DNA of 64,000 bases from a virus. The translations under genes and the position numbers were made by a program. The number at the start of each line of letters is the position of its first letter. Positions within the stretch are counted from its first letter, which is position 1. The stretch lies in IMG/VR virus record IMGVR_UViG_3300045993_000757, positions 11,110-75,109 of that record. One strand, written 5' to 3'. Positions 1 to 64,000 of the stretch are shown here, piece by piece. The notes beneath the pieces are model-generated. The model ran no database searches, was not told the origin of the DNA, and saw only the letters and a program-made list of their open reading frames with translations.

Positions 1-15
1 ACGCTGTGGTGAGGA

Positions 16-1332
16 TCATTTGGTGGCGCTTTTGATTTTCGCATAGAACTCCACCGCCTGATCCGAGCAGTACAACCCGCCGAACCAGTCCTTCAGGAAT
101 AGCCCTTCCAGCGTTCGGACACGCGACAGGGCGACGTAAGCCTGGCCGGGCTCGCGCGCGGCCCTGACGTCGATGTAGGCGCGATCCAGCGTGATCCCCT
201 GGCTCCGGTGCACCGTCATGGCGTAGGCCAGCCTCAGGGGGAACTGGACGTACTCCGCAAACGCTTCCTGGCCTGGCTTGCCATTCTTCCAAACACGCTT
301 CGACACCATCACCTCGCCCATACGCTCTGTCTCGACGTAGATGAAATCCCGGCTGATCTGCGTGACCTTGCCCGCGGTCCCGTTGACGTACATTCCATCC
401 GGGTCGTTGACGGTCATCATCACCTGACACCCGACCTTGAGGAACAGGTTCCGTGGCGTGAGGAGGTTGTCGGCGATGAACTCTCCGGCCTTCTGGTCCC
501 CGAAGATTTCACCGACGAACTCCGTGGCCTCGCCGGGAACGTCCTCCAGCATGGCGGTGTTCCACTTGTCCACCATCGAGTTGTGCGTGAACAGCCGGGG
601 GATGTTGGCGTCCGGGAACATCACGATTCGGTTGTGAAGGGTCTGGGCCGCTCGGCCGCTCACCTTGGCCACCCGGACCGCGCAGAGAGCCGAAATGAAG
701 TCGAGCTGGGTTTGGCGGTGGATCTTCTCCAGGAGGATGTTCGTGAACCCCGACTGTTCCCACACGGGATCCGCGAACGCCCAGTCGTAGGGCTTGGCCT
801 CGCCCTTGCGAACGGGAGCCAACTGAAGGAAGTCGCCCACCGTGATGACCTGACACCCGCCCCACGGCCGGTCGTCGTCGCGCAGTTTCCGGAACATCCA
901 CTCGATGAAGTTGAGCTGCCTACCGCTCAGCATCGAAATCTCGTCGATGACGAGCACCTTGCAGCGGACGATGCGCTCAAACCCGCGGCGGATGGACCTG
1001 TAAGGCTGGTCGCAGAGCCAGCGAAAGTACGTCTCGTTCGTCTCGTTGGGATCGCGCTGATCGGATCCCGGCCCCAGGAGCATCCCAGTCCAGCGATGGA
1101 TGGTCATGCCGCCGATGTTCAGAGCGGCGATGCCCGTGGGGGCGACGATGTCCACGACGTCCTCATGATCCTTGATGAAGTTTCGGATCAGCGTGGTCTT
1201 GCCCGTGCCGGCCATGCCGGACAGGTGGATGTTCTTCCCATCCATGGCGGCTTCTTGGAAGTCCTTGGCAGGATCTCCTTCGGGAACGGGAACTGGCGGC
1301 GGTTGGTTCGGATCTTCGGTGGTGATTTTCAT
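16..1332 (-). CDS. PIF1/RecD-like SF1B DNA helicase
   Basis: Walker A GMAGTGKT, APTGIAALNIGGMTIH, DEISML, GDFLQLAPV, QFPLRLAYAMTVHRSQG, YVALSRV: the full PIF1 motif set. Confidence 0.93.
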   Translation of the reverse strand: MKITTEDPNQPPPVPVPEGDPAKDFQEAAMDGKNIHLSGMAGTGKTTLIRNFIKDHEDVVDIVAPTGIAALNIGGMTIHRWTGMLLGPGSDQRDPNETNETYFRWLCDQPYRSIRRGFERIVRCKVLVIDEISMLSGRQLNFIEWMFRKLRDDDRPWGGCQVITVGDFLQLAPVRKGEAKPYDWAFADPVWEQSGFTNILLEKIHRQTQLDFISALCAVRVAKVSGRAAQTLHNRIVMFPDANIPRLFTHNSMVDKWNTAMLEDVPGEATEFVGEIFGDQKAGEFIADNLLTPRNLFLKVGCQVMMTVNDPDGMYVNGTAGKVTQISRDFIYVETERMGEVMVSKRVWKNGKPGQEAFAEYVQFPLRLAYAMTVHRSQGITLDRAYIDVRAAREPGQAYVALSRVRTLEGLFLKDWFGGLYCSDQAVEFYAKIKSATK

Positions 1333-1343
1333 AGGTTGCAGAG

Positions 1344-1376
1344 AAAAAAAGGCCCCCCGGATTGCTCCGGAGGGCC
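1344..1376 (-). terminator. Rho-independent terminator between SSB-like gene and helicase
   Basis: Minus strand GGCCCTCCGG-AGCAAT-CCGGGGGGCC followed by T7. Confidence 0.8.
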
Positions 1377-1429
1377 GTTACGGAGGCGGTTAAGGCCAAC
1401 TTCGAGTACAGACCCGACATGGCTTCATT

Positions 1430-2176
1430 TCAGTAAGGAATGGTGGAGTCGTCTTCCTCAACTTTGGCCTTCGACTTCTGGGCGACGTACCACTCCAGGG
1501 CGGCGACGAGGCGCTTGTCGTCCGCGGTGGCCTTGGCGTTATCCTTGGCTCCCGGCATCCAAAGCTCGGCGAGCTTATCCAGGCTGGCCGGATCGACCTC
1601 GCGCAGCTCGTGGCCGCTGTGCTTCCCGATGTGGATCTTGGTCTTCGAGTGATCCACCGGGGCAGCCGCCGCGGCGGACTGCTGACCGCCGGCGGGCTTG
1701 GGTGCCTCGGTCTTGTGATAGTTCGAGTCCTGTTTCGGGCGATCCTTCGTCCGTTTGTACTCCCCGGACGGTTTCACGGCGTCCGCCAGATTCTTCAGCG
1801 GGGTGCAGCTCGCGATGTTGGCGTAGACCTTGTCGTCCTTCTCGACCTGGGAGATGACGACGAAGCAGTTCATGCCAATGAGGGATTCCGTGTCGAACCC
1901 TTCCAGCTCCTCTTTGGTCAGGTCCCGACCGAACAGGGCCTTCAGGAACTTCCGGAAGTTGGCCTTCTCGTTGAGGCTGGGGGCGAATCCGTTGCTCCAA
2001 GCGCACCAGTGCTTGCCCTCCTCGTTCAATTCCGCCGTTTCGAACACGACGCGGAACTGGTCCTGCTCGCCGAACTTGGTCTGAACCTTCTTCGGCTCGG
2101 TGACATCGACGATGACGGCCGGGCCCTGATAGTCGGGATGGGGTTGGAAGTCCTTCCCCTGTTTGGTAATAATCAT
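1430..2176 (-). CDS. Phage ssDNA-binding/replication OB-fold-like protein
   Basis: Probable start MIITKQG at 2176; SLNEKANFRKFL..GRDLT.EEL.GFD core common in phage replication modules; SSB-type acidic-aromatic tail EEDDSTIPY; next to helicase. Confidence 0.7.
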   Translation of the reverse strand: MIITKQGKDFQPHPDYQGPAVIVDVTEPKKVQTKFGEQDQFRVVFETAELNEEGKHWCAWSNGFAPSLNEKANFRKFLKALFGRDLTKEELEGFDTESLIGMNCFVVISQVEKDDKVYANIASCTPLKNLADAVKPSGEYKRTKDRPKQDSNYHKTEAPKPAGGQQSAAAAAPVDHSKTKIHIGKHSGHELREVDPASLDKLAELWMPGAKDNAKATADDKRLVAALEWYVAQKSKAKVEEDDSTIPY

Positions 2177-2230
2177 TTGACAGTCCTTGATGTCTGATTT
2201 CCACTCCGCTCGGTGGTTTTTTTCAGTTGC

Positions 2231-2268
2231 AGAGCCCGGCCGAGCGGATCGGCCGGGTTTCTTCATTT
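2231..2268. terminator. GC-rich hairpin in divergent intergenic region
   Basis: CCCGGCCGA-GCGGA-TCGGCCGGG followed by TTTCTTCATTT on + strand. Confidence 0.5.
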
Positions 2269-2391
2269 CTCGGGCGCCAAATCCACAACTTGGCGCGTTT
2301 TCAATCTCCCGACCCGGTCGCGCGCTGTCAAGCTCGTTAAAGATTTCACTTTTTCGTTGCGCGCCCCAGCCCAGTCATCAATGGTTTCCGA

Positions 2392-2601
2392 ATGACAACC
2401 CGAGCAAAGCCGGACGGGAAAAGGAAAAATGACGTGATGCTTGTTTCATACAGGATCTCGAAGCAAACCATCCAACGGGCTGCGATGATTTCGAAGCGGT
2501 GGGGATGGAATAAAAGGACAACGATTGAGCGGGCGCTGGCTTTTGCGGCTTCACACCCCGACTTCTCGCCTCTGACATCCGATCCGGAGGCTGCCAAGTG
2601 A
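2392..2601 (+). CDS. Small basic protein, possible ribbon-helix-helix regulator
   Basis: 69 aa; VSYRIS strand then two helices; GTGA overlap with next gene. Confidence 0.5.
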   Translation: MTTRAKPDGKRKNDVMLVSYRISKQTIQRAAMISKRWGWNKRTTIERALAFAASHPDFSPLTSDPEAAK

Positions 2602-3059
2602 GCACGTCTCTCACTAAGTACGAGTGCGAGCAGGGGCTCGACAAGCTAGGCGAGGCCGAGGCGCTGCTGGCCATGGTTGAATCCATTCCCGATGCCAAGC
2701 AGATCGCCAACCAAGCCGACGCCATTCGTCTCTACATGAAGAAGGCCAACCTAGGACTGGCAAACCAGAACCGCGCCGCCGCTATCGCCATCAAGGCCAG
2801 AAAAAAGGCCGGGGAGATAGCGAAGACAATCGAACGCAAGCTTAACGCTCCGCACAAAAATGCTACCGCAGCCGGTTGCGGCAGCGAAAAGACACCACTC
2901 CAGAAGGCCCGAGAGGAAGCGAAGGTATCTGAGCGTACTCTGGAAAACTGGCAAACCCTCGCCACTGAAACCACGGATGCCGAGATCGACGAAGCCGCGC
3001 ACGAAGCTTTGGAAACCCAACCCAGAACTCCAGTTTCAGCAAGTGATCGCGCTGTATGA
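2598..3059 (+). CDS. Hypothetical phage protein (helical/HTH-like), possibly frameshifted near 3017-3024
   Basis: Good codon usage; +1 frame continuation ends at 3108 with ATGA overlap to next gene. Confidence 0.6.
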   Translation: MSTSLTKYECEQGLDKLGEAEALLAMVESIPDAKQIANQADAIRLYMKKANLGLANQNRAAAIAIKARKKAGEIAKTIERKLNAPHKNATAAGCGSEKTPLQKAREEAKVSERTLENWQTLATETTDAEIDEAAHEALETQPRTPVSASDRAV

Positions 3060-3104
3060 CCTCGCGCTCGTTGCATCGACAACCAGAAAGTCAGGAAAAT
3101 CTAA

Positions 3105-4997
3105 ATGAGACTCACCAAAATCACCGGTCAAAACGTCAAAGGCCGAAACTTCGACATCGAACTGAGCCCCGCCACGCTCCTTTGCGGCGGGAACTTCGCC
3201 GGCAAGAGCGCCGTCATCGCTGCCATCCGCTTCGGCATGGCCGGATACCTACCGCCCCCGGTTGGAAAGCTGCCCAGCAGCATCTACGCCGCGCTCGCGG
3301 GAAACCCTGAGGATGCCGGTCAACTCTCCGTGACGGTTCACACCATCATGGACAACCAGGGGAGGCTCCCGATGAGCTACGAGACCCGCCTGGTGAAGAC
3401 CGCGCGCGGCGGCGTGTCCACCGTCGGCGGCATTCCTGGTCAAATGGCCCTCCCGTCCGTGCTCGTGGATCCCAAAACCTTCTTCGCGCTGTCCGGCCCG
3501 GCCCGAGTTCAGGCCATATTCGAGGCCTGCGACGTGAAACTGGAGCCGGCGATTATCGCGGCGAAGATTCAGACCGCGGCCCCCACGACCTTCCCCGTCG
3601 CTCGCCGCACGGTGGTCATCCGGTCGGCGATCGACCGCTCCAAGGCCCTTAGCGCGGCTCACCCGCCCCATATCGCGCTCGGAAAGCTGATCGACGAGCA
3701 GAAGGAGCTCCTCAAGAACGTCAAGGCGACCGGCAAGACCCAGTCCGCCGTCATCCAGGCGATCAACTGGGAGGGCGAAGTGCCCATGGACGTGTCCGAG
3801 TACCTCGCCGAGGCTCTCCAGGCCCAAAGCGCGGCCGAGCGCGCGGAGTCGGACCTTCTCAAGCAGGCCCATGCGGCCAAGGACTGGGTCTCCAAGCGTT
3901 CCAGGCTCGATTCCGACGTTGCCAAGCTCCAGGCGGACATCGAACTGAACACCTGGGACCAACCGCCCGTCCCGTGGTCCGATTCGGAGGAGATTTCCTT
4001 GGTCGGGCACAAGCGCGAGCTTCAAAACCTTGTGATCCTGAATGCTCGGAAGCAGTCCAAGCGTGAATCCTTGCAGGCTCGTATCCGCCAGCTTCGAACC
4101 CCGACCCAGGGCGCTCCCAAGTGCCCGATCTGCGGTGGGCCGGCGGCGGACGCTCTTGACGACGCAGAACTTGAGCTGTCGTCCATCGGTCCCGACTACG
4201 ACCTGGAGCCGTTCCAGAAGCTCATTGCCACCCAGGAGGCCCGGAAGAAGAAGGCCGGCGAGGACGCGATCCGGTTCCAGCGCGACTTCTCCCTCGTCTC
4301 CAAGCTGACGGATCAGATCAGAACCCTGAAGTCTGGATGGGCTCAGGAAGGTCCGCTCGCGCCGTCGCCCGGGGAACTCGCCGCCGCATCGTCGATCGTC
4401 AAGAAGCGCCAGAACGCCGTCCTCTTGATCCGCGAGTCCGCTGTCCGTTGGGAAGCCTACCAGCAGACGTCCTCCAAGCGGGAGGCGGCTGAGAAGGCGA
4501 TGCTCGAACTGACGTGCGACGAGGCGGTCCTGGCCTCGATCATCGACGTGCTCCGTACCTTGATGAAGGACGTGGTCGAGACGGCCTTCACCAGCGTGCT
4601 GGCCTATGCCCGCCACTTCACGGACGGGATCCTCAACTCGCCCCTGGAGTACATCGAGGAACTCGGCCGGCGCGTTTCGGCCGCAGATAGGGCCATGGGC
4701 TGCACGGCCCCCATCGGATCCTGGATCAGCCACGAGTCGTTCAGTGGCACTGAGGAGGCCATCGCCTACGCCGCGTTCTCCGTGGCCATCGCCATGAAGT
4801 CGCCGTTCCGGCTGGTCGTCATCGACGAGCTGGGCCGGCTGGAGCAGGTCACGAAGGACAAGCTCATGGTCCGGATGGCGGAACTGGTGAAGGCCGGGAA
4901 GATCGACCAGTTCATCGGCGTGGACACGCTCTGCCACGACTACGACGGATTCACCACGGTCCGGCTTTCGGATCCTTCCGTTTCCTTCCATGAGTAA
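3105..4997 (+). CDS. Rad50/SbcC-like SMC ATPase with zinc hook
   Basis: Walker A GGNFAGKS, coiled coils around CPICG hook, signature FSGTE, Walker B VVIDELGRL. Confidence 0.85.
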   Translation: MRLTKITGQNVKGRNFDIELSPATLLCGGNFAGKSAVIAAIRFGMAGYLPPPVGKLPSSIYAALAGNPEDAGQLSVTVHTIMDNQGRLPMSYETRLVKTARGGVSTVGGIPGQMALPSVLVDPKTFFALSGPARVQAIFEACDVKLEPAIIAAKIQTAAPTTFPVARRTVVIRSAIDRSKALSAAHPPHIALGKLIDEQKELLKNVKATGKTQSAVIQAINWEGEVPMDVSEYLAEALQAQSAAERAESDLLKQAHAAKDWVSKRSRLDSDVAKLQADIELNTWDQPPVPWSDSEEISLVGHKRELQNLVILNARKQSKRESLQARIRQLRTPTQGAPKCPICGGPAADALDDAELELSSIGPDYDLEPFQKLIATQEARKKKAGEDAIRFQRDFSLVSKLTDQIRTLKSGWAQEGPLAPSPGELAAASSIVKKRQNAVLLIRESAVRWEAYQQTSSKREAAEKAMLELTCDEAVLASIIDVLRTLMKDVVETAFTSVLAYARHFTDGILNSPLEYIEELGRRVSAADRAMGCTAPIGSWISHESFSGTEEAIAYAAFSVAIAMKSPFRLVVIDELGRLEQVTKDKLMVRMAELVKAGKIDQFIGVDTLCHDYDGFTTVRLSDPSVSFHE

Positions 4998-6666
4998 GCT
5001 CAAATGCCACGTCACCTTCATGCACACGAGCGTTACCCCTGAGACGCTTCGGATGCTCGCCCTCTGCGTCACTTTCGCATCAAGGCATTACCAGGTGGTC
5101 GTAGTGACGAACCTCACCAAAATTCTGGATCCCCTCGGAATGCCCTGCGACATCAAGCAGAGGGATTACACTTTGGCGGTTCCCTGGTCGGTCCACAAAA
5201 TCAGAACGTACTCCGAGGCCGAGGGATCGGATCCATTCATCCATATCGACTCTGATGTCTTCCTGGTTGATCCGCTTCCTAACGATGTCCTTTCGGCCAA
5301 CCTGTTTGCTCAAAGCCTTGAGGGCGACAAGCACTATCAAAACATAGAATTCATGCCTAAGGACTGGAAGGAGAACTACCTTCCAGTGCCATTCAGGGCT
5401 TTCAACTGTGGCGTCTTCGGTGGGAACCCCGCCAGCGTCCGGGGGTTTGCCGCGGTGGCCATGGCTGCGTCCAGGGACTGCGGATCGGGGATTCCCGCCA
5501 CTTGGTGCGAGCAGGCTGTTCTTGGACGGTTCGATTGCAAAACGCTCTTGGATGTGTCGGACGAGACCGGAGAACCCATCGAGAACGGCGTTGGATACAT
5601 CCACTTGATGGAGTCCAAGCGAAGACCGGACCAGCAGGACAGGGTTAGGGCCAGGTTGGAACAAGAGAATCCAATCGTAGCAGCCAGGCTTGACCCACCT
5701 AAGCCTGGTGTCGCCTCGGCTGGAAAGGTGAAACCCAACGACATCCTGGATTTCTACAAGAGAGCGCGGCCCGCTGCTCGGCCGATTCGGTTTGAAAGGT
5801 ATTCCCCAGAACAGGTTACACTCACGGTGAGTCCGATGGGCCTTGGCGATGTCACGATCTTGACCGACATCGAGCGATGTGCGGCATCCGTTGGAAGGAA
5901 AGCTTACATCGCCAAGCGCGAGAGCGAAACATTTCGCACGGTGGTGAAGTTCTGCCCATCTCATTCCGGGAAACGAACGCCCTTGATGGTTTGTCTGACC
6001 GAGGCGTACTTGAAAAGCGGATGCGGACCAGGTCACCTGATTCAGAGAGCCCAAAGAATGTTTGAGCTTCCTGTGGACCCGGTTCCAAGGGGGAACATTC
6101 TGGTCCCAGGACGGTTTCATCGTCACAATAACCGGATCAGCATTCACGCAACTCCAGGTACTCATGTGGACTGGCAGCGGGAACTGCTTCACCCGCGCGC
6201 TCGATCCCTTTACCCCGACACCATCAGCGCAATCTACGATCTCGCGGGGGATAAAAAGTTCACCCTGGTCGAAGTGGGAAGCAAAAGATGCCTGGACCAC
6301 CGTCGAATTGAAGACGGAACGGGTGGCGGGATCGAGAATATGTTCCGGATCATGACGGAGTGTGAATATCACATCGGGATACTTTCGGGTCCGGCGCACG
6401 TCGCCGCCGCCATGGGGCTCAAACTCATCTTGGTCATCAATTTTCCGGAACCTGAAAAGCTGATGCTACCGAACCTCGTGGATATGGGGATTGTCGAGGA
6501 GGAGTGGATCCCCCCCCAGGCGTGCGTCCTGCACCAGGATCACGACTCCCGACACTGGCCTCTTTTGACCCCAAAATCTTTGCGATCCGCGGTCGCCGGA
6601 GAAGTCTACCCCTACTGGGATAATTCCATCCTCCACGAGCTTTCAGGTTTTCCAGGCTTTCAATGA
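4990..6666 (+). CDS. Two-domain glycosyltransferase (GT-A-like N-terminus, GT9-like C-terminus)
   Basis: PFIHIDSDVFL DxD motif, FNCGVFGG, EQ motif; C-terminal HIGILSGPAHVAAAMG typical of GT9. Confidence 0.7.
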   Translation: MSKLKCHVTFMHTSVTPETLRMLALCVTFASRHYQVVVVTNLTKILDPLGMPCDIKQRDYTLAVPWSVHKIRTYSEAEGSDPFIHIDSDVFLVDPLPNDVLSANLFAQSLEGDKHYQNIEFMPKDWKENYLPVPFRAFNCGVFGGNPASVRGFAAVAMAASRDCGSGIPATWCEQAVLGRFDCKTLLDVSDETGEPIENGVGYIHLMESKRRPDQQDRVRARLEQENPIVAARLDPPKPGVASAGKVKPNDILDFYKRARPAARPIRFERYSPEQVTLTVSPMGLGDVTILTDIERCAASVGRKAYIAKRESETFRTVVKFCPSHSGKRTPLMVCLTEAYLKSGCGPGHLIQRAQRMFELPVDPVPRGNILVPGRFHRHNNRISIHATPGTHVDWQRELLHPRARSLYPDTISAIYDLAGDKKFTLVEVGSKRCLDHRRIEDGTGGGIENMFRIMTECEYHIGILSGPAHVAAAMGLKLILVINFPEPEKLMLPNLVDMGIVEEEWIPPQACVLHQDHDSRHWPLLTPKSLRSAVAGEVYPYWDNSILHELSGFPGFQ

Positions 6667-7427
6667 AGCCACCCGCCATCATCTGGTCACCCGAAGCCCC
6701 GGTGGCCTCAGTTCTCATCGCCAGCTACAAGCGAACAGAGATCCTTCAGGGGACCATCGACTCCATCTTCGACACCGCATCCGATCCGGCAAAGGTCGAG
6801 GTCATCGTCCGAATCCATCTATCCGACCGATCCACCATGGAGTGGGCGATGAGCCAAGATCGTGTTAGGATCCTGGCTGGCGGGGACGATCGTGGATACA
6901 ACAGCATGGACGTTTTCATGAACTCTGTCGCTGCGCTCGCGACGGGTGACTGGCTCATGCTTTGGTCCGACGAGAACCGGATCAAGACGAAGGGGTGGGA
7001 TTCCGTGTTGAGCAAGGTCGATGCGTCAGCCCCGCTCTACCTTTATCCCAGGACGAAGCACTTCGGGGGCGGAAGAATCCCCATAGTTTCCAGGGCCCTC
7101 TATTTCGCCCTCGGCCACAACGGCCACACGTACTTCTCCGACACCTACTTGGACTCGCTGTGCCATCTGGCCGGCATTGTTCGACCAGTGGACTTCGACA
7201 CGGAGATGATTCCGGGTTTGGATCACGTCAACAAGCGAGACCCGGAGCAGCGCAGGGAGGCCATGATTGAGTTTTACAGCTCCTTCAACAAGTGGCGTTG
7301 GGAGATGGACAAACGGAAGCTTGGCGTTGCCCTGGGAAAGGATCTTGGGGATGCCGCCCTGTTCACGTTTGAGGATAAGGCCCAACTTCTTTCGACTGCG
7401 GTTCATACTCCGATCTGGGCTGGTTGA
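6663..7427 (+). CDS. Glycosyltransferase family 2
   Basis: SVLIASYKR..L..TIDSI, ATGDWLMLWSDEN, YFSDT. Confidence 0.8.
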   Translation: MKPPAIIWSPEAPVASVLIASYKRTEILQGTIDSIFDTASDPAKVEVIVRIHLSDRSTMEWAMSQDRVRILAGGDDRGYNSMDVFMNSVAALATGDWLMLWSDENRIKTKGWDSVLSKVDASAPLYLYPRTKHFGGGRIPIVSRALYFALGHNGHTYFSDTYLDSLCHLAGIVRPVDFDTEMIPGLDHVNKRDPEQRREAMIEFYSSFNKWRWEMDKRKLGVALGKDLGDAALFTFEDKAQLLSTAVHTPIWAG

Positions 7428-8881
7428 AGATTGGACATTGCGTGTCCAACCTTCCACTGGACAAATTTGTCGCGGGGGACATTATTGGCCGCGTGTCCGA
7501 CTCCATTGGCAATCCGACCCCAGGGGTGGAGATCACCCAGCTTCCGACGCCCGCTCAACTTCCGTCATCGCCGTTGTTCGCCAACCCGATGCCGAATCTT
7601 CCGGATCCTGAGAAGGAACGGCTGGAGATTCTGAAGGCGTTCGGGTTCCAGATCGACACCAGCTCGACCACCCCGGCCCTTCCGCCCGTCCCGAGCGCGC
7701 CCGCAGCCCCCGATGCCCCGGCCGTTCCCGCGCCCACCGCCACGCCTTCCCCCGCGGCTTCCGCTACGCCCACACCCCCGGCGACCCCCACTCCAGCCGC
7801 TCCGGCCGCTCCTCGCGAGCCCAAGCGCCTTCCGACCCCCGCGGAGATCGCTGAGAAGGCCATCAAGGAAGCGGCCGAGCGGCTGGCTGGAAAGCCCGCC
7901 GAGGTGCCTGCCGAGCCCGCTGCGGAGCCTGAAGATCCCGAGCTGAAGACCCGTCTCTCGGCGCTCAAGCTCCTTCAGGAGGATCCCAAGTACGCCAGTC
8001 GGGACATCGAGAAGGAGTACACCGGCTACCTGGGGAAGCTTTCCGATTACGAGAAGGAGTGGACGAAGGCTCATCCCAAGGAGGAGTTCGACCTCGACAG
8101 TTCTGAGCATGACTCCTGGCGCGAGAAGCACGAGCCCGAGATCGCCGAGGACGACATCCGCGCTGCGGAGATTGAGGTGAAGACCCTTCGTCGCATCGAG
8201 GAGCGCGAGGCCAGGAAGAACGAGGACGTGTTCGCCGGGCAACTCGTTTCCCAGGCCGGATCGGACGCTGCATCCGCCGTCGTGGAGATGCTTCAGTTCG
8301 CCGGGCCGGGTCCCGATGGCAAGCCGGTGACGGACCTCGACACCCTGGATAAGACGGATTGGGTGGCGGCGGTCGTCGCCCAGAATTACGTCCCCCAGGC
8401 GGCGGCTCTGTCGGCCACCATCACCACGCTCCTGACGCCAGGATCCCCGGTGAAGTACGACGCGACGAAGGCCGAGCATCGCGAGATTGCCCGCCAGGTT
8501 CAGCATTACGAGACGGAGATCCTCAAGCTGCCTGGGAACCAGCGGCTCGACGGACAGGGTCGCCTCTACGCCACGGAGGCCGAGTACGTTCGTCTCCCGG
8601 CGACGGAGCGGGCGAAGCGGTGGACGTTCCGATATTCCCCCACGGAGATGCGGGCCCTGGTCCTGAACGACATTCGGACTACCATGAAGGAGCATTACGA
8701 CCGAGTGAAGGCGCGCTCGGCCACGCCGGCGGTGGCTCCCCAGTCTGGGACTCCTCCTGTCACCGGCGTTGTCGCGGGACAGTCTCCTCCGGTTCGACCG
8801 CCCTCTGGTGGGTCCGGCCCAGGCTCAGTCCCGACGTCCACGACGCCTTCGACCACCCGAAAAATCTCCTTCTGGGAGTGA
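7424..8881 (+). CDS. Pro/Ala- and Glu-rich protein, putative capsid scaffolding protein (true start probably downstream, GTG 7493 or ATG 7589)
   Basis: Disordered Pro-rich N-terminus, acidic helical core, short conserved-looking C-terminal tip ISFWE; located in head module. Confidence 0.5.
   Translation: MKIGHCVSNLPLDKFVAGDIIGRVSDSIGNPTPGVEITQLPTPAQLPSSPLFANPMPNLPDPEKERLEILKAFGFQIDTSSTTPALPPVPSAPAAPDAPAVPAPTATPSPAASATPTPPATPTPAAPAAPREPKRLPTPAEIAEKAIKEAAERLAGKPAEVPAEPAAEPEDPELKTRLSALKLLQEDPKYASRDIEKEYTGYLGKLSDYEKEWTKAHPKEEFDLDSSEHDSWREKHEPEIAEDDIRAAEIEVKTLRRIEEREARKNEDVFAGQLVSQAGSDAASAVVEMLQFAGPGPDGKPVTDLDTLDKTDWVAAVVAQNYVPQAAALSATITTLLTPGSPVKYDATKAEHREIARQVQHYETEILKLPGNQRLDGQGRLYATEAEYVRLPATERAKRWTFRYSPTEMRALVLNDIRTTMKEHYDRVKARSATPAVAPQSGTPPVTGVVAGQSPPVRPPSGGSGPGSVPTSTTPSTTRKISFWE
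7431..7449. promoter_or_regulatory. Palindromic site TTGGACA-N5-TGTCCAA (copy 1)
   Basis: Perfect 7-bp arms; identical arms and spacing at 30628-30646. Confidence 0.6.
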
Positions 8882-9276
8882 ACGGCGAGGTCACACCGCG
8901 GGTTTTGGTCCTGGTCTGCCCCCTGAGCATCAAGAACCAGGCGGCAGCATCGGGGCTTTCGACCAAGCAATTCCGAAGGCTGACGCGCCAGTCCTGGGAC
9001 AAGTGGCGGATCGGAAGCGCCGAGAACTGGTGTACGGCCTGCGGAGTATCGCTGTTCAATCTGACGCTGACCCCCAAGCTTTCGGCCAACGTGGCAGACT
9101 GGAAATCAGAAGACCCCGAAATCGTCGCCGCCTTCAAGGACGTGTGTACCGCTCGGATTCCTGGCATTCGACTCTCCATCCGGAAGCTGCGTGATTACGC
9201 GAGCATGATCGAGGCGGCGGCGAAGCCACACCGACCACAACCAGAGAAGGGCCCTTCGTGTGGACTCCCCGACTGA
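8878..9276 (+). CDS. Hypothetical protein upstream of terminase (small terminase/HTH candidate)
   Basis: GTG start overlapping the previous stop (GTGA); 132 aa; overlaps TerL start. Confidence 0.5.
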   Translation: MNGEVTPRVLVLVCPLSIKNQAAASGLSTKQFRRLTRQSWDKWRIGSAENWCTACGVSLFNLTLTPKLSANVADWKSEDPEIVAAFKDVCTARIPGIRLSIRKLRDYASMIEAAAKPHRPQPEKGPSCGLPD

Positions 9277-10820
9277 CCGAGATCCAGAAGGAGTTCTACG
9301 AGGACGGGCATCGGATGCGGATGGCCTACGGGGCTCGAGCGTCAGGGAAAACCTGGGCCGTCGAGCACACCGTGATGAAGCATTTGTGGCGCTTCAACGC
9401 CAGGGTAGCCGTCATCACAAAGACCACCCGCCAGGGATCGCTCGGGGTGTGGCCCGAACTGACCGGGATCATCTTCGACGAGTGGGTGGATTCGAAGGTC
9501 GGCAATTCGGTCGCTGACTTCGGCTGGTCCGAGAAGCCGCGGCGGGATCCGATCACCAAGATTCACCGGGCTGCGATTCACAATCGCCACGGTCGATCCA
9601 GTGAACTCGTGTTGTTCCCGATCGAGCACGCCAATGAGGCGCTGGAGAAACTGCTGTCCACCCAGTTTTCAGCCATTTGGATTTCAGAAGGACATCTCTA
9701 CGACGACCGATCCATCTTCGACACCGCCCTTGCCCAGCTTCGGCTTCCGAGCGTTCCATTCAAGGAAACGCTCCTCCTGGTAGACACCAATCCCCCGGAG
9801 ACGGGCACCAGCCATTTCCTGCACGACATTTTCTTCAAGGAGCGATGCCGCGAGGAGTGGCCCGAGTATTACACCCAGGAAACTATCGACGCTTTCAGGG
9901 AACGCCAGAAGCAGTTAGGAGTGTTCCGTTTCCCCATCGAATCCAACACGTTCCTCGATCCCGGGCTCAAGGCGCAGATCATTGCACAGTACGCGCATGA
10001 CCCATTTGCCTACCGACGATTTGTTCTGTCCGAGTGGATCGACGGCGTCGTCTCGGGCGTCTTTCAGAACGTCTTCTCTCGACAGCGGCACGTCATCGGG
10101 AATGCCGACGCGCGCGATCCTGAGGAGTGGCAGATCATCCCACCGGTCCAGACCGTGGACGCCGTCCTGGAGGGTGGTAATCCGCTCCTGATCTGCGGCT
10201 GGGATATCGGCGAGGTGAACCACGCCTGGGGGTGCCTGCAACCGGTCTACGTGGGGGATACGATCCACTTCCGGGTGCTCGACGAGCTGGTCTACACGAA
10301 GTCCGAGCTTTCCGTGGAGGAGTTCACGGCCCTGGTGATGGAGCGGATGAAGGCCGTGGAGACGATGGCGGGCTTCAAGGTCGAGTGGCGGCATTACTCT
10401 GACTCGTCTGCGTTTGAGTTCCGGGCGGCGATCCGCAGATCTGACCTCCCCCTGGACTCCGACATGACGGACGCGGCCTTGGTCATGGCCCGGTCAGGGG
10501 GCGAGATCGTGCTGGAAGGGAGCGCCCAGGTGAAGAAGCCGGGCTGGCAACGCCGCCGCGTCAACTTCCTGTCTCAACTCCTCCGCCAGGACAGGTTGGT
10601 CGTCTCGGCCAACTGCAAGATCGTCGTGGCGATGTTCTGCGGCTTGAGGAAGGCAGCCGAGAACTCCAAAAACGGCCCGTATCTAGACCCGGCCCAGATC
10701 GAGAAGCACCCGTTCGACGCCCTGTCCTACGCGATTTCCATGTATTCCCTTGAGGAGATCCTGGAGGGAAACAAGCCGTCTGAAGTAGCCACTCGAAGCC
10801 CCTCGATGATCATGGCCTGA
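9258..10820 (+). CDS. terL: Terminase large subunit
   Basis: Walker A YGARASGKT, Walker B-like IWISEG, motif DTNPP, nuclease GWDIG and HPFDALSY. Confidence 0.9.
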   Translation: MWTPRLTEIQKEFYEDGHRMRMAYGARASGKTWAVEHTVMKHLWRFNARVAVITKTTRQGSLGVWPELTGIIFDEWVDSKVGNSVADFGWSEKPRRDPITKIHRAAIHNRHGRSSELVLFPIEHANEALEKLLSTQFSAIWISEGHLYDDRSIFDTALAQLRLPSVPFKETLLLVDTNPPETGTSHFLHDIFFKERCREEWPEYYTQETIDAFRERQKQLGVFRFPIESNTFLDPGLKAQIIAQYAHDPFAYRRFVLSEWIDGVVSGVFQNVFSRQRHVIGNADARDPEEWQIIPPVQTVDAVLEGGNPLLICGWDIGEVNHAWGCLQPVYVGDTIHFRVLDELVYTKSELSVEEFTALVMERMKAVETMAGFKVEWRHYSDSSAFEFRAAIRRSDLPLDSDMTDAALVMARSGGEIVLEGSAQVKKPGWQRRRVNFLSQLLRQDRLVVSANCKIVVAMFCGLRKAAENSKNGPYLDPAQIEKHPFDALSYAISMYSLEEILEGNKPSEVATRSPSMIMA

Positions 10821-11066
10821 TCACATCCCCATCTTGCTCATCATCCCGCCGACTCCGGCCGGAGCAAGGGCCCCGAGTGCGGGGTTGGAGGAGCCGGGGA
10901 TGGGAGACGAGGATTCCGGGGATTCATTGGCATCTGACTCCTCAGGTGCCGTGGAGACTTCGACCGAACCATCGGGATTGGCCTTTCCCACGGTGATCAT
11001 GACTTGATCGCCTTCCATTTCGAGTCCGAGATTCTTGGCACAATCCGCCGGGAGAGTCGCTGTCAT
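10821..11066 (-). CDS. Small hypothetical protein
   Basis: 81-aa ORF exactly filling the gap, stop abutting the TerL stop, divergent from the capsid gene. Confidence 0.55.
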   Translation of the reverse strand: MTATLPADCAKNLGLEMEGDQVMITVGKANPDGSVEVSTAPEESDANESPESSSPIPGSSNPALGALAPAGVGGMMSKMGM

Positions 11067-11100
11067 GGTCCAAGTCTCCCTCAGACATCACCCCTCAGGA

Positions 11101-11153
11101 ATGGGACTTTTTTGACCCACAACGGTGGGTGGCACGGGTCATTTATGTCCCAT
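11101..11153. promoter_or_regulatory. Imperfect inverted repeat upstream of capsid gene
   Basis: ATGGGAC-TTTTTT-GACCC ... GGGTC-ATTTAT-GTCCCAT in divergent intergenic region. Confidence 0.45.
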
Positions 11154-11187
11154 TTCACGACGCGCTGAAAGTTATAGACTCGCCTCC

Positions 11188-12960
11188 ATGAGTAATGGAT
11201 TTGCCGAAACGTGTCAGGTCGCCATCCAGAACACGTATGCAACGTGCGGCTCTGTCACCCGCGCTAAGATCGCCCCTCTCAGTCCGACTGCCATCAAAGC
11301 CCTTTTCTACGGTTCCGACATCGGGGTCGGTCATGAAGGCGCTGGAAACCAGGAGGGCTGGAACGAAATCAAGTCCCTCCTGAAGCATCAGATCGAGATG
11401 CAGGCGTGCGGCATTCGCCGATCCCCCCTGTATGACTGGCTGATGTCCTCGAACAAGCCCGGCCAGGGACGCCTCGTGAACGTCCACCGCGCCGCGCGCG
11501 GTCCTTCGCTCATCGCCCCCTTCATCCTCGGTCGCCAGCAGTCGATGTGGAATGCGGATCACTGGGCGCTCGTGGCCAACGTAGCCGGGAACGCCTATTC
11601 AGGCGGGGCTCCGTTCACCATCGCTCCCTCCCTTTCCACGAACAGGGTTATCACCGTAGAGTCTTCCTTCGGCGGAACCATGGAGCTTCACGCCGACTAT
11701 TTCATCCCCGACAAGCGGATTCACGTCATGGCTCGAGGGTCTGGCGGCGCCCTGACGGTGACCCAGTGGAAGATCATCCAGGCTGCTGTGAATGTGGCGG
11801 GAACCGGAATTGACGTTGAGGTGAAGCTCGACCAGCCGAATCAGACCGAGTCGGGAACTCTCGCTACCGCGGCATTTTTGCAGAACACAACCGCAACGAG
11901 CGGCGTGGTATTCCTCGGCATCAACAACATCGCGGATGTTGAATACTGGTGCCGAAACATGCTGAACGTGAACACCACCAAGCTGGTGCCGTTCTGGTAT
12001 CAGACCCGACGACTGACCCGCTGCGTCGATGAGAAGTACGAGGAGTTCCTGAAGCACATGATGGACAACAACGAGTGGTACTCCATTTTTGGGGACCTCC
12101 CGTTGGCTGAGCGCAACCGCCAGGACGAGGCCCGCGATCAGGTCGAGTGGATGAATGCCTTCTTCTTCGGGGAGCGCATCTCGAACAAGCAGAACCTCGA
12201 CAACTGGGGTCAACTCGAAGCGATCAATACGGCGACGTCTTCCACTATCGGGATCGATGGGCAGGGCGACTTCATGGGATTCCGGGCCAACATGATCGGA
12301 GTCCTACCCCAGTTGAAGGCTTGCAATCGGTTCATCGATAACCAGGGAAATGCTGCGGGCTTTCCGATCAACACGTTCCTCGAGCACGACGTTTGGGACA
12401 TCGTTCGTGCCCGTCGAAGCCAGAACAGGCCCTCGAACGAAATCGACATCTACACGGACGAGACCACGGCCGACGAGTTCATGCAGGCGTTCATCGCCTA
12501 CTCGAAGGTAAAGACCGGTGACATCGCCAGGATTAACATCGAGCAGGGCTTCAGCGAGTGGGGATTCCCGTTCCGACGGTTCCGCCTCTACAAGCCGATG
12601 GGCGTGTCGGTCAACCTCATCACCGACGATTTCTTCAACGATCTCGCGACGGCGGCTGGGTATAGCACCAGTGGCGCGGCACCGCATGGCGCCGGAGCCT
12701 CCGGGCTTGGCAAGTTCATGATGATTCTCGACATGGGCAAGAACGGGACGATCTATCCCGCGATCCTTTCCACGAACCGCAAGCAGTACACGGTGGGCGA
12801 CATCAACGACCTGTCGAAGATCGACAAGACCTACTCCTGCGTGATGGAGAATCCTCGCCAGCGCAAGACTCTCACATCGACCACCACGACCGCGGTTGTC
12901 GAGTGCCCCGCGAATTCGCTCGTCGTAGCGAACTTCGACAAGATCGTCTCGGGCGTCTAA
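11188..12960 (+). CDS. Major capsid protein (with large insertion domain)
   Basis: Strong codon bias, position after TerL, downstream terminator, HK97-like layout (QTRRLTRCVD strand, long spine helix, AFFFGE); start MSNGFAETC. Confidence 0.7.
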   Translation: MSNGFAETCQVAIQNTYATCGSVTRAKIAPLSPTAIKALFYGSDIGVGHEGAGNQEGWNEIKSLLKHQIEMQACGIRRSPLYDWLMSSNKPGQGRLVNVHRAARGPSLIAPFILGRQQSMWNADHWALVANVAGNAYSGGAPFTIAPSLSTNRVITVESSFGGTMELHADYFIPDKRIHVMARGSGGALTVTQWKIIQAAVNVAGTGIDVEVKLDQPNQTESGTLATAAFLQNTTATSGVVFLGINNIADVEYWCRNMLNVNTTKLVPFWYQTRRLTRCVDEKYEEFLKHMMDNNEWYSIFGDLPLAERNRQDEARDQVEWMNAFFFGERISNKQNLDNWGQLEAINTATSSTIGIDGQGDFMGFRANMIGVLPQLKACNRFIDNQGNAAGFPINTFLEHDVWDIVRARRSQNRPSNEIDIYTDETTADEFMQAFIAYSKVKTGDIARINIEQGFSEWGFPFRRFRLYKPMGVSVNLITDDFFNDLATAAGYSTSGAAPHGAGASGLGKFMMILDMGKNGTIYPAILSTNRKQYTVGDINDLSKIDKTYSCVMENPRQRKTLTSTTTTAVVECPANSLVVANFDKIVSGV

Positions 12961-12997
12961 ATCTGTAGAAGAAATCCTCGCGGATCTTCGATTGCTT

Positions 12998-13037
12998 GCG
13001 CCCGCGGGGTAATTCAACCTGCGGGCGCTTTCATTTT
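12998..13037 (+). terminator. Rho-independent terminator after capsid gene
   Basis: GCGCCCGCGGG...CCTGCGGGCGC stem followed by TTTCATTTT. Confidence 0.75.
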
Positions 13038-13523
13038 ATGAGATATTTCGCTTCCAGGACCGCCGAAAACCCGCTTTACACCCAGGGAGGGCCCATCATT
13101 CGCTGGCCTCAACCGGCCGGTTCGAATGAAGGCATGATCGAGGTTAACGAGGCGGATCCCCGAAACGCCGCCTCGATCAAGAGTCTGGAACTTTGCATCG
13201 TGACCGGAACGGGCGGAGACATTCGCGAGGTCACTGTTTCTGAGTTCCAGGAATGGCAAAAAAAAACGAGTGGACTCCCGCGACACAAACCGCAACGGGA
13301 CGAATACTCCGCCGGACCAATGAGGGACACATCGTCGTCCCGGCCCAAAACTTCAAACGCGCCAGTTGCTGCGGCCATCGCTGAGTCGGTTCAGCCCGCA
13401 CCAGAAGCCACGGTTTCCGCGGCTGCACCGCTCCCTGCGCCCCCGCAGCCGGTAGCTGGGCAGCCTGCCAAGCCTGTTGTACTCTCTATCCCGACTCGGC
13501 GGCGGGGGGCTGTGGTCACCTGA
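13038..13523 (+). CDS. Hypothetical protein with Pro/Ala-rich tail
   Basis: ATG 13038 after terminator; contains an A9 run at 13258-13266. Confidence 0.6.
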   Translation: MRYFASRTAENPLYTQGGPIIRWPQPAGSNEGMIEVNEADPRNAASIKSLELCIVTGTGGDIREVTVSEFQEWQKKTSGLPRHKPQRDEYSAGPMRDTSSSRPKTSNAPVAAAIAESVQPAPEATVSAAAPLPAPPQPVAGQPAKPVVLSIPTRRRGAVVT

Positions 13524-13526
13524 TGA

Positions 13527-15887
13527 ATGACGTTCGCGCAACTCAAGTCCAAGCTCCTCGGAACCAACGATGCCCCCGGACTCGCGTTTCCACTCGGAAC
13601 GCCTGAGAACCTTCGCCCCCAGTGCGAAGCGTTCATCGTTGAAGCTCTGATCGAGATCCAACGGTACATCCCCTGTTGGCAGACCGGGCATTACGACGTC
13701 CACCGGGCTTCGGAAGTCATGGTTTCGAATGGGTGCTCGGTCATTACGTGCCCCACGGGTCAGATTTCCGAGGTCTTCACCATCACGACGTCCGACGATG
13801 GATCTGGATGGGAGCATCCGATACCCTATGTCCCTGTCGATCTTCAGTATCTTCGCCGATGGATGGGGCGATTCCGGTCTTCATTCCGGTTTATGGGGCA
13901 GGAGTTCACTTCGGCGATGGCCGGTAGCGGTTATCGCCTCCCCTCCGTAGCTGACAACTCCCCTTTCGGTCGCGCGCTCTCCGGGGTTTGGTCGATCGAC
14001 AAGCTCTCGAACCGACTGATCATCGCCCCGTGGCTTCAGTCCGACGAAAGCGTTGTCGTCGCCTGGACGGGCATCAAACGAACCTGGTCCGATGCGGATG
14101 TCGTCTCGGACAACCCCGACTTCATTCGTCTGGTCAAACTCTGGCTCTTGCAGGAGTTCGGGCGACACTGGGCCTCGAGCGATTTGGCCACGCGCGTCGA
14201 TACCTGGGCCACCGCCCAGGCGGACTCCATCGTTGAGTGCCAGCACAATCAGCAGCTTCCTATGCGCGGCGGATCGCCTGAAGAAGTCGAGGCTGCGAAG
14301 GCTTTCTACTCCGCCAATCCTCCCGTGGTCCCCGTGGAGACAACCTTCGAAGATGTCCCGACTCGAATCTGCTTCGTGGGAGACACGGGAACTGCGGATG
14401 CCAACGCCGAGGCTGTAGCTGCCCTTGTGGAAGCTCAGAACCCCGACTTGGTGGTGCTCCTGGGCGATGTGAAGTACCCTCCCAACTCCGCCGAGACGGC
14501 CCTTGCTCCGTATTCCACATTGATCGGATCCGGAAAGTTGGTCACCGCTCTTGGAAACCATGACCTGGACGGAGACGCCGGAGCATCGGTCCTGGCGGTG
14601 GTCAACAATCCCGGCAACGAGCGATATTTCAGCGTGCGAGCGGGCCCCGTCGAGGTATTCGTGATCAACGACGGCCTGAACACCGCGGGGGCCTACGTTG
14701 AGGAGGATGGGAGTTTCATGGGGTCGGTCCAGTGGGCGGCGATCAAGGGCATGATTCTGAGGAGCTGCGCCGCATTCAAAGTCGTGGTCCTGCATCACGC
14801 TCCGTTCACGAGTGGCACTCGATACTCCCCAGGGTTGCTTCAGATGCGTTGGGTGTCAGACCTGGAGGTTCATGCGGTCATCGCTGCCCACAGTCACAAT
14901 TACGAGCGGGGAGACTGGCGCGGCCGGCAGCACTTCGTGGTGGGCACTGGTGGTGGCTCGCCTCAGGATGGGTTCGTGGATTCTCCCGACCCTGAATCCA
15001 AGGAGAGAATCACGGGGTTTGGAGCACTTTTGCTGAGCGCCACCAAGACTGAGGCTAAATTCGAATTCCTGGACCTTGGAGACGTTGTCCTGGACACGAT
15101 CACCATCAAGGGATGGCCGACTTACGCTTTGCTTTCGGAATCCCCCACGCTTCCTCCGGATTGGTCCGTGGGTCTTCCGCTGGCTCCAGTTTTCAGGTTG
15201 AGCCCGGCTAGCCAGCGCGTGTTCACCGGAAGCGTGGTGTCAATGCACGTGGTTGTTGCAGGAACCCCTCCCATATCACTTCAGTGGAAGGAAGATGGAA
15301 TTGCAATTCCGGGAGCCACGTCACTGTCCTATTCCCTGACGGCTTCCAGGACCGCATTTTACACGGTTGTCGCCACCAACATTTACGGATCCTCCGAAAG
15401 CTCACCTGGCATGGTGCTTCTCGACGTTTTGGCCCAGACCACATTCGCCACGGTTGCCGACATGACGGCTTCGAACCCGCTATCTTGGGCCACAGCGGAA
15501 TGCGAGAACAATGCCCCCGGAGACGACTATATGTCGTTCTGGATTCGGTCTGGGGACGAGACCCGACTTCCCAACGGGATTGATATTCTTCAGTCGAATG
15601 GGCCCGTAAATCCCGGGATTAGTCTGGTTCGCATTTTCGTTCGCGAACCCAGTGGCGGCGTGGTTTTGCCTGGGCCCGGACTTCCTCCGTACACCGTGGA
15701 TGTCCCCGTGGTAGTTGCCACCATCGAGGATCTTCAGAATTCCATCTTCACGGCGCCTCTCGTGTGGGTTGGAGATGAGTCCAATCCTATTGTGTTCCGA
15801 CAGGGAAATACCAACGACCTTGATGACGGGGTTAACGGCGTCCTCAATCGGTCGGGAATTCACTACGACCGCATTCAATTTGTATGA
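13527..15887 (+). CDS. Head-tail adaptor-like N-terminus fused to calcineurin-like metallophosphoesterase and Ig-like domain
   Basis: MTFAQLK.. adaptor-style start; MPP motifs GDTG, LGDVKY, LGNHD, HHAPF, AHSHNYER; Ig-like GTPPISLQWK..G..IPGAT..Y.VVATN..GS. Confidence 0.75.
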   Translation: MTFAQLKSKLLGTNDAPGLAFPLGTPENLRPQCEAFIVEALIEIQRYIPCWQTGHYDVHRASEVMVSNGCSVITCPTGQISEVFTITTSDDGSGWEHPIPYVPVDLQYLRRWMGRFRSSFRFMGQEFTSAMAGSGYRLPSVADNSPFGRALSGVWSIDKLSNRLIIAPWLQSDESVVVAWTGIKRTWSDADVVSDNPDFIRLVKLWLLQEFGRHWASSDLATRVDTWATAQADSIVECQHNQQLPMRGGSPEEVEAAKAFYSANPPVVPVETTFEDVPTRICFVGDTGTADANAEAVAALVEAQNPDLVVLLGDVKYPPNSAETALAPYSTLIGSGKLVTALGNHDLDGDAGASVLAVVNNPGNERYFSVRAGPVEVFVINDGLNTAGAYVEEDGSFMGSVQWAAIKGMILRSCAAFKVVVLHHAPFTSGTRYSPGLLQMRWVSDLEVHAVIAAHSHNYERGDWRGRQHFVVGTGGGSPQDGFVDSPDPESKERITGFGALLLSATKTEAKFEFLDLGDVVLDTITIKGWPTYALLSESPTLPPDWSVGLPLAPVFRLSPASQRVFTGSVVSMHVVVAGTPPISLQWKEDGIAIPGATSLSYSLTASRTAFYTVVATNIYGSSESSPGMVLLDVLAQTTFATVADMTASNPLSWATAECENNAPGDDYMSFWIRSGDETRLPNGIDILQSNGPVNPGISLVRIFVREPSGGVVLPGPGLPPYTVDVPVVVATIEDLQNSIFTAPLVWVGDESNPIVFRQGNTNDLDDGVNGVLNRSGIHYDRIQFV

Positions 15888-18800
15888 AAACCATTCCTCT
15901 GCTGGCGCTTCTCCTCATAACCGCAATCTCGGCAATGGGGCAGGGCGCGGCGAGGGTGGTGCCGACGCTCGCGCGGCTTCTTCAGATTAATCCCTACGCG
16001 GTAGCCACGGGAGACGTCCTCGCCTACGAGGTCATCTCCCCGACCACGAGTACATCGTGGGGAGCCCCGCGAGTGGCCTTCTGGACTCCTGCCGCCACCC
16101 TCGCCCCGAACGGAACCAACGTGTTCCCCTCGCCCTTCGGCGGGCGCTGGGTGTTCATGGACAAGGACGACCCCATCCAGAATGCCTCCTGGTATGGATT
16201 CCCCAACCTGTACGCCATCGACAGCCACGGGAACCTGACGCTTGGGAATACCAACGTCGCCGGGAAGCTCTCCTCCCTGGATGCAGCCGTCCAGAACCGG
16301 GCCTTCCTCGTCCACTTCCACGACGCAGCCGACGTGAACTCTGGGCGGTTCACGGCCAACCGGCTGGGGAATGGAACGCCCACCACGAACACCTTCCTCC
16401 GCGGTGACGGGGAATGGGCAATCATCACGACCAACGGAACGTCGATCGGCGCGGGCGGCTCGAGCATGACCGTCAAATCAGTCACCGTGACGAACCTGAC
16501 CGACAGTCCGGCACTGGGTTGGTCTATCGTCGGACAGGAGGCCTCGCCCTACATCCTCTCGGGAGCGCACATCACCAATGCGTTCCTCCCCGGGGCGACG
16601 GTGGGGAGCAGTCTGACCGCGCTCGATCTCGGAACGGACACGGGCCCATTCGGGCTGCTCTACGAGATGATGGGGAGAAGCGTGATCTCTGGGCGGGTGA
16701 TCGCCATGGATGCCCCCAAAGCGCGGACAGTCCTGGACGCAGCCTGGGCCAAGCACACCCACACCAGCTTCCAAAACCTGACCATCCTGGACCAGCTGTG
16801 GATCCAGTCCCTCAACGTCCTGACCAAGTTCAGCGAAGTAGACGTCAGCCTCACCCAACGCCAGGGCGCGAGCCCGTACTTAACGAACGTGGTCCAGGAC
16901 ACGCAGACGAACTTCTTCTTCGCCGGAGACAACCACGACTACCGGGCGGTGACCACGAATGCGATCCCGGGGCTGATCGGAGACCTGGCCAACCTGGGGG
17001 CGCATCGGGTCTTCGTGAAGGGACTGGCCACAACGAACTTCGACGACATCGACCTCACTGTCGTCTCCGGGATTCGGGGATACACCAACGGCATTGGCTG
17101 GCGTGTGGTGAATGGAACCGCGACCCCTTTCATTAAGTCCAACGCGGTGCTGCACAACCCGCAGTTCGCTATCATCAACAGCCCCACCACGGTCAAGCAG
17201 CTGATGCAGCTTGGTGGCGTCACAAATCTTCACGTCCCCTATTTCAGTTCGACCCCGCCCATCGGCTCCGCGTCAGACACCAACACGATTCAGATGCGGT
17301 CTACGGACTTCGGCACGATTATCACCAACGCGAACCTGGCCTACATCACCAACGTCGTCCTGAGGACGGGCTCCGACATGACCGGGGACCTTAACCTCCT
17401 CGGAGGCGCGAATCTCTCGGTCGGTGGGAATACCACCAACCACGCCACGGTCGTGCTGGGAAACCTCACCGTCTCGGGAACGACCACGCTCTCGAACAAT
17501 CTCTCAGCCCCCTCGATCACTCTCGGCGGCGCGACGCGCACGAGCTTCGACCAGCTTCAGACCGGCGACGTGATCCTCACGAACATCCTGGCGAATGCCT
17601 CAGGATCGAACTTCTGGGCCGGTGACCACACGTATAAGGCGATCACCACGAACATGATCCAGGGTCTGGTGGGCGACATCGCCGCAGCAGGGACCTATCG
17701 GGTGGCCGTGAAGGGGACGGTGATCACGAACATCGATGATGTTGGGGCGGGCGCAACGGCCAGCGTCGGATGGGTGATAACCAATGGCACGGCGACAGCG
17801 CGAGTGAAGGCTGGGGCGATCATTCGCACCCCACGGCTCGCGATCAACGATTACCCCGCTGGGGCCCAATCACTTCTCCTATCCGGAGGCGTCACGAATC
17901 TCGGCATCGCGTACTTCACCTCTCGTGGATCTGTCACGCCAGACGACGACAACCCGCTCACCATTCGGGCGACCGACCTCGGGACCATCATCACCAACGC
18001 CGGCTTGGCCTACGGGGTCAACTACCTCCCCATCATCGGAGGCACGCTCACGGGACCTCTCACAGTCCCTAGCGTGACCGTGCAGGACTCCGCCACAGTG
18101 AACGGGGATCTCCTGGTCACTGGAGGCGCCGGGCTGCTTCATATTTACGCCGGAAGCATCCAGTTCACGGACACGAGCTTGGTCACCTCCTGGAACCAGG
18201 TGCAGGGCGGCTCTGTGATTCTGACGAACATCCAGGCGAACGCCGCCACGAATGCCTTCTGGGCGGGAGACCACGTCTACCGGGTGGTCACGACCAACAT
18301 GATTCCCGGGCTCAACGCCATGTTCGGACGGGACATTGACGGGAGCAACGTGGTGTCCGGCTACGTGCCCGTCGCACGGCTGGGCTCCGGAAGCCCCACC
18401 ACGAACACGTTCCTGCGCGGGGACGGATCCTGGGCGGCCCTCACGACCAACGGCAGCGTTACCGCGGGGACGACCAACGCCATTTGGGTGAAGGGCAACT
18501 ACGTCACCAACTTCCTCGACGGCCCGAACGTCTCCTTCGCGATCAGCGGGCAGCAGGCCTTCCCATACATTCCGATCGGCGCCTCGGTCACCAACCTCAA
18601 CTCCGTCGGAACGCTCACGAGCGCCGCCATCACCGCCAGCGGGGACATCACCGCCGCGTCGAGCACCCTCTCGGCGAACTCGGTGCAGGCGAACAGCCTG
18701 CTCACCAAGGCCTCCATCCACTCGGTGAACGACACGGCCTCTCCCTACCTCGCCTTCTTCGACAACGACCCCACGTCGCTCCAGCGCACGCTGTACGCCG

Positions 18801-21472
18801 TTCCCATGGCGGGCCTGTTCACGAACGTACCCAACCTCCAGGTCAAGGGGAGCCCGGTGACCAACCTCCTCGACACGGGCTCTCAGATTCAGTGGACCGT
18901 CACGGGGAAGACGGCCACGCCCAGCATCCGCTCCGGGGCGCATCTGACCAACATGATCGCCCAGACCCCGCTCATTGAAACCTCCGTGAACAGGGCGGGC
19001 TTCGTCTCCACGCTCGGATCCTTCGGCGTCGAGAACACGTCGCTCCTCTTCGTCAACGGCATCACCGGAACGAACTCGGCGGCCTCCATGCAGGCGGTGG
19101 ATCTGGGCACGATCGTGACCAACGTGGGGCTGGCCTACGCGACCAACTACGTGCCCAAGACGGGCGGCACGTACACGGGCAGTCTGATCCTCTCCAACGC
19201 AGCCAACCTCACCCTCTCGAGCGGGAACCTCCTGGTGGGCGGCAACGCCACGGTGACGAGCAACCTCACGGTCACCCAGAGCATCACCCTGGGATCGACC
19301 CGGACGAGCTTCGATCAGTTGCAGACCGGCAACCTCATCCTCACGAACGTCCTCGCGACCGTCGATCCTACGAACTTCTGGGCGGGTGACCACACCTACC
19401 GGCCGGTGACGACCAACGCCATCCCCGGGCTCGTGCGTGATATCCTGAGCTTCCACCCCATGACGGTGGAGAGCCAGGTCGCGACGAACATCTTCGATCC
19501 CATCGCGGCCACGAACAACATCGGGTGGACACTCTACGGGCAGCAGGCTCTCGCCTTCGTCAAACCGGGGAGCCGGCTGACCCAGAACGAGCTCATCCAT
19601 CCCACCATGCAATCGACGGTCGATGCGGCCGGGTTCAACACGATCCTGACCACGGTGGGCGCGGCGAACACCTACATCCCGTTCTACCTGACTGCCGCTC
19701 CGGGGATCTCGGCGAACCCCCTGGAGGCCGTGGACCTTGCCAGCGTGGTCTCTGGGCTGGGACTGGCCTACGCGGGCGACTACCTCCCCCTCACGGGTGG
19801 CGAGTTGTCAGGCGACCTGACGGTGCGGAGCTCACTCTACGTGACCGGGGATACGCTCCTGAATGGGAGCCTGGATGTCCCCGACATCTCGACGTCGCTC
19901 ATTCACTTCAATGACGGAACCTCCTTGAGCAGCATGAACCAGGTGCAGGGAGGATCCTCGATCCTGACCAACATCCAGGGCACAGCCGACCCGTCCTGGT
20001 TCTGGGCGGGCAACCACGTCTATAAGGCGGTGACGACCAACATGGTCCCGGGCTTGGTCGGGGACGTGGCCAACCTTCAGACCTCGATCAACCGGCGACA
20101 GCTTGGAAGCCTCGTCCTGACGAACGTCTCCAACCTCACGGGGGGCACGTCCAACAACTTCTTCGCCGGGGACGGGGTGTTCAAGACGATCACCACGAAC
20201 ATGATCCCCGGTTTGGTGCAGGACATTCTCAATGCCGCGGCTTTACCGGTTGGAGGCGGAGGAACGTGGACGAGCGTCGGGGTGAATGGGGAGTACCGGA
20301 ACCAGTGGGATCTCGTGGATAGTCCCTCCATCGTGTGGGACAAGTCCGTCCCGCCACTCTTCGTCTACCAGACTCGCCCGATAATCAAACCGACTGGAGT
20401 GCTTCCGTTGCATCTCCATCCGACCACGGTCGCTTTGTTCGCGTTGGTTGATCATAATCACGTGGGTTTCAACGGAGAGCTCTGGCTCAGTGACTCGACC
20501 ATAACCAGGCCCTCATTTACGACGGTCATAGGAAAGTCTGCGAGTGCGTCCTCTCTATACGGGACAGCATTAGGCGCTTCAGTCACCGTGACGGGCACGG
20601 AAGGATCGAGCTTTGGGGCTGCTTCGGTAGTCACCGCAGCTCGAGGCACGGCGCTCGGGACGGCTGCATTGACGACCCACCCAGAAAGCACGTCTGTCGG
20701 GTATGCCGCCGTGACGACTGCCGCAAATCAGATACGGCTTGGAAGAGAATCAGAGACAGTTTCCATACCTGGACTCTTGCAGATCGCCGGCACCACGACC
20801 ATCGGATCCACGAACGTCGCCCTAGCCATTGCCGGGAAGGCGGACCTGGGCCACGACCACCCGGCGTCGGCCATTGTTTCGGGAGTGATGGATCCCGCTC
20901 GGCTGGCATCCTCGGGCACTCCAAGCGGATCCACATTTCTGCGCGGAGACCAGACGTGGTCGGTCCCATCTGGGAGTCCGTCCTTCGTGGCTTCAGGTGT
21001 AAGCGTTGGGGTAAACATCACTGGTTCTTTGCTCCTAGGAGTGCGTTCTGGAGAGACGCTCACGTTTGCAGCCAACACGCTCGCGAATAAACTGATCCAC
21101 GTTCAGGCGATGGGCACGTGGAGTACAGCGACGTCGAATTGGTCGGGTAACGAGATGAAGATCGTTATAGGGGGCTTCTCGTATAAGTACACTACCGTCG
21201 AGACCGGATCCGAGGAGTTCACCAATGAGAACTGGAAGTTCGACGTTTTCATACCGGCAAGCCAAGTGTCCTCAACGTGGGGCACGTTCGACAGGAGAAC
21301 CGACAGGCCTAACGGAAGCGTACTCGGGTTCAAGACGTGGGTATCCGAGTCAGCTGCGGGGACGGGGAGCATCACGCTTACCAACCCAAACACTTTCGAT
21401 TTGTATTTCACCAACGGGGCCCAGTCGATGAACGACGTAACCTGTACCCGAGTGGTAGTCACCATCCTCTGA
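15884..21472 (+). CDS. Long Thr/Asn-rich tail fibre-like protein with N-terminal signal peptide
   Basis: MKTIPLLALLLITAISAMGQ; 3x TFLRGD(G/Q).W fibre motif; 6x F(W/F)AG(D/N)..Y..(V/I)TTN.IPGL repeats; YadA-head-like repeats near C-terminus. Confidence 0.7.
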   Translation: MKTIPLLALLLITAISAMGQGAARVVPTLARLLQINPYAVATGDVLAYEVISPTTSTSWGAPRVAFWTPAATLAPNGTNVFPSPFGGRWVFMDKDDPIQNASWYGFPNLYAIDSHGNLTLGNTNVAGKLSSLDAAVQNRAFLVHFHDAADVNSGRFTANRLGNGTPTTNTFLRGDGEWAIITTNGTSIGAGGSSMTVKSVTVTNLTDSPALGWSIVGQEASPYILSGAHITNAFLPGATVGSSLTALDLGTDTGPFGLLYEMMGRSVISGRVIAMDAPKARTVLDAAWAKHTHTSFQNLTILDQLWIQSLNVLTKFSEVDVSLTQRQGASPYLTNVVQDTQTNFFFAGDNHDYRAVTTNAIPGLIGDLANLGAHRVFVKGLATTNFDDIDLTVVSGIRGYTNGIGWRVVNGTATPFIKSNAVLHNPQFAIINSPTTVKQLMQLGGVTNLHVPYFSSTPPIGSASDTNTIQMRSTDFGTIITNANLAYITNVVLRTGSDMTGDLNLLGGANLSVGGNTTNHATVVLGNLTVSGTTTLSNNLSAPSITLGGATRTSFDQLQTGDVILTNILANASGSNFWAGDHTYKAITTNMIQGLVGDIAAAGTYRVAVKGTVITNIDDVGAGATASVGWVITNGTATARVKAGAIIRTPRLAINDYPAGAQSLLLSGGVTNLGIAYFTSRGSVTPDDDNPLTIRATDLGTIITNAGLAYGVNYLPIIGGTLTGPLTVPSVTVQDSATVNGDLLVTGGAGLLHIYAGSIQFTDTSLVTSWNQVQGGSVILTNIQANAATNAFWAGDHVYRVVTTNMIPGLNAMFGRDIDGSNVVSGYVPVARLGSGSPTTNTFLRGDGSWAALTTNGSVTAGTTNAIWVKGNYVTNFLDGPNVSFAISGQQAFPYIPIGASVTNLNSVGTLTSAAITASGDITAASSTLSANSVQANSLLTKASIHSVNDTASPYLAFFDNDPTSLQRTLYAVPMAGLFTNVPNLQVKGSPVTNLLDTGSQIQWTVTGKTATPSIRSGAHLTNMIAQTPLIETSVNRAGFVSTLGSFGVENTSLLFVNGITGTNSAASMQAVDLGTIVTNVGLAYATNYVPKTGGTYTGSLILSNAANLTLSSGNLLVGGNATVTSNLTVTQSITLGSTRTSFDQLQTGNLILTNVLATVDPTNFWAGDHTYRPVTTNAIPGLVRDILSFHPMTVESQVATNIFDPIAATNNIGWTLYGQQALAFVKPGSRLTQNELIHPTMQSTVDAAGFNTILTTVGAANTYIPFYLTAAPGISANPLEAVDLASVVSGLGLAYAGDYLPLTGGELSGDLTVRSSLYVTGDTLLNGSLDVPDISTSLIHFNDGTSLSSMNQVQGGSSILTNIQGTADPSWFWAGNHVYKAVTTNMVPGLVGDVANLQTSINRRQLGSLVLTNVSNLTGGTSNNFFAGDGVFKTITTNMIPGLVQDILNAAALPVGGGGTWTSVGVNGEYRNQWDLVDSPSIVWDKSVPPLFVYQTRPIIKPTGVLPLHLHPTTVALFALVDHNHVGFNGELWLSDSTITRPSFTTVIGKSASASSLYGTALGASVTVTGTEGSSFGAASVVTAARGTALGTAALTTHPESTSVGYAAVTTAANQIRLGRESETVSIPGLLQIAGTTTIGSTNVALAIAGKADLGHDHPASAIVSGVMDPARLASSGTPSGSTFLRGDQTWSVPSGSPSFVASGVSVGVNITGSLLLGVRSGETLTFAANTLANKLIHVQAMGTWSTATSNWSGNEMKIVIGGFSYKYTTVETGSEEFTNENWKFDVFIPASQVSSTWGTFDRRTDRPNGSVLGFKTWVSESAAGTGSITLTNPNTFDLYFTNGAQSMNDVTCTRVVVTIL

Positions 21473-21476
21473 ACTC

Positions 21477-24400
21477 ATGAAGACGATCACCATCATAATC
21501 CTGTCCCTGATTGGGATAGTCGGGAACGCAGCGCAGCGATTCACCCCCCTCGTCACCGCCGACAATGTCGGATCCCTGACGATCACAGTCCCCGTCACGG
21601 GACAATCCGTCGTCGTGCTGGGGCAGACCAATCCATTCGACGCGCCCCTGAGGATCGCCAAGAACTACCCAGCGGGCGTCTTCGTAGTCGATGGCGTCAC
21701 GAACCTGACCGCGATCGGAGACAGCGTGTGGCACCTCGTGCCGTTCAGCCTGATCAGCAACCCGAACCTTCTGGCCATCTACAGCCTGACCGGAGGGACC
21801 GCCTCGAACTTCTTCCGGGGTGACGGGGCGTTCCAGCAGGTCGGGACCAATGACATCCCCGGCCTCGCTCGGGACCTGGGCAACATCACGGCCTCCATCG
21901 GATCCTTCCAGCCCGTCTCAGGAGTCCTTTCCAACGCCGCGGCAGGAGGCTCACCCACGAACTTCTTCGCCGGGGACGGGGTCTACAAGCCGATCTCGAC
22001 CAACTACATCGCGGGGCTCGTCTTGGACATGGGCAACCTCGCGCAGGCGATCCTGGCCCGCCAGCCGGCCTCGGTGGCGCTGTCGAACCTGACGGCCAAC
22101 CCCAGCCTCTACCAGAGCACCAACGTATTCCTGACGGGGATCAGTGCGGGTGGGGCCTCCACCAACTTCCTCGCCGGGGATGGGGCCTACAAGGCGCTCT
22201 CGACGAACTACGTCCAGGGCTTGGTGGGAGACGTGGCGAATCTCAACTCCGCGCTGTCCACACGTCAGGCTGGCTCCGTGGCTCTCTCGAATCTCACGGC
22301 GAATCCAAACCTGTACCAGGCCAGCAACTCAGCACTGACCACAGTGGTAGCTGGCGGCACTTCCTCGAATTTCTTCCGCGGCGACAAGGTCTACGCCCAG
22401 GTCACCACCAACGACATACCCGGGCATACGGCTAACATGGCCAACCTCCAGACGTCGATCAGTGGTCGTCAGGCCGGGTCCACTGTCCTGACCAACGTGG
22501 CCGCCCTCACCAGCGGAACCTCGTCCAACTTCCTGCGGGGCGATGGCGCATTCGCTCAGGTCACCACCAATAACCTTCCGGGCCACAACGCGGACATGGC
22601 CAACCTTCAGGTCGCCATCAATGCCCGGCAGGCCGGATCCACCGTCCTGACCAACGTCGCGGCTCTGACCAGTGGCACATCCTCGAACTTCCTGGCCGGG
22701 GATGGGACCTTCAAACAGGTCGTCACCAATGCGATCCCTGGCCTCGCCGGAGACCTTTCCAACATCAACGTGGTGGTCTCTCTCAAGCAGATCGGCTCCG
22801 CAGCCCTGTCCAATCTCACGGCCAATCCGAATCTGTACCAGTCGAGCAACTCCACCCTGACGACTGTCGTCGCTGGGGGAACGAGCTCGAACTTCTTCCG
22901 TGGAGACAAGACCTACGCGCAGGTCACGACCAACGACATCCCGGGGCACAACGCTGACATGGCAAGCCTCAACTCCTCGCTCGCCCTGACGCAGCTTGGA
23001 TCCGCGGCGCTCTCGAACCTCACGGCGAACCCCAACCTATACCAGGCGAGCAACTCCGCACTGACCGACCTATCGATTGGCAACGGTTCCTCGCTAACGA
23101 ACATCGGCAACGCCGGCACGAACTACGTGCTGAAGACAGGCGGCACGATGACGGGAACGCTGATTGCCACGGCGGTCAAGACAGCGGACCTCTTAGGGGG
23201 AACTTCGGTGAGCGGTGGAACGAACGTCCTGGAAGTAATGAATGGCACCGCTACGAACCACAACTCGATTGCGATTGGAGTGAATTCTAGCACGGGTGCG
23301 TACACGAATACGATGGCTATAATGGGAGCACAGCCAAACGGGAATAACAGTTTCTGGGTTGGTGGCACAACAACCTACACCACCCTTTTATCGGGGCCTG
23401 TCTATATGGCTGGAAGTTCCACTTTGATTTCTGCCGGTGCGATAAAGTTGGACGGTGGAACTCCTGGCAGCGGCGCGAGTCGATCATTTGCATGGCGTGG
23501 ACGGGCTACCAATAACGACGCCGCAGCCTTCGGCCAACTTGCCAGCACCGAGACATGGACCAACGCCGTCGCCCTTGGGAGTGAGAGCACGAACACGGCG
23601 AACAACCAGATCATGCTGGGATCGACCTATGACACGGTAGTCGCTCCGAATCTTCTTTCGGTGGGCACGATCTCAGGAAGCGGCGCGGGCCTCACGAACG
23701 TGGCGATGCGAGGGCTAGGGCAGCCCGAGGCAAGCGGGGTATCGTTCACTTCGGGAACTCGAGTTTCAGGAGCAGCACAATCGATTGGCACGAATGCCTG
23801 GTCGGTATGGTCCAGGATAAAAGTTCCCATTTCAATTTGGTCAGGAACGCCAGAAAAGATTATTTGGAAGGCCAGCCAAGATGGCGTGGTATTCGGAACC
23901 AACAGCCTGATGGTAGAGTTCCGAGCCGGCGATCTGCGTATTTACAAGCACAGTTCATCCGCTGGAGGAAATTACAGATTGGCCACGTGGACTGGTCTCC
24001 GAACTCAATACGACAACCAGATCATAGACCTTGTAATAGTTAAGGGTTCCTATACGAATCCTCCATCGCTGTACGTAAATGGAACTAACATAGCTTTCTC
24101 AACAGAGTCATCGACTGGTACGGCATCCGTTACTAACTGGGCAGAGCATGTGGCATGGGAGGGTTTCTCGGTGGGAGGAGGAGACCCCGCGTTGAGCGGT
24201 GGAACATATAACGGCACAATCTACAGAACGGCAGTATTCAACAGAGCACTATCCCAAGACGACGTTACTTCTTTGGTCAACAATGGAATAGCACCCGAGG
24301 ATCAGTGGGGAAATTCTGACGCACCGATAATATCCCCAAATCCATCCAGGCTGAATGGCGGGTTCGAGACAAATAGTCTTAATTCCAGTGGAACCTGGGC

Positions 24401-25904
24401 TGCGGGTGGATCCACGGGAGGAGAATCAATATCTATAGATACGAGCGGGACCAACTCATACAGCGGATCAAACGCTGCCCAGTTCGTTTTCACCTCATCC
24501 CAAGGCTCTTGGATCGCAGCGGATAATGCGTCCACAAATATATCCTTGGTTGGAAAAAGAAATCGAGCGTCCTATTGGATTAAACAATCTCAATCGTCCA
24601 CAAATACGGCAGCCATATTCAAGCTGACCACCGCCGGGACAGCAACGCAGAGAGCGGTGTCAGGCGTCGTTACGACTAATTGGACACAGGTCTCAGCGGA
24701 GTATGTATCTGTCACAGCTGCCGTGTCCGAGGCTGTCTTCATAAGTTCTATGTCCGGTTCCCAAAATGGCACTTTCTTTGTGGATGATGTCGAGATTGTC
24801 CGCATCGGAGCCATCCTCGATCTAGACTTCACGGGCGGATACGGAACCACAGTTCCGGACCGATCGAGCAACCTGCTCATCGCGACAAATTACGGCGGGG
24901 TGAGCTACACGCTGCCAACGAGAGCTGTGTACCTCCCAACGGTAGTATCGGCTTCCGGAAGCATTACAGTATCTTCCAATGTGGCTGCGGCGACGGCAAC
25001 CCTCGGATCGCTTACCCTCACGAACGCTGCGACAGGGAGCGGAACTTTCCCACAAATCTGGTACTACACAAACTCCCAGACCGCCACGTGGACGAATCCG
25101 CCCGGCGCTCGACTCATCGAGGTTTTCGCTTGGGGTTCGGGTGGTGGAGGAGGTTCTGGACGGCGCGGACTCACGAACACGATTCGCACGGGTGGCGCGG
25201 GTGGCGCGAGCGGAAATTACTCCTACGCTTTCTTCCTTCCTGCGGACCTAACGTCAACGGTCGGGGTTACCAACGGAGCGCACGGCGTGGGGGGTGCCGC
25301 TCAATCGACGGCGAGTTCAAACGGAAGTGCTGGTACTGCTGGCGGAATCACTTCATTCGGGAATTACTGCGCGGCATCGGGTGGTGGTGGTGGTGCGGCG
25401 GGAAACACCACAACAACGGCTGGTGGAGCTGCTAGTACGGTGTTCCTACTAACCATCGGAGGTACTGGCGGCGACGCATCGGCAACGGGAGGAAACGGAA
25501 GCGCTGCCTCGTACCAAGGGCTTGTCCATCATTTGTTCGCTCAGGGCGGTGGAGGAGGTGGCGGAAACAGTGTCGCGAATGTGATCGGTAACGGAGGAAA
25601 CGGCGGAACCGGTGCGCGAATCAACATCCCGTCCGCGTTGAATGGTGTCGGCGGAACATCGGCGGGTCAGGCCGGTACTGCTGGCGCGAGTTCTGGCAAC
25701 AATTCCACATTTGCTGGTGGCAGCGGAGGCGGTGGAGCTGGTGGCGGGAATTCTGCGGCGGGTGGAGACGGTGGAAACGGAGGCTCTCACGGAGCGGGTG
25801 GTGGAGGAGGAGGAGCAGGTACGGATGCAACTGGTGTGACCGGAGGTGCATCAGGCAAGGGAGGAGACGGAGCAGACGGACTGTTAATCATCATCGCAAG
25901 GTAA
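21477..25904 (+). CDS. Repeat-rich fibre/adhesin with signal peptide, LamG-like and CBM-like domains, Gly-rich C-terminal domain
   Basis: MKTITIIILSLIGIVGNAAQ; 7 repeats NF(F/L)(R/A)GD....V.TN.IPG; GTIYRTAVFNRALS (LamG); LNGGFET..W..FVDDVEI (CBM-like); WTNPPGARLIEVFAWGSGGGGG Gly-rich domain. Confidence 0.7.
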   Translation: MKTITIIILSLIGIVGNAAQRFTPLVTADNVGSLTITVPVTGQSVVVLGQTNPFDAPLRIAKNYPAGVFVVDGVTNLTAIGDSVWHLVPFSLISNPNLLAIYSLTGGTASNFFRGDGAFQQVGTNDIPGLARDLGNITASIGSFQPVSGVLSNAAAGGSPTNFFAGDGVYKPISTNYIAGLVLDMGNLAQAILARQPASVALSNLTANPSLYQSTNVFLTGISAGGASTNFLAGDGAYKALSTNYVQGLVGDVANLNSALSTRQAGSVALSNLTANPNLYQASNSALTTVVAGGTSSNFFRGDKVYAQVTTNDIPGHTANMANLQTSISGRQAGSTVLTNVAALTSGTSSNFLRGDGAFAQVTTNNLPGHNADMANLQVAINARQAGSTVLTNVAALTSGTSSNFLAGDGTFKQVVTNAIPGLAGDLSNINVVVSLKQIGSAALSNLTANPNLYQSSNSTLTTVVAGGTSSNFFRGDKTYAQVTTNDIPGHNADMASLNSSLALTQLGSAALSNLTANPNLYQASNSALTDLSIGNGSSLTNIGNAGTNYVLKTGGTMTGTLIATAVKTADLLGGTSVSGGTNVLEVMNGTATNHNSIAIGVNSSTGAYTNTMAIMGAQPNGNNSFWVGGTTTYTTLLSGPVYMAGSSTLISAGAIKLDGGTPGSGASRSFAWRGRATNNDAAAFGQLASTETWTNAVALGSESTNTANNQIMLGSTYDTVVAPNLLSVGTISGSGAGLTNVAMRGLGQPEASGVSFTSGTRVSGAAQSIGTNAWSVWSRIKVPISIWSGTPEKIIWKASQDGVVFGTNSLMVEFRAGDLRIYKHSSSAGGNYRLATWTGLRTQYDNQIIDLVIVKGSYTNPPSLYVNGTNIAFSTESSTGTASVTNWAEHVAWEGFSVGGGDPALSGGTYNGTIYRTAVFNRALSQDDVTSLVNNGIAPEDQWGNSDAPIISPNPSRLNGGFETNSLNSSGTWAAGGSTGGESISIDTSGTNSYSGSNAAQFVFTSSQGSWIAADNASTNISLVGKRNRASYWIKQSQSSTNTAAIFKLTTAGTATQRAVSGVVTTNWTQVSAEYVSVTAAVSEAVFISSMSGSQNGTFFVDDVEIVRIGAILDLDFTGGYGTTVPDRSSNLLIATNYGGVSYTLPTRAVYLPTVVSASGSITVSSNVAAATATLGSLTLTNAATGSGTFPQIWYYTNSQTATWTNPPGARLIEVFAWGSGGGGGSGRRGLTNTIRTGGAGGASGNYSYAFFLPADLTSTVGVTNGAHGVGGAAQSTASSNGSAGTAGGITSFGNYCAASGGGGGAAGNTTTTAGGAASTVFLLTIGGTGGDASATGGNGSAASYQGLVHHLFAQGGGGGGGNSVANVIGNGGNGGTGARINIPSALNGVGGTSAGQAGTAGASSGNNSTFAGGSGGGGAGGGNSAAGGDGGNGGSHGAGGGGGGAGTDATGVTGGASGKGGDGADGLLIIIAR
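21805..23060 (+). repeat. Tandem coding repeats in second fibre gene
   Basis: Seven copies of the NFxxGD..TN.IPG module alternating with RQxGS..L(S/T)N modules. Confidence 0.85.
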
Positions 25905-25909
25905 AAATT

Positions 25910-26371
25910 ATGCCAATCCAAGCACTCTCACTATACACGGACAAGCAACTCATCGGGCTCTCGACGGACCAACTCGCCGAGTCGATCCGACTTCAGGCTG
26001 CTCTCCAAGGGATTCAACCTCCTACGGAGGTATTTGTCATCGACCCCCATCCGGTTGGCTACTTGCTTAAGGGCGAGGCAACCAGGGCCGCGGTTAACAT
26101 CCTGGGCATCACCCAGGAATACAATGGCGACCTCACGGCAGATGGCCCCGTTGCCACCGTGACCAGTCGGTTTCTGAGGCCCGCAGATCCGGATGCGTTC
26201 AACGCGATTCGTGACGCCGGCCTCGCCCGGTTCGCCGAGGCGCAGATCAGCGTTCCAGCGGGTAACAAGCTCATCGTGAAGCGTGATGCCTACCTTGCGC
26301 TGGCGGGCGGGGATGTTGCCAAGGCTCAGGCGTTCTGGGCGCTGGGAGAGTCGAAACCTTGGCCCCCCTGA
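25910..26371 (+). CDS. Hypothetical protein (possible fibre chaperone)
   Basis: 153 aa directly after fibre; C-terminal PWPP. Confidence 0.55.
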   Translation: MPIQALSLYTDKQLIGLSTDQLAESIRLQAALQGIQPPTEVFVIDPHPVGYLLKGEATRAAVNILGITQEYNGDLTADGPVATVTSRFLRPADPDAFNAIRDAGLARFAEAQISVPAGNKLIVKRDAYLALAGGDVAKAQAFWALGESKPWPP

Positions 26372-26373
26372 CG

Positions 26374-26676
26374 ATGAAAACTCTCGCCCTCCTCTCCACG
26401 CTCCTCTCCATAGGCTGCACCTCGGTGACCAAGAGCATCGTCACGGAGATCCACTGGACGGATGGGAAGCGGACGTTCAGCTACACGTCCCCGAAGGACA
26501 CCACGGTCTCGAGGGTTCATTTCGACACGGTCACGGGGGTGTTCATTTTGAGCAATCTCTCCACTCAGGTGGACCAGGGGATCGTTCAGGCGGCAGCCAC
26601 GGCTCGGGCAAATGATTCTCTGGTACTCCTTGAGGCCTTGAAGCTTGCGGCAGAGGCTGCTCGAAAAGCACCATGA
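26374..26676 (+). CDS. Lipoprotein (o-spanin-like candidate)
   Basis: MKTLALLSTLLSIG-C lipobox. Confidence 0.6.
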   Translation: MKTLALLSTLLSIGCTSVTKSIVTEIHWTDGKRTFSYTSPKDTTVSRVHFDTVTGVFILSNLSTQVDQGIVQAAATARANDSLVLLEALKLAAEAARKAP

Positions 26677-27218
26677 GTATTTCTACGATATTCGCCGACA
26701 TCGCTAATACACCCATCCTGCACGATCCTGTGGAAATGGGTGCATGGACTGCGATGATCGGATTGTTCGCCACCCTGGGGAAGATGGCGCTGACGAAGAT
26801 CGACAGGATGATCGTCCTGGTGATCAAGACGCAGGAGAAGCAGGTCCAGGATCAGAAGGAGGCCGCGAACGGACTGGTTGTCCGGCATGCCGAGCAACTC
26901 GAGCAGCTGTCGAAGGCCCACCGGGATCAGACCGAGAGGATCGCCAAGGAGCATGCGGCCGGCATCGAGCGCATGGCCGAGGCGCACGCGAGCCAGGTGG
27001 AGGTCCTCACGGGCGTGACGATCGAGAACAAGACTGCCATGACCGCCCTCCTTGTGCAGATCGACAGGTACACCCGGGAGATGCGGGAGATGCGGGGCGT
27101 CATGACTGACGTGCGTGACGTCATCGCACTCTGCCCCGGGGGCAGCGAGGCGATTTCCCGCCGGGATCGACGAGACGCTCGGAACCATGAAAAGTCACCT
27201 GAGAAAGAACCTCTATGA
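26673..27218 (+). CDS. Single-TM coiled-coil membrane protein (holin/spanin-like)
   Basis: N-terminal hydrophobic helix then long coiled coil; ATGA overlaps at both ends. Confidence 0.55.
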   Translation: MSISTIFADIANTPILHDPVEMGAWTAMIGLFATLGKMALTKIDRMIVLVIKTQEKQVQDQKEAANGLVVRHAEQLEQLSKAHRDQTERIAKEHAAGIERMAEAHASQVEVLTGVTIENKTAMTALLVQIDRYTREMREMRGVMTDVRDVIALCPGGSEAISRRDRRDARNHEKSPEKEPL

Positions 27219-28342
27219 GCTGCGATAACCCTGGTCCCCTGAAGATCCCCGGAACCGTCGTCGTCTCGGAGTGCAATCAGGAGACGACAGCGGAATGCTC
27301 TGCGTCAGCAGAGTCCTGCCGAAATCCGCTTTACGCCTTCGATCATCCCACGGAATGCGGATGGCTTGGGATCTCCCGCATCGAACTCGTTCCTCCGAAT
27401 CAGACGGTCATCAAAGGCCGTGCGGGGGTGGTCACGGTCAACGTGAAGTTTTCAGACGGCCGGGTGGCAAACGTGACCGACGAGTCCACCATCGGATCCA
27501 GCCAGCAGACGGTGGCACGCTACGCCGGGGGAGGCCTGGTGGAAGGGGTTAGCGCGGGAACGTCAGCCTTGGTGGCAAGCTGGAAGGGGCGGACGGCCAC
27601 GGGTCAGATCAAGGTGGTTGAGGCTGCCTGCGTGGACACCAGGCCCATCGACCTGGTTCTCGTCATGGATGACCTGGCTGTTCTCCTGGGGCAGCAGATC
27701 CGGTTGATCACCGGGGAAATCGTCCAGGTTCCGTTCAAGCGGATCCCATCCAGCGAGAACGATCTTCCGTGGGGGGCTTGGGCCTTCCTGGAGTCGATGG
27801 ACCTGATCGACGTGTCGATCCCCAACGGAAACCGGACAGGGAATGACCGCCTCTGGGACGGCTTCCAGTGGGTGAACACCTTCACCAAGAGCGCCATGAT
27901 TGGGGCCATCGCGCAGCAGCCTTCAGGATTCACGGGGTACTCGGGCGCTGATGCCGCTTCCCGAATCCTCGCCGCTACGTCCATCGTGCTCACCGGCCGG
28001 CCCACCGCCCGAAAAGCCATTCTGCTGGTCTCCACCGGGTCTGATGGAGCGGACGCTTTCGCCTGTACCCAGACGGGTGGGATCCTGGGAGCCGCGGCAG
28101 TTGCTCGAGCAAATGGCGTGGAGCTTTTCGTCGTCACCCCGCTATCGCCTTCGGACGAAGCCTACAGCTTCTGCAATTTCCCCATGAAGTCCTACGATGT
28201 CTTAGCCCAGGCGGCGACGACGGACTGCCACTTCTTCCCCGCGGGCGGCGGTGGATCACCCAGGAGCGTGGGTGAGATGCTCCTGGATTCCTGCACGGGG
28301 CTTTGCTCGTCCGGATCGGGAGTCGGCCTTTACTTGCTCTGA
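27215..28342 (+). CDS. Cys-rich virion protein with Ig-like (Big_2) and vWA-like domains
   Basis: VKFSDG...VT......SS...VA....GLVEGVSAGT (Big_2); IDLVLVMD, RPTARKAILLVSTG, ARANGVELFVV (vWA-like). Confidence 0.65.
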   Translation: MSCDNPGPLKIPGTVVVSECNQETTAECSASAESCRNPLYAFDHPTECGWLGISRIELVPPNQTVIKGRAGVVTVNVKFSDGRVANVTDESTIGSSQQTVARYAGGGLVEGVSAGTSALVASWKGRTATGQIKVVEAACVDTRPIDLVLVMDDLAVLLGQQIRLITGEIVQVPFKRIPSSENDLPWGAWAFLESMDLIDVSIPNGNRTGNDRLWDGFQWVNTFTKSAMIGAIAQQPSGFTGYSGADAASRILAATSIVLTGRPTARKAILLVSTGSDGADAFACTQTGGILGAAAVARANGVELFVVTPLSPSDEAYSFCNFPMKSYDVLAQAATTDCHFFPAGGGGSPRSVGEMLLDSCTGLCSSGSGVGLYLL

Positions 28343-28345
28343 AGA

Positions 28346-30610
28346 CTAAGAATGGATGATCACCTGTCCGGGATTGGGCTCGCTGGTCTTTTGGTCCACG
28401 TAGGACTTGAGCTTGTCCAGCTCGCCGGTGGTGTCCTGTTCGATCTTCTTGGCGATCTCAGCCGTCTGCTGCTCGCTCTCGGCCACCTTCTGCTCGATGA
28501 ACTGCTTCACCTGGTCGGCCAGGCCCGCGAGCTGGTGCTGAACGAACGCCTGAACGGCCGGGGCGATCTGCGACTCCGCGGTGCCAGGCAGCTTGATCCG
28601 GAACGACTTCGGGAACTGGAGGCATTCGAGCGCCTCGTTGACCATGCGGATCGTATTCTCCGGCGGGAGGGTCTGGGCGATGGGCGAAGCCATGAAGCCC
28701 TGGAGGAACTGGAGCATCTGCCCGCCGATGGTCGTCCAAGGGATTCGGTTGGGGCCGTCTCGTTGGGCCACGTAGTGCTCCACTCGGAGCATGGACATCG
28801 GGGCCTTGACCATGATCCCGCCGGCGTTGTCCTGGAGCATCTCGAACCCGGCGTCCTTGATTCTCTGGAAGTTCTCTGAGGTCATGAATGCGTAGGCTGG
28901 CATCGTCGAGTTCTGGGAGAAGAACGTGAACAACTGCCGTTTCCAGGCTTCGAAGGTGAAGTCGAACCAGGCCGCGATGTACTCGAACCGGTTCGACGTG
29001 GAGGTGTGGATGGCTCGGATTTCCTCGGCGCTCTGCTCGTGGCTCGCGGAGGAACCGGCCTCCTGGTCGCTCATGCCCACCACCCGCTGCATGAGAGAGA
29101 CGAGCTGGTTCAACAGGTTGATGTGCTGGGCGACATCGAGCTGGGGGAATCGATAGCTCTTGAAGATCGAGTCCACCGACGTCTGCTGGCGGAGAAGCTT
29201 CTTTCCGCTGAACCCCCAGAATACGAGTTTCCGGTAGAGCTTCTCGCCGGGGTTCTCCAGGTCGCGCTTCACCTCGATGGGATCGATGGCGTCCTTGTCG
29301 AACATCGTCACGTTGGCGAGGTTCTGCTTGGCCGACAGGATCCCCTGGGTGAGCAGGTTGGAGGCGTGATCCTGGAACGGCATGAGTTCCACCATGAGTC
29401 CCTGCTGGATGGCCCGGTTACCGATCGGCTCGTACAGCCAGATGACGCCCGGCCGGTCGCACAGGGCCGTGACGTAGAGCGGGGTATCATCGCTAGCCAG
29501 GACGACTCGGAACCAAATGTCCGCGTCCGGCATCGACGGATCCTCGAGCTCCTTGCGCGGGTTGAACTTTTCGAAGTGCTCGGTGATCCAGATGGGCTGG
29601 TCGTCCTCGGCCGCGGTGTACCATGCGGTTCCTTGATCGAGCCGTCGCTCCCGGTCCAGGCGGGAGAACCAGTCGTTGTTCGCCCCGGCGCTCATTCGGC
29701 ATTGCCCGGTCGTCTGGAAGTAAGCCTGCCACTTGGGGTCAGCGAATCGATCGCTTCGCGCGATGCGGTTCAGGTTCCACCAACTCGGCTGGTTCCGGAC
29801 GTTCCCGAAGGTGGTGATGCGCCAGTAGCCGACGTGGGTCACGCCGCAGTCGTTGTTGAACGTCCAGGCTGGCCAATCGATGTCGTAGTAGGAACGGGAT
29901 GGATGCGGCAGGATGTAGCGCAGCCCCTCCTTGCCGACGCGCGGTCCCTCGTCGAGGTAGTCCATCTCGTGGAACCATTCCTCGGCGATGAGCATGAGCT
30001 GTTGCCCGTACATCGCGGCCCCCTGGACGGCCTCGCAGAATGTCTGCGAGTAGCCGAACTCCCGGTTTCCTGTCTCGATGCGTTGCGTGGTGATCTCGGT
30101 TCGAAGTCGATTTTCGTCTGACATCCAGGCCGGCTCGTACTTCATGAGCGGCACGGACAGTCGCTCGTTCAGGATGCGGCTAATTCGCATGAGCAGAGTG
30201 CTGCGAGCCAGAGTGAGATGGATCCCGTAGAAAACGGGCAGGTTCAGCAGGGTGTTCCCGGTTTCCTTGCCTGTCTTGGGGTCCTTTTCCCGTGAAATCA
30301 GGTGGGTCATGCCCCATTTGTTCGCCGCTGAGATGGCGTCCTCGTCGCCGTTGAGTTCCTGGAGGTCGCGAATGAGGCCGACGAGGGTTTGGGATGTCTG
30401 GGAGAATCCAGCGTCCCAGGCTCGATCGATAGCTCCATAGAGACGGAATTGTCCCAAGTTGAAATCGCGTCCCTGTTGGGCCCTGGCTCGCCATCGAGCG
30501 ATGAGACGTTTTTCTGGGAGTCCGATTTCTTTTCCCTCGGGAGGATCGAAACGGGCGCGGAGGGATGAAGCGTCCAACTTTGAGGCGGCTATCGCCTTTG
30601 ACGAGATCAC
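28346..30610 (-). CDS. Portal protein (inverted relative to other virion genes)
   Basis: ~750 aa; ELMPFQD..SNL..Q helix and QSAEEI (TATEI-like) motif typical of P22/podovirus portals; Gln-rich coiled C-terminus; probable GTG start 30610. Confidence 0.7.
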   Translation of the reverse strand: MISSKAIAASKLDASSLRARFDPPEGKEIGLPEKRLIARWRARAQQGRDFNLGQFRLYGAIDRAWDAGFSQTSQTLVGLIRDLQELNGDEDAISAANKWGMTHLISREKDPKTGKETGNTLLNLPVFYGIHLTLARSTLLMRISRILNERLSVPLMKYEPAWMSDENRLRTEITTQRIETGNREFGYSQTFCEAVQGAAMYGQQLMLIAEEWFHEMDYLDEGPRVGKEGLRYILPHPSRSYYDIDWPAWTFNNDCGVTHVGYWRITTFGNVRNQPSWWNLNRIARSDRFADPKWQAYFQTTGQCRMSAGANNDWFSRLDRERRLDQGTAWYTAAEDDQPIWITEHFEKFNPRKELEDPSMPDADIWFRVVLASDDTPLYVTALCDRPGVIWLYEPIGNRAIQQGLMVELMPFQDHASNLLTQGILSAKQNLANVTMFDKDAIDPIEVKRDLENPGEKLYRKLVFWGFSGKKLLRQQTSVDSIFKSYRFPQLDVAQHINLLNQLVSLMQRVVGMSDQEAGSSASHEQSAEEIRAIHTSTSNRFEYIAAWFDFTFEAWKRQLFTFFSQNSTMPAYAFMTSENFQRIKDAGFEMLQDNAGGIMVKAPMSMLRVEHYVAQRDGPNRIPWTTIGGQMLQFLQGFMASPIAQTLPPENTIRMVNEALECLQFPKSFRIKLPGTAESQIAPAVQAFVQHQLAGLADQVKQFIEQKVAESEQQTAEIAKKIEQDTTGELDKLKSYVDQKTSEPNPGQVIIHS

Positions 30611-30627
30611 CTGGCGAGCTTGACACC

Positions 30628-30646
30628 TTGGACAAATAATGTCCAA
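30628..30646. promoter_or_regulatory. Palindromic site TTGGACA-N5-TGTCCAA (copy 2)
   Basis: Centred between divergent portal and tail genes; TTGACA at 30620. Confidence 0.6.
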
Positions 30647-30690
30647 CCCCCGCTCTTGCGGTTTCGGGCCTGGGAGAGTTCAATCCCCGC

Positions 30691-31782
30691 ATGGCGGCTG
30701 CCCCGATTCTTCCAGGAGATGTTTGTGCGCTTCGAGTCTCCACGACATCGAGTCCATGCGTCAAAGCGACTTCGGCGCAGCAAACCACGAACGCATTGTG
30801 TTCGCTTGTCACCTGGATGATGAATGCGGACGGAACTGTCTCGGATCTTTTCAAGGAATGGGCCGGGACTGGTGGCGGAGGAACGGGTGGAACATCTGAA
30901 CTTGCTGCTCCAAGTGGAGTCACGGCAAGCAGCGACCGAACGACGGACATTAAGGTTCAATGGTCGAGCGTTTCTTCGGCTACGAACTACACAGTCTACC
31001 GAGGAACCAGTTCTGATCCTGCAACCATGTCGATCATCGCCGGGCCGATCACCGAATTGTCTTACTTGGACACGAGCGCGGCATCTCACGTTGGAACTCA
31101 TTATTTCTACTCCATAAAGGCATCAAGCTCCGTTTTGAACAGTGGCTTTTCAGCGGTGGCCGAAGGAGTTGTTCCCACGAGCGCAGGAGGGTCTAGCACG
31201 GTGACAGATTATCAGAATCCAGGAACTCTTAGGACAGTCGTCGTCCCATCGGGTGTTAGCGTAATGGAAATTCAGATTTGGGGAGGTGGTGGTCCCGGTG
31301 GAACGGAACCATCAACCGGCATAGACAGTTGGATTCCGGCGGGGGCTCCACCGTTCCTTTTTGGGGGAGGGGGATCTAGCGGGGCTTTTATTCAGATCAC
31401 AGGAGTTTCGGTTACTGTCGGACATACTTTCATCCTAGACGTGGGTGCGTCCGGAGAATCATCGATGATCTACGATACGACCTTCGGAAGCTCCACCTTC
31501 GCCTACGCTTCGGGGGGGAATTCCGGTGGAAATGCTACCCGGAGTTCAGTTCCGGGATCCGGCGGAGCTTCTCCTGTAACATCTGGAGAAAACTTTCTTG
31601 GATCCGGAACTATGGATACTGTTACCCCAGCCAATCCTGGTACAGATGGAAGTGCTACTGCTGGAATTGGAGGAGCAGCGATTGCCTTTGGTGGTATATC
31701 GGCAGGAGCCGGAGGGAATGGTTCCAAAGGAGGAACCATACTCCCTGGCAAGGCGGGACGCATCAAGGTGATCTTTACGTGA
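30691..31782 (+). CDS. Tail-associated protein with FN3 and Gly-rich domains
   Basis: APSGVTAS..I.VQWSSVSSATNYTVYRG..Y.D...YFYSIKA (FN3); VPSGVSVMEIQIWGGGG (Gly-rich domain). Confidence 0.7.
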   Translation: MAAAPILPGDVCALRVSTTSSPCVKATSAQQTTNALCSLVTWMMNADGTVSDLFKEWAGTGGGGTGGTSELAAPSGVTASSDRTTDIKVQWSSVSSATNYTVYRGTSSDPATMSIIAGPITELSYLDTSAASHVGTHYFYSIKASSSVLNSGFSAVAEGVVPTSAGGSSTVTDYQNPGTLRTVVVPSGVSVMEIQIWGGGGPGGTEPSTGIDSWIPAGAPPFLFGGGGSSGAFIQITGVSVTVGHTFILDVGASGESSMIYDTTFGSSTFAYASGGNSGGNATRSSVPGSGGASPVTSGENFLGSGTMDTVTPANPGTDGSATAGIGGAAIAFGGISAGAGGNGSKGGTILPGKAGRIKVIFT

Positions 31783-33542
31783 GCACCACCGCCATCAAGT
31801 CCGAGAAGCCTTTCCCGTGGCCGAACATGACGGCCCCCATGGACTCGCGATCTCAGCCCGATCGCGTTCCGTGGGGAAGGTGGCGTTACGTTCTGAACTC
31901 GCGCGCGGTCGAGAAGGGCAGAGCTTGCCGCCGCGAAGGATGGCAGCGTTTCGGCCACCAGACAGGACATCCCAACTGCGATCTTCATGACCAGCACGGG
32001 GTCAATCAGCGCATCCATTCAGTCTTCGCGTACAAGTCCCCGGGCCGAACGGACTCCGGGAACCGACTCTACGCCGCTGCCTCCACGGAAATCTGGGAGA
32101 ACCGAGTCGATGGCGGATGGAATAATGTCGGCCATGCCCTCCCGACCGGAGGCGATTGGTGCTTCACGAGCCTCAACGACATCGTCATCGCCGCCAACGG
32201 AACCACGGTTCTCTGGCACCGGGCCGACTTCGAGCCCTTCGCGGAGATCCCATCCCTGGCCACAATCGGGCTGACGGGAGCCGCGGTTTGTTGGACCTAC
32301 GAGGGGGTGATCTTTCTCGCCGACGTGGTCATGGACAACACGGTTGTCGGAAATCGAATCGTGTGGGGTGACCTTGAGTCCATCGAGTTCGAACCCACCA
32401 CCAGCAGCATCGCCGGATTCAAGGACCTCGAACCAGGAGAGCGTGTTCTAGCCGCGGTTCCAACGGGCACGACTTACACCATCTTCACGACGCACGGGGC
32501 ATGGCGCCACGGGGTGGTCGATGGGGAGTTCGTGTTCCAACAGCTCTACCACTCGAAGACCAGGGACGCCTGCGCGGTGGGGAGGCACGCCATCGTTACG
32601 AATCGGGAGATCGCCTACTTCATCGCCACGGACGGCATCTACGCCATGTCCACCTACAGCCCGGCTCCCGAGTGGTCGGAGTGGATGAACCAGGGGCTTC
32701 CCACGAGCTTCCTGGCGGACGGTCATTGCGTGATCAGCGCATCTGGATACGACCCGATCCGAAACGAGGTGCTGTTCAGCTCGGAAGATGCGGGGCTCAC
32801 CTACGTCATCAACACCCGTCAGACATCCACTTCCCTGATCGACCATGCCTTCATCGCCATGACCCAGGCGGACATGGATCGCGGTCAAGATGTGGCTTCG
32901 TGGTGGGTTTCAGCCGGCATCTGCACCGCCGCGGAAGTGGATGCCAAATATCCAGTGGGCCCACGAGACGATCCCAGAATTCACCCCGCCGTCACGGGAA
33001 CCGCGGATGGATGCGCTCCGTTCGATGCTCCATGCGACGATTGCGCGGTGTCACCTGAGTTCGTTTTTGTGTCGGCGGACGACAACACGCTGAAGGTGAT
33101 CGACGAATCGTTTTACGCCCGTGAAATGTGGAACGGAACGGGCTGGGATCTTGAGGGATACCAGACCCGATTCGTGACGGGCAGCGTGAACTGGGGAACC
33201 GACGTCCTCAAGCGGGTGAACAAGGTCACGGTGGACTTCACCGCCCAAGCCACGGACGTTCCCATCGAGGTCCAGCTCGTGGTGGGCACGTCATCGTCCC
33301 CCATCGATCCGATTTCAACCTACCGACCGGCCGCGAGACTGTTGCGCCTCACCAAGCGAAAGCTGGAAACCCCCAAAACCCCCGGGTCCGATTCTCCCCA
33401 CATCCAACCTCTTCAGTGGATTTTCATGGTGGACGCTCGGTTCATCAGTCTCGAAATCAAAACCGAGGTAGTGACGGGGGGCGCTTCCTGCTTCTCGAAT
33501 CTCCTGGCTCATGCCGCCCAAAGCCCCAACAGCGCCACCTGA
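31779..33542 (+). CDS. Tail nozzle/stabilisation protein (P22 gp10/T7 gp12-like beta-propeller)
   Basis: 587 aa beta-rich; NRIVWGD, YFIATDGIY, YDPIRNEV, LKRVNKVTVD pattern; precedes ejection genes. Confidence 0.6.
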   Translation: MSTTAIKSEKPFPWPNMTAPMDSRSQPDRVPWGRWRYVLNSRAVEKGRACRREGWQRFGHQTGHPNCDLHDQHGVNQRIHSVFAYKSPGRTDSGNRLYAAASTEIWENRVDGGWNNVGHALPTGGDWCFTSLNDIVIAANGTTVLWHRADFEPFAEIPSLATIGLTGAAVCWTYEGVIFLADVVMDNTVVGNRIVWGDLESIEFEPTTSSIAGFKDLEPGERVLAAVPTGTTYTIFTTHGAWRHGVVDGEFVFQQLYHSKTRDACAVGRHAIVTNREIAYFIATDGIYAMSTYSPAPEWSEWMNQGLPTSFLADGHCVISASGYDPIRNEVLFSSEDAGLTYVINTRQTSTSLIDHAFIAMTQADMDRGQDVASWWVSAGICTAAEVDAKYPVGPRDDPRIHPAVTGTADGCAPFDAPCDDCAVSPEFVFVSADDNTLKVIDESFYAREMWNGTGWDLEGYQTRFVTGSVNWGTDVLKRVNKVTVDFTAQATDVPIEVQLVVGTSSSPIDPISTYRPAARLLRLTKRKLETPKTPGSDSPHIQPLQWIFMVDARFISLEIKTEVVTGGASCFSNLLAHAAQSPNSAT

Positions 33543-34228
33543 TGCCATCCCTGAATTCACCAGCTCTGAGCGCATCGCCGACCACGGCTCCTCGCCCACC
33601 GTCTCTTGCCGACCTGTACACCGACAATGTTTCGGGAGGTCTAACGAGCGTGTTCCAGGCATGGGACACCGCTTTTCAGCTCTACGTGGACAATACCAAG
33701 ATCGCGTCCGCTGTGTCCGCAACTCCGCCTCTTATGGGCGGTCCCTTGATGACTCCGTCGCAGATCGACGCCAAGAAAGCATCTGCGATTGGAGCCAGTG
33801 ACCGCGTCCTCGGTTGGGCTCGGCTGTGGTTTCCCAAGGATGATGGGAGTCGATCTTCCTTCGTGGCCTTGAACACATCCGTTTCGGCATCGGGCTGGCC
33901 CATCGCGATTCTCTATGACAGGACGAATCCAAATGGTGTGGTGACCATCCAGTGGAAGCTCGGGAAGGATCATCTTGAATACCTGAAGATCCCCAAGAAC
34001 CGCGTGAACACACCCGGGCTTGATGATCCTCATCTTCGAGTTTGGTTACTCCCCGCATCCCAAGACACGTTGTACGACGTCGTTGTTCGCAACCGAGGGT
34101 TTCGATCCAGCCTGGTGACCTCTCCTACGGGGGCCACCGTCGCCGGGAATTGGGTGTACACCACCTGGCTCGAGGACAAGGCGGGCAAGAACATTCCGAT
34201 CCACTCCATTTACGCCGAACTCATCTGA
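33542..34228 (+). CDS. Hypothetical virion protein
   Basis: TGATG overlap with preceding gene. Confidence 0.55.
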   Translation: MPSLNSPALSASPTTAPRPPSLADLYTDNVSGGLTSVFQAWDTAFQLYVDNTKIASAVSATPPLMGGPLMTPSQIDAKKASAIGASDRVLGWARLWFPKDDGSRSSFVALNTSVSASGWPIAILYDRTNPNGVVTIQWKLGKDHLEYLKIPKNRVNTPGLDDPHLRVWLLPASQDTLYDVVVRNRGFRSSLVTSPTGATVAGNWVYTTWLEDKAGKNIPIHSIYAELI

Positions 34229-34231
34229 CCT

Positions 34232-34957
34232 ATGGCCGCAACATCCTGGACCACGCTGCCGTCCGCATCCAAGAACCCCACCGCCACCGGAGCCGCAGCG
34301 ATCCCCGACTACTTCGGCACCGCGCAGAACTCGCCGGAGCAGATCATCCGGCTGGCCAAGATCCCCGGGGCGGATCCTTCCATCTACCAGCAGTTCCAGG
34401 ATGCCAACACGCTGCGAGACACGATCAACACGCATCTCGGCACCTACTTCGATGCCCTGAGCAAATCCCAACCGTCCTACGACACCGCGGCGCAACAGGA
34501 CCAAACGGAGCTCTCGAACCTTTTCAGCCCCCAGGGATACCAGTCGGATCTGTCCGGTATTCGAGCGCGCCGGACAGCGGCGCTCTCCAATCTTGGCCAG
34601 TACCTCTTTGGAGACCTTCGCCGATCGCTGTCCATGGGACGGGTGGGCGGGGCTGGGGGCGCGGGTCTCTCGTCCTACCTTGCCAGAATGGCCGCGGGTG
34701 AGGCCGGGAAAATTCAAGCGAACCAACTTCTCGATTCCACGACACAGCAACGGACGGACCTCGCTTCCCTCATGGCAGCCCGGCAGGGATCCGTTGGGAA
34801 ATCATCGACGTTGCTCGATTCCAGTCTCAACCGACTGCTTTCTCCGATCGATGTCTCGGCGAAGGCGAACAGTGTCTACGCGAACGCCATCCAGCAGGCG
34901 ATTCAACAGGCGCTCTTGAACTCCATGATGGGCGTCGGAGCCCAGAAAACCCAATGA
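34232..34957 (+). CDS. Putative internal virion/DNA ejection protein
   Basis: Ala/Gln/Ser-rich helical protein in the ejection-gene position. Confidence 0.55.
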   Translation: MAATSWTTLPSASKNPTATGAAAIPDYFGTAQNSPEQIIRLAKIPGADPSIYQQFQDANTLRDTINTHLGTYFDALSKSQPSYDTAAQQDQTELSNLFSPQGYQSDLSGIRARRTAALSNLGQYLFGDLRRSLSMGRVGGAGGAGLSSYLARMAAGEAGKIQANQLLDSTTQQRTDLASLMAARQGSVGKSSTLLDSSLNRLLSPIDVSAKANSVYANAIQQAIQQALLNSMMGVGAQKTQ

Positions 34958-36792
34958 CCGCCATCGAAGCCATGCGCCTTTCCCTGGCGCACAATCTTGG
35001 GTCCGCGCGCAACACTCTCGCGCCCGGACTGGAACTTCCCGCTTACACGACGGGCATGGATCCCAACGTGTGGTCGTCGCGCATCCAGGCGATGAGTTTG
35101 TCCCGGCTTCAGCCGGCGGGGTTCGCGACGTCCCAGTACAAGTTCCAGAATACTCCGGGATCATTCGACTTCGGGGCCCCCACAGTTTCCAACGCGCTCA
35201 TGGTTCCCAAGACGGACCTCGAGAAACAGCAAGCTATCCAGTCGCTCATGTCTGTCATGGCTCCCGCTCCGAGATCCCCATCTGCCGGCGGAAGCTCCGC
35301 GGATTTTGGAAGTGGGACCTGGCTGTTCGGGAATGACTTCGGCGGACTTCAGTCGGCCTTCCTCGCCAGCGCAGCCCAGGACGAGGCGGCGCGAGCGGCC
35401 CGTGTTCGCGAGGCCCAGAACCAGGCTCAACTGAATCTCACGGCCCAAGCCCAGGCCCAGGATCGAGCGATGAGGCAGCAGGCGGCGCAGCAAGCCCTCA
35501 AGCAGTCTGACTTCCAGAACATGATGTCTCTGGCCGGGCTCTCCGAAACGTCTGGCCAGCACACGTTTGAGGATCAGCTCAACCTGATGAAGCTGACCGG
35601 AGCCAACATGGACGCCGAGCAGATGTCGAAGCTGGGCACGGACTCCATCATGGCCCAGTTCGACGCTGCCACGAAGCAGCAGAACGCCACGAGCGGGTTC
35701 AACGATCATGTCCAATCGATGGTCAACGCCTACAACGACGCCACCACCGGGGAGAAGATCGGTTTGACCATGCACAACGGGGTGTTGGTTCCATCGGTCT
35801 CCAAGGGAGACGCGGGCGGTACGAAGCTGATCAGCGACCTGTATTCCAGCCCAGCCTACGCGGCGATCACCGACGCCCAGAACGCGGTGACCAAGGCCCA
35901 GGCGGACTATGCCAAGCTCGCGTTCGTGAAGAAGGCCAGCACGGGGCTCATGCCATCCTCGATGCCCGCCAGTGGCTTACCGGTGAACCCGATCCTCCAG
36001 AACGCCCTCCAGCGGTACGGGGTGAATCTGGGTGGCGTGGCTCCGCGCACGGCAACGGCTGTGGCTTCCTCGGCCAGGAGTGGGGCCACCCCTTTCATCC
36101 TGCAAGATCAAGCGGCGGCTCGTGGGGCGGCGCAGGCGGCATGGAATGCCCAAGGTGTGCCCCCCGCGGCGTGGCAGGATGGCATTGGAGAGCTTCCATT
36201 TGGGGCAAATGTGGCAGCACCCGCAGCTACCCCGAGAACTTATGTTCAATACGTCCCCGGATCCGGAGATCAGATTGCTCCTTCATCCTATGCCACAGGG
36301 GTGACTGGTGCAGGCGGTGGGGGGGACATACGCCTTCCCAATTCCGGCGGATCAACTCCCGGTTCGATTCAGCTTTCGGACGGGACCGTGGTCACCGCCA
36401 CGCCATCTATTCCTTATTCTCCATATAGCCCGGGTTATTCCCCAGGAGTGTCTGGTGCTGGCGGAGGTGGGAACATTCAACTTCCAGTATCGTCATTGAA
36501 TGGGACTTCTGCGGCTTCCATAGAGTGGACGCTTCGACAGGCTTTGGGAGAGTTCCCGGGAACATCGTCTCAACTCGCGCCTATCTCTCCCGAACAGCGC
36601 GCCGCCGCCATCGCCGCCTACCTTCAGGCGGGCGGTGTCCCATGGTGGCCGGGTGGGATGCAGGGGGCCCCGTACCCCGGCCTTTCAAACTCCGCGATTC
36701 TTCCATCCATCGTTCGTCCCGCCGCGCCGATTTCAGGCAATCCGTTCCGATACATTCTTCCGCCCCCTTTGCCGACGTCATTCCGAGGCTGA
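34954..36792 (+). CDS. Putative internal virion/DNA ejection protein
   Basis: Ala/Gln-rich coiled coil followed by Pro/Gly-rich region; directly before giant protein. Confidence 0.55.
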   Translation: MTAIEAMRLSLAHNLGSARNTLAPGLELPAYTTGMDPNVWSSRIQAMSLSRLQPAGFATSQYKFQNTPGSFDFGAPTVSNALMVPKTDLEKQQAIQSLMSVMAPAPRSPSAGGSSADFGSGTWLFGNDFGGLQSAFLASAAQDEAARAARVREAQNQAQLNLTAQAQAQDRAMRQQAAQQALKQSDFQNMMSLAGLSETSGQHTFEDQLNLMKLTGANMDAEQMSKLGTDSIMAQFDAATKQQNATSGFNDHVQSMVNAYNDATTGEKIGLTMHNGVLVPSVSKGDAGGTKLISDLYSSPAYAAITDAQNAVTKAQADYAKLAFVKKASTGLMPSSMPASGLPVNPILQNALQRYGVNLGGVAPRTATAVASSARSGATPFILQDQAAARGAAQAAWNAQGVPPAAWQDGIGELPFGANVAAPAATPRTYVQYVPGSGDQIAPSSYATGVTGAGGGGDIRLPNSGGSTPGSIQLSDGTVVTATPSIPYSPYSPGYSPGVSGAGGGGNIQLPVSSLNGTSAASIEWTLRQALGEFPGTSSQLAPISPEQRAAAIAAYLQAGGVPWWPGGMQGAPYPGLSNSAILPSIVRPAAPISGNPFRYILPPPLPTSFRG

Positions 36793-36795
36793 CCC

Positions 36796-39700
36796 ATGCC
36801 CAAATATCCGCTGACCTTGCCGAACGGACAGTCGTTCGACATCGACTCGCCGAACGAGCTGTCCCAGTCCCAGCTCGCCGAAGCCCAGGGCCAGCTCATG
36901 GCCCAGTTTGGACAGGCCCAGCCCGACCCGACTCCGGTCGCCGAACCGTCGTTGTCCAATAACGCCTTCGATCCGATCGGTGCGGTGCGCGATGCCATTG
37001 GACAGGAACTGCCTCCGCCAGAGTTCGGCGCCATGGATGTCCCTGGGGCGGCAGTTCGATCCACCATGGGTCAACTCGGTCAGGGGATGTTCAAGATCGG
37101 GCTTGGAGCCATGGGTCTGACTACGGGCCCATTGGTTGATGTGCTGACGGGAAACACACCCTTCCAGCAGAACCCAAGCTGGGAAACCCTGGGAGAAACG
37201 CTCAATCCCGCGAAGTCCTACGCCCGGTTTAAGCGCGGCGCCATGGCGCAGAATATAAATGACCTAGCGCGTTCTTCGGTCCCCGTCTGGGAAAGGCAGA
37301 ACGATCCTTCCATCGCCCAGCCCACAGGGTTCACGAAGTCAGCCATCGATTTCACGGGGGGCGTTGCTTCCTCCGTCATCATGTCCCTTCCCGCCATGGT
37401 CACCGGGATCCCCGGGCTCATCGGGATGTCCATGGCCACGTTCGATCCGGCCTTTGAGGAGGCCCAGTCGAAGGGCGCAGGCGACACAAAAGCTTTCGCG
37501 CACGCCGTCCTTTCCACGGCGTTCGAAGCGGGATCCGAATACGTCGGATCGGCCTGGGCCAAGACCGCCCGGATGATGGAAACGATGCCGTACCTACCGC
37601 CGACCGTGCGGAAGTACCTGTTCCAGGCAGAGCGAGGCCCCGTGGAGGATGCCGCCAAGGAAGCTGCCAGGAGTTTCTGGGGGACACTCGTTGGCACAGC
37701 CAGCAGGAAGGACGGGATCCACCTCGGCACCGCGACGATGGAAGGGCTGGAGGAAGTCTTCAGCACCGTGGCCCAGCGCATGAGCGCGGCCATGCTCTAC
37801 GACCCGACCCAGATCACGAACATCGGCGACCTGATGATGGACGCCGGGATGTCGTTCCTGGGCGGTGCCGCGGCGGGTGTGGCCTTCACCCCGCTGGAGC
37901 GCCGTGTCGCGCGCCAGAAGGTCGGCGAGGCGATGCGGAGCGGTGTCTTCGAGCAGTACCGCACGGCCCTGGAAGCCGCCAAGAAGGACGGCGCGTACCG
38001 ACCTGAGGACCAGAAGGTCGTCAACGAGGCGGTCACCGGCCGTCGCCTGATGGAGCTTGGGGCTCTCTGGGGCAACACCGACATGGTGGCCAAGGGGAAG
38101 GAACAGCTCGCCGCCGCCACCACGCCCGAAATGGCAGCCGCCACGGAGGCGGAGGTGAAGAAGGCCGCGGAAATGTTCCACGCCGTCCAGACCCCGGAAG
38201 GAGCGGCGACGGCTCACAAGCTGGCGGTCGATCAGTTCGGTGCGGACAGTCCCCAGGCGAAGAAGATGGCCGAGCTAGTGAATCAGGCCAACGAGCACCG
38301 GCTGGACATCGCCCGTGCCCAGGCCGTGCAAACCTCCGGCCCCGGCATGAAGTCGGAGGAGTGGGCCAAAGTCGTCACCCAGGAAGGTCTTTCGCCTGAC
38401 CGCGTCGAGCTGCACGCCAGCCAGGGATTCCGCGACAACGAGACGGGTCTTCCCACCGAAAATCCCAAGGATTCCCAGGGCCGTCCCAATCAGGAGCAGG
38501 AAGGCTACGTCGATCCGCAGACCGGCAAGATCCACATTTACCAGGGGTCCATCCTGGGCGACATCAACGCCGGCCGGGGATCCCGCCGCGTCCGCCAGCG
38601 TGAGCACTTCCGCCAGGTGTTGCGGGAGGAGGCCGCGCACACGGCGCTTCAAACGCCCCTGGGCCGGAGCCGCCTCAACGCCTACGTCGAGCACCTTAAG
38701 GCGAACGACTCGAAGGCCTACCAGGCGATCGTGGACACGCTGGCAAGGCAAGGATACCACCCCGACATCATCCCCGAGGAGTACGTCGCCAAGCTCTACC
38801 GGCAGCAGTCCTGGTTCCAGCAGAAGGTCGATGACTTCATGCTGGCCCTGCACCGTTGGACCGGCATCGGGAAGCTGAATCACGTTCGCGCCGGACGCTT
38901 GCTGATCCGCAGTCTCGTGGAGCATTCCCGGCAGGGGAACCTTCGCGGGAACGCCGGCGCTTTCCAGCCTGCCAACGCCGCCGCCGATGTCCGCCAGCAG
39001 GAGTCGCGGCTGGACATGGCCAGGATCCGCGCCCTGAACACGGAGGAGGCCAAGGTCATCGCGTCCGGACACGCCGCGATACTGACCCAGCCCCAGCTAG
39101 AGCAGGCGATCCGCGACCTGACGACGCGCTTGGAACTCATGAACCGCCAGGGGATCGGCGGCATGGTCAAGCTGGAGACGGAGCGCGTCCTGAAAGCGGC
39201 CAAGGACGAGTTTGTGGCCCGCGAGAACGTCCGGCGTCAGGCCATCCTGAACCAAGCGACCGCGCCCGTGCAGCCGCCGACGCCCAACACGCCCCAGGGC
39301 GGCACGGCACCTTTCGTTCCGGTCATCGACCAGCAACCCCCGACACCACCCCCCAATGCCCCTGATCAACAGCAGCAGCAAACAGGCAGTCAGCCAGAAC
39401 ATCCGAACGGAAATGAAGGCGGGCAAGCCCCAGAAGCAGGCAATAGCAATAGCCCTGGCAGTCCAGCGGAGAGCGGAGCAGAAGCGCCGAATCCGGAAGA
39501 AAGCAAGGTAGCCAGCTACGTTCCGCCGGAGAACCCCGGCCACATTGCTGCCGACCTTTCGACCAAGGTTCAGCAGGGGGATTTGACGCGCGACGAAGGA
39601 ACCGCGCTGTCGATCAAGTTTGGGGTCCAGGGCGAGTTCGATCAGTTCATGGCCCTGATCGACAAGGTCGCCGCCCGCGAGGCTTCTGGAGAGGCTCAGG

Positions 39701-42700
39701 CGGAACGCGAGGCGCGCAAGGCCAAGATCGACAACATCGTCTCCCGGCTGCTCGTGGGCGATGAGGTGGACGGTGGCATTCTGGAGTCCATCGAACCCAG
39801 GGCGGAAGACGACCACTGGTTCGTGGTCCGTCACCCCGGAGGAACGACATCCGCATCCAACGTCCCGCCGATCATCGGCAAGATGTTCGACCCGGCCTGG
39901 GTCCAGTCCATTGAGTCCCGGAAGCTCACGCGCGAGAAGGTGCTGAAGGCGGAGGAGCTGAAGAAGAAGATCAAGGGCAAGGAGAAGCCCCAGGATGCTC
40001 GGGAACAGGCGGCGGCAGAGGCTCGTGCCAAGAAGGAGGCGTTCGAGCGCGCCGAGGCTGAACGCAAGGCCAAGGAAAAGGCGGACCAGGATGCGGCCCG
40101 CAACGAGTTCGAGTCGGCTTTCCAGCAGGCGAAGGCCCTGGCTCCTGGCGACAAGGTTGGAAAACGAGTCGTCCAATCCAACAACACCGAGACCACGGAC
40201 ATCCAGTTCGAGGGCGAGAACACCCCCGAGGACTACGAGAACGTCGCCGTCTTCATCATGGACGGAAACGACGTGGTGAAGGCTTCAACGCCACCGCCGG
40301 CCGCAGGCAAGACGTTCAAGGTGGGCGACCGAGTTCAGTGGATGGACGGGAAGATCACAAGGACTGGCGTCGTCCGTGAGCAAACCGCCATCGGGGTATC
40401 AGTCAACGACGATGACTCGGGCAGGAACTACCTGCTGGCTTCGAGTGACTTGACTGAACTCAGTAAGCCCGTTTCGGACCAACCCCAAGCCCCCGCGATC
40501 ATCGAGGCGTGGAAGAAGGGGAAGCGAGAACTGGCCCAGCAACTCGCCGATCGACTGCCCGAACCCGGTGACACATGGGCGTTCCGGACTTCCGACACCG
40601 GAAACCTGGCTGGGTATGGTGCCGGGGATTCCACCTTCACCCGAGACCTGACGGTGCGTGGCAAGCCTCTGTGGCAATGGATCAACGAGGCCCAGGCAGA
40701 TACCCTTCCGAAACCCGGATCCAACGCCCAGGAGAACAAGCCGGCCGCAGGGATCACCGCGGACAACCTGCACAAGCAGAACCTCCGGATGTTCACGGGC
40801 ATCCTGAAGCCCATCATCGAACGTGTCCGAGGAATCTTCGATCGCCTTGAACGGGGGAAGAAAGTCTCCCAAGATGACCATTCGTTCCTCAGTCGGTACA
40901 GGGCTTTTGCCACCGAGAAAGTTAGGTCTCTGAATGAGGGGTTTGGGGATGTCCCCGCGGAGAGCATCGCTCAGAAGTACACCGATGACTTCGAGGGCAT
41001 TGCCTTGGCCCGAGATTACACCAAGGCCCAACTGGAGGTGGAAAAGAGGCACCTCACCAAGTTTGGGCAACTGTTTCCGACGGGATCCGAAACAGGGAAC
41101 ATCATCTCAGGACTTCTGGGCCGCGTCATGGAAGCGATCAATCGCCATGATGGTGTCCCGATTCCTCGCCTCGCATCCAAGATTCCCAAACGTCCTATCC
41201 GCAAGCCCTCGACCCGCGAGCGTGCCCCCGACCTGATCGACCTCCTGATCGACACCGTGGGGAAGATCGACCCCAAGCTGATCAAGGAGGCCAATCCAGA
41301 CTTCAAGCCCACGGGCGCGGCCCGCCTGCTGTTCAGCCCCAAGGGAACTCCAGCCGACCAGGCCATGCACGCCGTGGTGGGACAGATGGGCGTCACGGCC
41401 GACATGAGCATCGACCAGTTCGCCGAGGCGATAACGGCGGCTGCCAATGGCAGGAAGGCCACACGCAAGGGCTGGGCGGCGGAAGGGGCCCAAAACGACG
41501 CGGATGCCAAGCGCGCCCTGGCGTTCCATGCGTTCCTGGATAAAGAACGCCCGTCAGGTCTTAGCGTCTCCGAGTTGAAGATGGGCGACAGCTTCACGGT
41601 GGACGGAGATCCTTTCTCCGTCATCGGGGTGGAGTACGGCGAGGATGGAGGGCCTTTCTCGGTTACCCTGGACGGCGGGAAGAAGTGGGGGACCCAGGTT
41701 GTCGATGGGAAGAAACCAGTCACGGTTGATGACGGAAGCTTCGCGGGCGTGAACGGCCCCATTGAGCCGGAGACCAGCAAGCTCCCGTCCGAAATCGCGG
41801 ACGAGATTCGTCGAGTGGTTGGATTCATCCAGGAGGTCAGGAACTACCTCAATTCCCAGCTTCAGTGGAAAGACAATCACAGCCGCTTTGTCGTGGAGGA
41901 ATACCTCAAGGACAACGCTCAGGCCATCGAAGCCGCTCAGAAGACCATTCAGGAATTCAGAGACGTTGCTCCGACTCACAACATCGACGCCGAGCTCGTC
42001 ATCGAGGAACTCGGCGGAGTTCCTGACATCACGCTTCCCCCTGAAAAACCTGCGGGCATCCCAGGCTTCTTCGACGCCATCGAGTCCGACGAGGACCGGA
42101 TCGCCCGCGAGCGCAACGAGGCCGAGCAACGCCGCGCCAAGGCCGACGCCGACAAGCTCCGCGACCTGGCCAACAAGCCGCTCAAGGGAACTGCTGGCGA
42201 CCTGGGGCAGGGGGCCCTGTTTGCGGAACCCGGCGACCAGGACTTGTTCGCCCCGCCGCCGGCCGACGTTCAGCCCAAGCGCAAGGCCATGGACGCGATC
42301 CAGGCCAAGGTGGACGCCCAGGACGCCACCAAGCGCGCCAAGATCGAGGAGCTGAAGAAGCGGCTGAAGCCGAACATGGGCGGAGAAGACATCACGCCGT
42401 TCTCCCTCAAGGAGCTTTCTCCCCAGACCAAGAACGACCTGATCGAACTGTCGGGGCTCTACCTGAGCAGCGACATCGTCTCCTTCGCCGAGTTCTCAAC
42501 CAAGCTCATCGACGACTTCGGGGACAGCGTTCGTCCCTGGCTCCAATTCGCCTATGAAAGCTCTCGGTTCTCTCCTGGTGCGACTTACAAGGGATCAATG
42601 GACCCGGCTGATTGGGTCGAACAACTCGCCAAAAAATATGACTCAGGTGCCACTCCGGATCTGGAATCAGATCGCTTCCGAACAACAGGACAACCTGGAC

Positions 42701-45700
42701 CCGATCGCGGTCCAACTGTTCAGCCTGAAAACCTCGGACCAGCTCAACCTGGTGATCGACCTGTGGCACCAGGAGATTCGCAAGCTGACACCGGAACCCC
42801 TGGTGGCGTCAGCGATCGTGGCGATTCTACCACTGATGCGCGCCCAGCGGGCGGTGAACGCCTTCCTGAGCCAGCGGCCAGCCCTGTCGTGGAACGTCCG
42901 GCAAGCCATCCCGGAACTCAACGGCCTGGACGAAGCGGTGGAACTGGGCGTGCTCGAGTATCGGCTGCGGCGCAATCAGACCTTGGATCTCCGGAAGCTC
43001 CTGTCGTCGCCCCAGACGTGGCAACTCCTCCGCCCGATTTTGGAGCGTACCCCAGCGACAACCCCGTCGCCGACCAAGCCGACGCCAACGCCCGATCCTA
43101 CCCCTGGCTCTCCGCCGATCCCGGCAACATAGAGAGCACGCTTCCGATGCTGTTCCCCAGCCAGCGGAAGAACGTCTTCCTGGCGGAGCGGCGGTTCGCG
43201 GAGACCCCGGTGGCAGCCACGCACGCCTCGGGCACCGGCCTGGGCGATCCCAAGCGCGGGATCCTGTTCACCGATGGCACCGGCACCGGCAAGACCTACT
43301 CCGGGGCAGGCATCGTCAAACGCTTCCTCATGCAGGGGAAGACGCGGATCCTCATCGCGGTCCCGAACGCCAACATCATCGAGGCGTGGAAGTCGGCGAT
43401 GAAGGACTTGGAGATCCCGCACTTCGTCCTTCCCGACACCAGCACCGCCGCCAAGGGCGTCACGCTGACCACCCAGGCGAACCTCCGAAACAACGCCGAG
43501 CTCGCCAAGCAGGACTTCGACCTGGTGGTCATCGACGAGTCTCACAACCTCCTGTCCAACGAGGCGGGTGAGGCGAACGCGGGTCTTCGGTCCTTCCGGA
43601 TGGTGGCCAACCACCCCGACAGCGTGGAGCGAAAGGCCACGAATGCCATCATCGGGCCTGCCCCGGTCCAGGCGGACTACGCAGGCGGAGGTGATTTCGC
43701 GGCTGCCCTTCACCAGTGGGACCAAAAGCGCATCGACAACATGGCGAAGATCAGCGCCGAGGTGAAGCGGATCAACGAACTGAACACCAAGGCGCTCTTT
43801 CTTTCAGCTACGCCATTCGCCTACCACACCTCGCTCATCATGGGCGACGGGTTCCTCTACTCCCTGCCCGACGACAGTCAGCGAACCGGATACAATCAGC
43901 CCAAGGGATTCGACCGGTTCCTCGCCGAGAACCTGGGATGGCGGATGCGAACTGGGAAGCTGAACAAGCCCAGCGCAAACGTGGACACTTCGGTCATGGA
44001 GATCCAACTCCACGACCTGTTCGCCAAGCGCGGGGCCATGCACGGCGTCTCGCTCGATGTTCCCCAGGACTACAGCCGGGAGTTCGTCCTGGTCCGACCG
44101 GCCGCAGCGCAGAAACTCGATGATGGGTTCTCGTTCTTCCGTGGCGGCGAGTCGTACCAGCAGCAGTACCCGATCCTCAATAAGGTCTTCAACGAGCTCT
44201 GGGACTACAACCACGTCGCCCAACTCCTCGAAGCATTGAAGATGGACTCTGCCATCGAACGCATCCGCCAGCACGTTGCCATGGGCAGGAAGGTCATCCT
44301 GCTCCACAGCTACCTGAAGGCGAAGATCCATGCCCACCCCTTCCGGTTCGAGACCTACCCGCCGGAATTCCTGATGGCTTTCAACGGGGCGGATCTCAAG
44401 GCTGAGATGGACCGTTTCCGGAACGATCATGCCGAGTGGGCCAACATCGTCATGCCCGACTCTGAGCTTTCGTTGGAGAAGATCCGCCGCGAGTTCGGAG
44501 ACTCCGTGGTCTTCAACAACGGCAAGGAGGCCCCCCGAAGTCGTGTCGAGGCGGTGATCGACTTCAACCGCGACGGTGGCGGCGTGAATCTCCTGGTCGG
44601 TCAGCTTCAGGCGACCAAGGAAGGCGTCTCGCTCCACGACAAGAGCGGGAAGCACCAGCGCGTCATGATGATGGTCGCGCTGCCCATCCGACCCACCGAT
44701 GCCATCCAGGCCGAGGGTCGCGGTTACCGGATCGGAGTGAAGACCGACGCCATCAACGAGTACATCGTGCTCCACACGATGATGGAGCGGTTCGCCTTCG
44801 CCTCGAAGATCAACGAGCGCGCGGACACCGTGGAAACCCTGGCCCTGGGATCGGACAGTCGAAACCTTCGCGACCGATTCCGCGACGGCTACCTCAATGC
44901 CATCGACGCGGATCCCAACGACCAGCAGGGCAAGGGAAGCAAGGAGGCCGACCGCCGCGCCGAGACGATGTCGGACTTCGACCGGGCCGTGTCCTTCTAC
45001 TTCGCCCGCACGAAGAAGAACTCCCGGACCAAGAGCGCCGAGGGGCTGGACTACTACCCCACGCCGGAGCCGCTGGGGCTCAAGATGGTGGAATGGGCTG
45101 ACCCAAGCGCCGGGGACGCCCTGCTGGAGCCTTCCGCCGGCCACGGGGCCATCGGCCAGTGGTTCCCCAACATCGGCCAGCACGCCTACCTGGAACCCTC
45201 CGCCGAGCTTCGCAGCGAGCTGGGAATCAAGGTGAAGGCGGGGACCGTCTACTCGACGACGTTCGAGGACTACCACATCACGAACAAGTTCGACGAGATC
45301 GTGATGAACCCGCCGTTTGGTCGGGCGGGGGCCACGGCGTTCGCGCACCTCGCCAAAGCTTTCCGACATCTGGTAATGGGCGGGCGTATCGTCGCCCTGG
45401 TTCCCGATGGGGCCAACACGAACGACAAGATCGTCGAACTCCTAAGGGCCGGGAATGATCCCACGGGGCACTATGACGGCCGAGTGTTGCGGGCGGACAT
45501 ATCGCTTCCTTCGTCCGTGTTTGAACGGGCCGGGACCAGCGTTCGGACTCGCCTGCTGATCTTCGATACGCCGACCTATTCCGATCTCCACTCCGGCCAC
45601 CGGATCGGAGAAGGGCTTGAGAACCTGTTCCCGCCCACGTTCACGACCAAGATCGAGGCCAACACCATCCAGGAGTTGTTCGACCAGATCCGCGACCTGG

Positions 45701-48700
45701 ACGTTCCGGCGCGAATCCGGAAGCCCAAGCCCGCCCCAAGCAATCCGCTGACCACACGGGACGCCATCATCCAGACGACATCCCAGGGCCCCGGCGTCGT
45801 TCCCACCCGCCAGCAGTCCACCACACCCCAGCTTCCTCCGTTGTTCAAGCTGGGTCAGACGACGCACGCGAAGAAGGGGATCCAGTTGTTCGTCGCCACG
45901 CTGACCAAGAGCTTGAGCGATGCGAACTTCTCCGTAGTCAACCGGATCGCCAAGAAGCACGACGGATACTACTCGGGGTACAACAAGGCCAACGCGATCC
46001 CAGGATTCCAGTTCGACGCCGCGGATCAACGAGACGATTTCGTCGCCGAGGTTGAGCGGGCACTCCGACCTCCCGACGAATCCACTCCGACCTACTCCCT
46101 GAAGGCGCGCGATCCGTTTGAGGTCAACGACATCACGCGCACCCGCGGGGCCATCATGGCTTCCATCGGAGTGCCGCACGTCGCGGATGCCATGACGATG
46201 ACCCCCGACGAGTTCGCCGCCGGGAAACATCCGACTGTCCTGGGGTTCTCTGGCAAGTCTCTATGGCAAGCCATCAACAGCGGGGATCCCACCCTTTCGG
46301 CGTTGCTCCGTTCGCCCGCCTATTCGCTCAAGGTCCGTCCGGTGCAGTCGGACCTGTTCGACCGGGAGACGACGCGGAGCATCGCCCAAGCCTACACCTC
46401 GGCGGGAACGTCGCTGCCGAACAACCGCCCCGCCCTGTTCTCGGTGATCGACAACGGGGACGGGTGGAAGGCGCAGAGTCGAAACATCGACTTCGGGGCC
46501 GGGAAGTCCTTGTGGATGGACGACGCCCTCAAGAGCCGGGGCGTGGAGAACCTTCGGTACGATCCATTCAACGAGGCCTCCGCCGTCAATGAGGCCACCG
46601 TCGATTCAGCTCTCCGCGCCCCGGCCGACACCTTGACCGTCGCCAACGTGCTCAACGTGGTCGCGCCGGAGGCTGCGTTGGATGAGACCATCCGTCAAAC
46701 CGCCCGCCTGCTGAAGCCGGACGGCAAGGCGTACTTCTGGGTCCACTTCGAGAACGGCAAGAAGTCCGGCGTTCCCCGCGGTCGCCCCGACTCCTGGCAA
46801 TGGCACCATAAGGCCGAGTGGTACGTCCCACACCTGAGCCGCTTCTACGGAAAGGTCGAGACCATCGGCCAGAACATGATCGTGGCCTCGCAGCCGATCC
46901 CCGTGGTGGGCGAATGGTCGCCGTCCGCGGAAGGGCCCACGTTCAGCCTCAAGCCGCGCGCCTACGACCTCACGCCGAACGGTGGGAATCCCATGGTGCC
47001 GCGCATCGGCTACCTCACCGGGAAGCACAGCGCCAAGATCCTCGCTCGCGCCCAGGCCCGCGGGGACATCGGGGCCCTGATTACGCCGACATCGTCGCAC
47101 TCATTGGACACGGCCCGGTCCTACCCGTTCTACGCCGTGGACAATGGCGTGTTCGGTAAGGCCGGGTTCAACGAGCCCAAGTTCAACGCCCTCCTGAACA
47201 AGATCCAACCGGGCGATCCCAAGGTCTTGTTCGTCGTGGCCCCCGATGTCCTGGCCCACCTTCCCAATGGCCAGGTGGTCGGGGATGCCGCGGCGACCAT
47301 CGAGCGGTTCAAGGATTGGGGCCCTCGGATCCGGGAGCGCGGTCTTCCCGTGGCTTTCGTGGCCCAGGACGGGCTGGAGGATCGGTTCAACGACATCCCA
47401 TGGGACGGTATGGACGTGCTGTTCATCGGCGGGTCCACGGGCTGGAAGCTGGGCGAGTTCGCCGATCCGGAGCGCCGGCGGCGGTGGGAGTATGTGATGG
47501 GCGAGGCGCACAACCGCGGCATCCCGATTCACATGGGGAGGGTGAACTCCAACGAGCGCCTGACGGGCCACGCCGTGGACATGGCTGCGTCCACCGCGGA
47601 CGGGACCCTCCTGGCGTTCGGGGAGGACATCAACTTGCCCAGGCTCGAATCATGGCTGGATCAGTTGAACCACGGGGGGCTGTCTTACGCGGCTCGGAAC
47701 ATGACGGAGTTGGGAAGATTGCCCACGAGGCGGGAGATTATCGACTTGGCCAGTGATCGGAATCTTGCCTATGAAACCCTCGGGGCATTTGAGCCCGCCC
47801 TGGACGAGATCAACGCCACGCGCAACGAACTTGGGCTGCCCCCAATCGCACCCCGCCAGTTCGATCCGGGCCAAGCTGAGTTCGGTTTCTCGCTGAAAAA
47901 GCCAGTCCGGATGTTCCGCAGCTACGCCGAGTTGGAAACGGGGGCTCTCCAGTTCGAGTCCTGGCGCGACTGGTACTCGGCCGACAAGGCGAACATAGAC
48001 TCTATGTTCGGTAAGGATGCCCCGCTGTTCGCACAGGTTCTCGCTGCCACGTCCATCCAGACTGAGGTTCCCGATAATGTCGGTCGAGCCTTGCGCGCCT
48101 ACATTGAGATGATTCAGGGAGCGCCATTCACTGGTCAGATCCCATCGGCTAGGGTCAATTTGGAGCGAATCCGGGATGGAGAGTCGATCCGTGGCCCCAA
48201 GATAGAACCTTTTGCTCGGGCCATCATGGGCGATGAAAGCGCGATCGCTGTTGACAGGCACGTCATCCGCGCGATCTTCGGCGAGGACGCGGTCGCTACT
48301 CCGGCACTCATAAGAAAGGCACAAGATGTCATTCGCAAGATTGCGGCGAAACACGGGTGGACTCCTCGGCAAACCCAGGCCGCAGTCTGGGCTTGGAAAA
48401 TCAATCTCAACGGGAAAACCCCCCAACGATACCTCGACTCCCTCACTCCCGATCGCTTCGCTAGCACAATCCGTGGATCAGGAGTTGAAGGACTCGTTCG
48501 ATCGCGCACGAATTTTGGACAGGGAACTCAAGCAGGCGTTGGGACCGGGGCGGCAGACACCGGATCCGGAGTTCAAACGGGAAATGAAACCCCCGCTTAC
48601 AGCCTAAAGACCCCGCCCGATCACCGGCCGCTCGCGGAGGACATCAACGCTTTCCGCACCGAGTTCCCCACGGCCCCGCCGATCGTCGTCAACCAGGACG

Positions 48701-51700
48701 ATGCCGCGCGCGGGGCCCGGTTCGAGAATGGCGAGATCGTGGTCGCTGAGACCATGATGCCCAGCAGCCGCACCGGTCGCCGGGCGGAACTCCTGGCGGC
48801 TCTCTCAGACGCCGGTCGGCTGAACATTCCCCAGGGATTCTGGGATCGAAGCTGGAAGGGTCTTGTCGCGGCTTCCCCCGTCCTCATCGAGGAGACACGC
48901 AAGTCCATTGGCGGGAACATCGACACCCAAGAAGGCCGCAATGCCATCCTGGCTGAGTTGGTGAAGCGGACATCAAAGTCCTCCGCCCCCGTGGGATTCG
49001 TGCGTTCGGCCCTGGCGTTCTTCCGTGGCCTCGACCAGACGAAGACCCCGGCCTACATCATCGCGGCCATGCAGCGGACGCTGGACCGGGTGACCGACCA
49101 GTTCACGCCACACCAGGCGGGGCCGCAGGGCGAGGCGGACTTCGGACCCACCGACACGCTCCACCAGTACATCGGCGGTCTCAACCGCGACGGATCACAG
49201 CGGGCGAGTGGCGTTCAGGAACAGGTCTTCGCCGACCAACACTTCGCCCTTTGGAACTCCTTCGAGCCTGAGCTTTCCCGCATGGAGGCGCGGCTCTCCG
49301 ATCTTCAGACGGGGCTCCTGGAGGACCACCAGTTCGAGAGTGTCCGCCAGCGGATGCAGCAGATCGCCGACACGGTCCTGGCAACGAACATTGCGAACCA
49401 CCGGCGCGCGGCCCTGAACATCGCCGCCGATGACTTCATCGACCAAGTCCAGGAGGTGAATCCTGACCTCCTCACCCGCGAGGACATCGAGAACCACAGC
49501 ATCTATCTCAACGAGGTGAAGGCCCGGCGAGCCATGTCGCTCATGCAGAACATCGAGCGGAACAAGGCGACTCGCGATTACCTGACGGACAACCTGCCCC
49601 AGTACCCGATTCAAACCCTGAACCGCCGCATCTCCCGGCAGCAGATCCGCCTGTCTGACATCGAGCAGAACCACCCCGAAATGTACGCTCGTGCCTCCGA
49701 GTTGAAGTCGCGGGTGGAAGGCGATCCCGCGGCCCGCGCCGCCGCCGATGCCATTTCCGACCCGGCCATCCAGGAGTGGGTCGAGGTCATCCATCAGATC
49801 CGCGAGAGCGGGACCCAGCCGCGCGCCCTGGCAGCCATGCCGGTGGCCATCCAGAATTCCGCCGCCGTCGCCGCCGGGGTGTTCCAGTACAAGGCCAGGG
49901 CCATGCGGCGGGAGCTGGGGGATCGCCTGGTTCGAACGACCGACACCGCCCTTCGCGCCCTCAACAAGCTCGTCGAGGAACGGCGCAATTCCCGGCAGAA
50001 GGAAGGTCAGATCGAAGTCGCCATGGTGGAGATGATCCAGGCGGCACGCGGGGACGCCGGGGCCAGCGGTGGCCTCTACACCCTGGAGGAAGCCAAGCGG
50101 ATGCGGGACATCGGGGACCGCGCCATCGCCCGGTTTGCTCGATTCCTGGGGGCTTCAGATCCCGGAACGCTGCCGGCTGAGCTTCGGGATGCCTTCATCG
50201 AGGACAACCTGATGTCCATCGGGATCGACCCGGCGACCCTGAGCGGGCCCAACTCGTTCGATCTCGACCGGATCGCCACCGATGCCGGGATCTCGCGGGA
50301 AGCCTTCCTTCAGATCATGGAACTGGCGCGCACCTCGCGCCCCTTCCAGAACATGGTGGTCGCCCTGGCCGACGAGGCCGACGAGCGCGCTGAGACCAGC
50401 ATCCTCAACGCCATCCAGCGGCTCCAACGGGTCCGCAACGAAGTCCTGAGCCGCCCCAGGGATCCGGTGGACACCACCGGCCTGACCCCCAAGGAGGCGC
50501 GCATCGCCATCGCCCGATCCGAACGTGCCATCATCCGGCAGGCGAACCAGGAGGCGCTGCTCTCCGCGGCCCCGTTCCTGCGCTCCCTGAAGCAGCAGAC
50601 CCTCGAACTCAAGCAGTCGAACCGGTCGATGGACACGCAGATCGAGCGGTTGGAACGCGAGCTTCAGACGATCCAGAACCTCTCCGACATGGCCAACGCC
50701 GTGGACGGAGCGGCCCACGAGCTGGCCCCCGACAACTTCGGGGTGGCCGAGATGGTCTACCAGACTTCGGACGGCGTCTTCATGGCGGAGTTCCTGACGG
50801 CGGAAGGAACCCAGCCCGGCGTCCGGGTCAGCCCTGGCGAGGAGTATTCGGCCGAGAAGATCATGGAGATCATCCTCTATCGGGACGCGGCCCTGCGCGC
50901 CATCGCTGCCAACGTGAACCCGCCGGAGATCACGCGCGGCTTGGAAGTCGCCGTGGACATGGTCCTCCCGCTGATCGACGCCAACTCGACCCCCGGATCC
51001 ATCGGAAAGACCCTGTCCCCGAACGGCCTGTCCGAACAGTGGACGAAGTATCCCATGGGCGTTCGAGCCGCGATGCCCCGCTTGATCCCCGGCATTTCCG
51101 GCCGGCGACTGGCGGAATCCATGGCCACCTACGCCCGTGTCGGAAGCAAGGTCACCGCCATCCTCAACAAGTACCACGCCCGCCGCGTCCAGTTGCTCAA
51201 GGCGGCGATGGACTCGATGAACCTGTCGCCCACGGACGAACTGGCGCGGTCCTCGTTCCGGCAGGTTTACAGCGAGGTGGCCCATCGCCTGCGCGAACAC
51301 GGATCCAACGTGGCTCCTGGCGATCAGACGTTCTCCGGAAATCACGGATCCATCGTGACCCCGGAGCTGATCACCCTCCTCCGGTACGACCGTGAAATCT
51401 TCAGGGCCGTCCAGGACATCGTGGAAAGCCTGCCCTACGGCGGCATCCGCGAGTCCATCCCCGGCATGGATGTCCGCCTCATTCGCCCCTCGGCCGAGAC
51501 CGGCGACGTGGGCCTGGCCCGGTCAGTGAACAAGGACTTCGAAGTCCCCCTGGCTCGCGCCTATTCCGCCGCAGTCACCCTGGCGACGAACCAGCAGAAG
51601 GTCACCGGACAGAACGTGATCCCCGACATCACCGCGTTCTGGGACATGAATCCGCACCACATCCTGTTCCACATCCTGGACGCTGGGCGGAACGACCTGG

Positions 51701-54594
51701 CCTTCGCTCGCAATCCGCAGCTTGTGGCCTTGGAGAAGCGATACGCGGCCGACATCCGCGCCGGCCGGGCCCAGGCCCCCAGGACGGTGCAGCAGGTCGT
51801 GAATGCCCTGACCGCCCTGGCCGGGGGAAGAATCCCGCCCGCGACCGTGGCCAAGCTGTTCAACGAGGAGCTGAACCGTTACGGCAAGGTCGCCCTGACC
51901 CGGAACTCCCTGGAATCCGAGGCCCCCAAGCGTTCCGAGGGGGTTCACATCGGCGAGGATGACACGAACGAGTTCTCGTCCCCCGCGGCGAAGCTCATCT
52001 ACCCCTCCGACTTCTACGAGTACGGGGCCAACGGGATCGACATCCGGCAAGCCGTGGAGCGCATGGCGGACCGGGCCCAGGTGGCCATGCTCGCGGCCAT
52101 GGAGGATGCCGCCAAGACCCTGAACTCCATCGTCAGCCGCCTCCAAGGTCCGATCCAAGGCATCACGTCCGAGGATCATGACATCGTCCGTTGGTCCACG
52201 CCCAACATGGACAAGTCCACCCTGTTCAAGCGGGTCGCCGCGGCCATCGAGGTGCTCAACGACCGGGCGCGGATGCTGCGCGCCGAGAAGGCCAAGCTGA
52301 TCGACACCGGGGTATCCCCTGGAACGCTCGTTCAGCTCATGCGGGCCAACTTCCCCATGATCCTGAGCTGGCCGCGCGCCATGCTGACGAACGTGGTGGG
52401 TGGGCCCATCGCCTCCGTCTACACCATGGCCGCGGTCTACGGCCGGCCGGCCGCGGTGCTGTTCGCCGCCCTGAATTCCATCGGAAGCATGGCCACGCTG
52501 GCATCCGAGTCGTTCCTGTGGACGGCGAAGAAGCTGGGATTCGATGTCACGGGGGGATCGAGCCCCAACTCCTTCCTTTCGAACCGCGCCGAGGCTCTGG
52601 ACTGGCTGGAGTCGGTCGGCCTGGGCGTCACCTCGTACTCCCATGCCGAGATCCAGGAGTTGCAGTCCTATATGCAGGGGCCGGGCCTGAAGAAGGCGTT
52701 CTTCCGCGGGGCCCTGAAGGTCGGGGCCGCAGTCGAGAATGTCCTGGGGCAACACGTTGGCGTCTCCGCCGGCGACCGTATCCTGAACCGGTTCGCCGCC
52801 CAGATCGTCGTTCCCATGACCCTTTGGCGGCTGAAGAAGTTGGCCCTGCGCTGGCAGCAGCGACTTGCCAAGATGGATGTGGTGGCCGGGCCCACGTCCC
52901 TCCGCGATACGCGGGGCAACTTCATGGCGGAGTACGCCTTCAGCGATGCCGACTCCCAGAACGCCGCTCGGATCCGCGAGCAGATCGAGGAGGCCGGGAT
53001 GAATCCCGAAGACTTCCTGGCCAAGCTGGCCAATGGGGAGATCGACATCCGCCGATTCTGGCGCACGGAAGCCGGGGCGAAGTTCGGGCAGATGATCCTA
53101 GGCGAGTTCAACGCCAGCAACCGCATCAACCGGCCGCATCCCAACGCCCTCCTAAGCCTCCTGGGATGGACCTCGTTCACCCTGTCACGCTCGCTGGACC
53201 TCATGCGCGCCAAGCCGAACATCGGCCGCTTCAAGCGCCTGGGGGAAGCCGCCATCGGGGCCATGGCCTTCTCCACCGCCTCTGTCCTGTCGGCCATGCT
53301 CCAGCAGGCCGCTCGGCAGGGATTCAACGAGTTGCAGACGACCATCGCCCGCACCATCGCCGATGCCCTGCGCGTCCCGCCCGACAAGGACGATGAGTGG
53401 TCCGTGTTCCACTGGATGCGGAACATCCTGGCGCGCGCCTTCGCCTCATTCGAGGTGAACGCCTCGCCCAAAGCCAACCCATGGGAAAAGTCCTGGTGGC
53501 AGCGCCCGTGGACCGAAATTGCGCTCGAGGTGGCCCGAGATATCCCGGCGGGTGTGGGCATCGATCGACTCGCCGAGGGCGGATCCCTGAAGACCCCATT
53601 CTCAGGCATGATGGTTCAGTCTATGGAAACCGTGGGCCTTGCGGTGAAGGCGATCTTCGAAGCCCTGGGCGGAGACACGCCCCAGGCCAAGACCAACGCC
53701 CTGCTCTCCGCCAAGAACGCCCTGGGGATGTTCGGCGAGCTGGGCCGGGCCATGGGCAATATGCTCATGCCCAACCGCCGGCAATCGGTCCACGACATCC
53801 GGAAGGCAGCCATCGACGCCGGCGTGAAGTTTACGCCCCCCGACACGAGCTTCGGCTTCCAGTTCATGCAGAACACCCCGACGCGCGGGCCCCTGCTGGA
53901 CGCCGCCCTTCAGGTTTCGCAGGCTCGAAGCGAAGCGGATCGATTGGCCGCATCGGATCGGCTCAAGGAAGTCAGCCGGGAGATTTACCAGGCCGCGTTC
54001 GACAAGGTGGTCGAGCGTGGCGGGTTTGCGAACGAGCACGACGCACGCAAGGCTGCGGATGAGGCAGGGAGGAAGGCGGTCCAGTCTGCCCTGTCCGCCA
54101 TGGAACCCGTCACTCGTGCTCTGGGTCGATCCGTGACGCCCACGGAGTTCGCGGCACTCAAAGCCACCGGGGTTCTGGATTCCACGGCGGTCCAGGAGGA
54201 GAGCGCGGCGGTGGCCGTCGCCGCCAGGATCCTGTCGAACACGAAGACCCCGGACGGCGGGCATTCGCTGGCCACGAACACCAAGGCGGTCAGCAGCCCC
54301 ATCTCCGGGGCGTACCTGGGCACTGGCGGAACGGTCAGCGGAGGAAGCCCCGTGGCCAGCGGGGGTGGATCTGCGTTCGGCGGCGGGGCCATGGGGGCTG
54401 GGGCGAGCGTCCTCGGTGGGTCGTCGAGCGCCCTTCGAGGAGGGCTCGGAAAGCTGGGTCGTTCGAAGTTCGGTCTCAGGCCGAAGAAGATGCGCCTCGG
54501 GAAGCCGGGTAAGAGCAAGGTGGTTCGCCTGGGCAAGTTAAAGGTGACTCGCATCAAGGTTCCCAAGCTCAAAAAAGTCGCGGTCAAGGGGTAG
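36796..54594 (+). CDS. Giant polyvalent (DarB-like) virion protein: ejection-type N-terminus, zincin-like domain, SF2 helicase, two methyltransferases, TIM-barrel domain, HhH glycosylase-like domain
   Basis: 5932 aa; REEAAH..EEYVA; DGTGTGKT/DESHN/LSATP/QAEGRGYR; YYPTP/LEPSAGHG/NPPF; DFGAG/YDPF/NVLNVV; DNGVF/APDV/VAQDG/FIGGST/HMGRVNS; GPKIEPF/AVDRH/QAAVW. Confidence 0.85.
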   Translation: MPKYPLTLPNGQSFDIDSPNELSQSQLAEAQGQLMAQFGQAQPDPTPVAEPSLSNNAFDPIGAVRDAIGQELPPPEFGAMDVPGAAVRSTMGQLGQGMFKIGLGAMGLTTGPLVDVLTGNTPFQQNPSWETLGETLNPAKSYARFKRGAMAQNINDLARSSVPVWERQNDPSIAQPTGFTKSAIDFTGGVASSVIMSLPAMVTGIPGLIGMSMATFDPAFEEAQSKGAGDTKAFAHAVLSTAFEAGSEYVGSAWAKTARMMETMPYLPPTVRKYLFQAERGPVEDAAKEAARSFWGTLVGTASRKDGIHLGTATMEGLEEVFSTVAQRMSAAMLYDPTQITNIGDLMMDAGMSFLGGAAAGVAFTPLERRVARQKVGEAMRSGVFEQYRTALEAAKKDGAYRPEDQKVVNEAVTGRRLMELGALWGNTDMVAKGKEQLAAATTPEMAAATEAEVKKAAEMFHAVQTPEGAATAHKLAVDQFGADSPQAKKMAELVNQANEHRLDIARAQAVQTSGPGMKSEEWAKVVTQEGLSPDRVELHASQGFRDNETGLPTENPKDSQGRPNQEQEGYVDPQTGKIHIYQGSILGDINAGRGSRRVRQREHFRQVLREEAAHTALQTPLGRSRLNAYVEHLKANDSKAYQAIVDTLARQGYHPDIIPEEYVAKLYRQQSWFQQKVDDFMLALHRWTGIGKLNHVRAGRLLIRSLVEHSRQGNLRGNAGAFQPANAAADVRQQESRLDMARIRALNTEEAKVIASGHAAILTQPQLEQAIRDLTTRLELMNRQGIGGMVKLETERVLKAAKDEFVARENVRRQAILNQATAPVQPPTPNTPQGGTAPFVPVIDQQPPTPPPNAPDQQQQQTGSQPEHPNGNEGGQAPEAGNSNSPGSPAESGAEAPNPEESKVASYVPPENPGHIAADLSTKVQQGDLTRDEGTALSIKFGVQGEFDQFMALIDKVAAREASGEAQAEREARKAKIDNIVSRLLVGDEVDGGILESIEPRAEDDHWFVVRHPGGTTSASNVPPIIGKMFDPAWVQSIESRKLTREKVLKAEELKKKIKGKEKPQDAREQAAAEARAKKEAFERAEAERKAKEKADQDAARNEFESAFQQAKALAPGDKVGKRVVQSNNTETTDIQFEGENTPEDYENVAVFIMDGNDVVKASTPPPAAGKTFKVGDRVQWMDGKITRTGVVREQTAIGVSVNDDDSGRNYLLASSDLTELSKPVSDQPQAPAIIEAWKKGKRELAQQLADRLPEPGDTWAFRTSDTGNLAGYGAGDSTFTRDLTVRGKPLWQWINEAQADTLPKPGSNAQENKPAAGITADNLHKQNLRMFTGILKPIIERVRGIFDRLERGKKVSQDDHSFLSRYRAFATEKVRSLNEGFGDVPAESIAQKYTDDFEGIALARDYTKAQLEVEKRHLTKFGQLFPTGSETGNIISGLLGRVMEAINRHDGVPIPRLASKIPKRPIRKPSTRERAPDLIDLLIDTVGKIDPKLIKEANPDFKPTGAARLLFSPKGTPADQAMHAVVGQMGVTADMSIDQFAEAITAAANGRKATRKGWAAEGAQNDADAKRALAFHAFLDKERPSGLSVSELKMGDSFTVDGDPFSVIGVEYGEDGGPFSVTLDGGKKWGTQVVDGKKPVTVDDGSFAGVNGPIEPETSKLPSEIADEIRRVVGFIQEVRNYLNSQLQWKDNHSRFVVEEYLKDNAQAIEAAQKTIQEFRDVAPTHNIDAELVIEELGGVPDITLPPEKPAGIPGFFDAIESDEDRIARERNEAEQRRAKADADKLRDLANKPLKGTAGDLGQGALFAEPGDQDLFAPPPADVQPKRKAMDAIQAKVDAQDATKRAKIEELKKRLKPNMGGEDITPFSLKELSPQTKNDLIELSGLYLSSDIVSFAEFSTKLIDDFGDSVRPWLQFAYESSRFSPGATYKGSMDPADWVEQLAKKYDSGATPDLESDRFRTTGQPGPDRGPTVQPENLGPAQPGDRPVAPGDSQADTGTPGGVSDRGDSTTDARPAGGERLPEPAASPVVERPASHPGTQRPGRSGGTGRARVSAAAQSDLGSPEAPVVAPDVATPPPDFGAYPSDNPVADQADANARSYPWLSADPGNIESTLPMLFPSQRKNVFLAERRFAETPVAATHASGTGLGDPKRGILFTDGTGTGKTYSGAGIVKRFLMQGKTRILIAVPNANIIEAWKSAMKDLEIPHFVLPDTSTAAKGVTLTTQANLRNNAELAKQDFDLVVIDESHNLLSNEAGEANAGLRSFRMVANHPDSVERKATNAIIGPAPVQADYAGGGDFAAALHQWDQKRIDNMAKISAEVKRINELNTKALFLSATPFAYHTSLIMGDGFLYSLPDDSQRTGYNQPKGFDRFLAENLGWRMRTGKLNKPSANVDTSVMEIQLHDLFAKRGAMHGVSLDVPQDYSREFVLVRPAAAQKLDDGFSFFRGGESYQQQYPILNKVFNELWDYNHVAQLLEALKMDSAIERIRQHVAMGRKVILLHSYLKAKIHAHPFRFETYPPEFLMAFNGADLKAEMDRFRNDHAEWANIVMPDSELSLEKIRREFGDSVVFNNGKEAPRSRVEAVIDFNRDGGGVNLLVGQLQATKEGVSLHDKSGKHQRVMMMVALPIRPTDAIQAEGRGYRIGVKTDAINEYIVLHTMMERFAFASKINERADTVETLALGSDSRNLRDRFRDGYLNAIDADPNDQQGKGSKEADRRAETMSDFDRAVSFYFARTKKNSRTKSAEGLDYYPTPEPLGLKMVEWADPSAGDALLEPSAGHGAIGQWFPNIGQHAYLEPSAELRSELGIKVKAGTVYSTTFEDYHITNKFDEIVMNPPFGRAGATAFAHLAKAFRHLVMGGRIVALVPDGANTNDKIVELLRAGNDPTGHYDGRVLRADISLPSSVFERAGTSVRTRLLIFDTPTYSDLHSGHRIGEGLENLFPPTFTTKIEANTIQELFDQIRDLDVPARIRKPKPAPSNPLTTRDAIIQTTSQGPGVVPTRQQSTTPQLPPLFKLGQTTHAKKGIQLFVATLTKSLSDANFSVVNRIAKKHDGYYSGYNKANAIPGFQFDAADQRDDFVAEVERALRPPDESTPTYSLKARDPFEVNDITRTRGAIMASIGVPHVADAMTMTPDEFAAGKHPTVLGFSGKSLWQAINSGDPTLSALLRSPAYSLKVRPVQSDLFDRETTRSIAQAYTSAGTSLPNNRPALFSVIDNGDGWKAQSRNIDFGAGKSLWMDDALKSRGVENLRYDPFNEASAVNEATVDSALRAPADTLTVANVLNVVAPEAALDETIRQTARLLKPDGKAYFWVHFENGKKSGVPRGRPDSWQWHHKAEWYVPHLSRFYGKVETIGQNMIVASQPIPVVGEWSPSAEGPTFSLKPRAYDLTPNGGNPMVPRIGYLTGKHSAKILARAQARGDIGALITPTSSHSLDTARSYPFYAVDNGVFGKAGFNEPKFNALLNKIQPGDPKVLFVVAPDVLAHLPNGQVVGDAAATIERFKDWGPRIRERGLPVAFVAQDGLEDRFNDIPWDGMDVLFIGGSTGWKLGEFADPERRRRWEYVMGEAHNRGIPIHMGRVNSNERLTGHAVDMAASTADGTLLAFGEDINLPRLESWLDQLNHGGLSYAARNMTELGRLPTRREIIDLASDRNLAYETLGAFEPALDEINATRNELGLPPIAPRQFDPGQAEFGFSLKKPVRMFRSYAELETGALQFESWRDWYSADKANIDSMFGKDAPLFAQVLAATSIQTEVPDNVGRALRAYIEMIQGAPFTGQIPSARVNLERIRDGESIRGPKIEPFARAIMGDESAIAVDRHVIRAIFGEDAVATPALIRKAQDVIRKIAAKHGWTPRQTQAAVWAWKINLNGKTPQRYLDSLTPDRFASTIRGSGVEGLVRSRTNFGQGTQAGVGTGAADTGSGVQTGNETPAYSLKTPPDHRPLAEDINAFRTEFPTAPPIVVNQDDAARGARFENGEIVVAETMMPSSRTGRRAELLAALSDAGRLNIPQGFWDRSWKGLVAASPVLIEETRKSIGGNIDTQEGRNAILAELVKRTSKSSAPVGFVRSALAFFRGLDQTKTPAYIIAAMQRTLDRVTDQFTPHQAGPQGEADFGPTDTLHQYIGGLNRDGSQRASGVQEQVFADQHFALWNSFEPELSRMEARLSDLQTGLLEDHQFESVRQRMQQIADTVLATNIANHRRAALNIAADDFIDQVQEVNPDLLTREDIENHSIYLNEVKARRAMSLMQNIERNKATRDYLTDNLPQYPIQTLNRRISRQQIRLSDIEQNHPEMYARASELKSRVEGDPAARAAADAISDPAIQEWVEVIHQIRESGTQPRALAAMPVAIQNSAAVAAGVFQYKARAMRRELGDRLVRTTDTALRALNKLVEERRNSRQKEGQIEVAMVEMIQAARGDAGASGGLYTLEEAKRMRDIGDRAIARFARFLGASDPGTLPAELRDAFIEDNLMSIGIDPATLSGPNSFDLDRIATDAGISREAFLQIMELARTSRPFQNMVVALADEADERAETSILNAIQRLQRVRNEVLSRPRDPVDTTGLTPKEARIAIARSERAIIRQANQEALLSAAPFLRSLKQQTLELKQSNRSMDTQIERLERELQTIQNLSDMANAVDGAAHELAPDNFGVAEMVYQTSDGVFMAEFLTAEGTQPGVRVSPGEEYSAEKIMEIILYRDAALRAIAANVNPPEITRGLEVAVDMVLPLIDANSTPGSIGKTLSPNGLSEQWTKYPMGVRAAMPRLIPGISGRRLAESMATYARVGSKVTAILNKYHARRVQLLKAAMDSMNLSPTDELARSSFRQVYSEVAHRLREHGSNVAPGDQTFSGNHGSIVTPELITLLRYDREIFRAVQDIVESLPYGGIRESIPGMDVRLIRPSAETGDVGLARSVNKDFEVPLARAYSAAVTLATNQQKVTGQNVIPDITAFWDMNPHHILFHILDAGRNDLAFARNPQLVALEKRYAADIRAGRAQAPRTVQQVVNALTALAGGRIPPATVAKLFNEELNRYGKVALTRNSLESEAPKRSEGVHIGEDDTNEFSSPAAKLIYPSDFYEYGANGIDIRQAVERMADRAQVAMLAAMEDAAKTLNSIVSRLQGPIQGITSEDHDIVRWSTPNMDKSTLFKRVAAAIEVLNDRARMLRAEKAKLIDTGVSPGTLVQLMRANFPMILSWPRAMLTNVVGGPIASVYTMAAVYGRPAAVLFAALNSIGSMATLASESFLWTAKKLGFDVTGGSSPNSFLSNRAEALDWLESVGLGVTSYSHAEIQELQSYMQGPGLKKAFFRGALKVGAAVENVLGQHVGVSAGDRILNRFAAQIVVPMTLWRLKKLALRWQQRLAKMDVVAGPTSLRDTRGNFMAEYAFSDADSQNAARIREQIEEAGMNPEDFLAKLANGEIDIRRFWRTEAGAKFGQMILGEFNASNRINRPHPNALLSLLGWTSFTLSRSLDLMRAKPNIGRFKRLGEAAIGAMAFSTASVLSAMLQQAARQGFNELQTTIARTIADALRVPPDKDDEWSVFHWMRNILARAFASFEVNASPKANPWEKSWWQRPWTEIALEVARDIPAGVGIDRLAEGGSLKTPFSGMMVQSMETVGLAVKAIFEALGGDTPQAKTNALLSAKNALGMFGELGRAMGNMLMPNRRQSVHDIRKAAIDAGVKFTPPDTSFGFQFMQNTPTRGPLLDAALQVSQARSEADRLAASDRLKEVSREIYQAAFDKVVERGGFANEHDARKAADEAGRKAVQSALSAMEPVTRALGRSVTPTEFAALKATGVLDSTAVQEESAAVAVAARILSNTKTPDGGHSLATNTKAVSSPISGAYLGTGGTVSGGSPVASGGGSAFGGGAMGAGASVLGGSSSALRGGLGKLGRSKFGLRPKKMRLGKPGKSKVVRLGKLKVTRIKVPKLKKVAVKG
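39356..39511 (+). CDS. Nested +1-frame gene: small basic phage protein (MPL...NIRTEMKAGKPQKQAIAIAL type)
   Basis: Manual translation MPLINSSSKQAVSQNIRTEMKAGKPQKQAIAIALAVQRRAEQKRRIRKKAR matches a pattern I recognise from small stand-alone phage genes; host frame here is a low-complexity linker. Confidence 0.75.
   Translation: MPLINSSSKQAVSQNIRTEMKAGKPQKQAIAIALAVQRRAEQKRRIRKKAR
42638..43132 (+). CDS. Nested +1-frame gene, 164-aa helical protein
   Basis: ATG after AAAAAAT; G/C third-position bias shifts to the +1 frame; amphipathic sequence; host frame is a P/G/R/D linker. Confidence 0.65.
   Translation: MTQVPLRIWNQIASEQQDNLDPIAVQLFSLKTSDQLNLVIDLWHQEIRKLTPEPLVASAIVAILPLMRAQRAVNAFLSQRPALSWNVRQAIPELNGLDEAVELGVLEYRLRRNQTLDLRKLLSSPQTWQLLRPILERTPATTPSPTKPTPTPDPTPGSPPIPAT
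48473..48607 (+). CDS. Possible nested +1-frame micro-gene (44 aa)
   Basis: GTG-DQELKDSFDRARILDRELKQALG...; GC3 bias in +1 frame; host frame is a Gly-rich linker. Confidence 0.4.
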   Translation: MDQELKDSFDRARILDRELKQALGPGRQTPDPEFKREMKPPLTA

Positions 54595-54640
54595 GTCTAA
54601 ACCCCATTTCGCCCAGGCCTAGATCAGGCATCCTCCAAGG

Positions 54641-55066
54641 ATGGCAATCCAACTTTTGGGCACGAATCAACTGATCCCGCTTACCGTCAAATTCACAACC
54701 CTCGCCGGCAGTCCGTCGAGCGTTGAAGGGGCCCCGACATGGGCCAGTTCCGACGAATCCATCCTGACCCTCGATGTCGCCGCGGACGGAATGAGCGCGA
54801 CGGCGATTGCGGTCGGAGTGGTCGGATCCGCCACCGTCACTGTCACGGCCGACAGCGACTTGACCGACGAGGTGAAACAGATCTCCGGATCGCAGGATTT
54901 TTCTGTCATCGAACCCACCGAACTGGCCGCGGTGGTCACCATCGTCCCTGGCACCCCCGAGAATAAGCCCCAGATCGTCACCCAGGCCCAGGTCGCCCGA
55001 GCTCCTCAGGCCAACAAGGGTCGTGCTGTGAATTCCCAGACTTCCGGCTACGCCGGCCAAAAGTGA
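54641..55066 (+). CDS. Ig-like domain protein (decoration candidate)
   Basis: PTWASSDESILTL..DG.SA..AVG.VGSATVTVTAD. Confidence 0.6.
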   Translation: MAIQLLGTNQLIPLTVKFTTLAGSPSSVEGAPTWASSDESILTLDVAADGMSATAIAVGVVGSATVTVTADSDLTDEVKQISGSQDFSVIEPTELAAVVTIVPGTPENKPQIVTQAQVARAPQANKGRAVNSQTSGYAGQK

Positions 55067-55230
55067 AGCTGACCCTGGACATCGATCCCAAGCTGGCCTT
55101 GCCAAATGGCTCGAAGGCCAGGGTTTGCATCTGCCTCGAAATCGAGATCGAGGTGAAGCGCGACCACCCCCGCAACGACGTGGCGGCGGTGGTTAAGATC
55201 ATCCCCGGAAAGCCGGTCGAGAAGCCATGA
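55063..55230 (+). CDS. 55-aa hypothetical protein (not in ORF track)
   Basis: GTGA and ATGA overlaps on both sides; C-terminus AAVVKIIPGKPVEKP. Confidence 0.65.
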   Translation: MKLTLDIDPKLALPNGSKARVCICLEIEIEVKRDHPRNDVAAVVKIIPGKPVEKP

Positions 55231-55445
55231 TTGCCTCTGCCATCAGCGCCAGCAGCCTCGTCAACGTGATCATCTGGATCATTGTGGCGGGGCTGATCTT
55301 CTGGTTGTTGACCTGGCTGGTGGACTACTGTGGCGTCCCAGAGCCTTTCCGGAAAGTTGCCAAGGTCGTGATTGCGGTGGTTGCCGTTCTGATGTTGATC
55401 AATGCGATCCTGACTTTGGCGGGCTCTCCGCTCGTCACCTGGTAG
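55227..55445 (+). CDS. Two-TM small membrane protein (Thivi_2564-like, holin candidate)
   Basis: IIVAGLIFWL...VPEPFRKVAKVVIAVVAVLMLI. Confidence 0.7.
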   Translation: MIASAISASSLVNVIIWIIVAGLIFWLLTWLVDYCGVPEPFRKVAKVVIAVVAVLMLINAILTLAGSPLVTW

Positions 55446-55619
55446 CGTGCGCCCATGCGGTCGCCCTGAGGGTCTTATTGTTTCCCCTTCTGGGCGGCTA
55501 CTCCTCTCCTGCCGCGCATGGAAGCCAGTTAGGGTGGACCCCCGGATCCACCGTAAGACGGGTGGTTTGATGGTGGGTGGGAGGGATTCATCCCTCCTGC
55601 CCGCCAGCATGTGATGGGT

Positions 55620-55991
55620 ATGGACACGAACCTTCTTCAACTGCTGGTGGCTCAGTCGGCGAGGGTGGCCCCCGCGGACCATACTGCGATCGACGCCATC
55701 AAGCTGATCTTCGAGATGTTAGGTCCTGTGATGGCGGCGTTGATCCTCTTCATTCAATCGAAGACGACGACGACGCTCAAGGAAGTGCATGTGGCGGTGA
55801 ACTCGGAGCGGACGGCGAACCTGGAGGAGATCAAGAGGCTGCACTCCTCGATTGAGGATCTGCAGAGGTCGATTGCCTTCAGTGACGAGTGGTTGTCCGG
55901 GGAGGACCGGGGGTACGAGGAAGCGAGAACTCGGAGAACGCAAAGATCACCATGGAAACGGCCAACAACGAAGAGAACTGGGCGACGATGA
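55620..55991 (+). CDS. Single-TM membrane protein (holin-like)
   Basis: TM helix followed by EVHVAVNS and coiled coil. Confidence 0.5.
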   Translation: MDTNLLQLLVAQSARVAPADHTAIDAIKLIFEMLGPVMAALILFIQSKTTTTLKEVHVAVNSERTANLEEIKRLHSSIEDLQRSIAFSDEWLSGEDRGYEEARTRRTQRSPWKRPTTKRTGRR

Positions 55992-56128
55992 ACCTCCTGG
56001 CTGTGGCCAGGACGCTAGAGTTGGATGCGGACAGCACCCTCAAGGATCTGCCTGATCACGCGAAGGAGATCATGGCGGAGTTGCAGAAGCTGAGGACGGC
56101 GGTGTGGATCAAGGCTGGGTCCGCATGA
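55952..56128 (+). CDS. Small hypothetical protein
   Basis: METANNEENW..., good codon bias. Confidence 0.5.
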   Translation: METANNEENWATMNLLAVARTLELDADSTLKDLPDHAKEIMAELQKLRTAVWIKAGSA

Positions 56129-56444
56129 AGTGGCGGACGTTGGAGACCCAATTCCTATGCCCCACGGGATCGACGGAGGGCGGGCAGTAGCGCCGGCCAA
56201 TGGCGACGATGGGGTCGCCACGTCCATCCCAGTCCCTGAGAGCCCGCCGGATGGTGCGAAGAGCGACCTCCCGGGCGTGGGATCTATTCCTGACCGGAAC
56301 GCTCAGGATTCCGAATGGCTTCCGAGCTTTTACTCCGCCCTCCGCTCGCTCGATTGCGCGGAGCAGGCGTTGCTCGTCGAGAGCGCGAGCCGGGGTCACA
56401 AGGCTGAGAGAGGCCAGGATGGTGAGCGGAAGGGTGAACTTCAT
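56109..56444 (-). CDS. Secreted lysozyme-like muralytic enzyme (signal-peptide endolysin candidate)
   Basis: Signal peptide ending ARA; AIERAEG catalytic-Glu helix; IGRRYCPP....NWVSNV motif as in GH73-like glucosaminidases. Confidence 0.6.
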   Translation of the reverse strand: MKFTLPLTILASLSLVTPARALDEQRLLRAIERAEGGVKARKPFGILSVPVRNRSHAREVALRTIRRALRDWDGRGDPIVAIGRRYCPPSVDPVGHRNWVSNVRHFMRTQP

Positions 56445-56481
56445 GGACAGGCAGATGGCTCAAAACTATAACGAACTTCGC

Positions 56482-57168
56482 ATGAACCAAAAACTTCTAA
56501 TCCTTATGGCTGTTAGCGCGACGACGCTCAGCCTTGTTTCCACTGGGTGCAGTTCCTCCAGGGCGGCCACAAACTCGCGGCCCAGGATCTACTCCGGGCC
56601 GGTGAGTGTGACGGGTCCGATCACGGTGACGGGTCCGATCACGGCTGTGAACCCGGTGCAGACGGTGGACACGAACACGTCGGACACTCCCAGGAACGAG
56701 CCCTTGCCGGCACGGGTGGATCCCAGGATTGCGGGCAACCCCACGGTGTACACCCGGCAGGGCGTGGCGCCTGCGCTTGCGGTGGACAACTCCCTGGTGG
56801 GGCCGACCGTGGTGGCCGACGGGACCGAGCTCGAGCTCAAGAAGGAGAGCCTCAGTGTCCGTCGCCAGACGGTGAGCAACGGCCAGGTGATCATCCGCAA
56901 GGTGGTCGTCTCGGAGCAGGTCAACATCCCGGTGACGCTCTCGCGGGAGGAGTACGTGGTGGAGAGGGTGGCTGCGGACGGCCCGCCCACGACGCCCTGG
57001 GGTGAGGCGCAGGCGGTCATCAGCATGCCCCTGACGCGGGAGACTGCGGCCCCGGTGATCACGCCGAGAGTCATCGAGCGGGTGAAGGTCAGGAAGACCC
57101 TGACCTCGGACAACGCCAACATCACGGGGACGGTCAGGACCGAGCAGTTGGATGTCGGTAAACAGTGA
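56482..57168 (+). CDS. Lipoprotein with YsnF/AvaK (DUF2382) domain
   Basis: Lipobox VSTG-C; LELKKESLSVRRQTV..GQVIIRKVV.SE...IPVTLSREE.VVERV...TVRTEQLDV. Confidence 0.8.
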   Translation: MNQKLLILMAVSATTLSLVSTGCSSSRAATNSRPRIYSGPVSVTGPITVTGPITAVNPVQTVDTNTSDTPRNEPLPARVDPRIAGNPTVYTRQGVAPALAVDNSLVGPTVVADGTELELKKESLSVRRQTVSNGQVIIRKVVVSEQVNIPVTLSREEYVVERVAADGPPTTPWGEAQAVISMPLTRETAAPVITPRVIERVKVRKTLTSDNANITGTVRTEQLDVGKQ

Positions 57169-57374
57169 CGAAGGAGAAGCCATTCAAGTGGGGGCGTATC
57201 GCCTACGTGGCATTCTGCGCCCAGCGTGAGTGGAAGGCTCAGGACGGTGGGGCGCTTGCTTCATTTGAGAGGCTCTCGCCTTCGGAGCAGACCGCATGGG
57301 CTGTGGCAGCGGAGGCGGTGATGCTAGCGGAGTACAGGGAGGGCATCTCCGTGAGGCGCAAGTGCAAGCCGTGA
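57165..57374 (+). CDS. Small hypothetical phage protein
   Basis: GRIAYVAFC...L.SFERLSPSEQTAWAVAAEAV; GTGA overlap. Confidence 0.6.
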   Translation: MTKEKPFKWGRIAYVAFCAQREWKAQDGGALASFERLSPSEQTAWAVAAEAVMLAEYREGISVRRKCKP

Positions 57375-57399
57375 AGGTCTGCGTCATCGGGTTGCTCGC

Positions 57400-57720
57400 T
57401 CACTTGCTTGCCTCCTTCAGCTTGTTGAACGTCGCGAGAGCGTGATCCAGCGGCGAACTTCCGGTAGTCACGACGCGGCACCCCTTGATGGTCTTAAGGA
57501 AGACCTCCGCCACCTCGCGCCACTGGTCCCTTTCCTTGCGAAGTACGCTCGTTTCTTTGATTGCGTTCTCGCCTACGATGGCGCGGTCGCGGTCAGCCTC
57601 CGCGAGTTCGCGCTCCAGTTGGCGTGCGAAGTCGGCGGGGACCCAGTACGACGACTGCACGGGTTGGCCGACCAGCTTGAACGCCTCCACGTCCGTCCGC
57701 GGTGTCGGTTGCTCACTCAC
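57400..57720 (-). CDS. TPRTD-motif coiled-coil phage protein (paralog 2)
   Basis: MSEQPTPRTD, ARQLERELAEA, ERDQWREVAE. Confidence 0.7.
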   Translation of the reverse strand: MSEQPTPRTDVEAFKLVGQPVQSSYWVPADFARQLERELAEADRDRAIVGENAIKETSVLRKERDQWREVAEVFLKTIKGCRVVTTGSSPLDHALATFNKLKEASK

Positions 57721-58118
57721 TTGGCACCTCCCTGCAGCTTGCGGAACTCAGCCAGCGCCCTGTCGAGCCGTGGCCACTCGACGTCCTGAGATATTTCATC
57801 GGCAGCTTGATTAAGCTCCTCCGCCACCTCGCGCCACTGGTCGCGTTCGGCTACCATGCCCATCCACCGATCCAGCCAGCGAGCACGCTCCTCAGTAGCC
57901 TCCGCCAGTTCGCGCTCCGCCTTCACGGCCCGCTCAAGATTCTCGCCCATGCGGGTGACGTATTGGTCAGTCATCGCCTTTTGCTCCGCGAGTTCGCGCT
58001 CCAAGCCCCTCACCATGTGGGCAAGGACGACTTCAATTCCAACTCCATTCGTTCCGCCTACGAATGACGACAGATAGAACGCCTCTCTGTCCGTCCTCGG
58101 TGTTGGTTGATCACTCAC
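57717..58118 (-). CDS. TPRTD-motif coiled-coil phage protein (paralog 1)
   Basis: MSDQPTPRTD, LERELAE, ERDQWREVAE. Confidence 0.7.
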   Translation of the reverse strand: MSDQPTPRTDREAFYLSSFVGGTNGVGIEVVLAHMVRGLERELAEQKAMTDQYVTRMGENLERAVKAERELAEATEERARWLDRWMGMVAERDQWREVAEELNQAADEISQDVEWPRLDRALAEFRKLQGGAK

Positions 58119-58207
58119 GGCTTGCCTCCTTTCTTCTGGCTTCTACTTCCGAGAGGAATCCCTGACCGACAGGCGATCCGAGCCACTGGATGATTGTGGC
58201 TGCTCAT
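58115..58207 (-). CDS. 30-aa micro-ORF
   Basis: Start and stop both overlap neighbours (ATGA/GTGA coupling). Confidence 0.4.
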   Translation of the reverse strand: MSSHNHPVARIACRSGIPLGSRSQKKGGKP

Positions 58208-58671
58208 CGCGCACCCCCAAGCATCTTCAGTCCCTCAGGTGTGAGCCAGTTGGTGGGGATGTGGACCCAGCCCGCGTCGAAGTTGGTGGAGACGAGAACG
58301 GTCAGTGGGTGGGTATCGGACCACCTAACCCCGTTGGTCATCACCAACGAATGACCGGCAATGTAGTTCGTCAAGACGTTCAGGTTGGTGAGCGTGGTCC
58401 CGTTGGTGTAGGGACCTTGGTGAATCCAGTTTGTGGGCCAGTCATTGGTCAACCCATAGATCCAGTTTGTCTTGGATGGAAAGATCGGCATCTCGTCGCG
58501 GAAGGGCCACGCAGGCTGCGACGGCGCAGGCACCTCGCGGATCGTGGTGACGGTGTTGGTGACGTAGAGGATGCGCTCGGTCGGCTGTGGAATGGGCCTC
58601 CACAAGGCGATGTTGGCTACGACGAGCGCAAGGGCGCTCGCAACGTACAGTACGAGGGGGGTGTGGTTCAT
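58204..58671 (-). CDS. Membrane-anchored Thr-Asn-rich protein
   Basis: N-terminal TM LVLYVASALALVVANIALW; many TN/TNW motifs. Confidence 0.65.
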   Translation of the reverse strand: MNHTPLVLYVASALALVVANIALWRPIPQPTERILYVTNTVTTIREVPAPSQPAWPFRDEMPIFPSKTNWIYGLTNDWPTNWIHQGPYTNGTTLTNLNVLTNYIAGHSLVMTNGVRWSDTHPLTVLVSTNFDAGWVHIPTNWLTPEGLKMLGGAR

Positions 58672-59654
58672 AGAATCATTGGGTTGAATCCATCCGCCGC
58701 CACCTGCACCGGCTTCTTCAGCTCGTTTCGTACAAAGCTGATGCTCCCGTTCTTGGCGCTGATCGCCGCCAGATAATCCGCCTCGATCACGCTGTCCGCC
58801 ACCACCACTCCGCCGTTCATCGCGGTCTGGTTGGGCGTCTTGTCCCACCACTCCACGCCGCGCGCCCCAGTGAGACGGCAATTCACGATGTACACCTTCC
58901 GAATGCAGACCGCCGTTCCAATCATCGCCACCGCGGCCCATGACCCCTGGAACTCGCATTCGCGAGCCACGGCTAGGCATGGCCCAGTGTCGCAATAAAA
59001 ACCAAATTTCCCGCCTATACCCTTGCATCCCGTGAATCGAGTTATGTGGGTAGCCGCGAATGCGTGCTGGTTATCGCTCCCAAGATTCACATCGCAAGAC
59101 CGTACCATGCTATCAAAACCCGCCGGATCATCCACAGTCGCTCCAAGGTAAATTCCAGAAACAAAAGAGTCAGGAGATACTGCGTTTACCGTACACGAGT
59201 CCACGAGGCTTCCAGACGTTTTCCCCTCGCTCGACAGCGCAAAAACTTCCGTGCCCGACCCTCCCCAGTTCCACGATCCTCGAAGCCCAGTGATACTCAG
59301 TCCACTGGCCGTGAACTTTCCGAAGAACCGAAGGCCACCTCCAAACCAACCGGGCGGCGGGGTACAGTCAAAGGTGCCTCCGGAAACGGTGGTATCGGCC
59401 TCGGCCCAAAGCAGATTCAAATCGCGCGATGGGCGAACGACTCCACCCGCGATCAGTGTCGGGCTGGACGAGAACTTCAACCTGGATCCGGTAAGGTCCA
59501 GGGAGACCCCCTTGGCCAAACTCTTGTAATTTGGAAATCCCCAGTTTCCCGCGGTCACAAAAGTGCCATCCCTAGCCACTATGGAATCCCCAGGTCTTCG
59601 TGCGTACTTAAGAGCGTCGTCAAATTCATTGGTATCTGTGACTGTGATTTTCAT
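58668..59654 (-). CDS. Pectin-lyase-like right-handed beta-helix protein
   Basis: Start MKITVTDTNEFDDAL..PGDSI...GTF; repeated short beta strands with Cys/Asn ladder. Confidence 0.6.
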   Translation of the reverse strand: MKITVTDTNEFDDALKYARRPGDSIVARDGTFVTAGNWGFPNYKSLAKGVSLDLTGSRLKFSSSPTLIAGGVVRPSRDLNLLWAEADTTVSGGTFDCTPPPGWFGGGLRFFGKFTASGLSITGLRGSWNWGGSGTEVFALSSEGKTSGSLVDSCTVNAVSPDSFVSGIYLGATVDDPAGFDSMVRSCDVNLGSDNQHAFAATHITRFTGCKGIGGKFGFYCDTGPCLAVARECEFQGSWAAVAMIGTAVCIRKVYIVNCRLTGARGVEWWDKTPNQTAMNGGVVVADSVIEADYLAAISAKNGSISFVRNELKKPVQVAADGFNPMIL

Positions 59655-59658
59655 ATTT

Positions 59659-60488
59659 GCCTGCAATGCCGTGCCATTACCCGACATGACTACCAGTCCT
59701 GCCGTACCATTCCCTGCCCACCTAGGCCACCACCCTCCCACTCCTGCCGCGCCATGCCTTGCCTGGACTGGCCTGTCACGCCTGTCCGAGCCGCGACATT
59801 CCTGCCGCGCCAATCGGGCCGAACCTTCCTCCCCACCATCCCTACCAGTCCTATCCTGCCGTGCCTGGACATCCGAGCCTGTCCGACCTTGCCACTCCAC
59901 TCCTGCCGTGCCTTGACTCGCCTTCCCCAACGCACCGCGGCTTCCCACCTATCCACGCCATGCCTCTCCTGCCGTGCTATGCCCGTCCCCGCCATACCCT
60001 GACACCCGCCCACGTCGCGACGTTCCTGCCGTGCCTTATCCCGCCCGGTCAGGCCACGCCCGACCAGGCCGCGCCGCCCTCGCCTGCCGCGCCATGCCTC
60101 ACCTCGCCACACCTACCCTCCGCGACCTCCTGACCTGGCGAAGCTCGCCCAGACCACCACTCCCGCCATGCCGAGACTCGCCAGGCCCCGCCTTGACCTG
60201 CCGTGTCGCGCCCGTCCAACCGTGCCACTCCTGCCGTGCCCAGCCTCACGGGGCCATCCTTGCCCTACCGCGACCTCCTGGCCGGTTCTCGCCATCCGAT
60301 CCTGCCGTGCCGATCCTGCCGTGCCATGCCCGACCTCGACGTGCCCAGCGGGACCACGCCAACCGATCCTACCGTGCCATTCCCAGACCCTACCTCCCAC
60401 CTCCCCAGCCATCCGATCCTGCCGTGCCACCCTGGCCCCGCCTATCCCTTCCCGTCCCGTCCACGCCTGCTGCGCCGTGCCATTACCG
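59659..60488 (-). ncRNA. Non-coding array of GGY-NN pentamer tracts with GGCACGGCAGGA anchors; candidate guide-RNA array
   Basis: ~15 clear (T)CCTGCCGYGCC-type anchors on + strand, mostly 45-66 nt apart, separated by RCC-NN 5-nt periodic tracts with variable NN; fills the space between two co-oriented genes. Confidence 0.75.
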
Positions 60489-60962
60489 TCATCCGCCGGT
60501 CAATTCGCTTGTCCGCTTCACAGCGTCAAGCGTCTTCCAAAGTTCAACCAACTCCAGGACGTGTCCGTATCGCTTTCGGACAGCATCCAACTCGTTCATC
60601 GCATCATCGATGTAAGTCTTCCGATGCGTCGGGTTGGCCAGAACGGCCTCGATGGTCCTGTAACCGTTTCCGCTTACACGATCCGTTGAAAGGCTCACAA
60701 ATCGCCGCGTGGACTGTTCCGTAACGGGTTGGTCTGCAACCAACACGCGCACGCTGACGATCAGCCTTCTTGCTTCCTCAAGCCGCCATTTTTCCCCGGC
60801 CTCGCTGTCGCTCCAGGTGAACAAATGATGAATTTTGCAGGCCGGATCCCTGGCGTAATCGAGCACTCGCTTGGGAGTAAGAAGGCCGTCCCCGCCTTCC
60901 CGGAGCTGCAACTCCAGGACTTCGGAGACGGCCTGTTCCCGCGTCACAACAACCGCGCTCAT
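60489..60962 (-). CDS. Hypothetical protein paired with RAMP-like gene
   Basis: LTPKRVLDYARDP...H..FTWSD.EAGEKWRL.EARRLI; 5 nt downstream of RAMP-like gene, abuts the array. Confidence 0.75.
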   Translation of the reverse strand: MSAVVVTREQAVSEVLELQLREGGDGLLTPKRVLDYARDPACKIHHLFTWSDSEAGEKWRLEEARRLIVSVRVLVADQPVTEQSTRRFVSLSTDRVSGNGYRTIEAVLANPTHRKTYIDDAMNELDAVRKRYGHVLELVELWKTLDAVKRTSELTGG

Positions 60963-60967
60963 AAGCG

Positions 60968-61603
60968 TTAGTCGTTCACGACATCGAACGTCCCCCAGCC
61001 GATTCCGGCCGAGGCTTTCGAGTTGGGACGGCCCTCGCCGATCCCGTTTTGGGTGCCGGCGCGAACCAGGAGGTTAGTCACGTCTGAAAGCGTGAAGGCA
61101 TCACCGTCGAACTTCACGGTCACCACCGCTTCCCAACCCGGATCCCAGACCGGGCGGGAACGGATATCGGCAACGCCGCTCGCATTGCGGACCGGGGAGT
61201 CAACGCGCTTCGGTTCGCCCTTGGTGATGCGAACCAGGGGGGTTCCGTCTTCCACGTCAAAGCCGTCCGCTTTAACGAAAACGGTCATTTTTGCCATGGT
61301 CATCGTAAAGCCTGCGGTTCGGCAGGAGTCGATCAGCGCGCACCGGAATGCCGGAGCGGGGATCCCGTGCCATCCGTCAGCCGTGGTGTGTTTGGCCCCT
61401 TCGTACAGGGAGTCAAAATCCTTGGCCTCACGCTTCTTGCCTTTCTTGTTCTGACTGCCGGCCTCCTGGGTCTCGATCATCAGTTGCTTGGCCTTGCCAC
61501 TGAATTTGTTCTGACAATACGGGGCGTTTCCCCGGATCCTGAACTGGGCCGTGATCTCGTTCAACGGCCTGACGACTACTTCTTGCTTGGTTGCTTTTGC
61601 CAT
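60968..61603 (-). CDS. Stand-alone Cas7/RAMP-like RRM protein
   Basis: N-terminal strand FRIRGNAPY, IPAPAFRCAL (cf. IPGSSLKGAL), thumb region ending RPVW..W, C-terminal Gly-rich loop GIGEGRP...GIGWGTFDV. Confidence 0.75.
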   Translation of the reverse strand: MAKATKQEVVVRPLNEITAQFRIRGNAPYCQNKFSGKAKQLMIETQEAGSQNKKGKKREAKDFDSLYEGAKHTTADGWHGIPAPAFRCALIDSCRTAGFTMTMAKMTVFVKADGFDVEDGTPLVRITKGEPKRVDSPVRNASGVADIRSRPVWDPGWEAVVTVKFDGDAFTLSDVTNLLVRAGTQNGIGEGRPNSKASAGIGWGTFDVVND

Positions 61604-61671
61604 ACTTACTGGTGGTTTCTTTGTTTCTGCGTACCGCGCGTCGGTGGGTTATCCCGTAATGGGGCCCTGTC

Positions 61672-61821
61672 CTAGGCAGCGGAAATGGGATGGTAGGGTC
61701 GGTTGCATCGACACCTATTCAATCTGACGATGCAAAGCCTAGCGGTTCCGCGAATCTTGAACTTGGCCGTGATGATGTTCTCCGGCTTCGGATTCGCGCT
61801 GACTGGTTTTTTGGATTTCAT
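61672..61821 (-). pseudogene. 49-aa ORF carrying a copy of the RAMP-like N-terminus
   Basis: IITAKFKIRGTARL vs EITAQFRIRGNAPY; DNA also similar. Confidence 0.5.
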
Positions 61822-62009
61822 TGCTTCTCGTGTTCGAGTCGGTACATGACCACGGCGAACGCCCCGGCCGTCGCGAACACCAGATCGGTGGCCTTGACCT
61901 GCTCCTTGTTCATGTCCCCCTTGAATGCTTCGAGGGTGCATGCGAGTCGGATGGCTTCGTTCTCCAGCTTGGTTCGGTCCTTTTCCTCGATGATCTGTTG
62001 AAGCGTCAT
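61818..62009 (-). CDS. Small hypothetical protein
   Basis: 63 aa, ATGA overlap, good codon bias. Confidence 0.6.
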   Translation of the reverse strand: MTLQQIIEEKDRTKLENEAIRLACTLEAFKGDMNKEQVKATDLVFATAGAFAVVMYRLEHEKQ

Positions 62010-62141
62010 TCAGGCTTTCAGGTTGGGACTCCGCCGTGCGTCTATCAGGGCGTGCCAGTGGTCCCCACGCTGCTCACGGTGGCGGATCACCTTTATTTGC
62101 CTATAGGGCCACGGAAGCCGATGGGCGGGCGCGGTGGTCAT
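62010..62141 (-). CDS. 43-aa hypothetical protein
   Basis: MTTAPAHRLPWPY...; fills the gap with coupled start and stop. Confidence 0.4.
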   Translation of the reverse strand: MTTAPAHRLPWPYRQIKVIRHREQRGDHWHALIDARRSPNLKA

Positions 62142-62365
62142 CACTTTTTAGGGAAAAGGGCTCTGTTGAACTTCGCGACCAGCACCGGCGTCCATCCACG
62201 CTTGGCCCGCTCCAGGTCGCACAGGAACATGGCGCTGATCTTCATTCGGGCCGAGGTGTCGCGCAGGGAAAGCCCAGCAGCCTCACGTCGGGCCCTGGCA
62301 TCAGTCCCGATGGCTTCGCTGTCGGGCACGTCTATTTGTTTGGTGTGGTACTTGAGTTTGCTCAT
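62141..62365 (-). CDS. XRE-family helix-turn-helix protein
   Basis: RARREAAGLSLRDTSARMKISAMFLCDLERAKR. Confidence 0.8.
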   Translation of the reverse strand: MSKLKYHTKQIDVPDSEAIGTDARARREAAGLSLRDTSARMKISAMFLCDLERAKRGWTPVLVAKFNRALFPKK

Positions 62366-62403
62366 GGCTTTTTGATGAATTTGATCTCCAGGCGATCCAG
62401 GTC

Positions 62404-62613
62404 TCACAGAATCCCCCTGGCCAGAATGATGAGGTCGTCGAGACGCTGCTTCCGTTTGGCTTGGCACTTCGTGGATCGGCAGCGCCATCCCTCGGGGAAG
62501 TCGCGCATCACGCGGCCACAGTCGCCGCAGATGTGAAGACCGGGATCTGGCTTGGGACGGGGAGGGTTGGGGCGACGACCGTTCCTCACCTTGACCATGC
62601 TCTTGGACTTCAT
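62404..62613 (-). CDS. Small zinc-finger protein
   Basis: CGDCG...WRCRSTKC. Confidence 0.55.
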   Translation of the reverse strand: MKSKSMVKVRNGRRPNPPRPKPDPGLHICGDCGRVMRDFPEGWRCRSTKCQAKRKQRLDDLIILARGIL

Positions 62614-63185
62614 GCGCGTTTCCACCGGGATTTGGCCATGGTGGGGGCATCGCCCTGCATATACGGGGCCCGGATCAGCCGGCCGACAACGCCCTCCAGA
62701 CCGGGCACGTCGCGCGTCTGCTCGAACAACACGCCGCCCTGGTGCTCGTCTTGGAACCGATAGACGAAACCGGGCTTGGGCCGCTCGCCGCGGGTCATCT
62801 CCAGAACGGGCAGCCGTCGCACGAGCAGATCGCGGCGGGACTCGTAGGAATCGCCATCGCGACTGGGAAGGTCGAAGACGAGGACGGCCCCGCGGCTTCC
62901 CTTGAACTCCTCGGTGCCGCGGAACCCCACGAGGCCTAGGTCGATCCACTCCGACCCGGCGAACACCTTCTTCAAGTCGGCCAGGGCCGGGACGAACGCT
63001 TCCGCCTTGTTTCGGGCAAAGGGCTGCCCGTGGCGGTTGTAGAGGGATCCGTCCGGGATATGAAAAACAGCCCGTTCGTCGTCGATCTTGGGCTGCCACT
63101 CCCAGCCCATCATCGCGAAGTCAGCGGGGATGGGACCCAGGTTCACGCCGGGCCGCATGGGCGTGATGATCGTATTCCAACTCAT
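62610..63185 (-). CDS. ATP-dependent DNA ligase-like adenylation domain (no OB domain)
   Basis: Motif I-like QPKIDDER, YNRHG, VFDL, RRDLL, EGVV. Confidence 0.7.
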   Translation of the reverse strand: MSWNTIITPMRPGVNLGPIPADFAMMGWEWQPKIDDERAVFHIPDGSLYNRHGQPFARNKAEAFVPALADLKKVFAGSEWIDLGLVGFRGTEEFKGSRGAVLVFDLPSRDGDSYESRRDLLVRRLPVLEMTRGERPKPGFVYRFQDEHQGGVLFEQTRDVPGLEGVVGRLIRAPYMQGDAPTMAKSRWKRA

Positions 63186-63457
63186 GTGGCCCCCTCGATG
63201 GTGATGCGGTGCGTGCCGTCCATCATCCGCAGGTAGCCGCGAAGATGCGCCGGGGTGAACTCGATCCAGACTTCTTCCCCATCCGCCATGCCTCGGGCCA
63301 TCCATCCCAGGTCCAGATTCTCGTCGTCGAGGTATTCCAGGATGCCGTTGACGGCAAAGTTGATCCTGCCGTTGAATTGAATCTTGGCTTCCGCTCCGAC
63401 ATTGATGATCCGGACAGGCTTTCCGATCAGTGCATGAACTGCGTTTTTGATCTTCAT
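63182..63457 (-). CDS. Hypothetical protein
   Basis: 91 aa, ATGA overlap. Confidence 0.6.
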   Translation of the reverse strand: MKIKNAVHALIGKPVRIINVGAEAKIQFNGRINFAVNGILEYLDDENLDLGWMARGMADGEEVWIEFTPAHLRGYLRMMDGTHRITIEGAT

Positions 63458-63512
63458 GAAATGGGTGGCCGTCTCTCCGGCCTGTCACGCCTGCGCCGGC
63501 GTTCGCGGGGGT

Positions 63513-63962
63513 TTACCTCCGGAGCGCGCAGCGGGTGGCCAGACCGGCCAGTTCAAAACTCTCGTTCTGGTCCGGGGTGAAATCGACGTGGCGTGACGAG
63601 GCAAACGCCTCGGTGGGGTAGTCGGACAGCTTGGCGTCCAGAGCGGCCTCGCATCCGTGGGCTGTGAGCGCGGCCAGGATCGCTTCGACAACCGCTTCCT
63701 GGGATTCCGCGGGGATCAGGTCCACGTTCACCTTGAGGCTGCATTTCTTCCGCAGCATCGGCTTGGGGATGCCGATGGTGCTCAACTCGGCCTTGGGGAA
63801 CCACTGTGCCGCGAAGCTGACCGACAACTGACCCAGGGGGGTCACCAGCTTGACGGACGACTCAGGCTTGGGACGACCGGCGTTGGCGGCGAACCATGCG
63901 CGCCGAACTGCGGGTTTGAAGTTCATTTCGACGGCCGTCCTCTTGGACTCCGCTGCTTCCAT
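63513..63962 (-). CDS. Hypothetical protein (may extend beyond window end)
   Basis: Good codon bias; reading frame open toward window edge. Confidence 0.55.
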   Translation of the reverse strand: MEAAESKRTAVEMNFKPAVRRAWFAANAGRPKPESSVKLVTPLGQLSVSFAAQWFPKAELSTIGIPKPMLRKKCSLKVNVDLIPAESQEAVVEAILAALTAHGCEAALDAKLSDYPTEAFASSRHVDFTPDQNESFELAGLATRCALRR

Positions 63963-64000
63963 CTCCTGATCTGCCTCGATCCAGGCGCGCGCATCGGCCA

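Follow-up and report, generated by a model that had tools for sequence, protein, structure and literature searches.

A 51-aa member of the phage protein family phrog_2423 is encoded at positions 39356-39511 (+ strand) of the viral DNA stretch analysed here (64,000 nucleotides, bases 11110-75109 of the 75,109-bp IMG/VR record IMGVR_UViG_3300045993_000757; hereafter the window), where its gene lies wholly within a 5932-aa ORF (36796-54594), on the same strand and in the +1 frame. Results of our analysis indicate, with a probability of roughly 70%, that this is a functional gene, embedded whole in the part of the giant ORF that encodes a linker, and that its translation starts at its own AUG. Most likely it is a real second gene overlooked by annotation, because the same layout recurs in other phages and because the small frame is under selection there.

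The nested gene and its protein family

The nested gene consists of 156 bases, has an ATG and a TAG of its own, and corresponds to aa 854-905 of the giant protein. The initial annotation had placed at this site a gene with clean start and stop codons that is read in the +1 frame relative to the 5932-aa ORF, and its coordinates and translation were reproduced exactly. It had also described the giant's frame as reading the stretch as a linker or spacer, with which both the translation (...NAPDQQQQQTGSQPEHPNGNEGGQAPEAGNSNSPGSPAESGAEAPNPEESKVAS..., a low-complexity linker rich in Pro, Gln, Gly, Glu, and Ser) and the position in a variable region of the giant agree. The +1 frame is open from 39251 only. 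Since the G+C content is about 62% across the window and dozens of alternative-frame ORFs of at least 150 aa overlap the giant, an open frame of 51 codons is by itself uninformative.

The product of the nested gene (P0001) matches the phrog_2423 profile over its full length (E 1.8e-20, 73.7 bits; residues 1-49 are aligned to positions 1-49 of the 52 in the profile), which greatly exceeds chance similarity. Its bit score is above those of three further members that come from metagenomes or lack annotation (60.5-67.1 bits). P0001 also has a weak match to phrog_3778 (annotated as head maturation protease), which covers the first 40 profile positions. Homologues were found by tblastn in 471 phage records, including those of Bcep781 (gp02), SP6 (gene 48), and PB1-like phages (a 68-aa 'virion protein'), and a search of 5.8 billion proteins yielded 280 stand-alone homologues of 43-58 aa, with identities of up to 85%. 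In the alignment of P0001 with 60 stand-alone homologues (alignment A3, 61 sequences), all 8 invariant and 13 near-invariant columns are kept in P0001, the family residues present being M1, P2, L3, S8, N15, I16, T18, E19, M20, A22, G23, K24, P25, Q26, K27, Q28, A29, A31, I32, A33, and L34. The family motif, MPL..S..NI.TEM.AGKPQKQA.AIAL, is followed by a basic tail. Family members have about 43-70 aa, and P0001 agrees with them in size, in the MPL start, and in the tail (RRAEQKRRIRKKAR). The proposal of the initial annotation that the peptide belongs to a family of stand-alone phage genes encoding small basic proteins, for which it had suggested a homology search, is thus borne out both by the homologues and by the full-length profile match.

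No match of P0001 to Pfam, including PF20106 (DUF6496), was obtained at E values of up to 10, and none to NCBIfam. PF20106 was assigned to 2 of 120 homologues among those listed, and 11% of the members of one Atlas cluster carry the label DUF6496. Because P0001 has no direct Pfam match, we file it under phrog_2423 and treat DUF6496 solely as a related label. A full-text search revealed no mention of DUF6496 or phrog_2423 in any paper. The AlphaFold2 model of P0001, obtained with the alignment, is a two-helix hairpin (helices H9-21 and H26-50; mean pLDDT 90), and the predicted fold of the protein is therefore such a hairpin with a basic tail. No solved structure was found by a sequence search with P0001, and a Foldseek comparison of the model with the PDB gave no match at E ≤ 0.001.

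Family members are often located in the head module where this is annotated. In PB1-like phages, the relevant gene has a MuF-like head-morphogenesis gene on one side and the protease gene on the other, in a P22-like genome it follows the coat gene, and in other genomes family members are found near the large terminase gene. In the case of Acinetobacter phages of the Obolenskvirus genus, the head maturation protease begins with an in-frame phrog_2423 domain, and in two of the IMG/VR loci (L037 and L042) this domain is also fused in frame to larger proteins. The gene neighbourhood, the product labels, and the in-frame protease fusions together suggest a head-associated role of this family. The window's gene shares its family, length, and motif with known members such as Bcep781 gp02, SP6 gene 48, and the 68-aa 'virion protein' of Ab28, and it shares with them a placement among late or structural genes, many of the known ones being in the head module. 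However, nearly all other members are stand-alone proteins or in-frame N-terminal domains, whereas the one described here is encoded inside another ORF in a different frame.

The giant host ORF and its relatives

The host ORF encodes a DarB-like polyvalent protein of the injected type, which matches phrog_10691 with an E value of 4.6e-232 and contains a helicase (ResIII), two methyltransferases (with a Methyltransf_23 match), and DUF7178. It belongs to the late/structural block and lies downstream of the terminase and tail genes, which have the same orientation. The polyvalent proteins described by Iyer et al. 2017 (PMC5512222) for phages and conjugative elements (P1 DarB type) share with the giant a core of helicase and N6A-methylase, the joining of further domains by linkers, and a gene position among virion genes. 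A search of that paper gave no match to 'linker', 'frameshift', 'small protein', or 'overlapping', and a gene hidden in a linker is thus no part of the picture published so far.

In a full HMMER scan with aa 1-1200 of the giant as the query, only two relatives were found among 1.84 billion representatives, P0002 (3651 aa) and P0003 (5906 aa), of which P0003 is the only other one of nearly 6000 aa. Blastp comparisons with these two proteins, each a single polypeptide, show that aa 55-710 and the part from aa 1074 onwards are conserved, and between these blocks lies a variable, largely low-complexity region (aa 712-1074; 38929-40017, + strand) that holds the nested gene. As both sides of the small gene have their counterparts in one polypeptide in the relatives, the giant's frame must run through the small gene. 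The identity between P0003 and the giant is 36-53% in most of the flanking blocks, and the linker around the nested site is unalignable. The closest relative for which DNA is available, L006, encodes P0002; its record, estimated to be 69% complete, contains no phrog_2423 match. A blastn search of phages with 38000-41000 gave no match, an exact-pattern search of viral contigs with pieces of the giant's N-terminal part found nothing, and the 'shadow' peptide encoded by the giant's frame across the small gene had no match among shorter proteins in the set of 5.8 billion.

Two observations concern the composition and the alternative frames of the giant ORF. The G+C content by codon position within 39356-39511 is.73/.54/.44 in the giant's frame and.54/.44/.75 in the small frame. 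We downgraded this switch, which could be taken for decisive evidence, because GC3 is lost in the same way in the linkers of L006, a relative devoid of the nested gene, so that the switch is neither diagnostic nor independent. Elsewhere in the giant ORF, a 192-aa ORF in the +1 frame (42554-43132) has no match to any family, and the conservation comparison with P0003 is confounded there by homology in the host frame.

Searches of viral, metagenome, and genome contigs did not reveal the DNA of P0003. Whether P0003, which is known from its protein sequence only, is compatible with the small gene was assessed by dynamic programming over synonymous codons, which gave the best achievable family score in the +1 frame at each offset of the protein. 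The profile used was based on four members: P0001, the stand-alone proteins of Ab28 and Bcep781, and the copy of Tunturiibacter phage Tunturi_3 (see below). In the window's giant, the true site (aa 854) scored 133.8, the next best offset 73.8, and the background had a mean of 30.4 (sd 14.2). In P0003, the best offset was aa 800, with a score of 126.0 as compared to 73.5 for the next best among about 5,900 offsets (background mean 31.7, sd 14.7), and aa 800-840 of this protein allow a +1 family reading in the same frame as in the window. The best offset in P0002 (aa 3068; score 89.2, next best 78.0, background mean 31.0, sd 13.9) is elsewhere in the protein, and the corresponding DNA has no family match. 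Given that the giants are no more than 36-53% identical in most conserved blocks and cannot be aligned around the site, the compatibility of P0003, as deduced from its amino acid sequence, argues for selection on the small frame.

Nesting in other phages and selection on the small frame

When IMG/VR was scanned by alignment, 80 viral loci with the small gene were retrieved, and the open frames spanning it were measured at each of them. The small gene is nested in the same relative frame as in the window at 4 of the 80 loci, which represent three lineages (L008, L020, and L031/L082). The host ORF of L008 is cut by the contig end and has at least 596 aa. That of L020 (1847 aa) carries DUF7178, like the window's giant, and that of L031 (2034 aa) has a C-terminal domain whose counterparts in isolated phages carry the annotation lysin or, in a single record, 'large polyvalent protein'. 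The L082 host (1663 aa) is 82% identical to that of L031. The L020, L031, and L082 hosts are homologues of one another, with identities of 25-82%, and no homology to the N-terminal module of the window's giant or to L008 was detected by blastp or shallow hhalign; in hhalign comparisons across the three lineages of hosts, their N-terminal modules showed no homology, with probabilities below 2%. Two of the host lineages (L020 and L031) have features of injected proteins, as judged from their sequences. The loci L013 and L036 were rejected as nested cases, since the long frame in each of them is most simply a run-up to a downstream gene that starts past the small gene; in L013 this downstream gene encodes a small terminase of the gp3 type.

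A further nested case, in a cultured phage, is probably that of Tunturiibacter phage Tunturi_3. It encodes a homologue (E 2e-18) in the same relative frame within the annotated gene of gp128 (222 aa), the nested ORF being at 5001-5165 of locus L005, and the nested ATG is preceded by a strong Shine-Dalgarno sequence, GAAGGAGGA, with 4 nt between them. Both flanks of the gp128 gene have a coding-like composition. No homologues of gp128 were found, and for this reason we treat the case as provisional. Tunturi_3 appears to offer a cultured system for studies of the nested layout.

The nested copies of other lineages are under purifying selection on the small frame. The differences between L020 and L031 are distributed over the small-frame codon positions as 6/2/22, and the identity between these loci is 48/56 in the small protein, 28/56 in the host frame, and about 25% in the host flanks. 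L031 and L082 are 22% divergent in the 600 bases upstream of the small gene, mainly at the third position of host codons (32/25/77), and inside the small gene they differ by 16 changes (9%), with the small-frame positions affected as 4/2/10. The third position of the small frame is T in 1% of cases in nested copies vs. 19% in other loci, and GC3 of the nested copies in mid-G+C genomes is 1.8-2.7 sd above the trend. This depletion of T and raised GC3 are the pattern expected if the host frame is kept free of stops. The initial annotation had proposed a frame-specific dN/dS comparison among relatives. Among contigs from four sequencing runs that cover the site there were no sequence variants of the window's phage, and the frame-specific analysis was therefore drawn from other lineages and from the protein-based comparison with P0003.

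The nested ORF is the sole phrog_2423 match in the complete 75,109-bp record, which has direct terminal repeats, and the nested copy is also the sole one in the L031 record (99% complete). Two complete or near-complete genomes thus carry a conserved head-module protein solely in nested form.

These results bear on the reading, improbable in our view, that the small frame of the window is an untranslated relic, captured in a fusion and still intact owing to recency or DNA-level constraints, with only the giant's frame being decoded. In favour of this reading, neither a Shine-Dalgarno sequence nor a promoter-like site is found upstream of the nested ATG, and L006 does without the gene. Its capture would need no selection, as about 40% of the copies at loci of at least 60% G+C are open by chance in the frame one base upstream (count over the table of 80 loci). 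Yet decay would be expected in an unalignable linker, and the ATG, the stop codon, and every invariant residue are kept, while P0001 scores as well as the live metagenomic members that were tested. The fit of P0003 to the family in the same frame at 36-53% identity in most flanking blocks, the third-position changes in nested copies elsewhere, and the presence of a single copy in the two genomes also speak against a relic and in favour of a functional gene.

Probable expression of the nested frame

If the nested gene is functional, both frames would be decoded from one late mRNA. Ribosomes that start at 36796 would read the 156 bases as a Pro/Gln/Gly/Glu/Ser-rich spacer in a disordered linker, and other ribosomes would start at the AUG at 39356, in an unstructured, C/A-rich surrounding, to produce the 51-aa basic two-helix protein. 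As no promoter-like site was found near the nested gene, its translation would be from the giant's mRNA. Among the public runs listed for this phage, none was of RNA.

The ATG at 39356 lacks a Shine-Dalgarno sequence, as do most genes of this phage. The region from -30 to +30 around the nested AUG (39326-39385, + strand) is C/A-rich and predicted to be nearly free of structure, which makes it a candidate region of internal initiation that does not depend on a Shine-Dalgarno sequence. Its folding energy is -4.8 kcal/mol as compared to -17.5 (sd 4.5) along the giant ORF (99.7th percentile), only 1.3% of 78 other ATGs in the +1 frame are as open, and recognised gene starts average -10.3 kcal/mol by the same measure. 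The low degree of mRNA structure may simply reflect the C/A-rich composition of the linker. In L008, the nested ATG is preceded by AAGGAG, and in L031/L082 by a weaker stretch containing AGGA. The 25 bases upstream of the nested ATG have no shift motif in common in the window, L008, L020, and L031/L082. The open start region, the Shine-Dalgarno sequences in other phages with this layout, and the lack of a common shift motif together favour internal initiation over frameshifting.

A product of +1 frameshifting would join the N-terminal module of about 850 aa to the small domain as its C-terminus, beside the free protein or instead of it. The shift would take place on the run of six C directly 5' of the nested ATG (39349-39354, + strand; CCC CCC A, 39349-39355), or elsewhere within 39251-39355, the junction reading ...PTPPPMPLINSS... 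and the product ending at the TAG at 39509-39511. CCC-C sites are prone to +1 slips. The C run is thus a conceivable slip site, and the +1 frame is indeed open from upstream of it; the known in-frame fusions of the domain with larger head proteins (Obolenskvirus protease, at its N-terminus; L037 and L042) would provide a precedent. However, the domain is N-terminal rather than C-terminal in these known fusions, no slippery motif is common to the nested lineages, and all of them keep the Met-Pro-Leu start of the family, in several cases with a Shine-Dalgarno sequence, neither of which is needed for frameshifting. The layout described here shares with programmed +1 frameshifting a second frame within an ORF and a preceding C run, but differs from it in that the nested lineages have no shared shift site and have an AUG and, in several cases, a Shine-Dalgarno sequence of their own. 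We consider frameshifting very unlikely as compared to initiation at the nested AUG.

Since the C run abuts the ATG, a sequencing or assembly indel has to be taken seriously as an alternative. We compared the window over 38000-43400 with Logan contigs of four public runs from pond, wetland, and river samples (X3, 75,012 bp at a depth of 63; X5; X6; X7), of which X3 may be the contig from which the IMG/VR record was derived. All contigs covering the site are identical to the window, including the C run, and contain no indel, which makes an assembly error unlikely. That a one-base homopolymer indel at the exact junction of frames has turned a protein of about 905 aa, with the small domain at its end, and a separate gene downstream into one giant ORF is scarcely credible in view of this identity in four runs of different samples, of P0002 and P0003 being single polypeptides that span both sides, and of P0003 reading through the same stretch in the same frame.

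The initial annotation had concluded that the region represents true dual coding. The retained invariant residues, the lack of another copy, the unstructured start, the compatibility of P0003, and the selection in other lineages support this conclusion indirectly; as for the translation of the small frame in this phage, we infer it from the same observations.

Origin of the nested layout and comparison with known embedded genes

The distribution of the small family is much wider than that of any host ORF, which suggests that the small frame is older and that the giant was extended over a pre-existing small gene. The small frame would in this case be the selected one, and the giant's frame across it would be a tolerated by-product of the joining of modules. 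Such a joining is workable because the frame one base upstream of the small gene is often free of stops, and in G+C-rich phages, given the proportion of about 40% mentioned above, a fusion across the small gene needs little luck. No locus was found in which a free small gene lies between host modules encoded by separate genes, and the fusion history proposed here is what the distribution of the two partners makes plausible. It would amount to overprinting in reverse, an older small gene being covered by a very long ORF that reads it as a spacer, and this in several lineages. It also suggests that polyvalent proteins can grow by joining neighbouring genes while keeping the gene between them.

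The recurrence of nesting may have a functional background. The phrog_2423 protein may be a dedicated partner, e.g., an adaptor or chaperone, of head-packaged injected proteins, which acts in procapsid loading or DNA retention, although we rate this as a rather doubtful possibility. If true, it would mean that embedding is selected, joint inheritance and co-expression in cis being guaranteed, and it would explain why unrelated giant ORFs of at least three lineages contain the sole copy in the same frame.

The small protein is recorded as absent from these phages, because gene callers forbid a gene within a gene. Hidden genes of this kind may be found by a simple screen, in which the linkers of giant proteins are searched in their alternative frames for members of known small families.

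Embedded genes of phages include Rz1 of phage lambda, which lies within Rz in the +1 frame, as well as E within D and B within A of phage phiX174. In these classical cases, the nested gene is a newcomer that arose by overprinting. The gene described here has in common with Rz/Rz1 and the phiX174 pairs E/D and B/A that it is complete, with its own start and stop codons, and is located on the same strand in another frame of one mRNA. In contrast to them, the nested gene belongs here to an old, widespread family and the frame of the host appears to be the newcomer, which serves as a spacer. We found no earlier description of an embedded gene in which a conserved, old member is nested inside a giant polyvalent host; general background on embedded genes is provided in a review (PMC8227390). 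The layout differs from Rz/Rz1 and the phiX174 pairs also in scale, the host being about 100 times longer, and in the nesting of one family in at least three host lineages.

Relatives of the Nested Gene

In the cultured Tunturiibacter phage Tunturi_3 (PP885686), an unannotated phrog_2423 gene is present at positions 5001-5165 of the retrieved locus (L005), in the +1 frame within the gene of the annotated 222 aa protein gp128 (L005:4778-5446), and is preceded by a strong Shine-Dalgarno sequence. The expression of such a nested gene could be tested in this cultured phage.

In the public river metagenome run X7 (record 27), a different sequence matches 48 bases of the core (window 39398-39445) of the small gene nested in the giant ORF of the window (39356-39511), with three differences, and diverges from the window on either side of this match. 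Presumably, it is a copy from another phage, and as judged by this match the GKPQKQAIAIA core of the small gene is conserved at the DNA level.

The small phrog_2423 domain was also found as the in-frame N-terminus of larger proteins, including the Obolenskvirus head maturation protease of Acinetobacter phage fThrA (L089:2501-3832) and the products of L037:4001-6028, L042:3260-5605, and L027:1475-2026. The fusion proteins of 675 and 781 aa have no Pfam match, and that of 183 aa also contains DUF6321.

The closest relative with an available DNA sequence (L006, IMGVR_UViG_3300020577_010873) encodes a giant of 3651 aa (L006:10001-20953) that contains Pro/Ala/Thr-rich linkers with low GC3, which resemble those of the giant of the window. 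No phrog_2423 gene was found anywhere in this 74-kb record, the completeness of which is estimated at 69%.

Other Regions of the Giant Gene and Gene Starts

A second +1-frame ORF within the giant (window 42554-43132, plus strand), located immediately 5' of the helicase, encodes 192 aa of globular appearance and has no match in PHROG or Pfam. Over this ORF, the frame of the giant encodes a Gly/Pro/Arg-rich linker with a GC3 of 0.43 across 540 bases. The ORF is colinearly compatible with the 5906 aa relative of the giant (P0003), but this is confounded by homology of the host frame. The GC3 signature of the giant's frame is also lost in two short stretches, 48406-48645 and 36976-37155, at which alternative-frame ORFs of 93 aa (48326-48607) and 70 aa (36908-37120), respectively, occur, both without a family match.

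In the phage of the window (62% G+C), among the listed gene starts, the Shine-Dalgarno motif is missing at most genes, and T/C-rich stretches lie upstream of several starts, which suggests that the host of this phage leans little on Shine-Dalgarno pairing.

Follow-up and report, generated by a model that had tools for sequence, protein, structure and literature searches.

In phage lambda and many other phages, the gene for the o-spanin Rz1 lies embedded in that for the i-spanin Rz. Giant virion proteins of the DarB-like or polyvalent type are carried by phage P1 and the Bcep22-like phages. The genetics of the lambda spanins have been described (PMC5295617), and in phage Parlo both embedded spanins and a polyvalent giant protein of 3,764 amino acids have been noted (PMC6606913). 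Pairs of overprinted viral genes, in which one frame specifies a structured and the other a disordered product, have been reviewed (PMC8227390, PMC3494269).

The 64,000-nucleotide stretch of viral DNA analyzed here (the window) carries on its plus strand a giant polyvalent ORF (36796..54594), identified from the ORF list together with Pfam and PHROG matches. Its 5,932 amino acid product contains ResIII (residues 2152–2256), Methyltransf_23 and DUF7178 domains and matches phrog_10691 and phrog_10089, the latter described as DarB-like antirestriction. Its relatives are annotated as DarB-like, PLxRFG or LPD38, and one giant homolog (P0003; 5,906 amino acids, 44% identity) is likewise continuous. 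Since it combines an SF2 helicase and a DNA methyltransferase in one very large multi-domain protein, the gene is, by its predicted domains, of the DarB-like type; neither packaging of the product into virions nor protection against restriction has been shown. The ORFs neighbouring the giant gene gave no PHROG match at 1e-5, and neither a sigma-70-like promoter nor an intrinsic terminator was found between 41800 and 43400.

A second, complete ORF lies wholly within this gene, on the same strand and in its +1 frame (42638..43132), thus fulfilling the definition of same-strand nesting. It runs for 164 codons from an ATG at 42638 to a TAG at 43130–43132, as the sequence-only reading had described, and specifies a predicted all-alpha protein of an unnamed family. 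In a frame plot the main-frame GC3 drops to 0.28–0.46 between about 42600 and 43050, against 0.8–0.95 elsewhere in the giant ORF, while GC at main-frame position 1, which is position 3 of the +1 frame, climbs to 0.82 over the embedded gene. Judged by codon-position GC, this is the strongest frame switch anywhere in the giant ORF. GC1, GC2 and GC3 of the embedded gene are 0.66, 0.46 and 0.79, and the genome reference for GC3 is 0.79–0.82, so that the genome-typical GC3 claimed for it holds. The coding frame at 42638–43132 is confirmed to be the +1 frame.

In the main frame the same bases (42637..43107) read as a stop-free linker, delimited by AlphaFold2 modelling, stop simulation and GC3. It had been dismissed as filler rich in P, G, R and D; the composition is as described, and the segment is predicted to be disordered (pLDDT <50). 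Residues 80–236 of the translation of 42400–43299, modelled with alignment A7, have a pLDDT of 31–40 and no secondary structure, and main-frame GC3 is 0.46 in the linker versus 0.82 in its flanks. Just upstream lies a main-frame helical domain with the motif G-D-x-V-R-P-W-L-x-x-x-Y (42436..42558). Downstream, only three codons separate the nested stop from the start of the SF2 helicase module (43141..43563), which opens in the main frame with L-P-x-L-F-P-x-Q-R and continues with the P-loop GTGTGKT and ResIII.

The same nesting was found in phages Skulduggery, Parlo, vB_KpnP_ZX1, Vibrio 1.232.O, Vibrio D274 and Ruegeria 45A6, whose hosts are Pseudomonas, Serratia, Klebsiella, Vibrio and Ruegeria, in one Comamonas plasmid, in six of seven MAG loci and in one metagenome contig. 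In the six phages and the plasmid the tblastn matches lie under a single annotated giant CDS, offset by 3n+1 from its start, and none of these public records (phages, plasmid, MAGs) annotates the nested gene. The nested homologs of phages, plasmid and MAGs sit just before the helicase module of the giant gene; in each of the first eight loci examined, the nested frame terminates ahead of the L-P-L-L-x-P-x-Q motif, and 7 of 14 loci have the G-D-x-V-R-P-W-L-x-x-x-Y domain in front of the nested gene. Conservation of the two-frame layout across phages, the Comamonas plasmid and several MAGs is thereby established at the level of homology.

The embedded product is a full-length member of a family of about 125 residues. 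An exhaustive HMMER search with it returned 74 clusters at E≤1e-3, mostly of 120–160 amino acids, and nearly all of these align from residue 1 of both query and match, sharing the family methionine. The alignments reveal a conserved N-terminal motif, M-x-Q-V-P-x-x-I-W-N-x-I-A, among others. Given 74 homologous clusters and a layout that recurs in 14 other loci, the ORF is, on this comparative evidence, far beyond chance. The AlphaFold2 model is all-helical (pLDDT 96.4, pTM 0.88), and its helices at residues 33–48, 97–108 and 112–123 correspond to the stretches, among them IDLWHQEIRKL, which had been quoted as amphipathic helices. The protein is small, acidic and helical. An FSLK motif of its own, also claimed, is present at residues 28–31, but is not a property of the family: F28 alone is conserved (86%), so its likeness to the (Y/F)SLK motifs of the main frame looks coincidental. 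The family also occurs outside this arrangement. One homolog is free-standing (locus L012), and in the metagenomic protein P0053 the small-protein domain is joined in frame to a polyvalent-protein domain, the one carrying G-D-x-V-R-P-W-L-x-x-x-Y (E=4e-5). From these homologs the family can be taken as demonstrably old, represented also by a gene standing alone and by a domain fused in frame.

Whether both frames are maintained was approached through recoding simulations, which give the probability of finding no main-frame stop given the nested protein. This probability was 0.015–0.021 for the window and 0–0.026 in eight loci; for the two low-GC MAG loci, with 7.5 and 12.6 stops expected, it was below 2e-4. 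In the three MAG loci of highest GC, openness of the main frame alone does not reach significance (P=0.10–0.17), and the per-locus tests are not fully independent because the loci are related by descent. Nevertheless, 14 of 15 loci have no main-frame stop anywhere over the nested gene, and selection keeps the giant frame open. The slowest-evolving sites in the overlap are main-frame third positions (P=2e-4 to 3e-15), and nested third positions evolve more slowly than third positions of the flanks (P=3e-4 to 0.08). These comparisons rest on closer pairs, the window and its closest relative (L002) alone being too saturated by codon position to separate the frames clearly.

These data bear directly on the possibility that the giant ORF is not one functional protein but three genes (a large one upstream, the small one, and one for the helicase-methylase downstream), in which case the open main frame over the small gene would be merely tolerated, functionless read-through. 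The disorder of the linker is in keeping with this, as are its conserved motifs, which only shadow those of the nested frame (IWNxIA becoming DLExDR), and the lack of significant openness in the highest-GC loci. Moreover, the long frame of one locus (L013) ends 26 nt past the nested stop, and in two others (L010, L014) it is shorter and ends or starts nearer the nested gene; the two halves are thus not fused everywhere. Tolerated read-through is hard to reconcile, however, with the near-universal absence of stops, the simulation results in the eight loci and the low-GC MAGs, the slowed nested third positions and the continuity of the 5,906-residue homolog, and we regard it as unlikely.

A second possibility is that no protein is made from the +1 ORF today, the frame being either a silent relic or a by-product of linker composition. 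Expression data are lacking, and in the Vibrio phages, whose GC is low, the amino acid composition of the main frame lifts nested GC3 (0.68) above the genome-typical value (0.40), so that genome-typical codons alone prove nothing. Against a relic, the substitutions follow the nested frame, in line with the sequence-only reading, which would have been refuted by an absence of selection there. Between Parlo and Skulduggery the nested protein is better conserved (59%) than the giant-protein flanks (43%); 15 loci, with GC as low as 36%, keep the nested frame open for 119–164 codons; and the product has a confident predicted fold (pLDDT 96). Purifying selection at the protein level on the nested frame is evident from these sequence comparisons, and a silent ORF appears very improbable.

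The start region of the embedded gene (42613..42662, −25 to +24 around the ATG) is weakly structured: its minimum free energy is −6.9 kcal/mol, whereas the locus averages −12.5 (92nd percentile). In 13 of 14 loci the corresponding region ranks with the least structured 50-mers. All six cultured phages have GAGG or AAGGAG 8–12 nt upstream of the homologous ATG, and Shine-Dalgarno-like sites also occur in the Comamonas plasmid and several MAG loci, including L009 and L016. No recognizable Shine-Dalgarno sequence precedes the ATG in the window or in its closest relative, and other genes of this phage also lack one. The A-rich leader that had been pointed out exists as an A6 run at 42631–42636, directly before the ATG, but it is not conserved in the closest relative.

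Such a run could instead promote programmed +1 frameshifting or transcriptional slippage, which would cut the giant protein short and give it the small domain for an alternative C-terminus in place of a free small protein; the +1 frame of the window is indeed open upstream to 42554, 28 codons before the ATG. Here too the relatives disagree. Apart from the missing A-run, a +1-frame stop lies 0–4 codons upstream of the ATG in four phages (Parlo, ZX1 and the Vibrio phages) and in one MAG locus (L016), the cultured phages have their Shine-Dalgarno sites, and the methionine and N-terminal motif are conserved, free-standing homologs beginning at that very residue. A programmed frameshift site was therefore rejected, and little credence remains for this class of explanation, only slightly more than for a silent ORF. 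Independent, internal initiation without frameshifting is inferred for the nested gene.

The sequence-only reading had itself offered two compensating frameshifts as an alternative, that is, a sequencing or assembly error in which paired indels displaced an in-frame domain. The A6 homopolymer at the 5′ switch point and the in-frame arrangement of P0053 would suit such an error. Yet Logan contigs from other samples and studies, covering 42300–42784 and 42956–43400, show no differences and no gaps, hence no indel near 42630 or 43050, and 14 other loci keep both frames, among them the finished genomes of the six cultured phages and the plasmid. For practical purposes these contigs and genomes refute an artefact, the least credible of the explanations considered.

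Dual coding with a separate nested product is thus the best explanation, to which we assign a probability of roughly 0.85 in the absence of expression evidence; among public runs, no RNA run is listed as containing the stretch. The claim of a separately translated gene gains support from homology starting at the same methionine, the confident fold, the Shine-Dalgarno-like sites of relatives, the unstructured start and the substitution pattern. In the arrangement proposed, one mRNA would carry both the giant, virion-type polyvalent ORF and the small +1 gene, the latter in the linker before the SF2 helicase/methyltransferase module. Ribosomes initiating at the internal ATG (42638) would produce a ten-helix protein of 164 residues and about 18 kDa, and those already on the giant ORF would read the same bases as a disordered tether rich in P, G, R and D. 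The small gene would determine most of the tether's sequence, nested position 2 coinciding with main-frame position 3. We infer that the layout goes back to a fusion, in which large genes that had once been separate were joined by read-through of a small gene between them.

What the small protein does can only be guessed. Pfam, PHROGs, NCBIfam and PADLOC contain no family for it or its fused relatives, and 20 family members gave no Pfam match at E≤0.1. A PDB sequence search yielded nothing below E=0.03, and with the predicted model Foldseek found no fold match (best E=0.95 in the PDB and 1.5 in BFVD), a wide VIA-align search reached a best Z of 4.6, the noise level for helical models, and the ESM Atlas gave no usable match. 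Scans of IMG/VR with the embedded protein, the flanking main-frame segment and the family alignment found no relatives. Identity with TnpV (PF14198) was rejected because neither the genome as a whole nor the records of five relatives contain a match at E≤10, and identity with P1 Ulx on the basis of hhalign, a 63-sequence family profile aligning over 9 columns with a probability of 0.13%. No description of the embedded gene was found in the literature searched, an absence which does not prove that it is unpublished. A regulator, chaperone or immunity protein for the neighbouring enzymatic domain, as had been suggested, remains an untested inference whose sole support is the gene's constant place immediately ahead of the helicase module. 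Our best guess, inferred without support from homology, is that the protein is a partner of the helicase-methylase module; by analogy with Rz1/Rz and the accessory proteins of the P1 Dar system, it may work with that module as, for example, an assembly or packaging helper or a regulator. More speculatively, and with the odds rather against it, the protein might be an obligatory partner of the DarB-like module (a packaging or assembly adaptor, or a brake holding the enzyme inactive in the producing cell), its synthesis coupled to that of the giant protein by dual coding, and the disordered linkers of polyvalent proteins in phages and plasmids might be a systematic hiding place for accessory genes created by read-through fusion. 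On that reading the giant ORF (36796..54594) alone would hold at least two such genes, and current phage annotation would therefore miss a whole gene class.

Long out-of-frame embedded genes conserved over phages of such different hosts are, to our knowledge, rare, and genes of this class are systematically missed because standard gene callers forbid out-of-frame embedding. A conserved, confidently folded and unannotated family is hereby added to cultured phages studied for therapy and ecology, namely Skulduggery, Parlo, vB_KpnP_ZX1, two Vibrio phages and a Ruegeria phage. Its fixed place before the helicase-methylase unit offers a handle on the assembly or control of giant DarB-like anti-restriction proteins, and the layout, structured within disordered, provides a clean natural case in which to follow both the sharing of one sequence by two frames and the growth of giant polyvalent genes by swallowing their neighbours.

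Rz1 within Rz and the embedded gene have in common that a complete gene, start and stop included, is enclosed by a longer one, shares its strand and is read in its +1 frame. In both cases the layout is conserved across many phages; both spanins are made from one mRNA, as is proposed here. Rz1, however, is a lipoprotein of about 60 residues in a gene of about 150 codons, whereas the embedded product is predicted to be a soluble helical protein of 120–164 residues, hosted, unlike Rz1, by the disordered linker of an enzyme gene of 3,000–6,000 codons. The spanins form one complex, while no interaction has been shown for the embedded protein, and the families are unrelated. With the DarB-like proteins the host gene shares a helicase and N6-methyltransferase core and a match to the DarB-like PHROG. 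P1 likewise encodes a small protein of about 15 kDa beside its helicase-methylase unit, Ulx, annotated as Ulx-like anti-restriction; its gene adjoins darB downstream without overlapping it, in contrast to one lying inside the giant gene, and a packaging or anti-restriction role for the embedded protein is only an analogy with this pair. Overprinted viral genes share with this locus an overlap that exceeds 100 codons on the same strand, an ordered product paired with a disordered one, skewed composition in the overlap and lowered 'synonymous' rates in both frames. In textbook overprinting the novel frame is usually that of a small accessory protein; here the small protein belongs to the older family, which also exists free-standing, and it is apparently the linker of the large protein that was newly overprinted.

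The window comprises bases 11110–75109 of an IMG/VR virus record of 75,109 bp, which possesses direct terminal repeats and is estimated to be complete; near-identical DNA is present in pond, wetland and river metagenomes. Its giant ORF (36796..54594, plus strand) specifies 5,932 residues with ResIII-type SF2 helicase, methyltransferase and DUF7178 domains, and matches the PHROG families "DarB-like antirestriction" and phrog_10691. On the basis of these domains and matches it belongs among the giant polyvalent proteins of the P1 DarB/Bcep22 type. None of the ten long ORFs flanking it (28346–36792, 54600–59950) had a PHROG match at E≤1e-5 and, judged by these ORFs, the phage is far from characterised groups. 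Within the giant ORF, contig depth at 43262–43298 rose 20- to 60-fold in three of four metagenome runs and about 2-fold in the fourth, and many short unrelated contigs match there at about 86–89% identity (4–6 differences per 32–46 bases). This stretch codes for the helicase P-loop (GTGTGKT), is common to many other organisms, and is not a repeat of this phage.

The giant ORF contains a real, conserved and unannotated embedded gene of 164 codons at 42638–43132 on the plus strand. It lies in the +1 frame, whose open stretch spans 42554–43132; the ATG is at 42638. The sequence-only reading had claimed genome-typical GC3 for this frame, and the codon-position GC plot bears this out with a clean switch: GC3 of the giant frame falls to 0.28–0.46 across about 42600–43050, against 0.8–0.95 elsewhere, while its position 1, which is position 3 of the nested frame, climbs to 0.82. 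This is the strongest frame switch of the whole giant ORF, and the nested gene has GC1/GC2/GC3 values of 0.66/0.46/0.79. The same reading had allowed that two compensating frameshifts, with indels near 42630 and 43050, might have produced the pattern. Both suspected indel sites fall within stretches (42300–42784, 42830–42980 and 42956–43400) that Logan contigs of other samples and studies match without a difference or a gap, which disposes of the frameshifts; a sequencing or assembly artefact is excluded.

The homology search that the earlier reading had called for was run exhaustively with HMMER, using residues 1–135 of the nested product against 1.84 billion representative proteins, and returned 74 clusters at E≤1e-3. 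Of these, nearly all are 120–160 residues in length, and in nearly all residue 1 of the query aligns to residue 1 of the match. Alignments reveal a conserved N-terminus (M-x-Q-V-P-x-x-I-W-N-x-I-A) and further motifs (P-L-L-x-E-x-x-A-I, L-R-x-A-L-P-E and E-Y-R-L); members are mostly acidic (median pI 5.2) and, where named in their sources, are called "hypothetical protein". AlphaFold2, run on a 63-sequence alignment, predicted a ten-helix protein (mean pLDDT 96.4, pTM 0.88). Its model of the giant frame across 42637–43107 (residues 80–236 of window 42400–43299) has a pLDDT of 31–40 and no secondary structure. The family is absent from Pfam, PHROGs, NCBIfam and PADLOC, has no PDB relative by sequence, and gave no match in fold searches (best Foldseek E-values 0.95 and 1.5; best VIA-align Z 4.6). 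Two candidate identities failed: P1 Ulx was ruled out as a relative by profile comparison, and by sequence the family is distinct from TnpV. The domain is also fused in frame to other domains in metagenomic proteins. In two of these (P0069, P0074), of 318–557 residues, it is N-terminal, and after it comes an unnamed acidic domain (motif W-E-E-Y-x-x-Q-x-Q-x-x-E-S), present once or twice and without a match in Pfam, NCBIfam or PADLOC.

Searching 50,697 phage records with family members (tblastn) revealed homologs in six phages, Pseudomonas Skulduggery, Serratia Parlo, Klebsiella vB_KpnP_ZX1, Vibrio 1.232.O, Vibrio D274 and Ruegeria 45A6, and the same search of plasmids gave one match, a Comamonas thiooxydans replicon. 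In every one of these records the matching region is covered by just one annotated feature, a giant CDS of about 3,200–3,900 codons, variously named "DarB-like antirestriction", "PLxRFG protein", "N-6 adenine-specific DNA methylase", "LPD38 domain-containing protein" or "hypothetical protein". In all seven the match starts at an offset of 3n+1 from the start of the giant CDS, and in none is the small gene annotated. In Skulduggery (NC_070827) the nested ORF occupies 33577–33966 and encodes 129 aa; the T of its ATG falls on the third position of a giant-frame codon. The same nesting occurs in a JGI metagenome contig (L002) and in six of seven MAG loci (Gammaproteobacteria, Roseateles, Terrimonas, Devosia, Azospira and Helicobacteraceae). 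In the Terrimonas MAG (L013:3001–3386) the long frame spans the whole nested gene and stops 26 nt past the nested stop, where the contig ends; the helicase part may have a gene of its own in this lineage. In the loci where the main frame was followed beyond the nested stop, a few to about 25 codons separate that stop from L-P-L-L-x-P-x-Q, the opening main-frame motif of the helicase module. The upstream neighbour is variable, a G-D-x-V-R-P-W-L helical domain being present in 7 of 14 loci. In a Desulfamplus MAG (JADFZJ010000049.1; L012:414–1500) the small gene is free-standing, 414 nt from a contig end, with an AAAGGA Shine-Dalgarno site, and adjoins a MazF/PemK-like and MazE/AbrB-like pair (mazEF), followed by maf and yggS; this locus may be the remnant of a degraded element. 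The free-standing copy, together with the in-frame fusions, indicates that the family is older than the nesting.

Selection on the two frames was assessed by holding the nested protein fixed, redrawing its codons from local codon usage, and scoring the probability that the giant frame remained free of stops. This was 0.015–0.021 for the window, 0.015–0.018 for L002, 0.017 for Skulduggery, 0.0002 for Parlo, 0.006 for ZX1, <0.0002 for both Vibrio phages, 0.026 for the Ruegeria phage and 0.003 for the Comamonas plasmid. The Terrimonas and Helicobacteraceae MAGs, with 7.5 and 12.6 stops expected, both gave <0.0002, and the three highest-GC MAGs were uninformative (0.10–0.17). In pairwise comparisons the slowest-evolving sites of the overlap are the third positions of the giant frame (binomial P 2e-4 to 3e-15 against the third-position rate of the flanks), and the nested third positions are likewise slower than those of the flanks (P 3e-4 to 0.08). 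Between Parlo and Skulduggery the nested protein is 59% conserved and the flanking giant protein 43%. The conserved motifs of the linker, as the overlap is read in the giant frame, are shadows of nested motifs, IWNxIA appearing there as DLExDR. The substitution pattern, the higher conservation of the nested protein and these shadows place the stronger constraint on the nested frame; the main constraint on the giant frame is that it remain open, with a weak one on its sequence.

How the nested protein is translated is inferred here from sequence alone. GAGG, AAGGA or AAGGAG is situated 8–12 nt upstream of the ATG in all six cultured phages and at two further loci (L009, L016), and a +1-frame stop lies 0–4 codons upstream in Parlo, ZX1, the Vibrio phages and L016. 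In 13 of 14 loci the 50 nt spanning the ATG rank with the least structured segments of the locus (mean percentile 89), and the A6 run preceding the ATG is not conserved. Taken together, these features favour independent internal initiation over frameshifting. No Shine-Dalgarno site precedes the nested ATG in the window or L002; other genes of the window's phage also lack one. Since no promoter-like or terminator-like site was found near the nested gene, it is probably transcribed as part of the giant gene's mRNA.

The giant ORF probably contains a second real embedded gene, a basic ORF of 51 codons (39356–39511, plus strand) also in the +1 frame, with the motif G-K-P-Q-K-Q-A-I-A-I-A-L. The frame plot marks it by a weaker switch (39196–39615) than that over 42638–43132, and its product has no Pfam match. 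Homologs were found by tblastn in 471 phage records, mostly annotated as free-standing small genes, such as gp02 of Bcep781. The simplest inferred origin of the layout is that read-through of a small gene lying between two large ones fused them, because the small protein is structured, its family also occurs free-standing, and the giant frame specifies a disordered tether across the overlap. Formerly separate large genes would thereby have been joined, the overlap being read as tether in the giant frame. The free-standing homologs of 39356–39511 fit the same history.

No description of the gene at 42638–43132 was found in the literature searched. The Parlo announcement reports a 3,764-residue DarB homolog and embedded spanins, and no gene within the DarB homolog (PMC6606913). 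Out-of-frame embedded phage genes are already known, and the nested gene extends that phenomenon. The one firm clue to its function is its constant position directly 5' of the helicase-methylase unit. As a working model resting on analogy only, its product may be a partner either of that unit or in the assembly of the giant protein into virions. The analogies behind this model are Rz1 and Rz, embedded partners which form one complex, and the P1 Dar system with its small accessory proteins.

Follow-up and report, generated by a model that had tools for sequence, protein, structure and literature searches.

A giant polyvalent-type phage protein carrying helicase, methylase, TGT/DpdA-like and glycosylase-fold modules

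Five domains within a single giant ORF

We analysed a window of 64,000 nucleotides (the whole stretch of DNA under study, positions 11,110 to 75,109 of the IMG/VR record IMGVR_UViG_3300045993_000757), in which a preliminary description had marked a five-domain DNA-modification toolkit at 43130-48597. All five domains were found where it had placed them, with the quoted motifs present and in one shared frame. Its domain limits held except for the start, where 43129 and not 43130 is in frame, a shift of one base. What it had left out is that the domains are internal modules of one 5,932-aa ORF, in the order SF2 helicase, N6-adenine DNA methylase, class-I methylase, TGT/DpdA-like barrel and HhH-GPD glycosylase-fold domain. 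The features are:

9258-10820, plus strand: TerL; tail-like genes lie upstream of the giant ORF
36796..54594, plus strand: giant ORF, 5,932 aa (ORF list and translation); the marked stretch is its middle third
42400..46092, plus strand: helicase-methylase module, aa 1869-3099 (ResIII and PHROG matches)
about 43213-44745, plus strand: SF2 helicase core (Pfam ResIII, E 2.4e-10, 41 bits, above cut-off)
about 45004-45612, plus strand: N6-adenine methylase with NPPF (DNA-methyltransferase PHROGs, E 3.7e-31 and 8.6e-18)
46093..46320, plus strand: 76-aa module with a YSLK junction on either side (aa 3100 and 3176)
46321..46941, plus strand: second methylase module, aa 3176-3382, putative class-I SAM-dependent methyltransferase fold (sub-threshold)
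46942..47886, plus strand: TGT/DpdA-like module, aa 3383-3697, barrel core 47017-47703; predicted active-site residues D3449 (DNGVF; 47140-47142), F3453, D3484 (APD; 47245-47247), Q3524, G3545-G3546 and D3602 (DGT; 47599-47601)
47887..48597, plus strand: DUF7178 module, aa 3698-3934 (Pfam DUF7178, E 1.2e-11), with the invariant pair K3802 (GPK; 48199-48201) and D3820 (VDRH; 48253-48255) and a disordered linker from about 48478
48326..48607, plus strand, +1 frame: candidate overprinted ORF, 93 codons, directly behind the glycosylase-like domain
48598..54591, plus strand: C-terminal module, 1,998 aa, common to the closest relatives
42400..48609, plus strand: six [YF]SLK junction motifs, one per module boundary, at 42400, 46093, 46321, 46942, 47887 and 48598 (aa 1869, 3100, 3176, 3383, 3698 and 3935)

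The giant ORF takes up 24% of the complete 75.1-kb (75,109-bp) genome of an uncultured freshwater phage and is the last in a long run of plus-strand genes, among them the large terminase and tail-like genes. Its product contains no cysteine (0.84% Cys in the other ORFs; P about 2e-22), and 51/76 DUF7178-bearing proteins of 1,500 aa or more are cysteine-free too. The relative P0128 (5,906 aa) has most modules in common with it, in conserved order.

A helicase-methylase module analogous to P1 DarB

The helicase-methylase module opens with a disordered Gly/Pro-rich leader and has an uncharacterised tail after the methylase. Its helicase, with DGTGTGKT as Walker A and DESH as Walker B, belongs to SF2 as first proposed; the accompanying label "strawberry-notch-like" is weak (AAA_34, E 0.004, below its cut-off). 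The whole module is matched by phrog_10691 (E 5e-247), and phages 45A6, Parlo, Skulduggery and ZX1 have giant proteins that show 36-38% identity to it.

The link to P1 DarB that had been drawn from the window stands as far as the pairing of helicase and methylase is concerned, as both are single large phage proteins that combine SF2 helicase motifs with the N6-adenine methylase motifs xPTPxx, LEPSAGxG and NPPFG. It did not extend to family membership: pairwise similarity is not significant (best BLASTP E 0.038, motif level only) and the order is reversed, with the methylase at residues 91-184 and then the helicase at 844-1517 in P1, whereas the helicase comes first here. Judged by sequence, the relation to DarB is one of analogy and not of membership.

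Behind this pair, the 76-aa module had no match in Pfam. The second methylase matched Methyltransf_23 just below the 27-bit cut-off (E 2e-5, 24.8 bits) and phrog_14016 with E 2.8e-4. The (D/N)PP(Y/F) DNA-methylase motif is absent from this module, which is also present in the relatives P0128, P0130 and L007.

A stripped-down TGT/DpdA-like barrel

The proposed resemblance of the next module to TGT and DpdA was borne out by modelling. The AF2 model is a TIM barrel (pLDDT 91, pTM 0.88), its best structural matches are TGT-family proteins, and active-site positions are conserved. Foldseek placed a bacterial TGT on top (E 1e-4), and VIA gave Z scores of 13.9 for Cap10, 12.6 for ArcTGT, 12.1 for TGT and 11.2 for DpdA, with the caveat that TIM barrels of a generic kind, such as pyruvate kinase and PdxJ, match this domain no less well than TGTs do. 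In hhalign, its profile matched canonical phage DpdA with 94.5% probability (E 7.6e-8); the catalytic and base-binding positions of DpdA, the roles of which have been described (PMC10164549), are conserved in the alignment, with the DpdA nucleophile Asp placed 3 residues ahead of the invariant Asp of this family. By predicted role, the residues retained in the barrel are the acid/base Asp, the Phe that stacks on the base, the Asp and Gln that read it, the two glycines of the Gly-Gly loop and the nucleophilic Asp. It is matched by phrog_15826 (E 2.9e-43) and has 629 stand-alone homologues, and among named Atlas clusters DUF6610 and DpdA lie nearest to it. HMMER-level searches returned no TGT family, and the Pfam TGT, DpdA and DUF6610 models all miss.

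With known DpdA and TGT enzymes (S. Montevideo DpdA, 7UI4; phage DpdA1-4), the module shares the TIM barrel and the ordered pattern D(x3)F ... D ... Q/H ... GG ... D, and the spacings are close to those of bacterial DpdA (D95/F99, D130, H181, G206-207, D256). Actinophage records label its stand-alone relatives "DpdA-like". It differs in being only about 210 aa long and in missing the zinc subdomain; no zinc site was found in it, as it has no Cys. Moreover, its family is often found without any 7-deazaguanine pathway, and here it forms part of a giant protein, an arrangement limited to the closest relatives. On profile and model evidence, the module is a remote DpdA homologue, a predicted stripped-down TGT/DpdA-like barrel.

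Its substrate is less clear-cut. TGTs are ancestrally tRNA enzymes, and Cap10, which gave the highest structural score, belongs to the TGT family but has been remodelled so that it binds the deazaguanylated N-terminus of a protein (bioRxiv 10.1101/2025.04.06.647259). The barrel might then act as a counter-defence not on DNA but on the queuosine position of host tRNA or on the deazaguanine-protein conjugates that host immunity systems form (type IV CBASS, QatABCD). We consider this very improbable, as the lead of Cap10 over other TGTs and generic barrels lies within noise, profile and language-model evidence favours DpdA, and there is no RNA-binding module.

For DNA, the specific version suggested earlier is that after injection the module swaps guanines in the phage's own entering DNA for preQ0 or preQ1 from the host queuosine pathway, as a second protective mark beside methylation. 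This would agree with the DpdA profile homology and nearest clusters (DUF6610 being DpdA4), with the retention of all base-binding positions, among them the Gly-Gly loop, which in TGTs holds the 7-substituent, and with the fusion beside DNA-acting modules; also, a phage DpdA expressed alone in E. coli puts host preQ0 into DNA (PMC6884629). Several observations speak against it. The absence of 7-deazaguanine synthesis genes, noted before for the window, holds for the entire 75,109-bp genome, in which family searches found no TGT, QueC, QueD, FolE or radical-SAM families and the preQ0 pathway genes (FolE, QueD, QueE, QueC) are missing. The closest cultured relatives (42-44% identity) are lone genes of phages that infect Mycobacterium smegmatis, a host without the preQ0 pathway, and because that host makes no 7-deazaguanine, the substrate may be something else. 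DNA of the mycobacteriophage Orion, which has a lone DpdA (not shown to be in this family), is without 7-deazaguanine (PMC6884629). Finally, Arthrobacter phage Sonali has a small protein of this type in addition to a canonical DpdA and the full pathway, which suggests different jobs for the two. Overall, we regard such a deazaguanine mark as unlikely.

A DUF7178 module with an HhH-GPD fold

The DUF7178 family search gave 1,305 representative matches. The HhH fold anticipated for this module was recovered from its AF2 model (pLDDT 90.9): each of the 23 VIA matches with Z of 5 or more belongs to the HhH-GPD superfamily (next match 3.9), with Ogg2 3n0u best (Z 12.0, 167 aligned residues) and Mag1, MutYX, EndoIII and QNG1 at Z 7-9. 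At the HMMER level, sequence searches matched no HhH-GPD Pfam family. The two-lobed helical fold is common to HhH-GPD glycosylases (Ogg2 Tm1821, endonuclease III, MutY, AlkA/Mag, AGOG) and to QNG1/DUF2419, and the family's invariant K105 and D123 align with K120 and D138 of endonuclease III, a hairpin Lys followed by an Asp 18 residues on. According to the model, then, the module has an HhH-GPD DNA-glycosylase fold. It differs from the known glycosylases in having no iron-sulfur cluster and no Cys, in carrying its own invariant W-Y, S and N positions, and in residing mostly in phage proteins of 2,000-6,000 aa. The retained Lys/Asp pair is that of bifunctional glycosylase/lyases. QNG1/DUF2419 is a related queuine-salvage enzyme.

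The candidate ORF in the +1 frame has a counterpart in the relative L007, at the equivalent position and with a shared SFxRA[KR][IV]LDxE core. Over the 1.6 kb compared, nucleotide and synonymous-site conservation peaks at its start region. This raises the possibility that the glycosylase-like module, perhaps together with the barrel, is a putative weapon against host or competitor DNA (removing bases, nicking abasic sites, and shutting down or degrading the resident genome) that the small +1-frame partner would restrain in the producer. An invariant Lys/Asp pair is typical of glycosylase/lyases, DUF7178 is common in many unrelated giant proteins with or without other modules, the ORF sits right behind DUF7178 with its conserved start and shared core, and overprinted genes do exist in the giant ORF (39356-39511, phrog_2423, E 1.8e-20). 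However, a frame-wise similarity test gave no clear signal (z of 3.3, 5.5 and 4.3 for the three frames), alternative-frame ORFs of such length are common in this GC-rich gene, and this one has no PHROG match. We hold the weapon reading only tentatively, as unlikely.

Junction motifs and terminal regions

Against the six [YF]SLK motifs seen, 0.07 were expected from composition. The variant [YF]S[LRTM]K occurs at equivalent boundaries of P0128, P0129, P0130 and L007, and motifs of this type are absent from other DUF7178 giants, being specific to a small clade. The sites may be processing sites; cleavage there is a conjecture, because no peptidase domain (no HExxH) was found in the giant protein. 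Neither the N- nor the C-terminal 2,000 aa have a recognisable function in Pfam or PHROG or a match among GenBank phages. In the C-terminal module, aa 5219-5237 form a weak hydrophobic segment, another stretch is rich in Gly and the tail is strongly basic; its segments C1-C3 are conserved in P0128-P0130 and P0211. As a weak lead, its nearest Atlas clusters carry LPD39, LPD38 and LPD1 ("large polyvalent protein" domains).

Delivery and possible role

The idea that polyvalent proteins are delivered at invasion and cut into modules has been put forward before (PMC5512222). We consider it probable (roughly 60%) that the marked stretch is the enzymatic core of a single giant "polyvalent" phage protein, which the virion most likely carries and releases into the cell along with its DNA. 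Its modules may first be cut at [YF]SLK, and its likely role is to counter restriction early on or to take over the host. That it is delivered with the virion and acts at entry we infer from gene position and analogy. The homologous helicase-methylase module of Parlo and ZX1 lies in 3,764-3,867-aa proteins between the tail genes and the lysis cassette, that of Pseudomonas phages H66 and Epa33 is labelled "structural protein", and an analogous 4,515-aa DarB-like protein was detected by mass spectrometry in purified phage JC1 virions (PMC9144972). Virion association is an analogy here, since no portal or capsid genes could be named in this phage, which is uncultured.

If the protein enters along with the DNA, its modules possibly separated first at the junctions, the helicase-methylase pair would track along the entering DNA and methylate it, as proposed for DarB. 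The barrel would break the glycosidic bond of a guanine-type base via a covalent Asp intermediate and insert another base, for which the phage would depend on the host, as it makes none itself. The glycosylase-like module would excise a base and may nick the abasic site via a Lys Schiff base.

The enzymes might instead act late in the previous infection, on progeny DNA before or during packaging. The protein would then be only a passenger or structural component in the capsid, and nothing would happen on entry. The gene does lie within the late structural block, and PHROG, Pfam and NCBIfam showed no other DNA methylase or base-modifying enzyme in the part of the window's larger ORFs that was screened. 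Against this, the absence of Cys, together with terminal regions that are hydrophobic and basic, would suit exit from the capsid, and P1 DarB protects DNA in cis on arrival (PMC5512222). Late action strikes us as rather improbable.

Entry into the cell with the DNA is also proposed for the polyvalent proteins that phages and conjugative elements encode (Iyer et al. 2017, PMC5512222), a class to which the giant "DarB-like" virion proteins known from Bcep22-like, Parlo-like and Lastavirus podophages belong. Like them, the protein is very large and strings together many unrelated effector domains, has an adenine-methylase and SF2-helicase pair, and has its gene as the last of the virion module. 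It differs in that no embedded peptidase was found and in [YF]SLK motifs limited to its small clade. That survey names neither a DNA glycosylase nor a TGT-type domain (0 occurrences each of "glycosylase" and "queuine"). A TGT-like module fused into a giant protein of this kind appears to be undescribed, and there appears to be no prior description of TGT/DpdA-like and glycosylase-fold modules in such giant phage proteins. Contigs from other pond, wetland and river metagenomes matched the marked stretch with no differences.

A single open reading frame encodes the enzymatic modules

The enzymatic stretch at 43130-48597 falls within one open reading frame (36796-54594, plus strand, identified from the ORF list and its translation), which encodes a protein of 5,932 residues. 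As the modules share this reading frame, the possibility of five separate genes was ruled out. The virus record is 75,109 bp long, carries direct terminal repeats and is rated complete, so 24% of the genome is taken up by this one gene, which closes a long plus-strand block with the large terminase and tail-like proteins upstream.

Features of the plus-strand block and modules of the giant protein
9258-10820, +, large terminase TerL (phrog_2, E = 7e-20)
13527-15887, +, tail-like protein of 786 aa with a calcineurin-like phosphoesterase domain (Metallophos, E = 8.5e-11) and Ig-like domains
36796-54594, +, giant ORF
42400-46092, +, SF2 helicase followed by N6-adenine methylase
46321-46941, +, methylase 2
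46942-47886, +, TGT/DpdA-like barrel (domain 3)
47887-48597, +, DUF7178 module (domain 4)

Scans against PHROG, Pfam and NCBIfam gave no family match for most other genes of the window, and no portal, capsid or lysis gene could be identified among the larger ORFs covered by these scans. The N- and C-terminal 2,000 residues of the giant protein had no Pfam, PHROG, NCBIfam or GenBank phage match. The phage is uncultured and metagenomes are its sole source, with near-identical DNA present in pond, wetland and river samples. Contigs from four other metagenome runs showed zero differences and no polymorphisms when compared with 46900-48700, and the window sequence is therefore considered sound. A chance ORF or an assembly artefact was ruled out by the existence of a relative of similar length and by the identical sequence in independent samples.

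The motifs quoted in the preliminary description were all found, and all are in frame (its start coordinate was off by one base). Its first call, a strawberry-notch-like SF2 helicase, stands as far as the helicase is concerned, which scores over the Pfam ResIII threshold (E = 2.4e-10), while the strawberry-notch label is a weak one (AAA_34, E = 0.004). The first methylase has an NPPF motif and matches phage DNA-methyltransferase families in PHROG (E = 3.7e-31). The entire helicase-methylase module matches phrog_10691 (E = 5e-247), and segments of giant proteins from Ruegeria phage 45A6, Serratia phage Parlo, Pseudomonas phage Skulduggery and Klebsiella phage ZX1 share 36-38% identity with it. 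Methylase 2 is a class-I SAM methyltransferase (Methyltransf_23, E = 2e-5, slightly below the Pfam cut-off). Membership in the family of P1 DarB, the anti-restriction protein with which the module had been compared, was ruled out: the best BLASTP match reached an E value of 0.038 (motif level only) and the domain order is opposite, as the methylase of P1 DarB is N-terminal to its SF2 helicase whereas here the helicase comes before the methylase. The two proteins have only motifs in common. P1 was absent among the tblastn matches listed.

Domain 3 is a TIM barrel with a DpdA-like profile

Positions 47017-47703 match phrog_15826 (E = 2.9e-43), and 629 homologues of domain 3 were found (proteins of 125-401 aa), nearly all of them stand-alone proteins of ~200-230 aa without a Pfam domain. 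An AlphaFold2 model made from 35 aligned homologues (pLDDT 91, pTM 0.88) is a barrel of alternating strands and helices, i.e., a (beta/alpha)8 fold, which agrees with the TIM barrel initially proposed. The best Foldseek matches of this model are bacterial tRNA-guanine transglycosylases (E = 1e-4). With the structure aligner VIA, it matched Cap10, the TGT-like protein of type IV CBASS (Z 13.9), archaeosine TGT (ArcTGT, Z 12.6), bacterial TGT (Z 12.1), QTRT2 (Z 11.6) and DpdA (Z 11.2). As unrelated barrels (pyruvate kinase, PdxJ) also reach Z 12-13 and so tie with the TGTs, the fold by itself indicates a TIM barrel with a leaning towards TGT.

At the level of HMMER, both the single sequence and the profile gave only chance-level matches to PDB chains and Pfam. 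The assignment of domain 3 to the TGT/DpdA group beyond its fold is instead based on GenBank annotations, language-model neighbours and a profile alignment. Stand-alone proteins of Mycobacterium and Arthrobacter phages, 39-44% identical to domain 3, carry the GenBank label "DpdA-like tRNA-guanine transglycosylase". The closest named clusters in a language-model search were DUF6610 (0.90), the family given the name DpdA4 (PMC10516641), and DpdA (0.89). Finally, hhalign aligned the domain 3 profile to one built from 40 canonical phage DpdAs at a probability of 94.5% (E = 7.6e-8, 144 columns). A stand-alone homologue of 213 aa from Erythrobacter phage ZS04 (8914-9555 of that locus) is annotated "DarB-like antirestriction protein", a name probably transferred from giant proteins that contain domain 3.

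In the family alignment D42, D77, G138-G139 and D195 (model numbering) are invariant, and F46 and Q117 are conserved. The hhalign alignment pairs D-N-G-x-F of the family (D42) with D-S-G-A-F of phage DpdA, A-P-D (D77) with L-D, the Q of A-Q-D-G with a His, and G-G with G-G, while the nucleophile Asp of DpdA falls 3 residues ahead of the invariant D195 (D-G-T), which we consider alignment uncertainty. In Salmonella DpdA, Asp95 acts as acid/base, Phe99 stacks, Asp130 and His181 read the base, Gly206-207 follow and Asp256 is the nucleophile (PMC10164549). As positions 42, 46, 77, 117, 138/139 and 195 of domain 3 follow the same order at similar distances, its active site looks intact at the sequence level. 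tRNA-guanine transglycosylases have a Zn-binding Cys3-His subdomain, whereas domain 3 has no cysteine and its family alignment no invariant one; a canonical Zn-containing TGT was thus ruled out.

Domain 3 does not co-occur with a 7-deazaguanine supply in this phage

No 7-deazaguanine synthesis genes had been visible in the window, and this absence extends to the entire genome: no canonical TGT, QueC, QueD or FolE, nor any radical-SAM enzyme (QueE-type), was found in the 75,109 bp. Domain 3 and a 7-deazaguanine supply therefore do not occur together here. "Singleton" DpdAs without a clear function are already known; the DNA of mycobacteriophage Orion, which encodes such a protein, is free of 7-deazaguanine, and a preQ0 pathway is absent from Mycobacterium (PMC6884629). 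The Orion DpdA may lie outside the domain 3 family. In Phegasus, a phage of M. smegmatis, a relative of domain 3 stands alone among replication genes. Arthrobacter phage Sonali (locus L002) has both a small DpdA-like protein (gp81, 6995-7612) and a canonical DpdA (gp87, 9982-10872), the latter adjoining QueC, QueD, QueE and FolE. The presence of both proteins in Sonali argues that they are not redundant.

An ordinary role for domain 3, the insertion of a 7-deazaguanine supplied by the host, was considered unlikely because the genome lacks the pathway enzymes, because relatives such as that of Phegasus are singleton-like, and because of the Sonali pair. Targets other than DNA, whether tRNA or deazaguanylated proteins, were given lower odds again.

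DUF7178 has the fold of the HhH-GPD superfamily

Positions 47887-48597 match Pfam DUF7178 (E = 1.2e-11), a name for which no mention was found in the literature searched. An exhaustive search yielded 1,305 representative proteins, most of which bear the domain within polypeptides of 2,000-6,000 aa. The AlphaFold2 model, made from 34 short homologues, is all-helical and two-lobed (pLDDT 90.9). Every VIA match with Z of at least 5 belongs to the HhH-GPD superfamily (23/23), and the next match has Z 3.9. Ogg2 Tm1821 leads these matches (Z 12.0, 167 residues); the others include Mag1, MutYX, the queuine-salvage enzyme QNG1, endonuclease III, MagIII, OGG1, AlkA, MutY, AGOG, ROS1 and a phage thymidine-hypermodification enzyme. 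Foldseek placed the same families on top with weak E values (0.05 and above). The HhH fold suggested for domain 4 in the preliminary description is thus borne out by the model.

Searches with domain 4 against PDB sequences found nothing, and DUF7178 did not match the curated HhH-GPD models of Pfam (1/35 members touches Ogg-HhH, at E = 0.14). In HhH-GPD glycosylases the catalytic Asp follows the hairpin at a distance of some 18-20 residues, and bifunctional enzymes have a Lys ahead of it. Six positions are invariant in an alignment of 35 DUF7178 sequences, including K105 (G-P-K) and D123 (V-D-R-H), which are 18 residues apart. When the profile was compared with E. coli endonuclease III, hhalign gave a single local match, in which K105 and D123 fall on K120 and D138, the Schiff-base lysine and the catalytic aspartate of that enzyme. 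As the probability of this match is low (6.9%, E = 0.005), the case for a Lys/Asp pair in DUF7178 rests on the fold plus the motif. Read as an HhH-GPD fold with a Lys/Asp pair, DUF7178, a domain of more than a thousand representative proteins, becomes an enzyme candidate open to testing.

For co-occurrence of the modules, segments of the giant protein were searched against the best 150 of the 1,305 DUF7178 proteins. Methylase 2, the TGT-like module, DUF7178 and the C-terminal modules were found together in the nearest giant relatives only (P0128, 5,906 aa, and P0130), with P0129 having the same combination without methylase 2. The viral contig IMGVR_UViG_3300033075_001467 (L007) likewise carries methylase 2 together with the TGT-like module and DUF7178. 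Beyond the nearest relatives, DUF7178 is housed in quite different giants.

The giant protein is a candidate for delivery with the virion

At least five enzymatic modules lie in one ORF, downstream of TerL and tail-like genes and on the same strand, as in polyvalent proteins. The paper describing this concept and the methylase-helicase pair makes no mention of glycosylases or queuine-type enzymes (Iyer et al, 2017; PMC5512222). Homologous proteins of 3,764-3,867 aa in Parlo and ZX1 are placed between tail genes and the lysis cassette, and homologues of the helicase-methylase module in phages H66 and Epa33 are annotated "structural protein". In addition, an analogous DarB-like protein of 4,515 aa, JC1 gp69, was detected in JC1 virions by mass spectrometry (PMC9144972). 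The case for delivery is one of analogy, drawn from the position in the structural block, the placement in Parlo and ZX1, the H66 and Epa33 annotations and the JC1 virion protein. Our overall reading, mechanisms included, has a probability of roughly 60%: the giant protein would be a chain of nucleic-acid-modifying enzymes that arrives with the virion and works early in infection, within minutes. Alternatively, the enzymes could act late in the previous infection, to which we assign only small odds.

If delivered with the virion, the helicase-methylase pair would most likely translocate along the entering DNA and methylate it. The barrel would most likely detach a guanine-type base by cleaving its glycosidic bond via a covalent Asp intermediate, and the DUF7178 module would most likely remove a base and may also cut the abasic site. 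These two modules may either shield the phage's own DNA or be directed at host nucleic acid. As far as fold and catalytic residues are concerned, the models and alignments support the base exchange or excision that had been proposed.

The literature already contains giant polyvalent proteins as well as methylase-helicase pairs of the DarB type. Modules with a barrel for guanine exchange or with a DNA-glycosylase fold are not described for them in the literature searched. What this analysis adds is the TGT-like fusion, together with the junction motif and the absence of cysteine. The fusion also gives a functional hint for the widespread orphan small "DpdA-like" proteins, often found in phages without a 7-deazaguanine source: as a homologue is fused to a putatively injected giant, their job may be one that is useful at entry.

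Cysteine is absent from all 5,932 residues of the giant protein (P ~2e-22 at the phage's own Cys frequency). The products of the two genes just upstream (34232-34957 and 34954-36792) likewise lack it, and the two fibre-like giants (15884-21472 and 21477-25904) each contain a single cysteine. Among DUF7178 proteins of at least 1,500 aa, 51/76 lack cysteine and 71/76 contain 0.1% or less. This would fit proteins that are threaded from the capsid and across the periplasm, and the complete lack of cysteine offers a handle on adaptation for export through the tail.

The motif [YF]SLK occurs 6 times in the giant protein (0.07 expected), at every module boundary (aa 1869, 3100, 3176, 3383, 3698 and 3935). 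Relatives have [YF]S[LRTM]K at the equivalent boundaries, and other DUF7178 giants are missing it. Judging from this pattern, the motifs are likely processing sites, and they give a handle on whether the giants are cut into separate enzymes. Neither a peptidase nor a peptidase motif such as HExxH turned up in the giant protein. In L007, the methylase-2/TGT/DUF7178 block of the giant ORF (1-8436) is flanked by two modules that contain an HNHPSG motif and look RadC/JAB-like by eye; these are not in the window's giant protein. Should they prove to be peptidases, processing at the FS[LRT]K junctions of that phage could be their task.

Overprinted reading frames within the giant gene

Three ORFs in the +1 frame of the giant ORF were considered.

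ORFs overlapping the giant ORF in its +1 frame
39356-39511, +, 51-codon ORF matching phrog_2423 over its full length (E = 1.8e-20)
42554-43132, +, 192-codon ORF over the disordered Gly/Pro-rich leader, just 5' of the helicase
48326-48607, +, candidate 93-codon ORF directly behind the DUF7178 glycosylase-like domain

The phrog_2423 match means that at least one real gene is nested in another frame of the giant ORF. The ORF at 42554-43132 stops at the start of the enzymatic stretch and had no PHROG match. The ORF at 48326-48607 is considered a candidate overprinted gene. It has a plausible ribosome-binding site (GAAAGG, 6 nt 5' of the ATG), and a +1 ORF of L007 (6356-6676) occupies the same place and has a core motif in common with it. 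In a 1.6 kb comparison with L007, the one relative locus that served as comparison DNA, the most conserved nucleotide stretch, synonymous sites included, is the start region of this ORF. Frame-wise similarity exceeds its own shuffles in all three frames, as the DNA of the window and that of L007 are homologous, and alternative-frame ORFs of this kind are common in this GC-rich gene.

In another reading, which we regard as possible but doubtful, the DUF7178 module and perhaps the barrel would be a weapon against the host that is paired with a partner protein. A more far-reaching version of virion delivery, improbable as a whole, is that the phage delivers a minimal transglycosylase without zinc, along with an enzyme of the glycosylase/lyase type, with its DNA, that the barrel is a fifth DpdA-like lineage, and that DUF7178 is an injected glycosylase checked by the overprinted partner. 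If true, the injected anti-defence armoury would comprise base exchange and excision besides methylation. The fifth DpdA-like lineage would be widespread, with proteins of ~200 aa and hundreds of metagenomic members, and the barrel would do something other than make 7-deazaguanine genomes; the puzzling "singleton DpdA" genes would thereby be explained. DUF7178 would then be a common injected DNA glycosylase restrained by an overprinted partner gene.

Synonymous sites are also highly conserved between the window and L007 at 46954-47030, the first ~25 codons past the FSLK junction of the TGT-like module, where 10/10 identical residues use the same codon. This could reflect a recombination joint or an additional constraint.

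What the first reader, a model, noticed from the sequence alone, without database searches (positions are those of the whole stretch)
59659..60488. Array grammar: constant triplet plus variable dinucleotide, in units set by a 12-nt anchor
Seen on + strand: anchors like TCCTGCCGTGCC at about 59697, 59742, 59800, 59854, 59901, 59967, 60024, 60082, 60196, 60229, 60300, 60314, 60367, 60417, 60465, with degenerate ones near 59659, 60128, 60161, 60276. Example unit from 60024: tcct gccgt gcctt atccc gcccg gtcag gccac gcccg accag gccgc gccgc, i.e. ten RCC-NN pentamers. On the transcribed strand this reads (NN-GGY)n then GGCACGGCAGGA. The period is 5, not 3, and NN differs between units, so it is neither coding nor a simple satellite. 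Inference: the information sits in the NN positions and the anchor is a processing or loading handle.
Basis: partly seen in the sequence, partly recalled or inferred. Interest (0 to 1): 0.9.

Follow-up and report, generated by a model that had tools for sequence, protein, structure and literature searches.

The report
VIPR guide-RNA array in a phage

Summary
Window 59659-60488 is non-coding and 48.6% C on the + strand. It has a strong period of about 5 and no period 3. The 12-mer TCCTGCCGTGCC occurs 16 times at up to 2 mismatches, plus a 17th copy at 3. Read on the minus strand, the strand of the flanking genes, it is (GGH-NN)n. The two G positions are nearly fixed and the NN positions carry near-maximal entropy.

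Directly upstream on the same strand lie a 211-aa RAMP-fold protein and a 157-aa winged-helix-like protein. The first matches Csm3/Cas7 structures at Z 11-12, and its family profile hits the solved SUSP1 Vipr protein at E 7e-11. This gene pair plus a G-rich pentamer array recurs in about 60 of 92 viral and metagenomic loci.

This matches the published VIPR system: Vipr, Vap and vrRNAs of GGY/NN pentamers that read DNA by a 1-nt-skip code. I read the locus as a new, divergent member. It has no roughly 40-nt tail. Guide boundaries are marked by the 12-mer, which contains a 4-nt unit (GGCA), and this fits the preprint's "staggered arrays". The third triplet base is often A.

Target searches gave two exact, in-frame hits, but no more than chance predicts. 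Expression could not be tested. Confidence 0.9; interest moderate to low.

The parts
60968..61603 (-). vipr gene: 211-aa RAMP-fold protein (phrog_4652)
   Evidence: AF2 model has pLDDT 88.5. Foldseek prob 1.0 to Csm3/Cmr/Cas7-11. VIA-align Z 11-12 over about 150 residues to Csm3 and type VII Cas7. The family profile hits PDB 36pp_D 'SUSP1 Vipr protein' at E 6.9e-11, and the G-loop aligns as GIGEGRP against GVGDWRP.
60489..60962 (-). vap-like accessory gene: 157 aa (phrog_15946), with an N-terminal winged-helix-like domain and a C-terminal helical hairpin
   Evidence: AF2 pLDDT 87.3. Only weak winged-helix matches: forkhead, Z-alpha, MecI, MukE; Z 5-6.5. Co-occurs with vipr in 63 or more loci. 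No Pfam or PADLOC family.
59659..60488 (-). vrRNA array: about 16-17 units of (GGH-NN) pentamers, starting right after the vap stop and ending 4 nt before the next gene's ATG
60417..60428 (-). Example of the 12-nt boundary anchor GGCAC-GGCA-GGA (minus strand). Other copies at 59697, 59742, 59800, 59854, 59901, 59967, 60024, 60082, 60161, 60196, 60215, 60229, 60300, 60314, 60367 (+ strand starts), and a degenerate one at 60465.
   Evidence: The logo shows conservation limited to about (A/C)AT-GGCACGGCAGGA. Anchors at 60300/60314 and at 60215/60229 are tandem, with no guide between them.
60168..60217 (-). Most regular guide: 10 pentamers, NN = CG GC AC AG AA GG CT GA TC AT
   Evidence: Its 1-nt-skip pattern has one exact hit, in frame, in a DUF927 helicase motif. 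About one hit is expected by chance.
60031..60075 (-). Second regular guide: 9 pentamers, NN = GC CT CG GT CT CG GG AA AC (the last unit belongs to the anchor)
   Evidence: One exact hit in a tape-measure-like ORF of an unrelated viral contig, which is within chance.
58668..59654 (-). Downstream gene (328 aa, starts MKITVTD). Marks the array's end and is not conserved with the module.

Best explanation
This is the guide-RNA (vrRNA) array of a phage-encoded VIPR system. The operon vipr (60968-61603), vap (60489-60962) and array (59659-60488) is read on the minus strand.

By analogy with the characterised SUSP1 system, the array transcript is cut or bounded into roughly 45-70-nt vrRNAs. One Vipr protomer binds each pentamer, hides the GGH triplet and presents the NN pair. 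The filament then reads double-stranded DNA as NN-x-NN-x (one skipped base, usually the codon wobble position). This silences genes of competing phages or satellites, with help from the DNA-binding Vap.

Shown here: homology and fold of Vipr, the pentamer grammar, NN hypervariability, and conservation of the gene-plus-array module across many phages.

Inferred from the literature: RNP formation, the 1-nt-skip code and silencing.

My own inference: the 12-mer GGCAC-GGCA-GGA marks vrRNA boundaries through a 4-nt unit that shifts the register by one base. This fits the 'staggered, 1-nt overlapping' arrays named in the preprint.
For: - Grammar and period.
- The Vipr family profile hits the SUSP1 Vipr structure at E 6.9e-11. 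The thumb Arg (SUSP1 R138, window R150) and the G-loop Arg (SUSP1 R179, window R192) are both conserved.
- RAMP fold at Z 11-12 over the full length.
- A winged-helix-like accessory protein lies next to vipr. The preprint describes WH-like Vaps.
- G-rich pentamer arrays sit on the coding strand next to these two genes in about 60 of 92 independent viral or metagenome loci. Pooled GGC-to-GGC spacing is 5 nt (1546 cases) against 4 nt (296).
- A relative with 55% identical Vipr and 33% identical Vap keeps the exact 12-mer but shares no guide content.
- The record is a 75-kb virus.
- The two long regular guides do not reach 80% NN match on the phage's own genome: 15/20 and 14/18.
- Published mechanism.
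Against: - There is no conserved roughly 40-nt 3' tail or pseudoknot of the kind found in the characterised type II vrRNAs.
- The array is irregular. It has 41 four-nt units, and 23% of triplets end in A, which the SUSP1 Y pocket would exclude. Only three runs of 7 or more clean pentamers were called strictly.
- The G-loop Trp that stacks on G2 in SUSP1 is Gly here.
- A single-sequence search did not reach SUSP1 Vipr. Only the family profile did.
- No target was found above chance.
- There are no expression data.
Confidence: 0.9

Rival explanations
1. It is a VIPR-derived array that is partly decayed, or that serves as a decoy or sponge, so that few units are working guides.
For: Many irregular 4-nt units and non-GG triplets such as GTC, GAC and GCT. 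Two places have tandem anchors with no guide between them (60300/60314 and 60215/60229). Arrays of relatives are far more regular. No targets were found above chance.
Against: The anchors are well kept: ten of 16 are exact or have one mismatch. The array fills the space between two genes exactly. Identical sequence occurs in several metagenomes. The published vrRNA consensus also varies between types.
Confidence: 0.07
2. It is a G-rich non-coding element unrelated to RNA guidance. Candidates are an R-loop or G-quadruplex replication origin, a sponge for a GGA-binding protein such as CsrA, or a binding-site array (pac or centromere) for the 157-aa protein.
For: 48% G on the transcribed strand, many GGA and GGG runs, and a neighbouring winged-helix-like protein.
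Against: None of these predicts a strict pentamer register with free NN positions. None predicts co-inheritance with a RAMP protein homologous to Vipr. No Rfam family matched.
Confidence: 0.02
3. It is protein-coding: a collagen-like Gly-X-Y repeat or another low-complexity protein.
For: The same 12-mer encodes G-T-A-G in collagen-like repeats of unrelated viral contigs, where copies lie multiples of 9 nt apart (L003, L004). One minus-strand frame has a single stop across the array.
Against: No period-3 signal. Anchors fall in all three frames, and unit lengths are not multiples of 3. There are stops in every frame.
Confidence: 0.01

Closest known systems
VIPR systems (Viral Interference Programmable Repeat): Vipr + Vap + vrRNA. 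bioRxiv 10.64898/2026.04.26.720920 (PMC13142463), 10.64898/2026.04.26.720927, 10.64898/2026.10.15.759431
   Same: It is phage-encoded. It has a small RAMP protein homologous to SUSP1 Vipr and an adjacent small DNA-binding-like accessory gene. The intergenic arrays on the same strand consist of pentamers with a constant GG-pyrimidine-like triplet and hypervariable NN. Each guide has about 7-13 repeats.
   Different: There is no roughly 40-nt tail or pseudoknot, only a 12-nt anchor containing a 4-nt unit. The triplet is GGH, with A common at the third position. Vipr is very divergent from SUSP1 Vipr: only the profile match over the C-terminal third is detectable, and W178 is Gly. The locus has 16-17 units against four vrRNAs in SUSP1. 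I could not assign the type (I-VII) because the authors' figures and data files were not readable here.
'Staggered vrRNA arrays' within VIPR (fig. S18 legend of PMC13142463)
   Same: Guides abut without spacers or tails. In this locus and in cleaner relatives (L020, L031, L045, L055) each boundary is a 4-nt GGCA unit. Successive guides are therefore offset by one base, which is what '1 nt overlapping positions' would produce.
   Different: Only the legend text was available, so the identity of the two architectures is my inference. The 12-nt extended anchor is specific to this clade.
Class 1 CRISPR backbone (Cas7/Csm3 filament on crRNA)
   Same: Same RAMP fold (Z 11-12). One protomer binds per fixed number of guide nucleotides, and bases are periodically flipped out.
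   Different: The step is 5 nt with three bases hidden, not 6 nt with one hidden. There are no CRISPR repeats of 23 nt or more, no spacers taken from foreign DNA, and no cas1/cas2 or other cas genes in the 75-kb genome region examined.
TRAP (trp RNA-binding attenuation protein) and its (G/U)AG-NN(N) sites
   Same: A constant triplet plus a 2-3-nt spacer, read one subunit per repeat.
   Different: TRAP spacers carry no information. TRAP is a ring with a different fold. I considered it before the Vipr homology was found, and it serves here only as an analogy.

Membership tests
VIPR system | Vipr protein: a small (about 20 kDa) single-RRM RAMP with a G-loop and thumb, homologous to characterised Vipr | tested here: met
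   211 aa. The profile of 41 homologues hits SUSP1 Vipr (36pp_D) at E 6.9e-11 over the thumb-to-G-loop region. The AF2 model aligns to Csm3/Cas7 RAMPs at Z 11-12.
VIPR system | RNA-contact residues named for SUSP1 Vipr (R138 thumb; D177, W178, R179 in the G-loop) | tested here: inconclusive
   In the HMMER alignment R138 and R179 align to conserved Arg (window R150 and R192). D177 aligns to Glu and W178 to Gly. H17 and K33 lie outside the aligned stretch.
VIPR system | vrRNA tract: tandem pentamers with a conserved GGY and hypervariable NN, 9-16 per guide | tested here: met
   Phase entropies are 0.46/0.84/1.51/1.91/1.99 bits. Units between anchors hold about 5-15 repeats. Deviations: GGH rather than GGY, and interspersed 4-nt units. 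Relatives show clean (GGC-NN) runs of 9-13.
VIPR system | Array lies in the intergenic DNA flanking vipr, on the same strand | tested here: met
   Window: vipr, vap, array. Relatives carry arrays downstream of, between or upstream of the two genes, always G-rich on the coding strand.
VIPR system | Accessory vap gene predicted to act on DNA | tested here: inconclusive
   The 157-aa neighbour is conserved with vipr. Its model has a winged-helix-like N-terminal domain, but matches are weak at Z 5-6.5. No sequence comparison with the published Vap1-6 was possible.
VIPR system | vrRNAs are expressed, discrete, and co-purify with Vipr | not testable with these tools
   No RNA run is listed for this DNA. 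This needs small-RNA sequencing or a pull-down.
VIPR system | Guides match natural targets by the 1-nt-skip rule (at least 80% NN match), mostly in competing mobile elements, with no self-targets | tested here: inconclusive
   No self hit of 80% or more for the two long guides. There were two exact hits, both in frame, but their number is what chance predicts. With up to 2 mismatches, 5 hits against 4 control hits in 401 genomes.
VIPR type II (SUSP1 / P. fulva clade) | Invariant roughly 40-nt 3' tail forming a pseudoknot after each repeat tract | tested here: not met
   Conservation around unit boundaries is limited to about 15 nt. I therefore do not file it as type II.
CRISPR-Cas | Direct repeats of about 23-55 nt separated by unique spacers, plus cas adaptation and effector genes | tested here: not met
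   The only repeat is a 12-mer. The 'spacers' are themselves pentamer tracts. No cas family appeared among the neighbours searched.

The most novel reading that the evidence does not exclude
This environmental clade covers about 60 loci: pond, wetland, soil and freshwater phages, plus AT-rich gut relatives with a period-5 A-rich tract. It may be a VIPR architecture that is not yet characterised. Its arrays lack tails. Guide ends would be set only by a one-base register break (GGCA, extended here to a 12-mer). The Vipr G-loop lacks the G2-stacking Trp and tolerates A at the third triplet position. If so, filament length and guide boundaries would be defined differently from the SUSP1 tail-capped model.
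Probability: 0.25. Interest if true: 0.5.

Novelty: new member of a known kind. Interest (0 to 1): 0.35.

Why it matters
VIPR is a newly reported way of reading DNA with RNA. It has been proposed as older than CRISPR and is useful as a very small programmable silencer.

This locus adds a divergent, environmentally widespread member. It has a compact array of 16-17 units, a short boundary motif in place of a structured tail, and a relaxed triplet (GGH). That is useful material for working out how guide ends are defined and how strict the GGY rule is.

It is also a practical warning for annotation. Gene callers place spurious ORFs on both strands of such arrays (for example 59690-60112 and 60113-60430 on the minus strand, and 59046-60002 and 59974-60615 on the plus strand).

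Tried and rejected
- **Rfam:** nothing at gathering score in the window, only chance-level rows in 59300-60800, and nothing in the AT-rich relative L078.
- **Tandem Repeats Finder:** sees only fragments.
- **Ideas dropped once Vipr homology appeared:** CsrA-type sponge, TRAP-like ring, R-loop or G4 origin, Chi-like array, terminase pac site, collagen-like coding. TerL lies 50 kb away.
- **'phages' collection:** no similar DNA.
- **First protein-pattern scan with the single 157-aa protein:** no relatives found. The alignment-based scans worked.
- **Pfam, PADLOC and PDB sequence search on the 157-aa protein:** nothing usable.
- **All-against-all guide search:** 197 guides from all arrays against 1.2 Mb (own genome plus related loci). 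The best-hit distribution equals that of shuffled guides.
- **Guide 60168-60217:** no exact hit in IMG/VR. It had one exact hit in 596 Gb of genomes, where about one is expected. The hit lies in frame in the conserved DUF927 motif W-R-A-T-x-N-G-L-E-x-I, in a 45% GC Oleiphilaceae contig that is an unlikely host for a 61% GC pond phage. No other window guide hits that contig. No close relatives of that helicase occur in viral contigs.
- **Guide 60031-60075:** one exact hit in a tape-measure-like ORF of an unrelated 47% GC viral contig, where about 2-3 are expected.
- **Promoter and terminator scan of 59400-62100:** nothing above shuffles.
- **Sequencing runs:** no RNA holder is listed. DNA contigs from pond and wetland runs are identical, so they show no array variation.

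Full report
**The observation**

The region 59659-60488 is 830 nt long and 48.6% C on the + strand. The 12-mer TCCTGCCGTGCC, allowing up to 2 mismatches, occurs 16 times between 59697 and 60428. Across the whole window there are 30 matches against 10.7 +/- 3.3 in shuffles. A seventeenth copy at 60465 has 3 mismatches.

Autocorrelation peaks at lag 5 (z = 9.8) and at 9-10, 14, 19, 24 and so on. Lags 3 and 6 are depleted. The Fourier maximum is at 4.75 nt, with no power at 3.0.

All three minus-strand frames contain stops. The anchors fall in different frames, and unit lengths are not multiples of three. Identical contigs occur in several pond and wetland metagenome runs, so it is not an assembly artefact.

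**Anatomy**

The window is part of a 75,109-bp virus record with 61% GC, a large terminase gene and a 5,932-aa ORF. The array lies between two minus-strand genes. It starts directly after the stop of a 157-aa gene (60489-60962) and ends 4 nt before the ATG of a 328-aa gene (58668-59654).

On the minus strand each unit reads GGCACGGCAGGA followed by a G-rich tract. A dynamic-programming segmentation gives 141 five-nt units, 41 four-nt units and 7 single bases. The leading triplets are GGC (72), GGA (36), GGT (25) and GTC (15). Phase entropies are 0.46, 0.84, 1.51, 1.91 and 1.99 bits, and all 16 NN dinucleotides are used. The anchor itself parses as GGCAC-GGCA-GGA, which is a pentamer, then a four-nt unit, then the first triplet of the next tract. 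Conservation extends only about 3 nt upstream of it.

**Comparative evidence**

An exact-pattern scan for two anchors 30-60 nt apart found two viral contigs, L001 and L002. They carry a roughly 1-kb array with the same 12-mer next to a 33%-identical homologue of the 157-aa protein.

Alignment-based scans then gave 12 viral and 80 metagenomic loci. In about 60 of them a G-rich period-5 tract lies on the coding strand directly downstream of the gene. In some it lies upstream, or between this gene and a second conserved gene. That second gene is the homologue of the window's 211-aa ORF (60968-61603). It is present in 63 loci by BLASTP and in more by PSI-BLAST.

Pooled over the arrays, GGC-to-GGC spacing is 5 nt in 1546 cases, 4 nt in 296 and 10 nt in 393. 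Cleaner relatives (L020, L031, L045, L055) show runs of 9-13 GGC-NN pentamers punctuated by a single GGCA tetramer.

The closest relative with the same anchor has 55% identical Vipr. Its array shares only anchor-centred 14-mers with the window's array. So the anchor is conserved while the guide content differs.

**Identification**

I first considered a CsrA-type sponge, a TRAP-like ring binder, an R-loop or G-quadruplex origin and a packaging site.

The 157-aa protein folds confidently (pLDDT 87). Its N-terminal domain resembles a winged helix only weakly, and it ends in a C-terminal helical hairpin.

A profile of 41 homologues of the 211-aa protein hits PDB 36pp_D, 'SUSP1 Vipr protein', at E 6.9e-11. 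The aligned stretch runs from the thumb Arg to the glycine-rich loop, reading GIGEGRP here and GVGDWRP in SUSP1. Its AF2 model (pLDDT 88.5) matches Csm3, Cmr, Cas7-11 and type VII Cas7 with Foldseek probability 1.0 and VIA-align Z 11-12 over about 150 residues.

**What is known**

Three 2026 preprints describe VIPR systems. Vipr is a minimal RAMP. vrRNAs consist of 9-16 YNNGG repeats. One protomer binds per repeat and hides the GGY. The NN bases pair with DNA while skipping every third base, usually the codon wobble position. Natural targets are satellites and competing phages, and a Vap protein enhances the effect. There are seven types, which include winged-helix-like Vaps, ribozyme-interspersed arrays and 'staggered' arrays whose vrRNAs overlap by 1 nt. 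The window's locus fits this description feature by feature.

**Differences**

- There is no roughly 40-nt conserved tail, so I do not file it as type II.
- The boundary is a 12-mer containing a 4-nt unit. I read this as the register offset expected of staggered arrays. Only the figure legend was available, so this is an inference.
- The third triplet base is A in 23% of units, which the SUSP1 pyrimidine pocket would exclude. The residue that stacks on G2 (W178) is Gly in this family.
- The array is more irregular than those of its relatives. Two anchor pairs are tandem with nothing between them, so some units may be inactive.

**Targets**

I converted regular guides to NN-x patterns, following the preprint's method.

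Against the phage's own genome plus all related loci (1.2 Mb), best hits for 197 guides match the shuffled controls. The two long window guides reach only 15/20 and 14/18, so there is no self-target at 80%.

Guide 60168-60217 has 20 specified bases. It has no exact hit in IMG/VR and one in 596 Gb of genomes, where about one is expected by chance. That hit lies in frame, with the skip at the wobble position. It falls on the peptide RATSNGLESI, inside the strongly conserved W-R-A-T-x-N-G-L-E-x-I motif of a DUF927 primase-helicase, a protein typical of mobile elements. However, the contig has 45% GC and no other guide hits it. With up to 2 mismatches, 401 genomes of that order give 5 hits against 4 for the reversed control.

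Guide 60031-60075 has 18 specified bases. It has one exact, in-frame hit in a tape-measure-like ORF of an unrelated 47% GC viral contig, where 2-3 hits are expected.

These two hits are leads and not findings.

**Verdict**

The locus is a new, divergent member of a known kind. Its boundary architecture and relaxed triplet deserve an experiment. Expression, processing and targets remain untested here.

Noticed in passing
L078:5350-6390 (also L072, L073, L079, L090): In AT-rich human-gut phage contigs of about 75-78 kb, the vap and vipr homologues are separated by about 1 kb of A-rich non-coding DNA. It has period-5 autocorrelation (lags 5, 10, 15) and pentamers that look like ACA-NN or AYA-NN, interrupted by repeated roughly 60-nt segments. 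It may be an AT-rich vrRNA consensus. There was no Rfam match and no hammerhead.
   Followed up: partly
L003:7200-8100 and L004:10400-11400: The same 12-mer (GGCACGGCAGGA on the other strand) recurs at spacings that are multiples of 9 nt. This fits collagen-like G-T-A-G coding repeats and is unrelated to the array. An anchor-only search therefore gives false positives.
   Followed up: partly
L015/L016:5371-7090: A 1.7-kb pentamer array with at least 34 anchor-like sites lies in a 158-kb viral contig. It sits next to a vipr homologue and a longer (399-aa ORF) protein that matches Vap only over residues 26-75.
   Followed up: no
window 36796-54594 (+): A single 5,932-aa ORF with high third-position GC. 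Earlier notes of this scan describe helicase, methylase and other domains in it. I did not examine it.
   Followed up: no
window 59046-60724 (+) and 59690-60430 (-): Because the array has few stop codons, mechanical ORF lists show ORFs of 105-318 aa on both strands across it. One minus-strand frame has a single stop over about 800 nt. These ORFs are artefacts of composition.
   Followed up: yes
L098:549-2429 (-): A 626-aa DUF927 primase-helicase in an Oleiphilaceae contig carries the only exact 1-nt-skip match to guide 60168-60217. The matched peptide lies in the family's most conserved motif (WRATxNGLExI in 103 of 120 homologues).
   Followed up: partly
related loci L007, L022, L036, L045, L058, L061, L067: Some relatives carry two or three separate arrays: upstream of vipr, between vipr and vap, and downstream of vap. 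Gene order can also be vap, array, vipr. The module is therefore rearranged freely while the strand is kept.
   Followed up: partly
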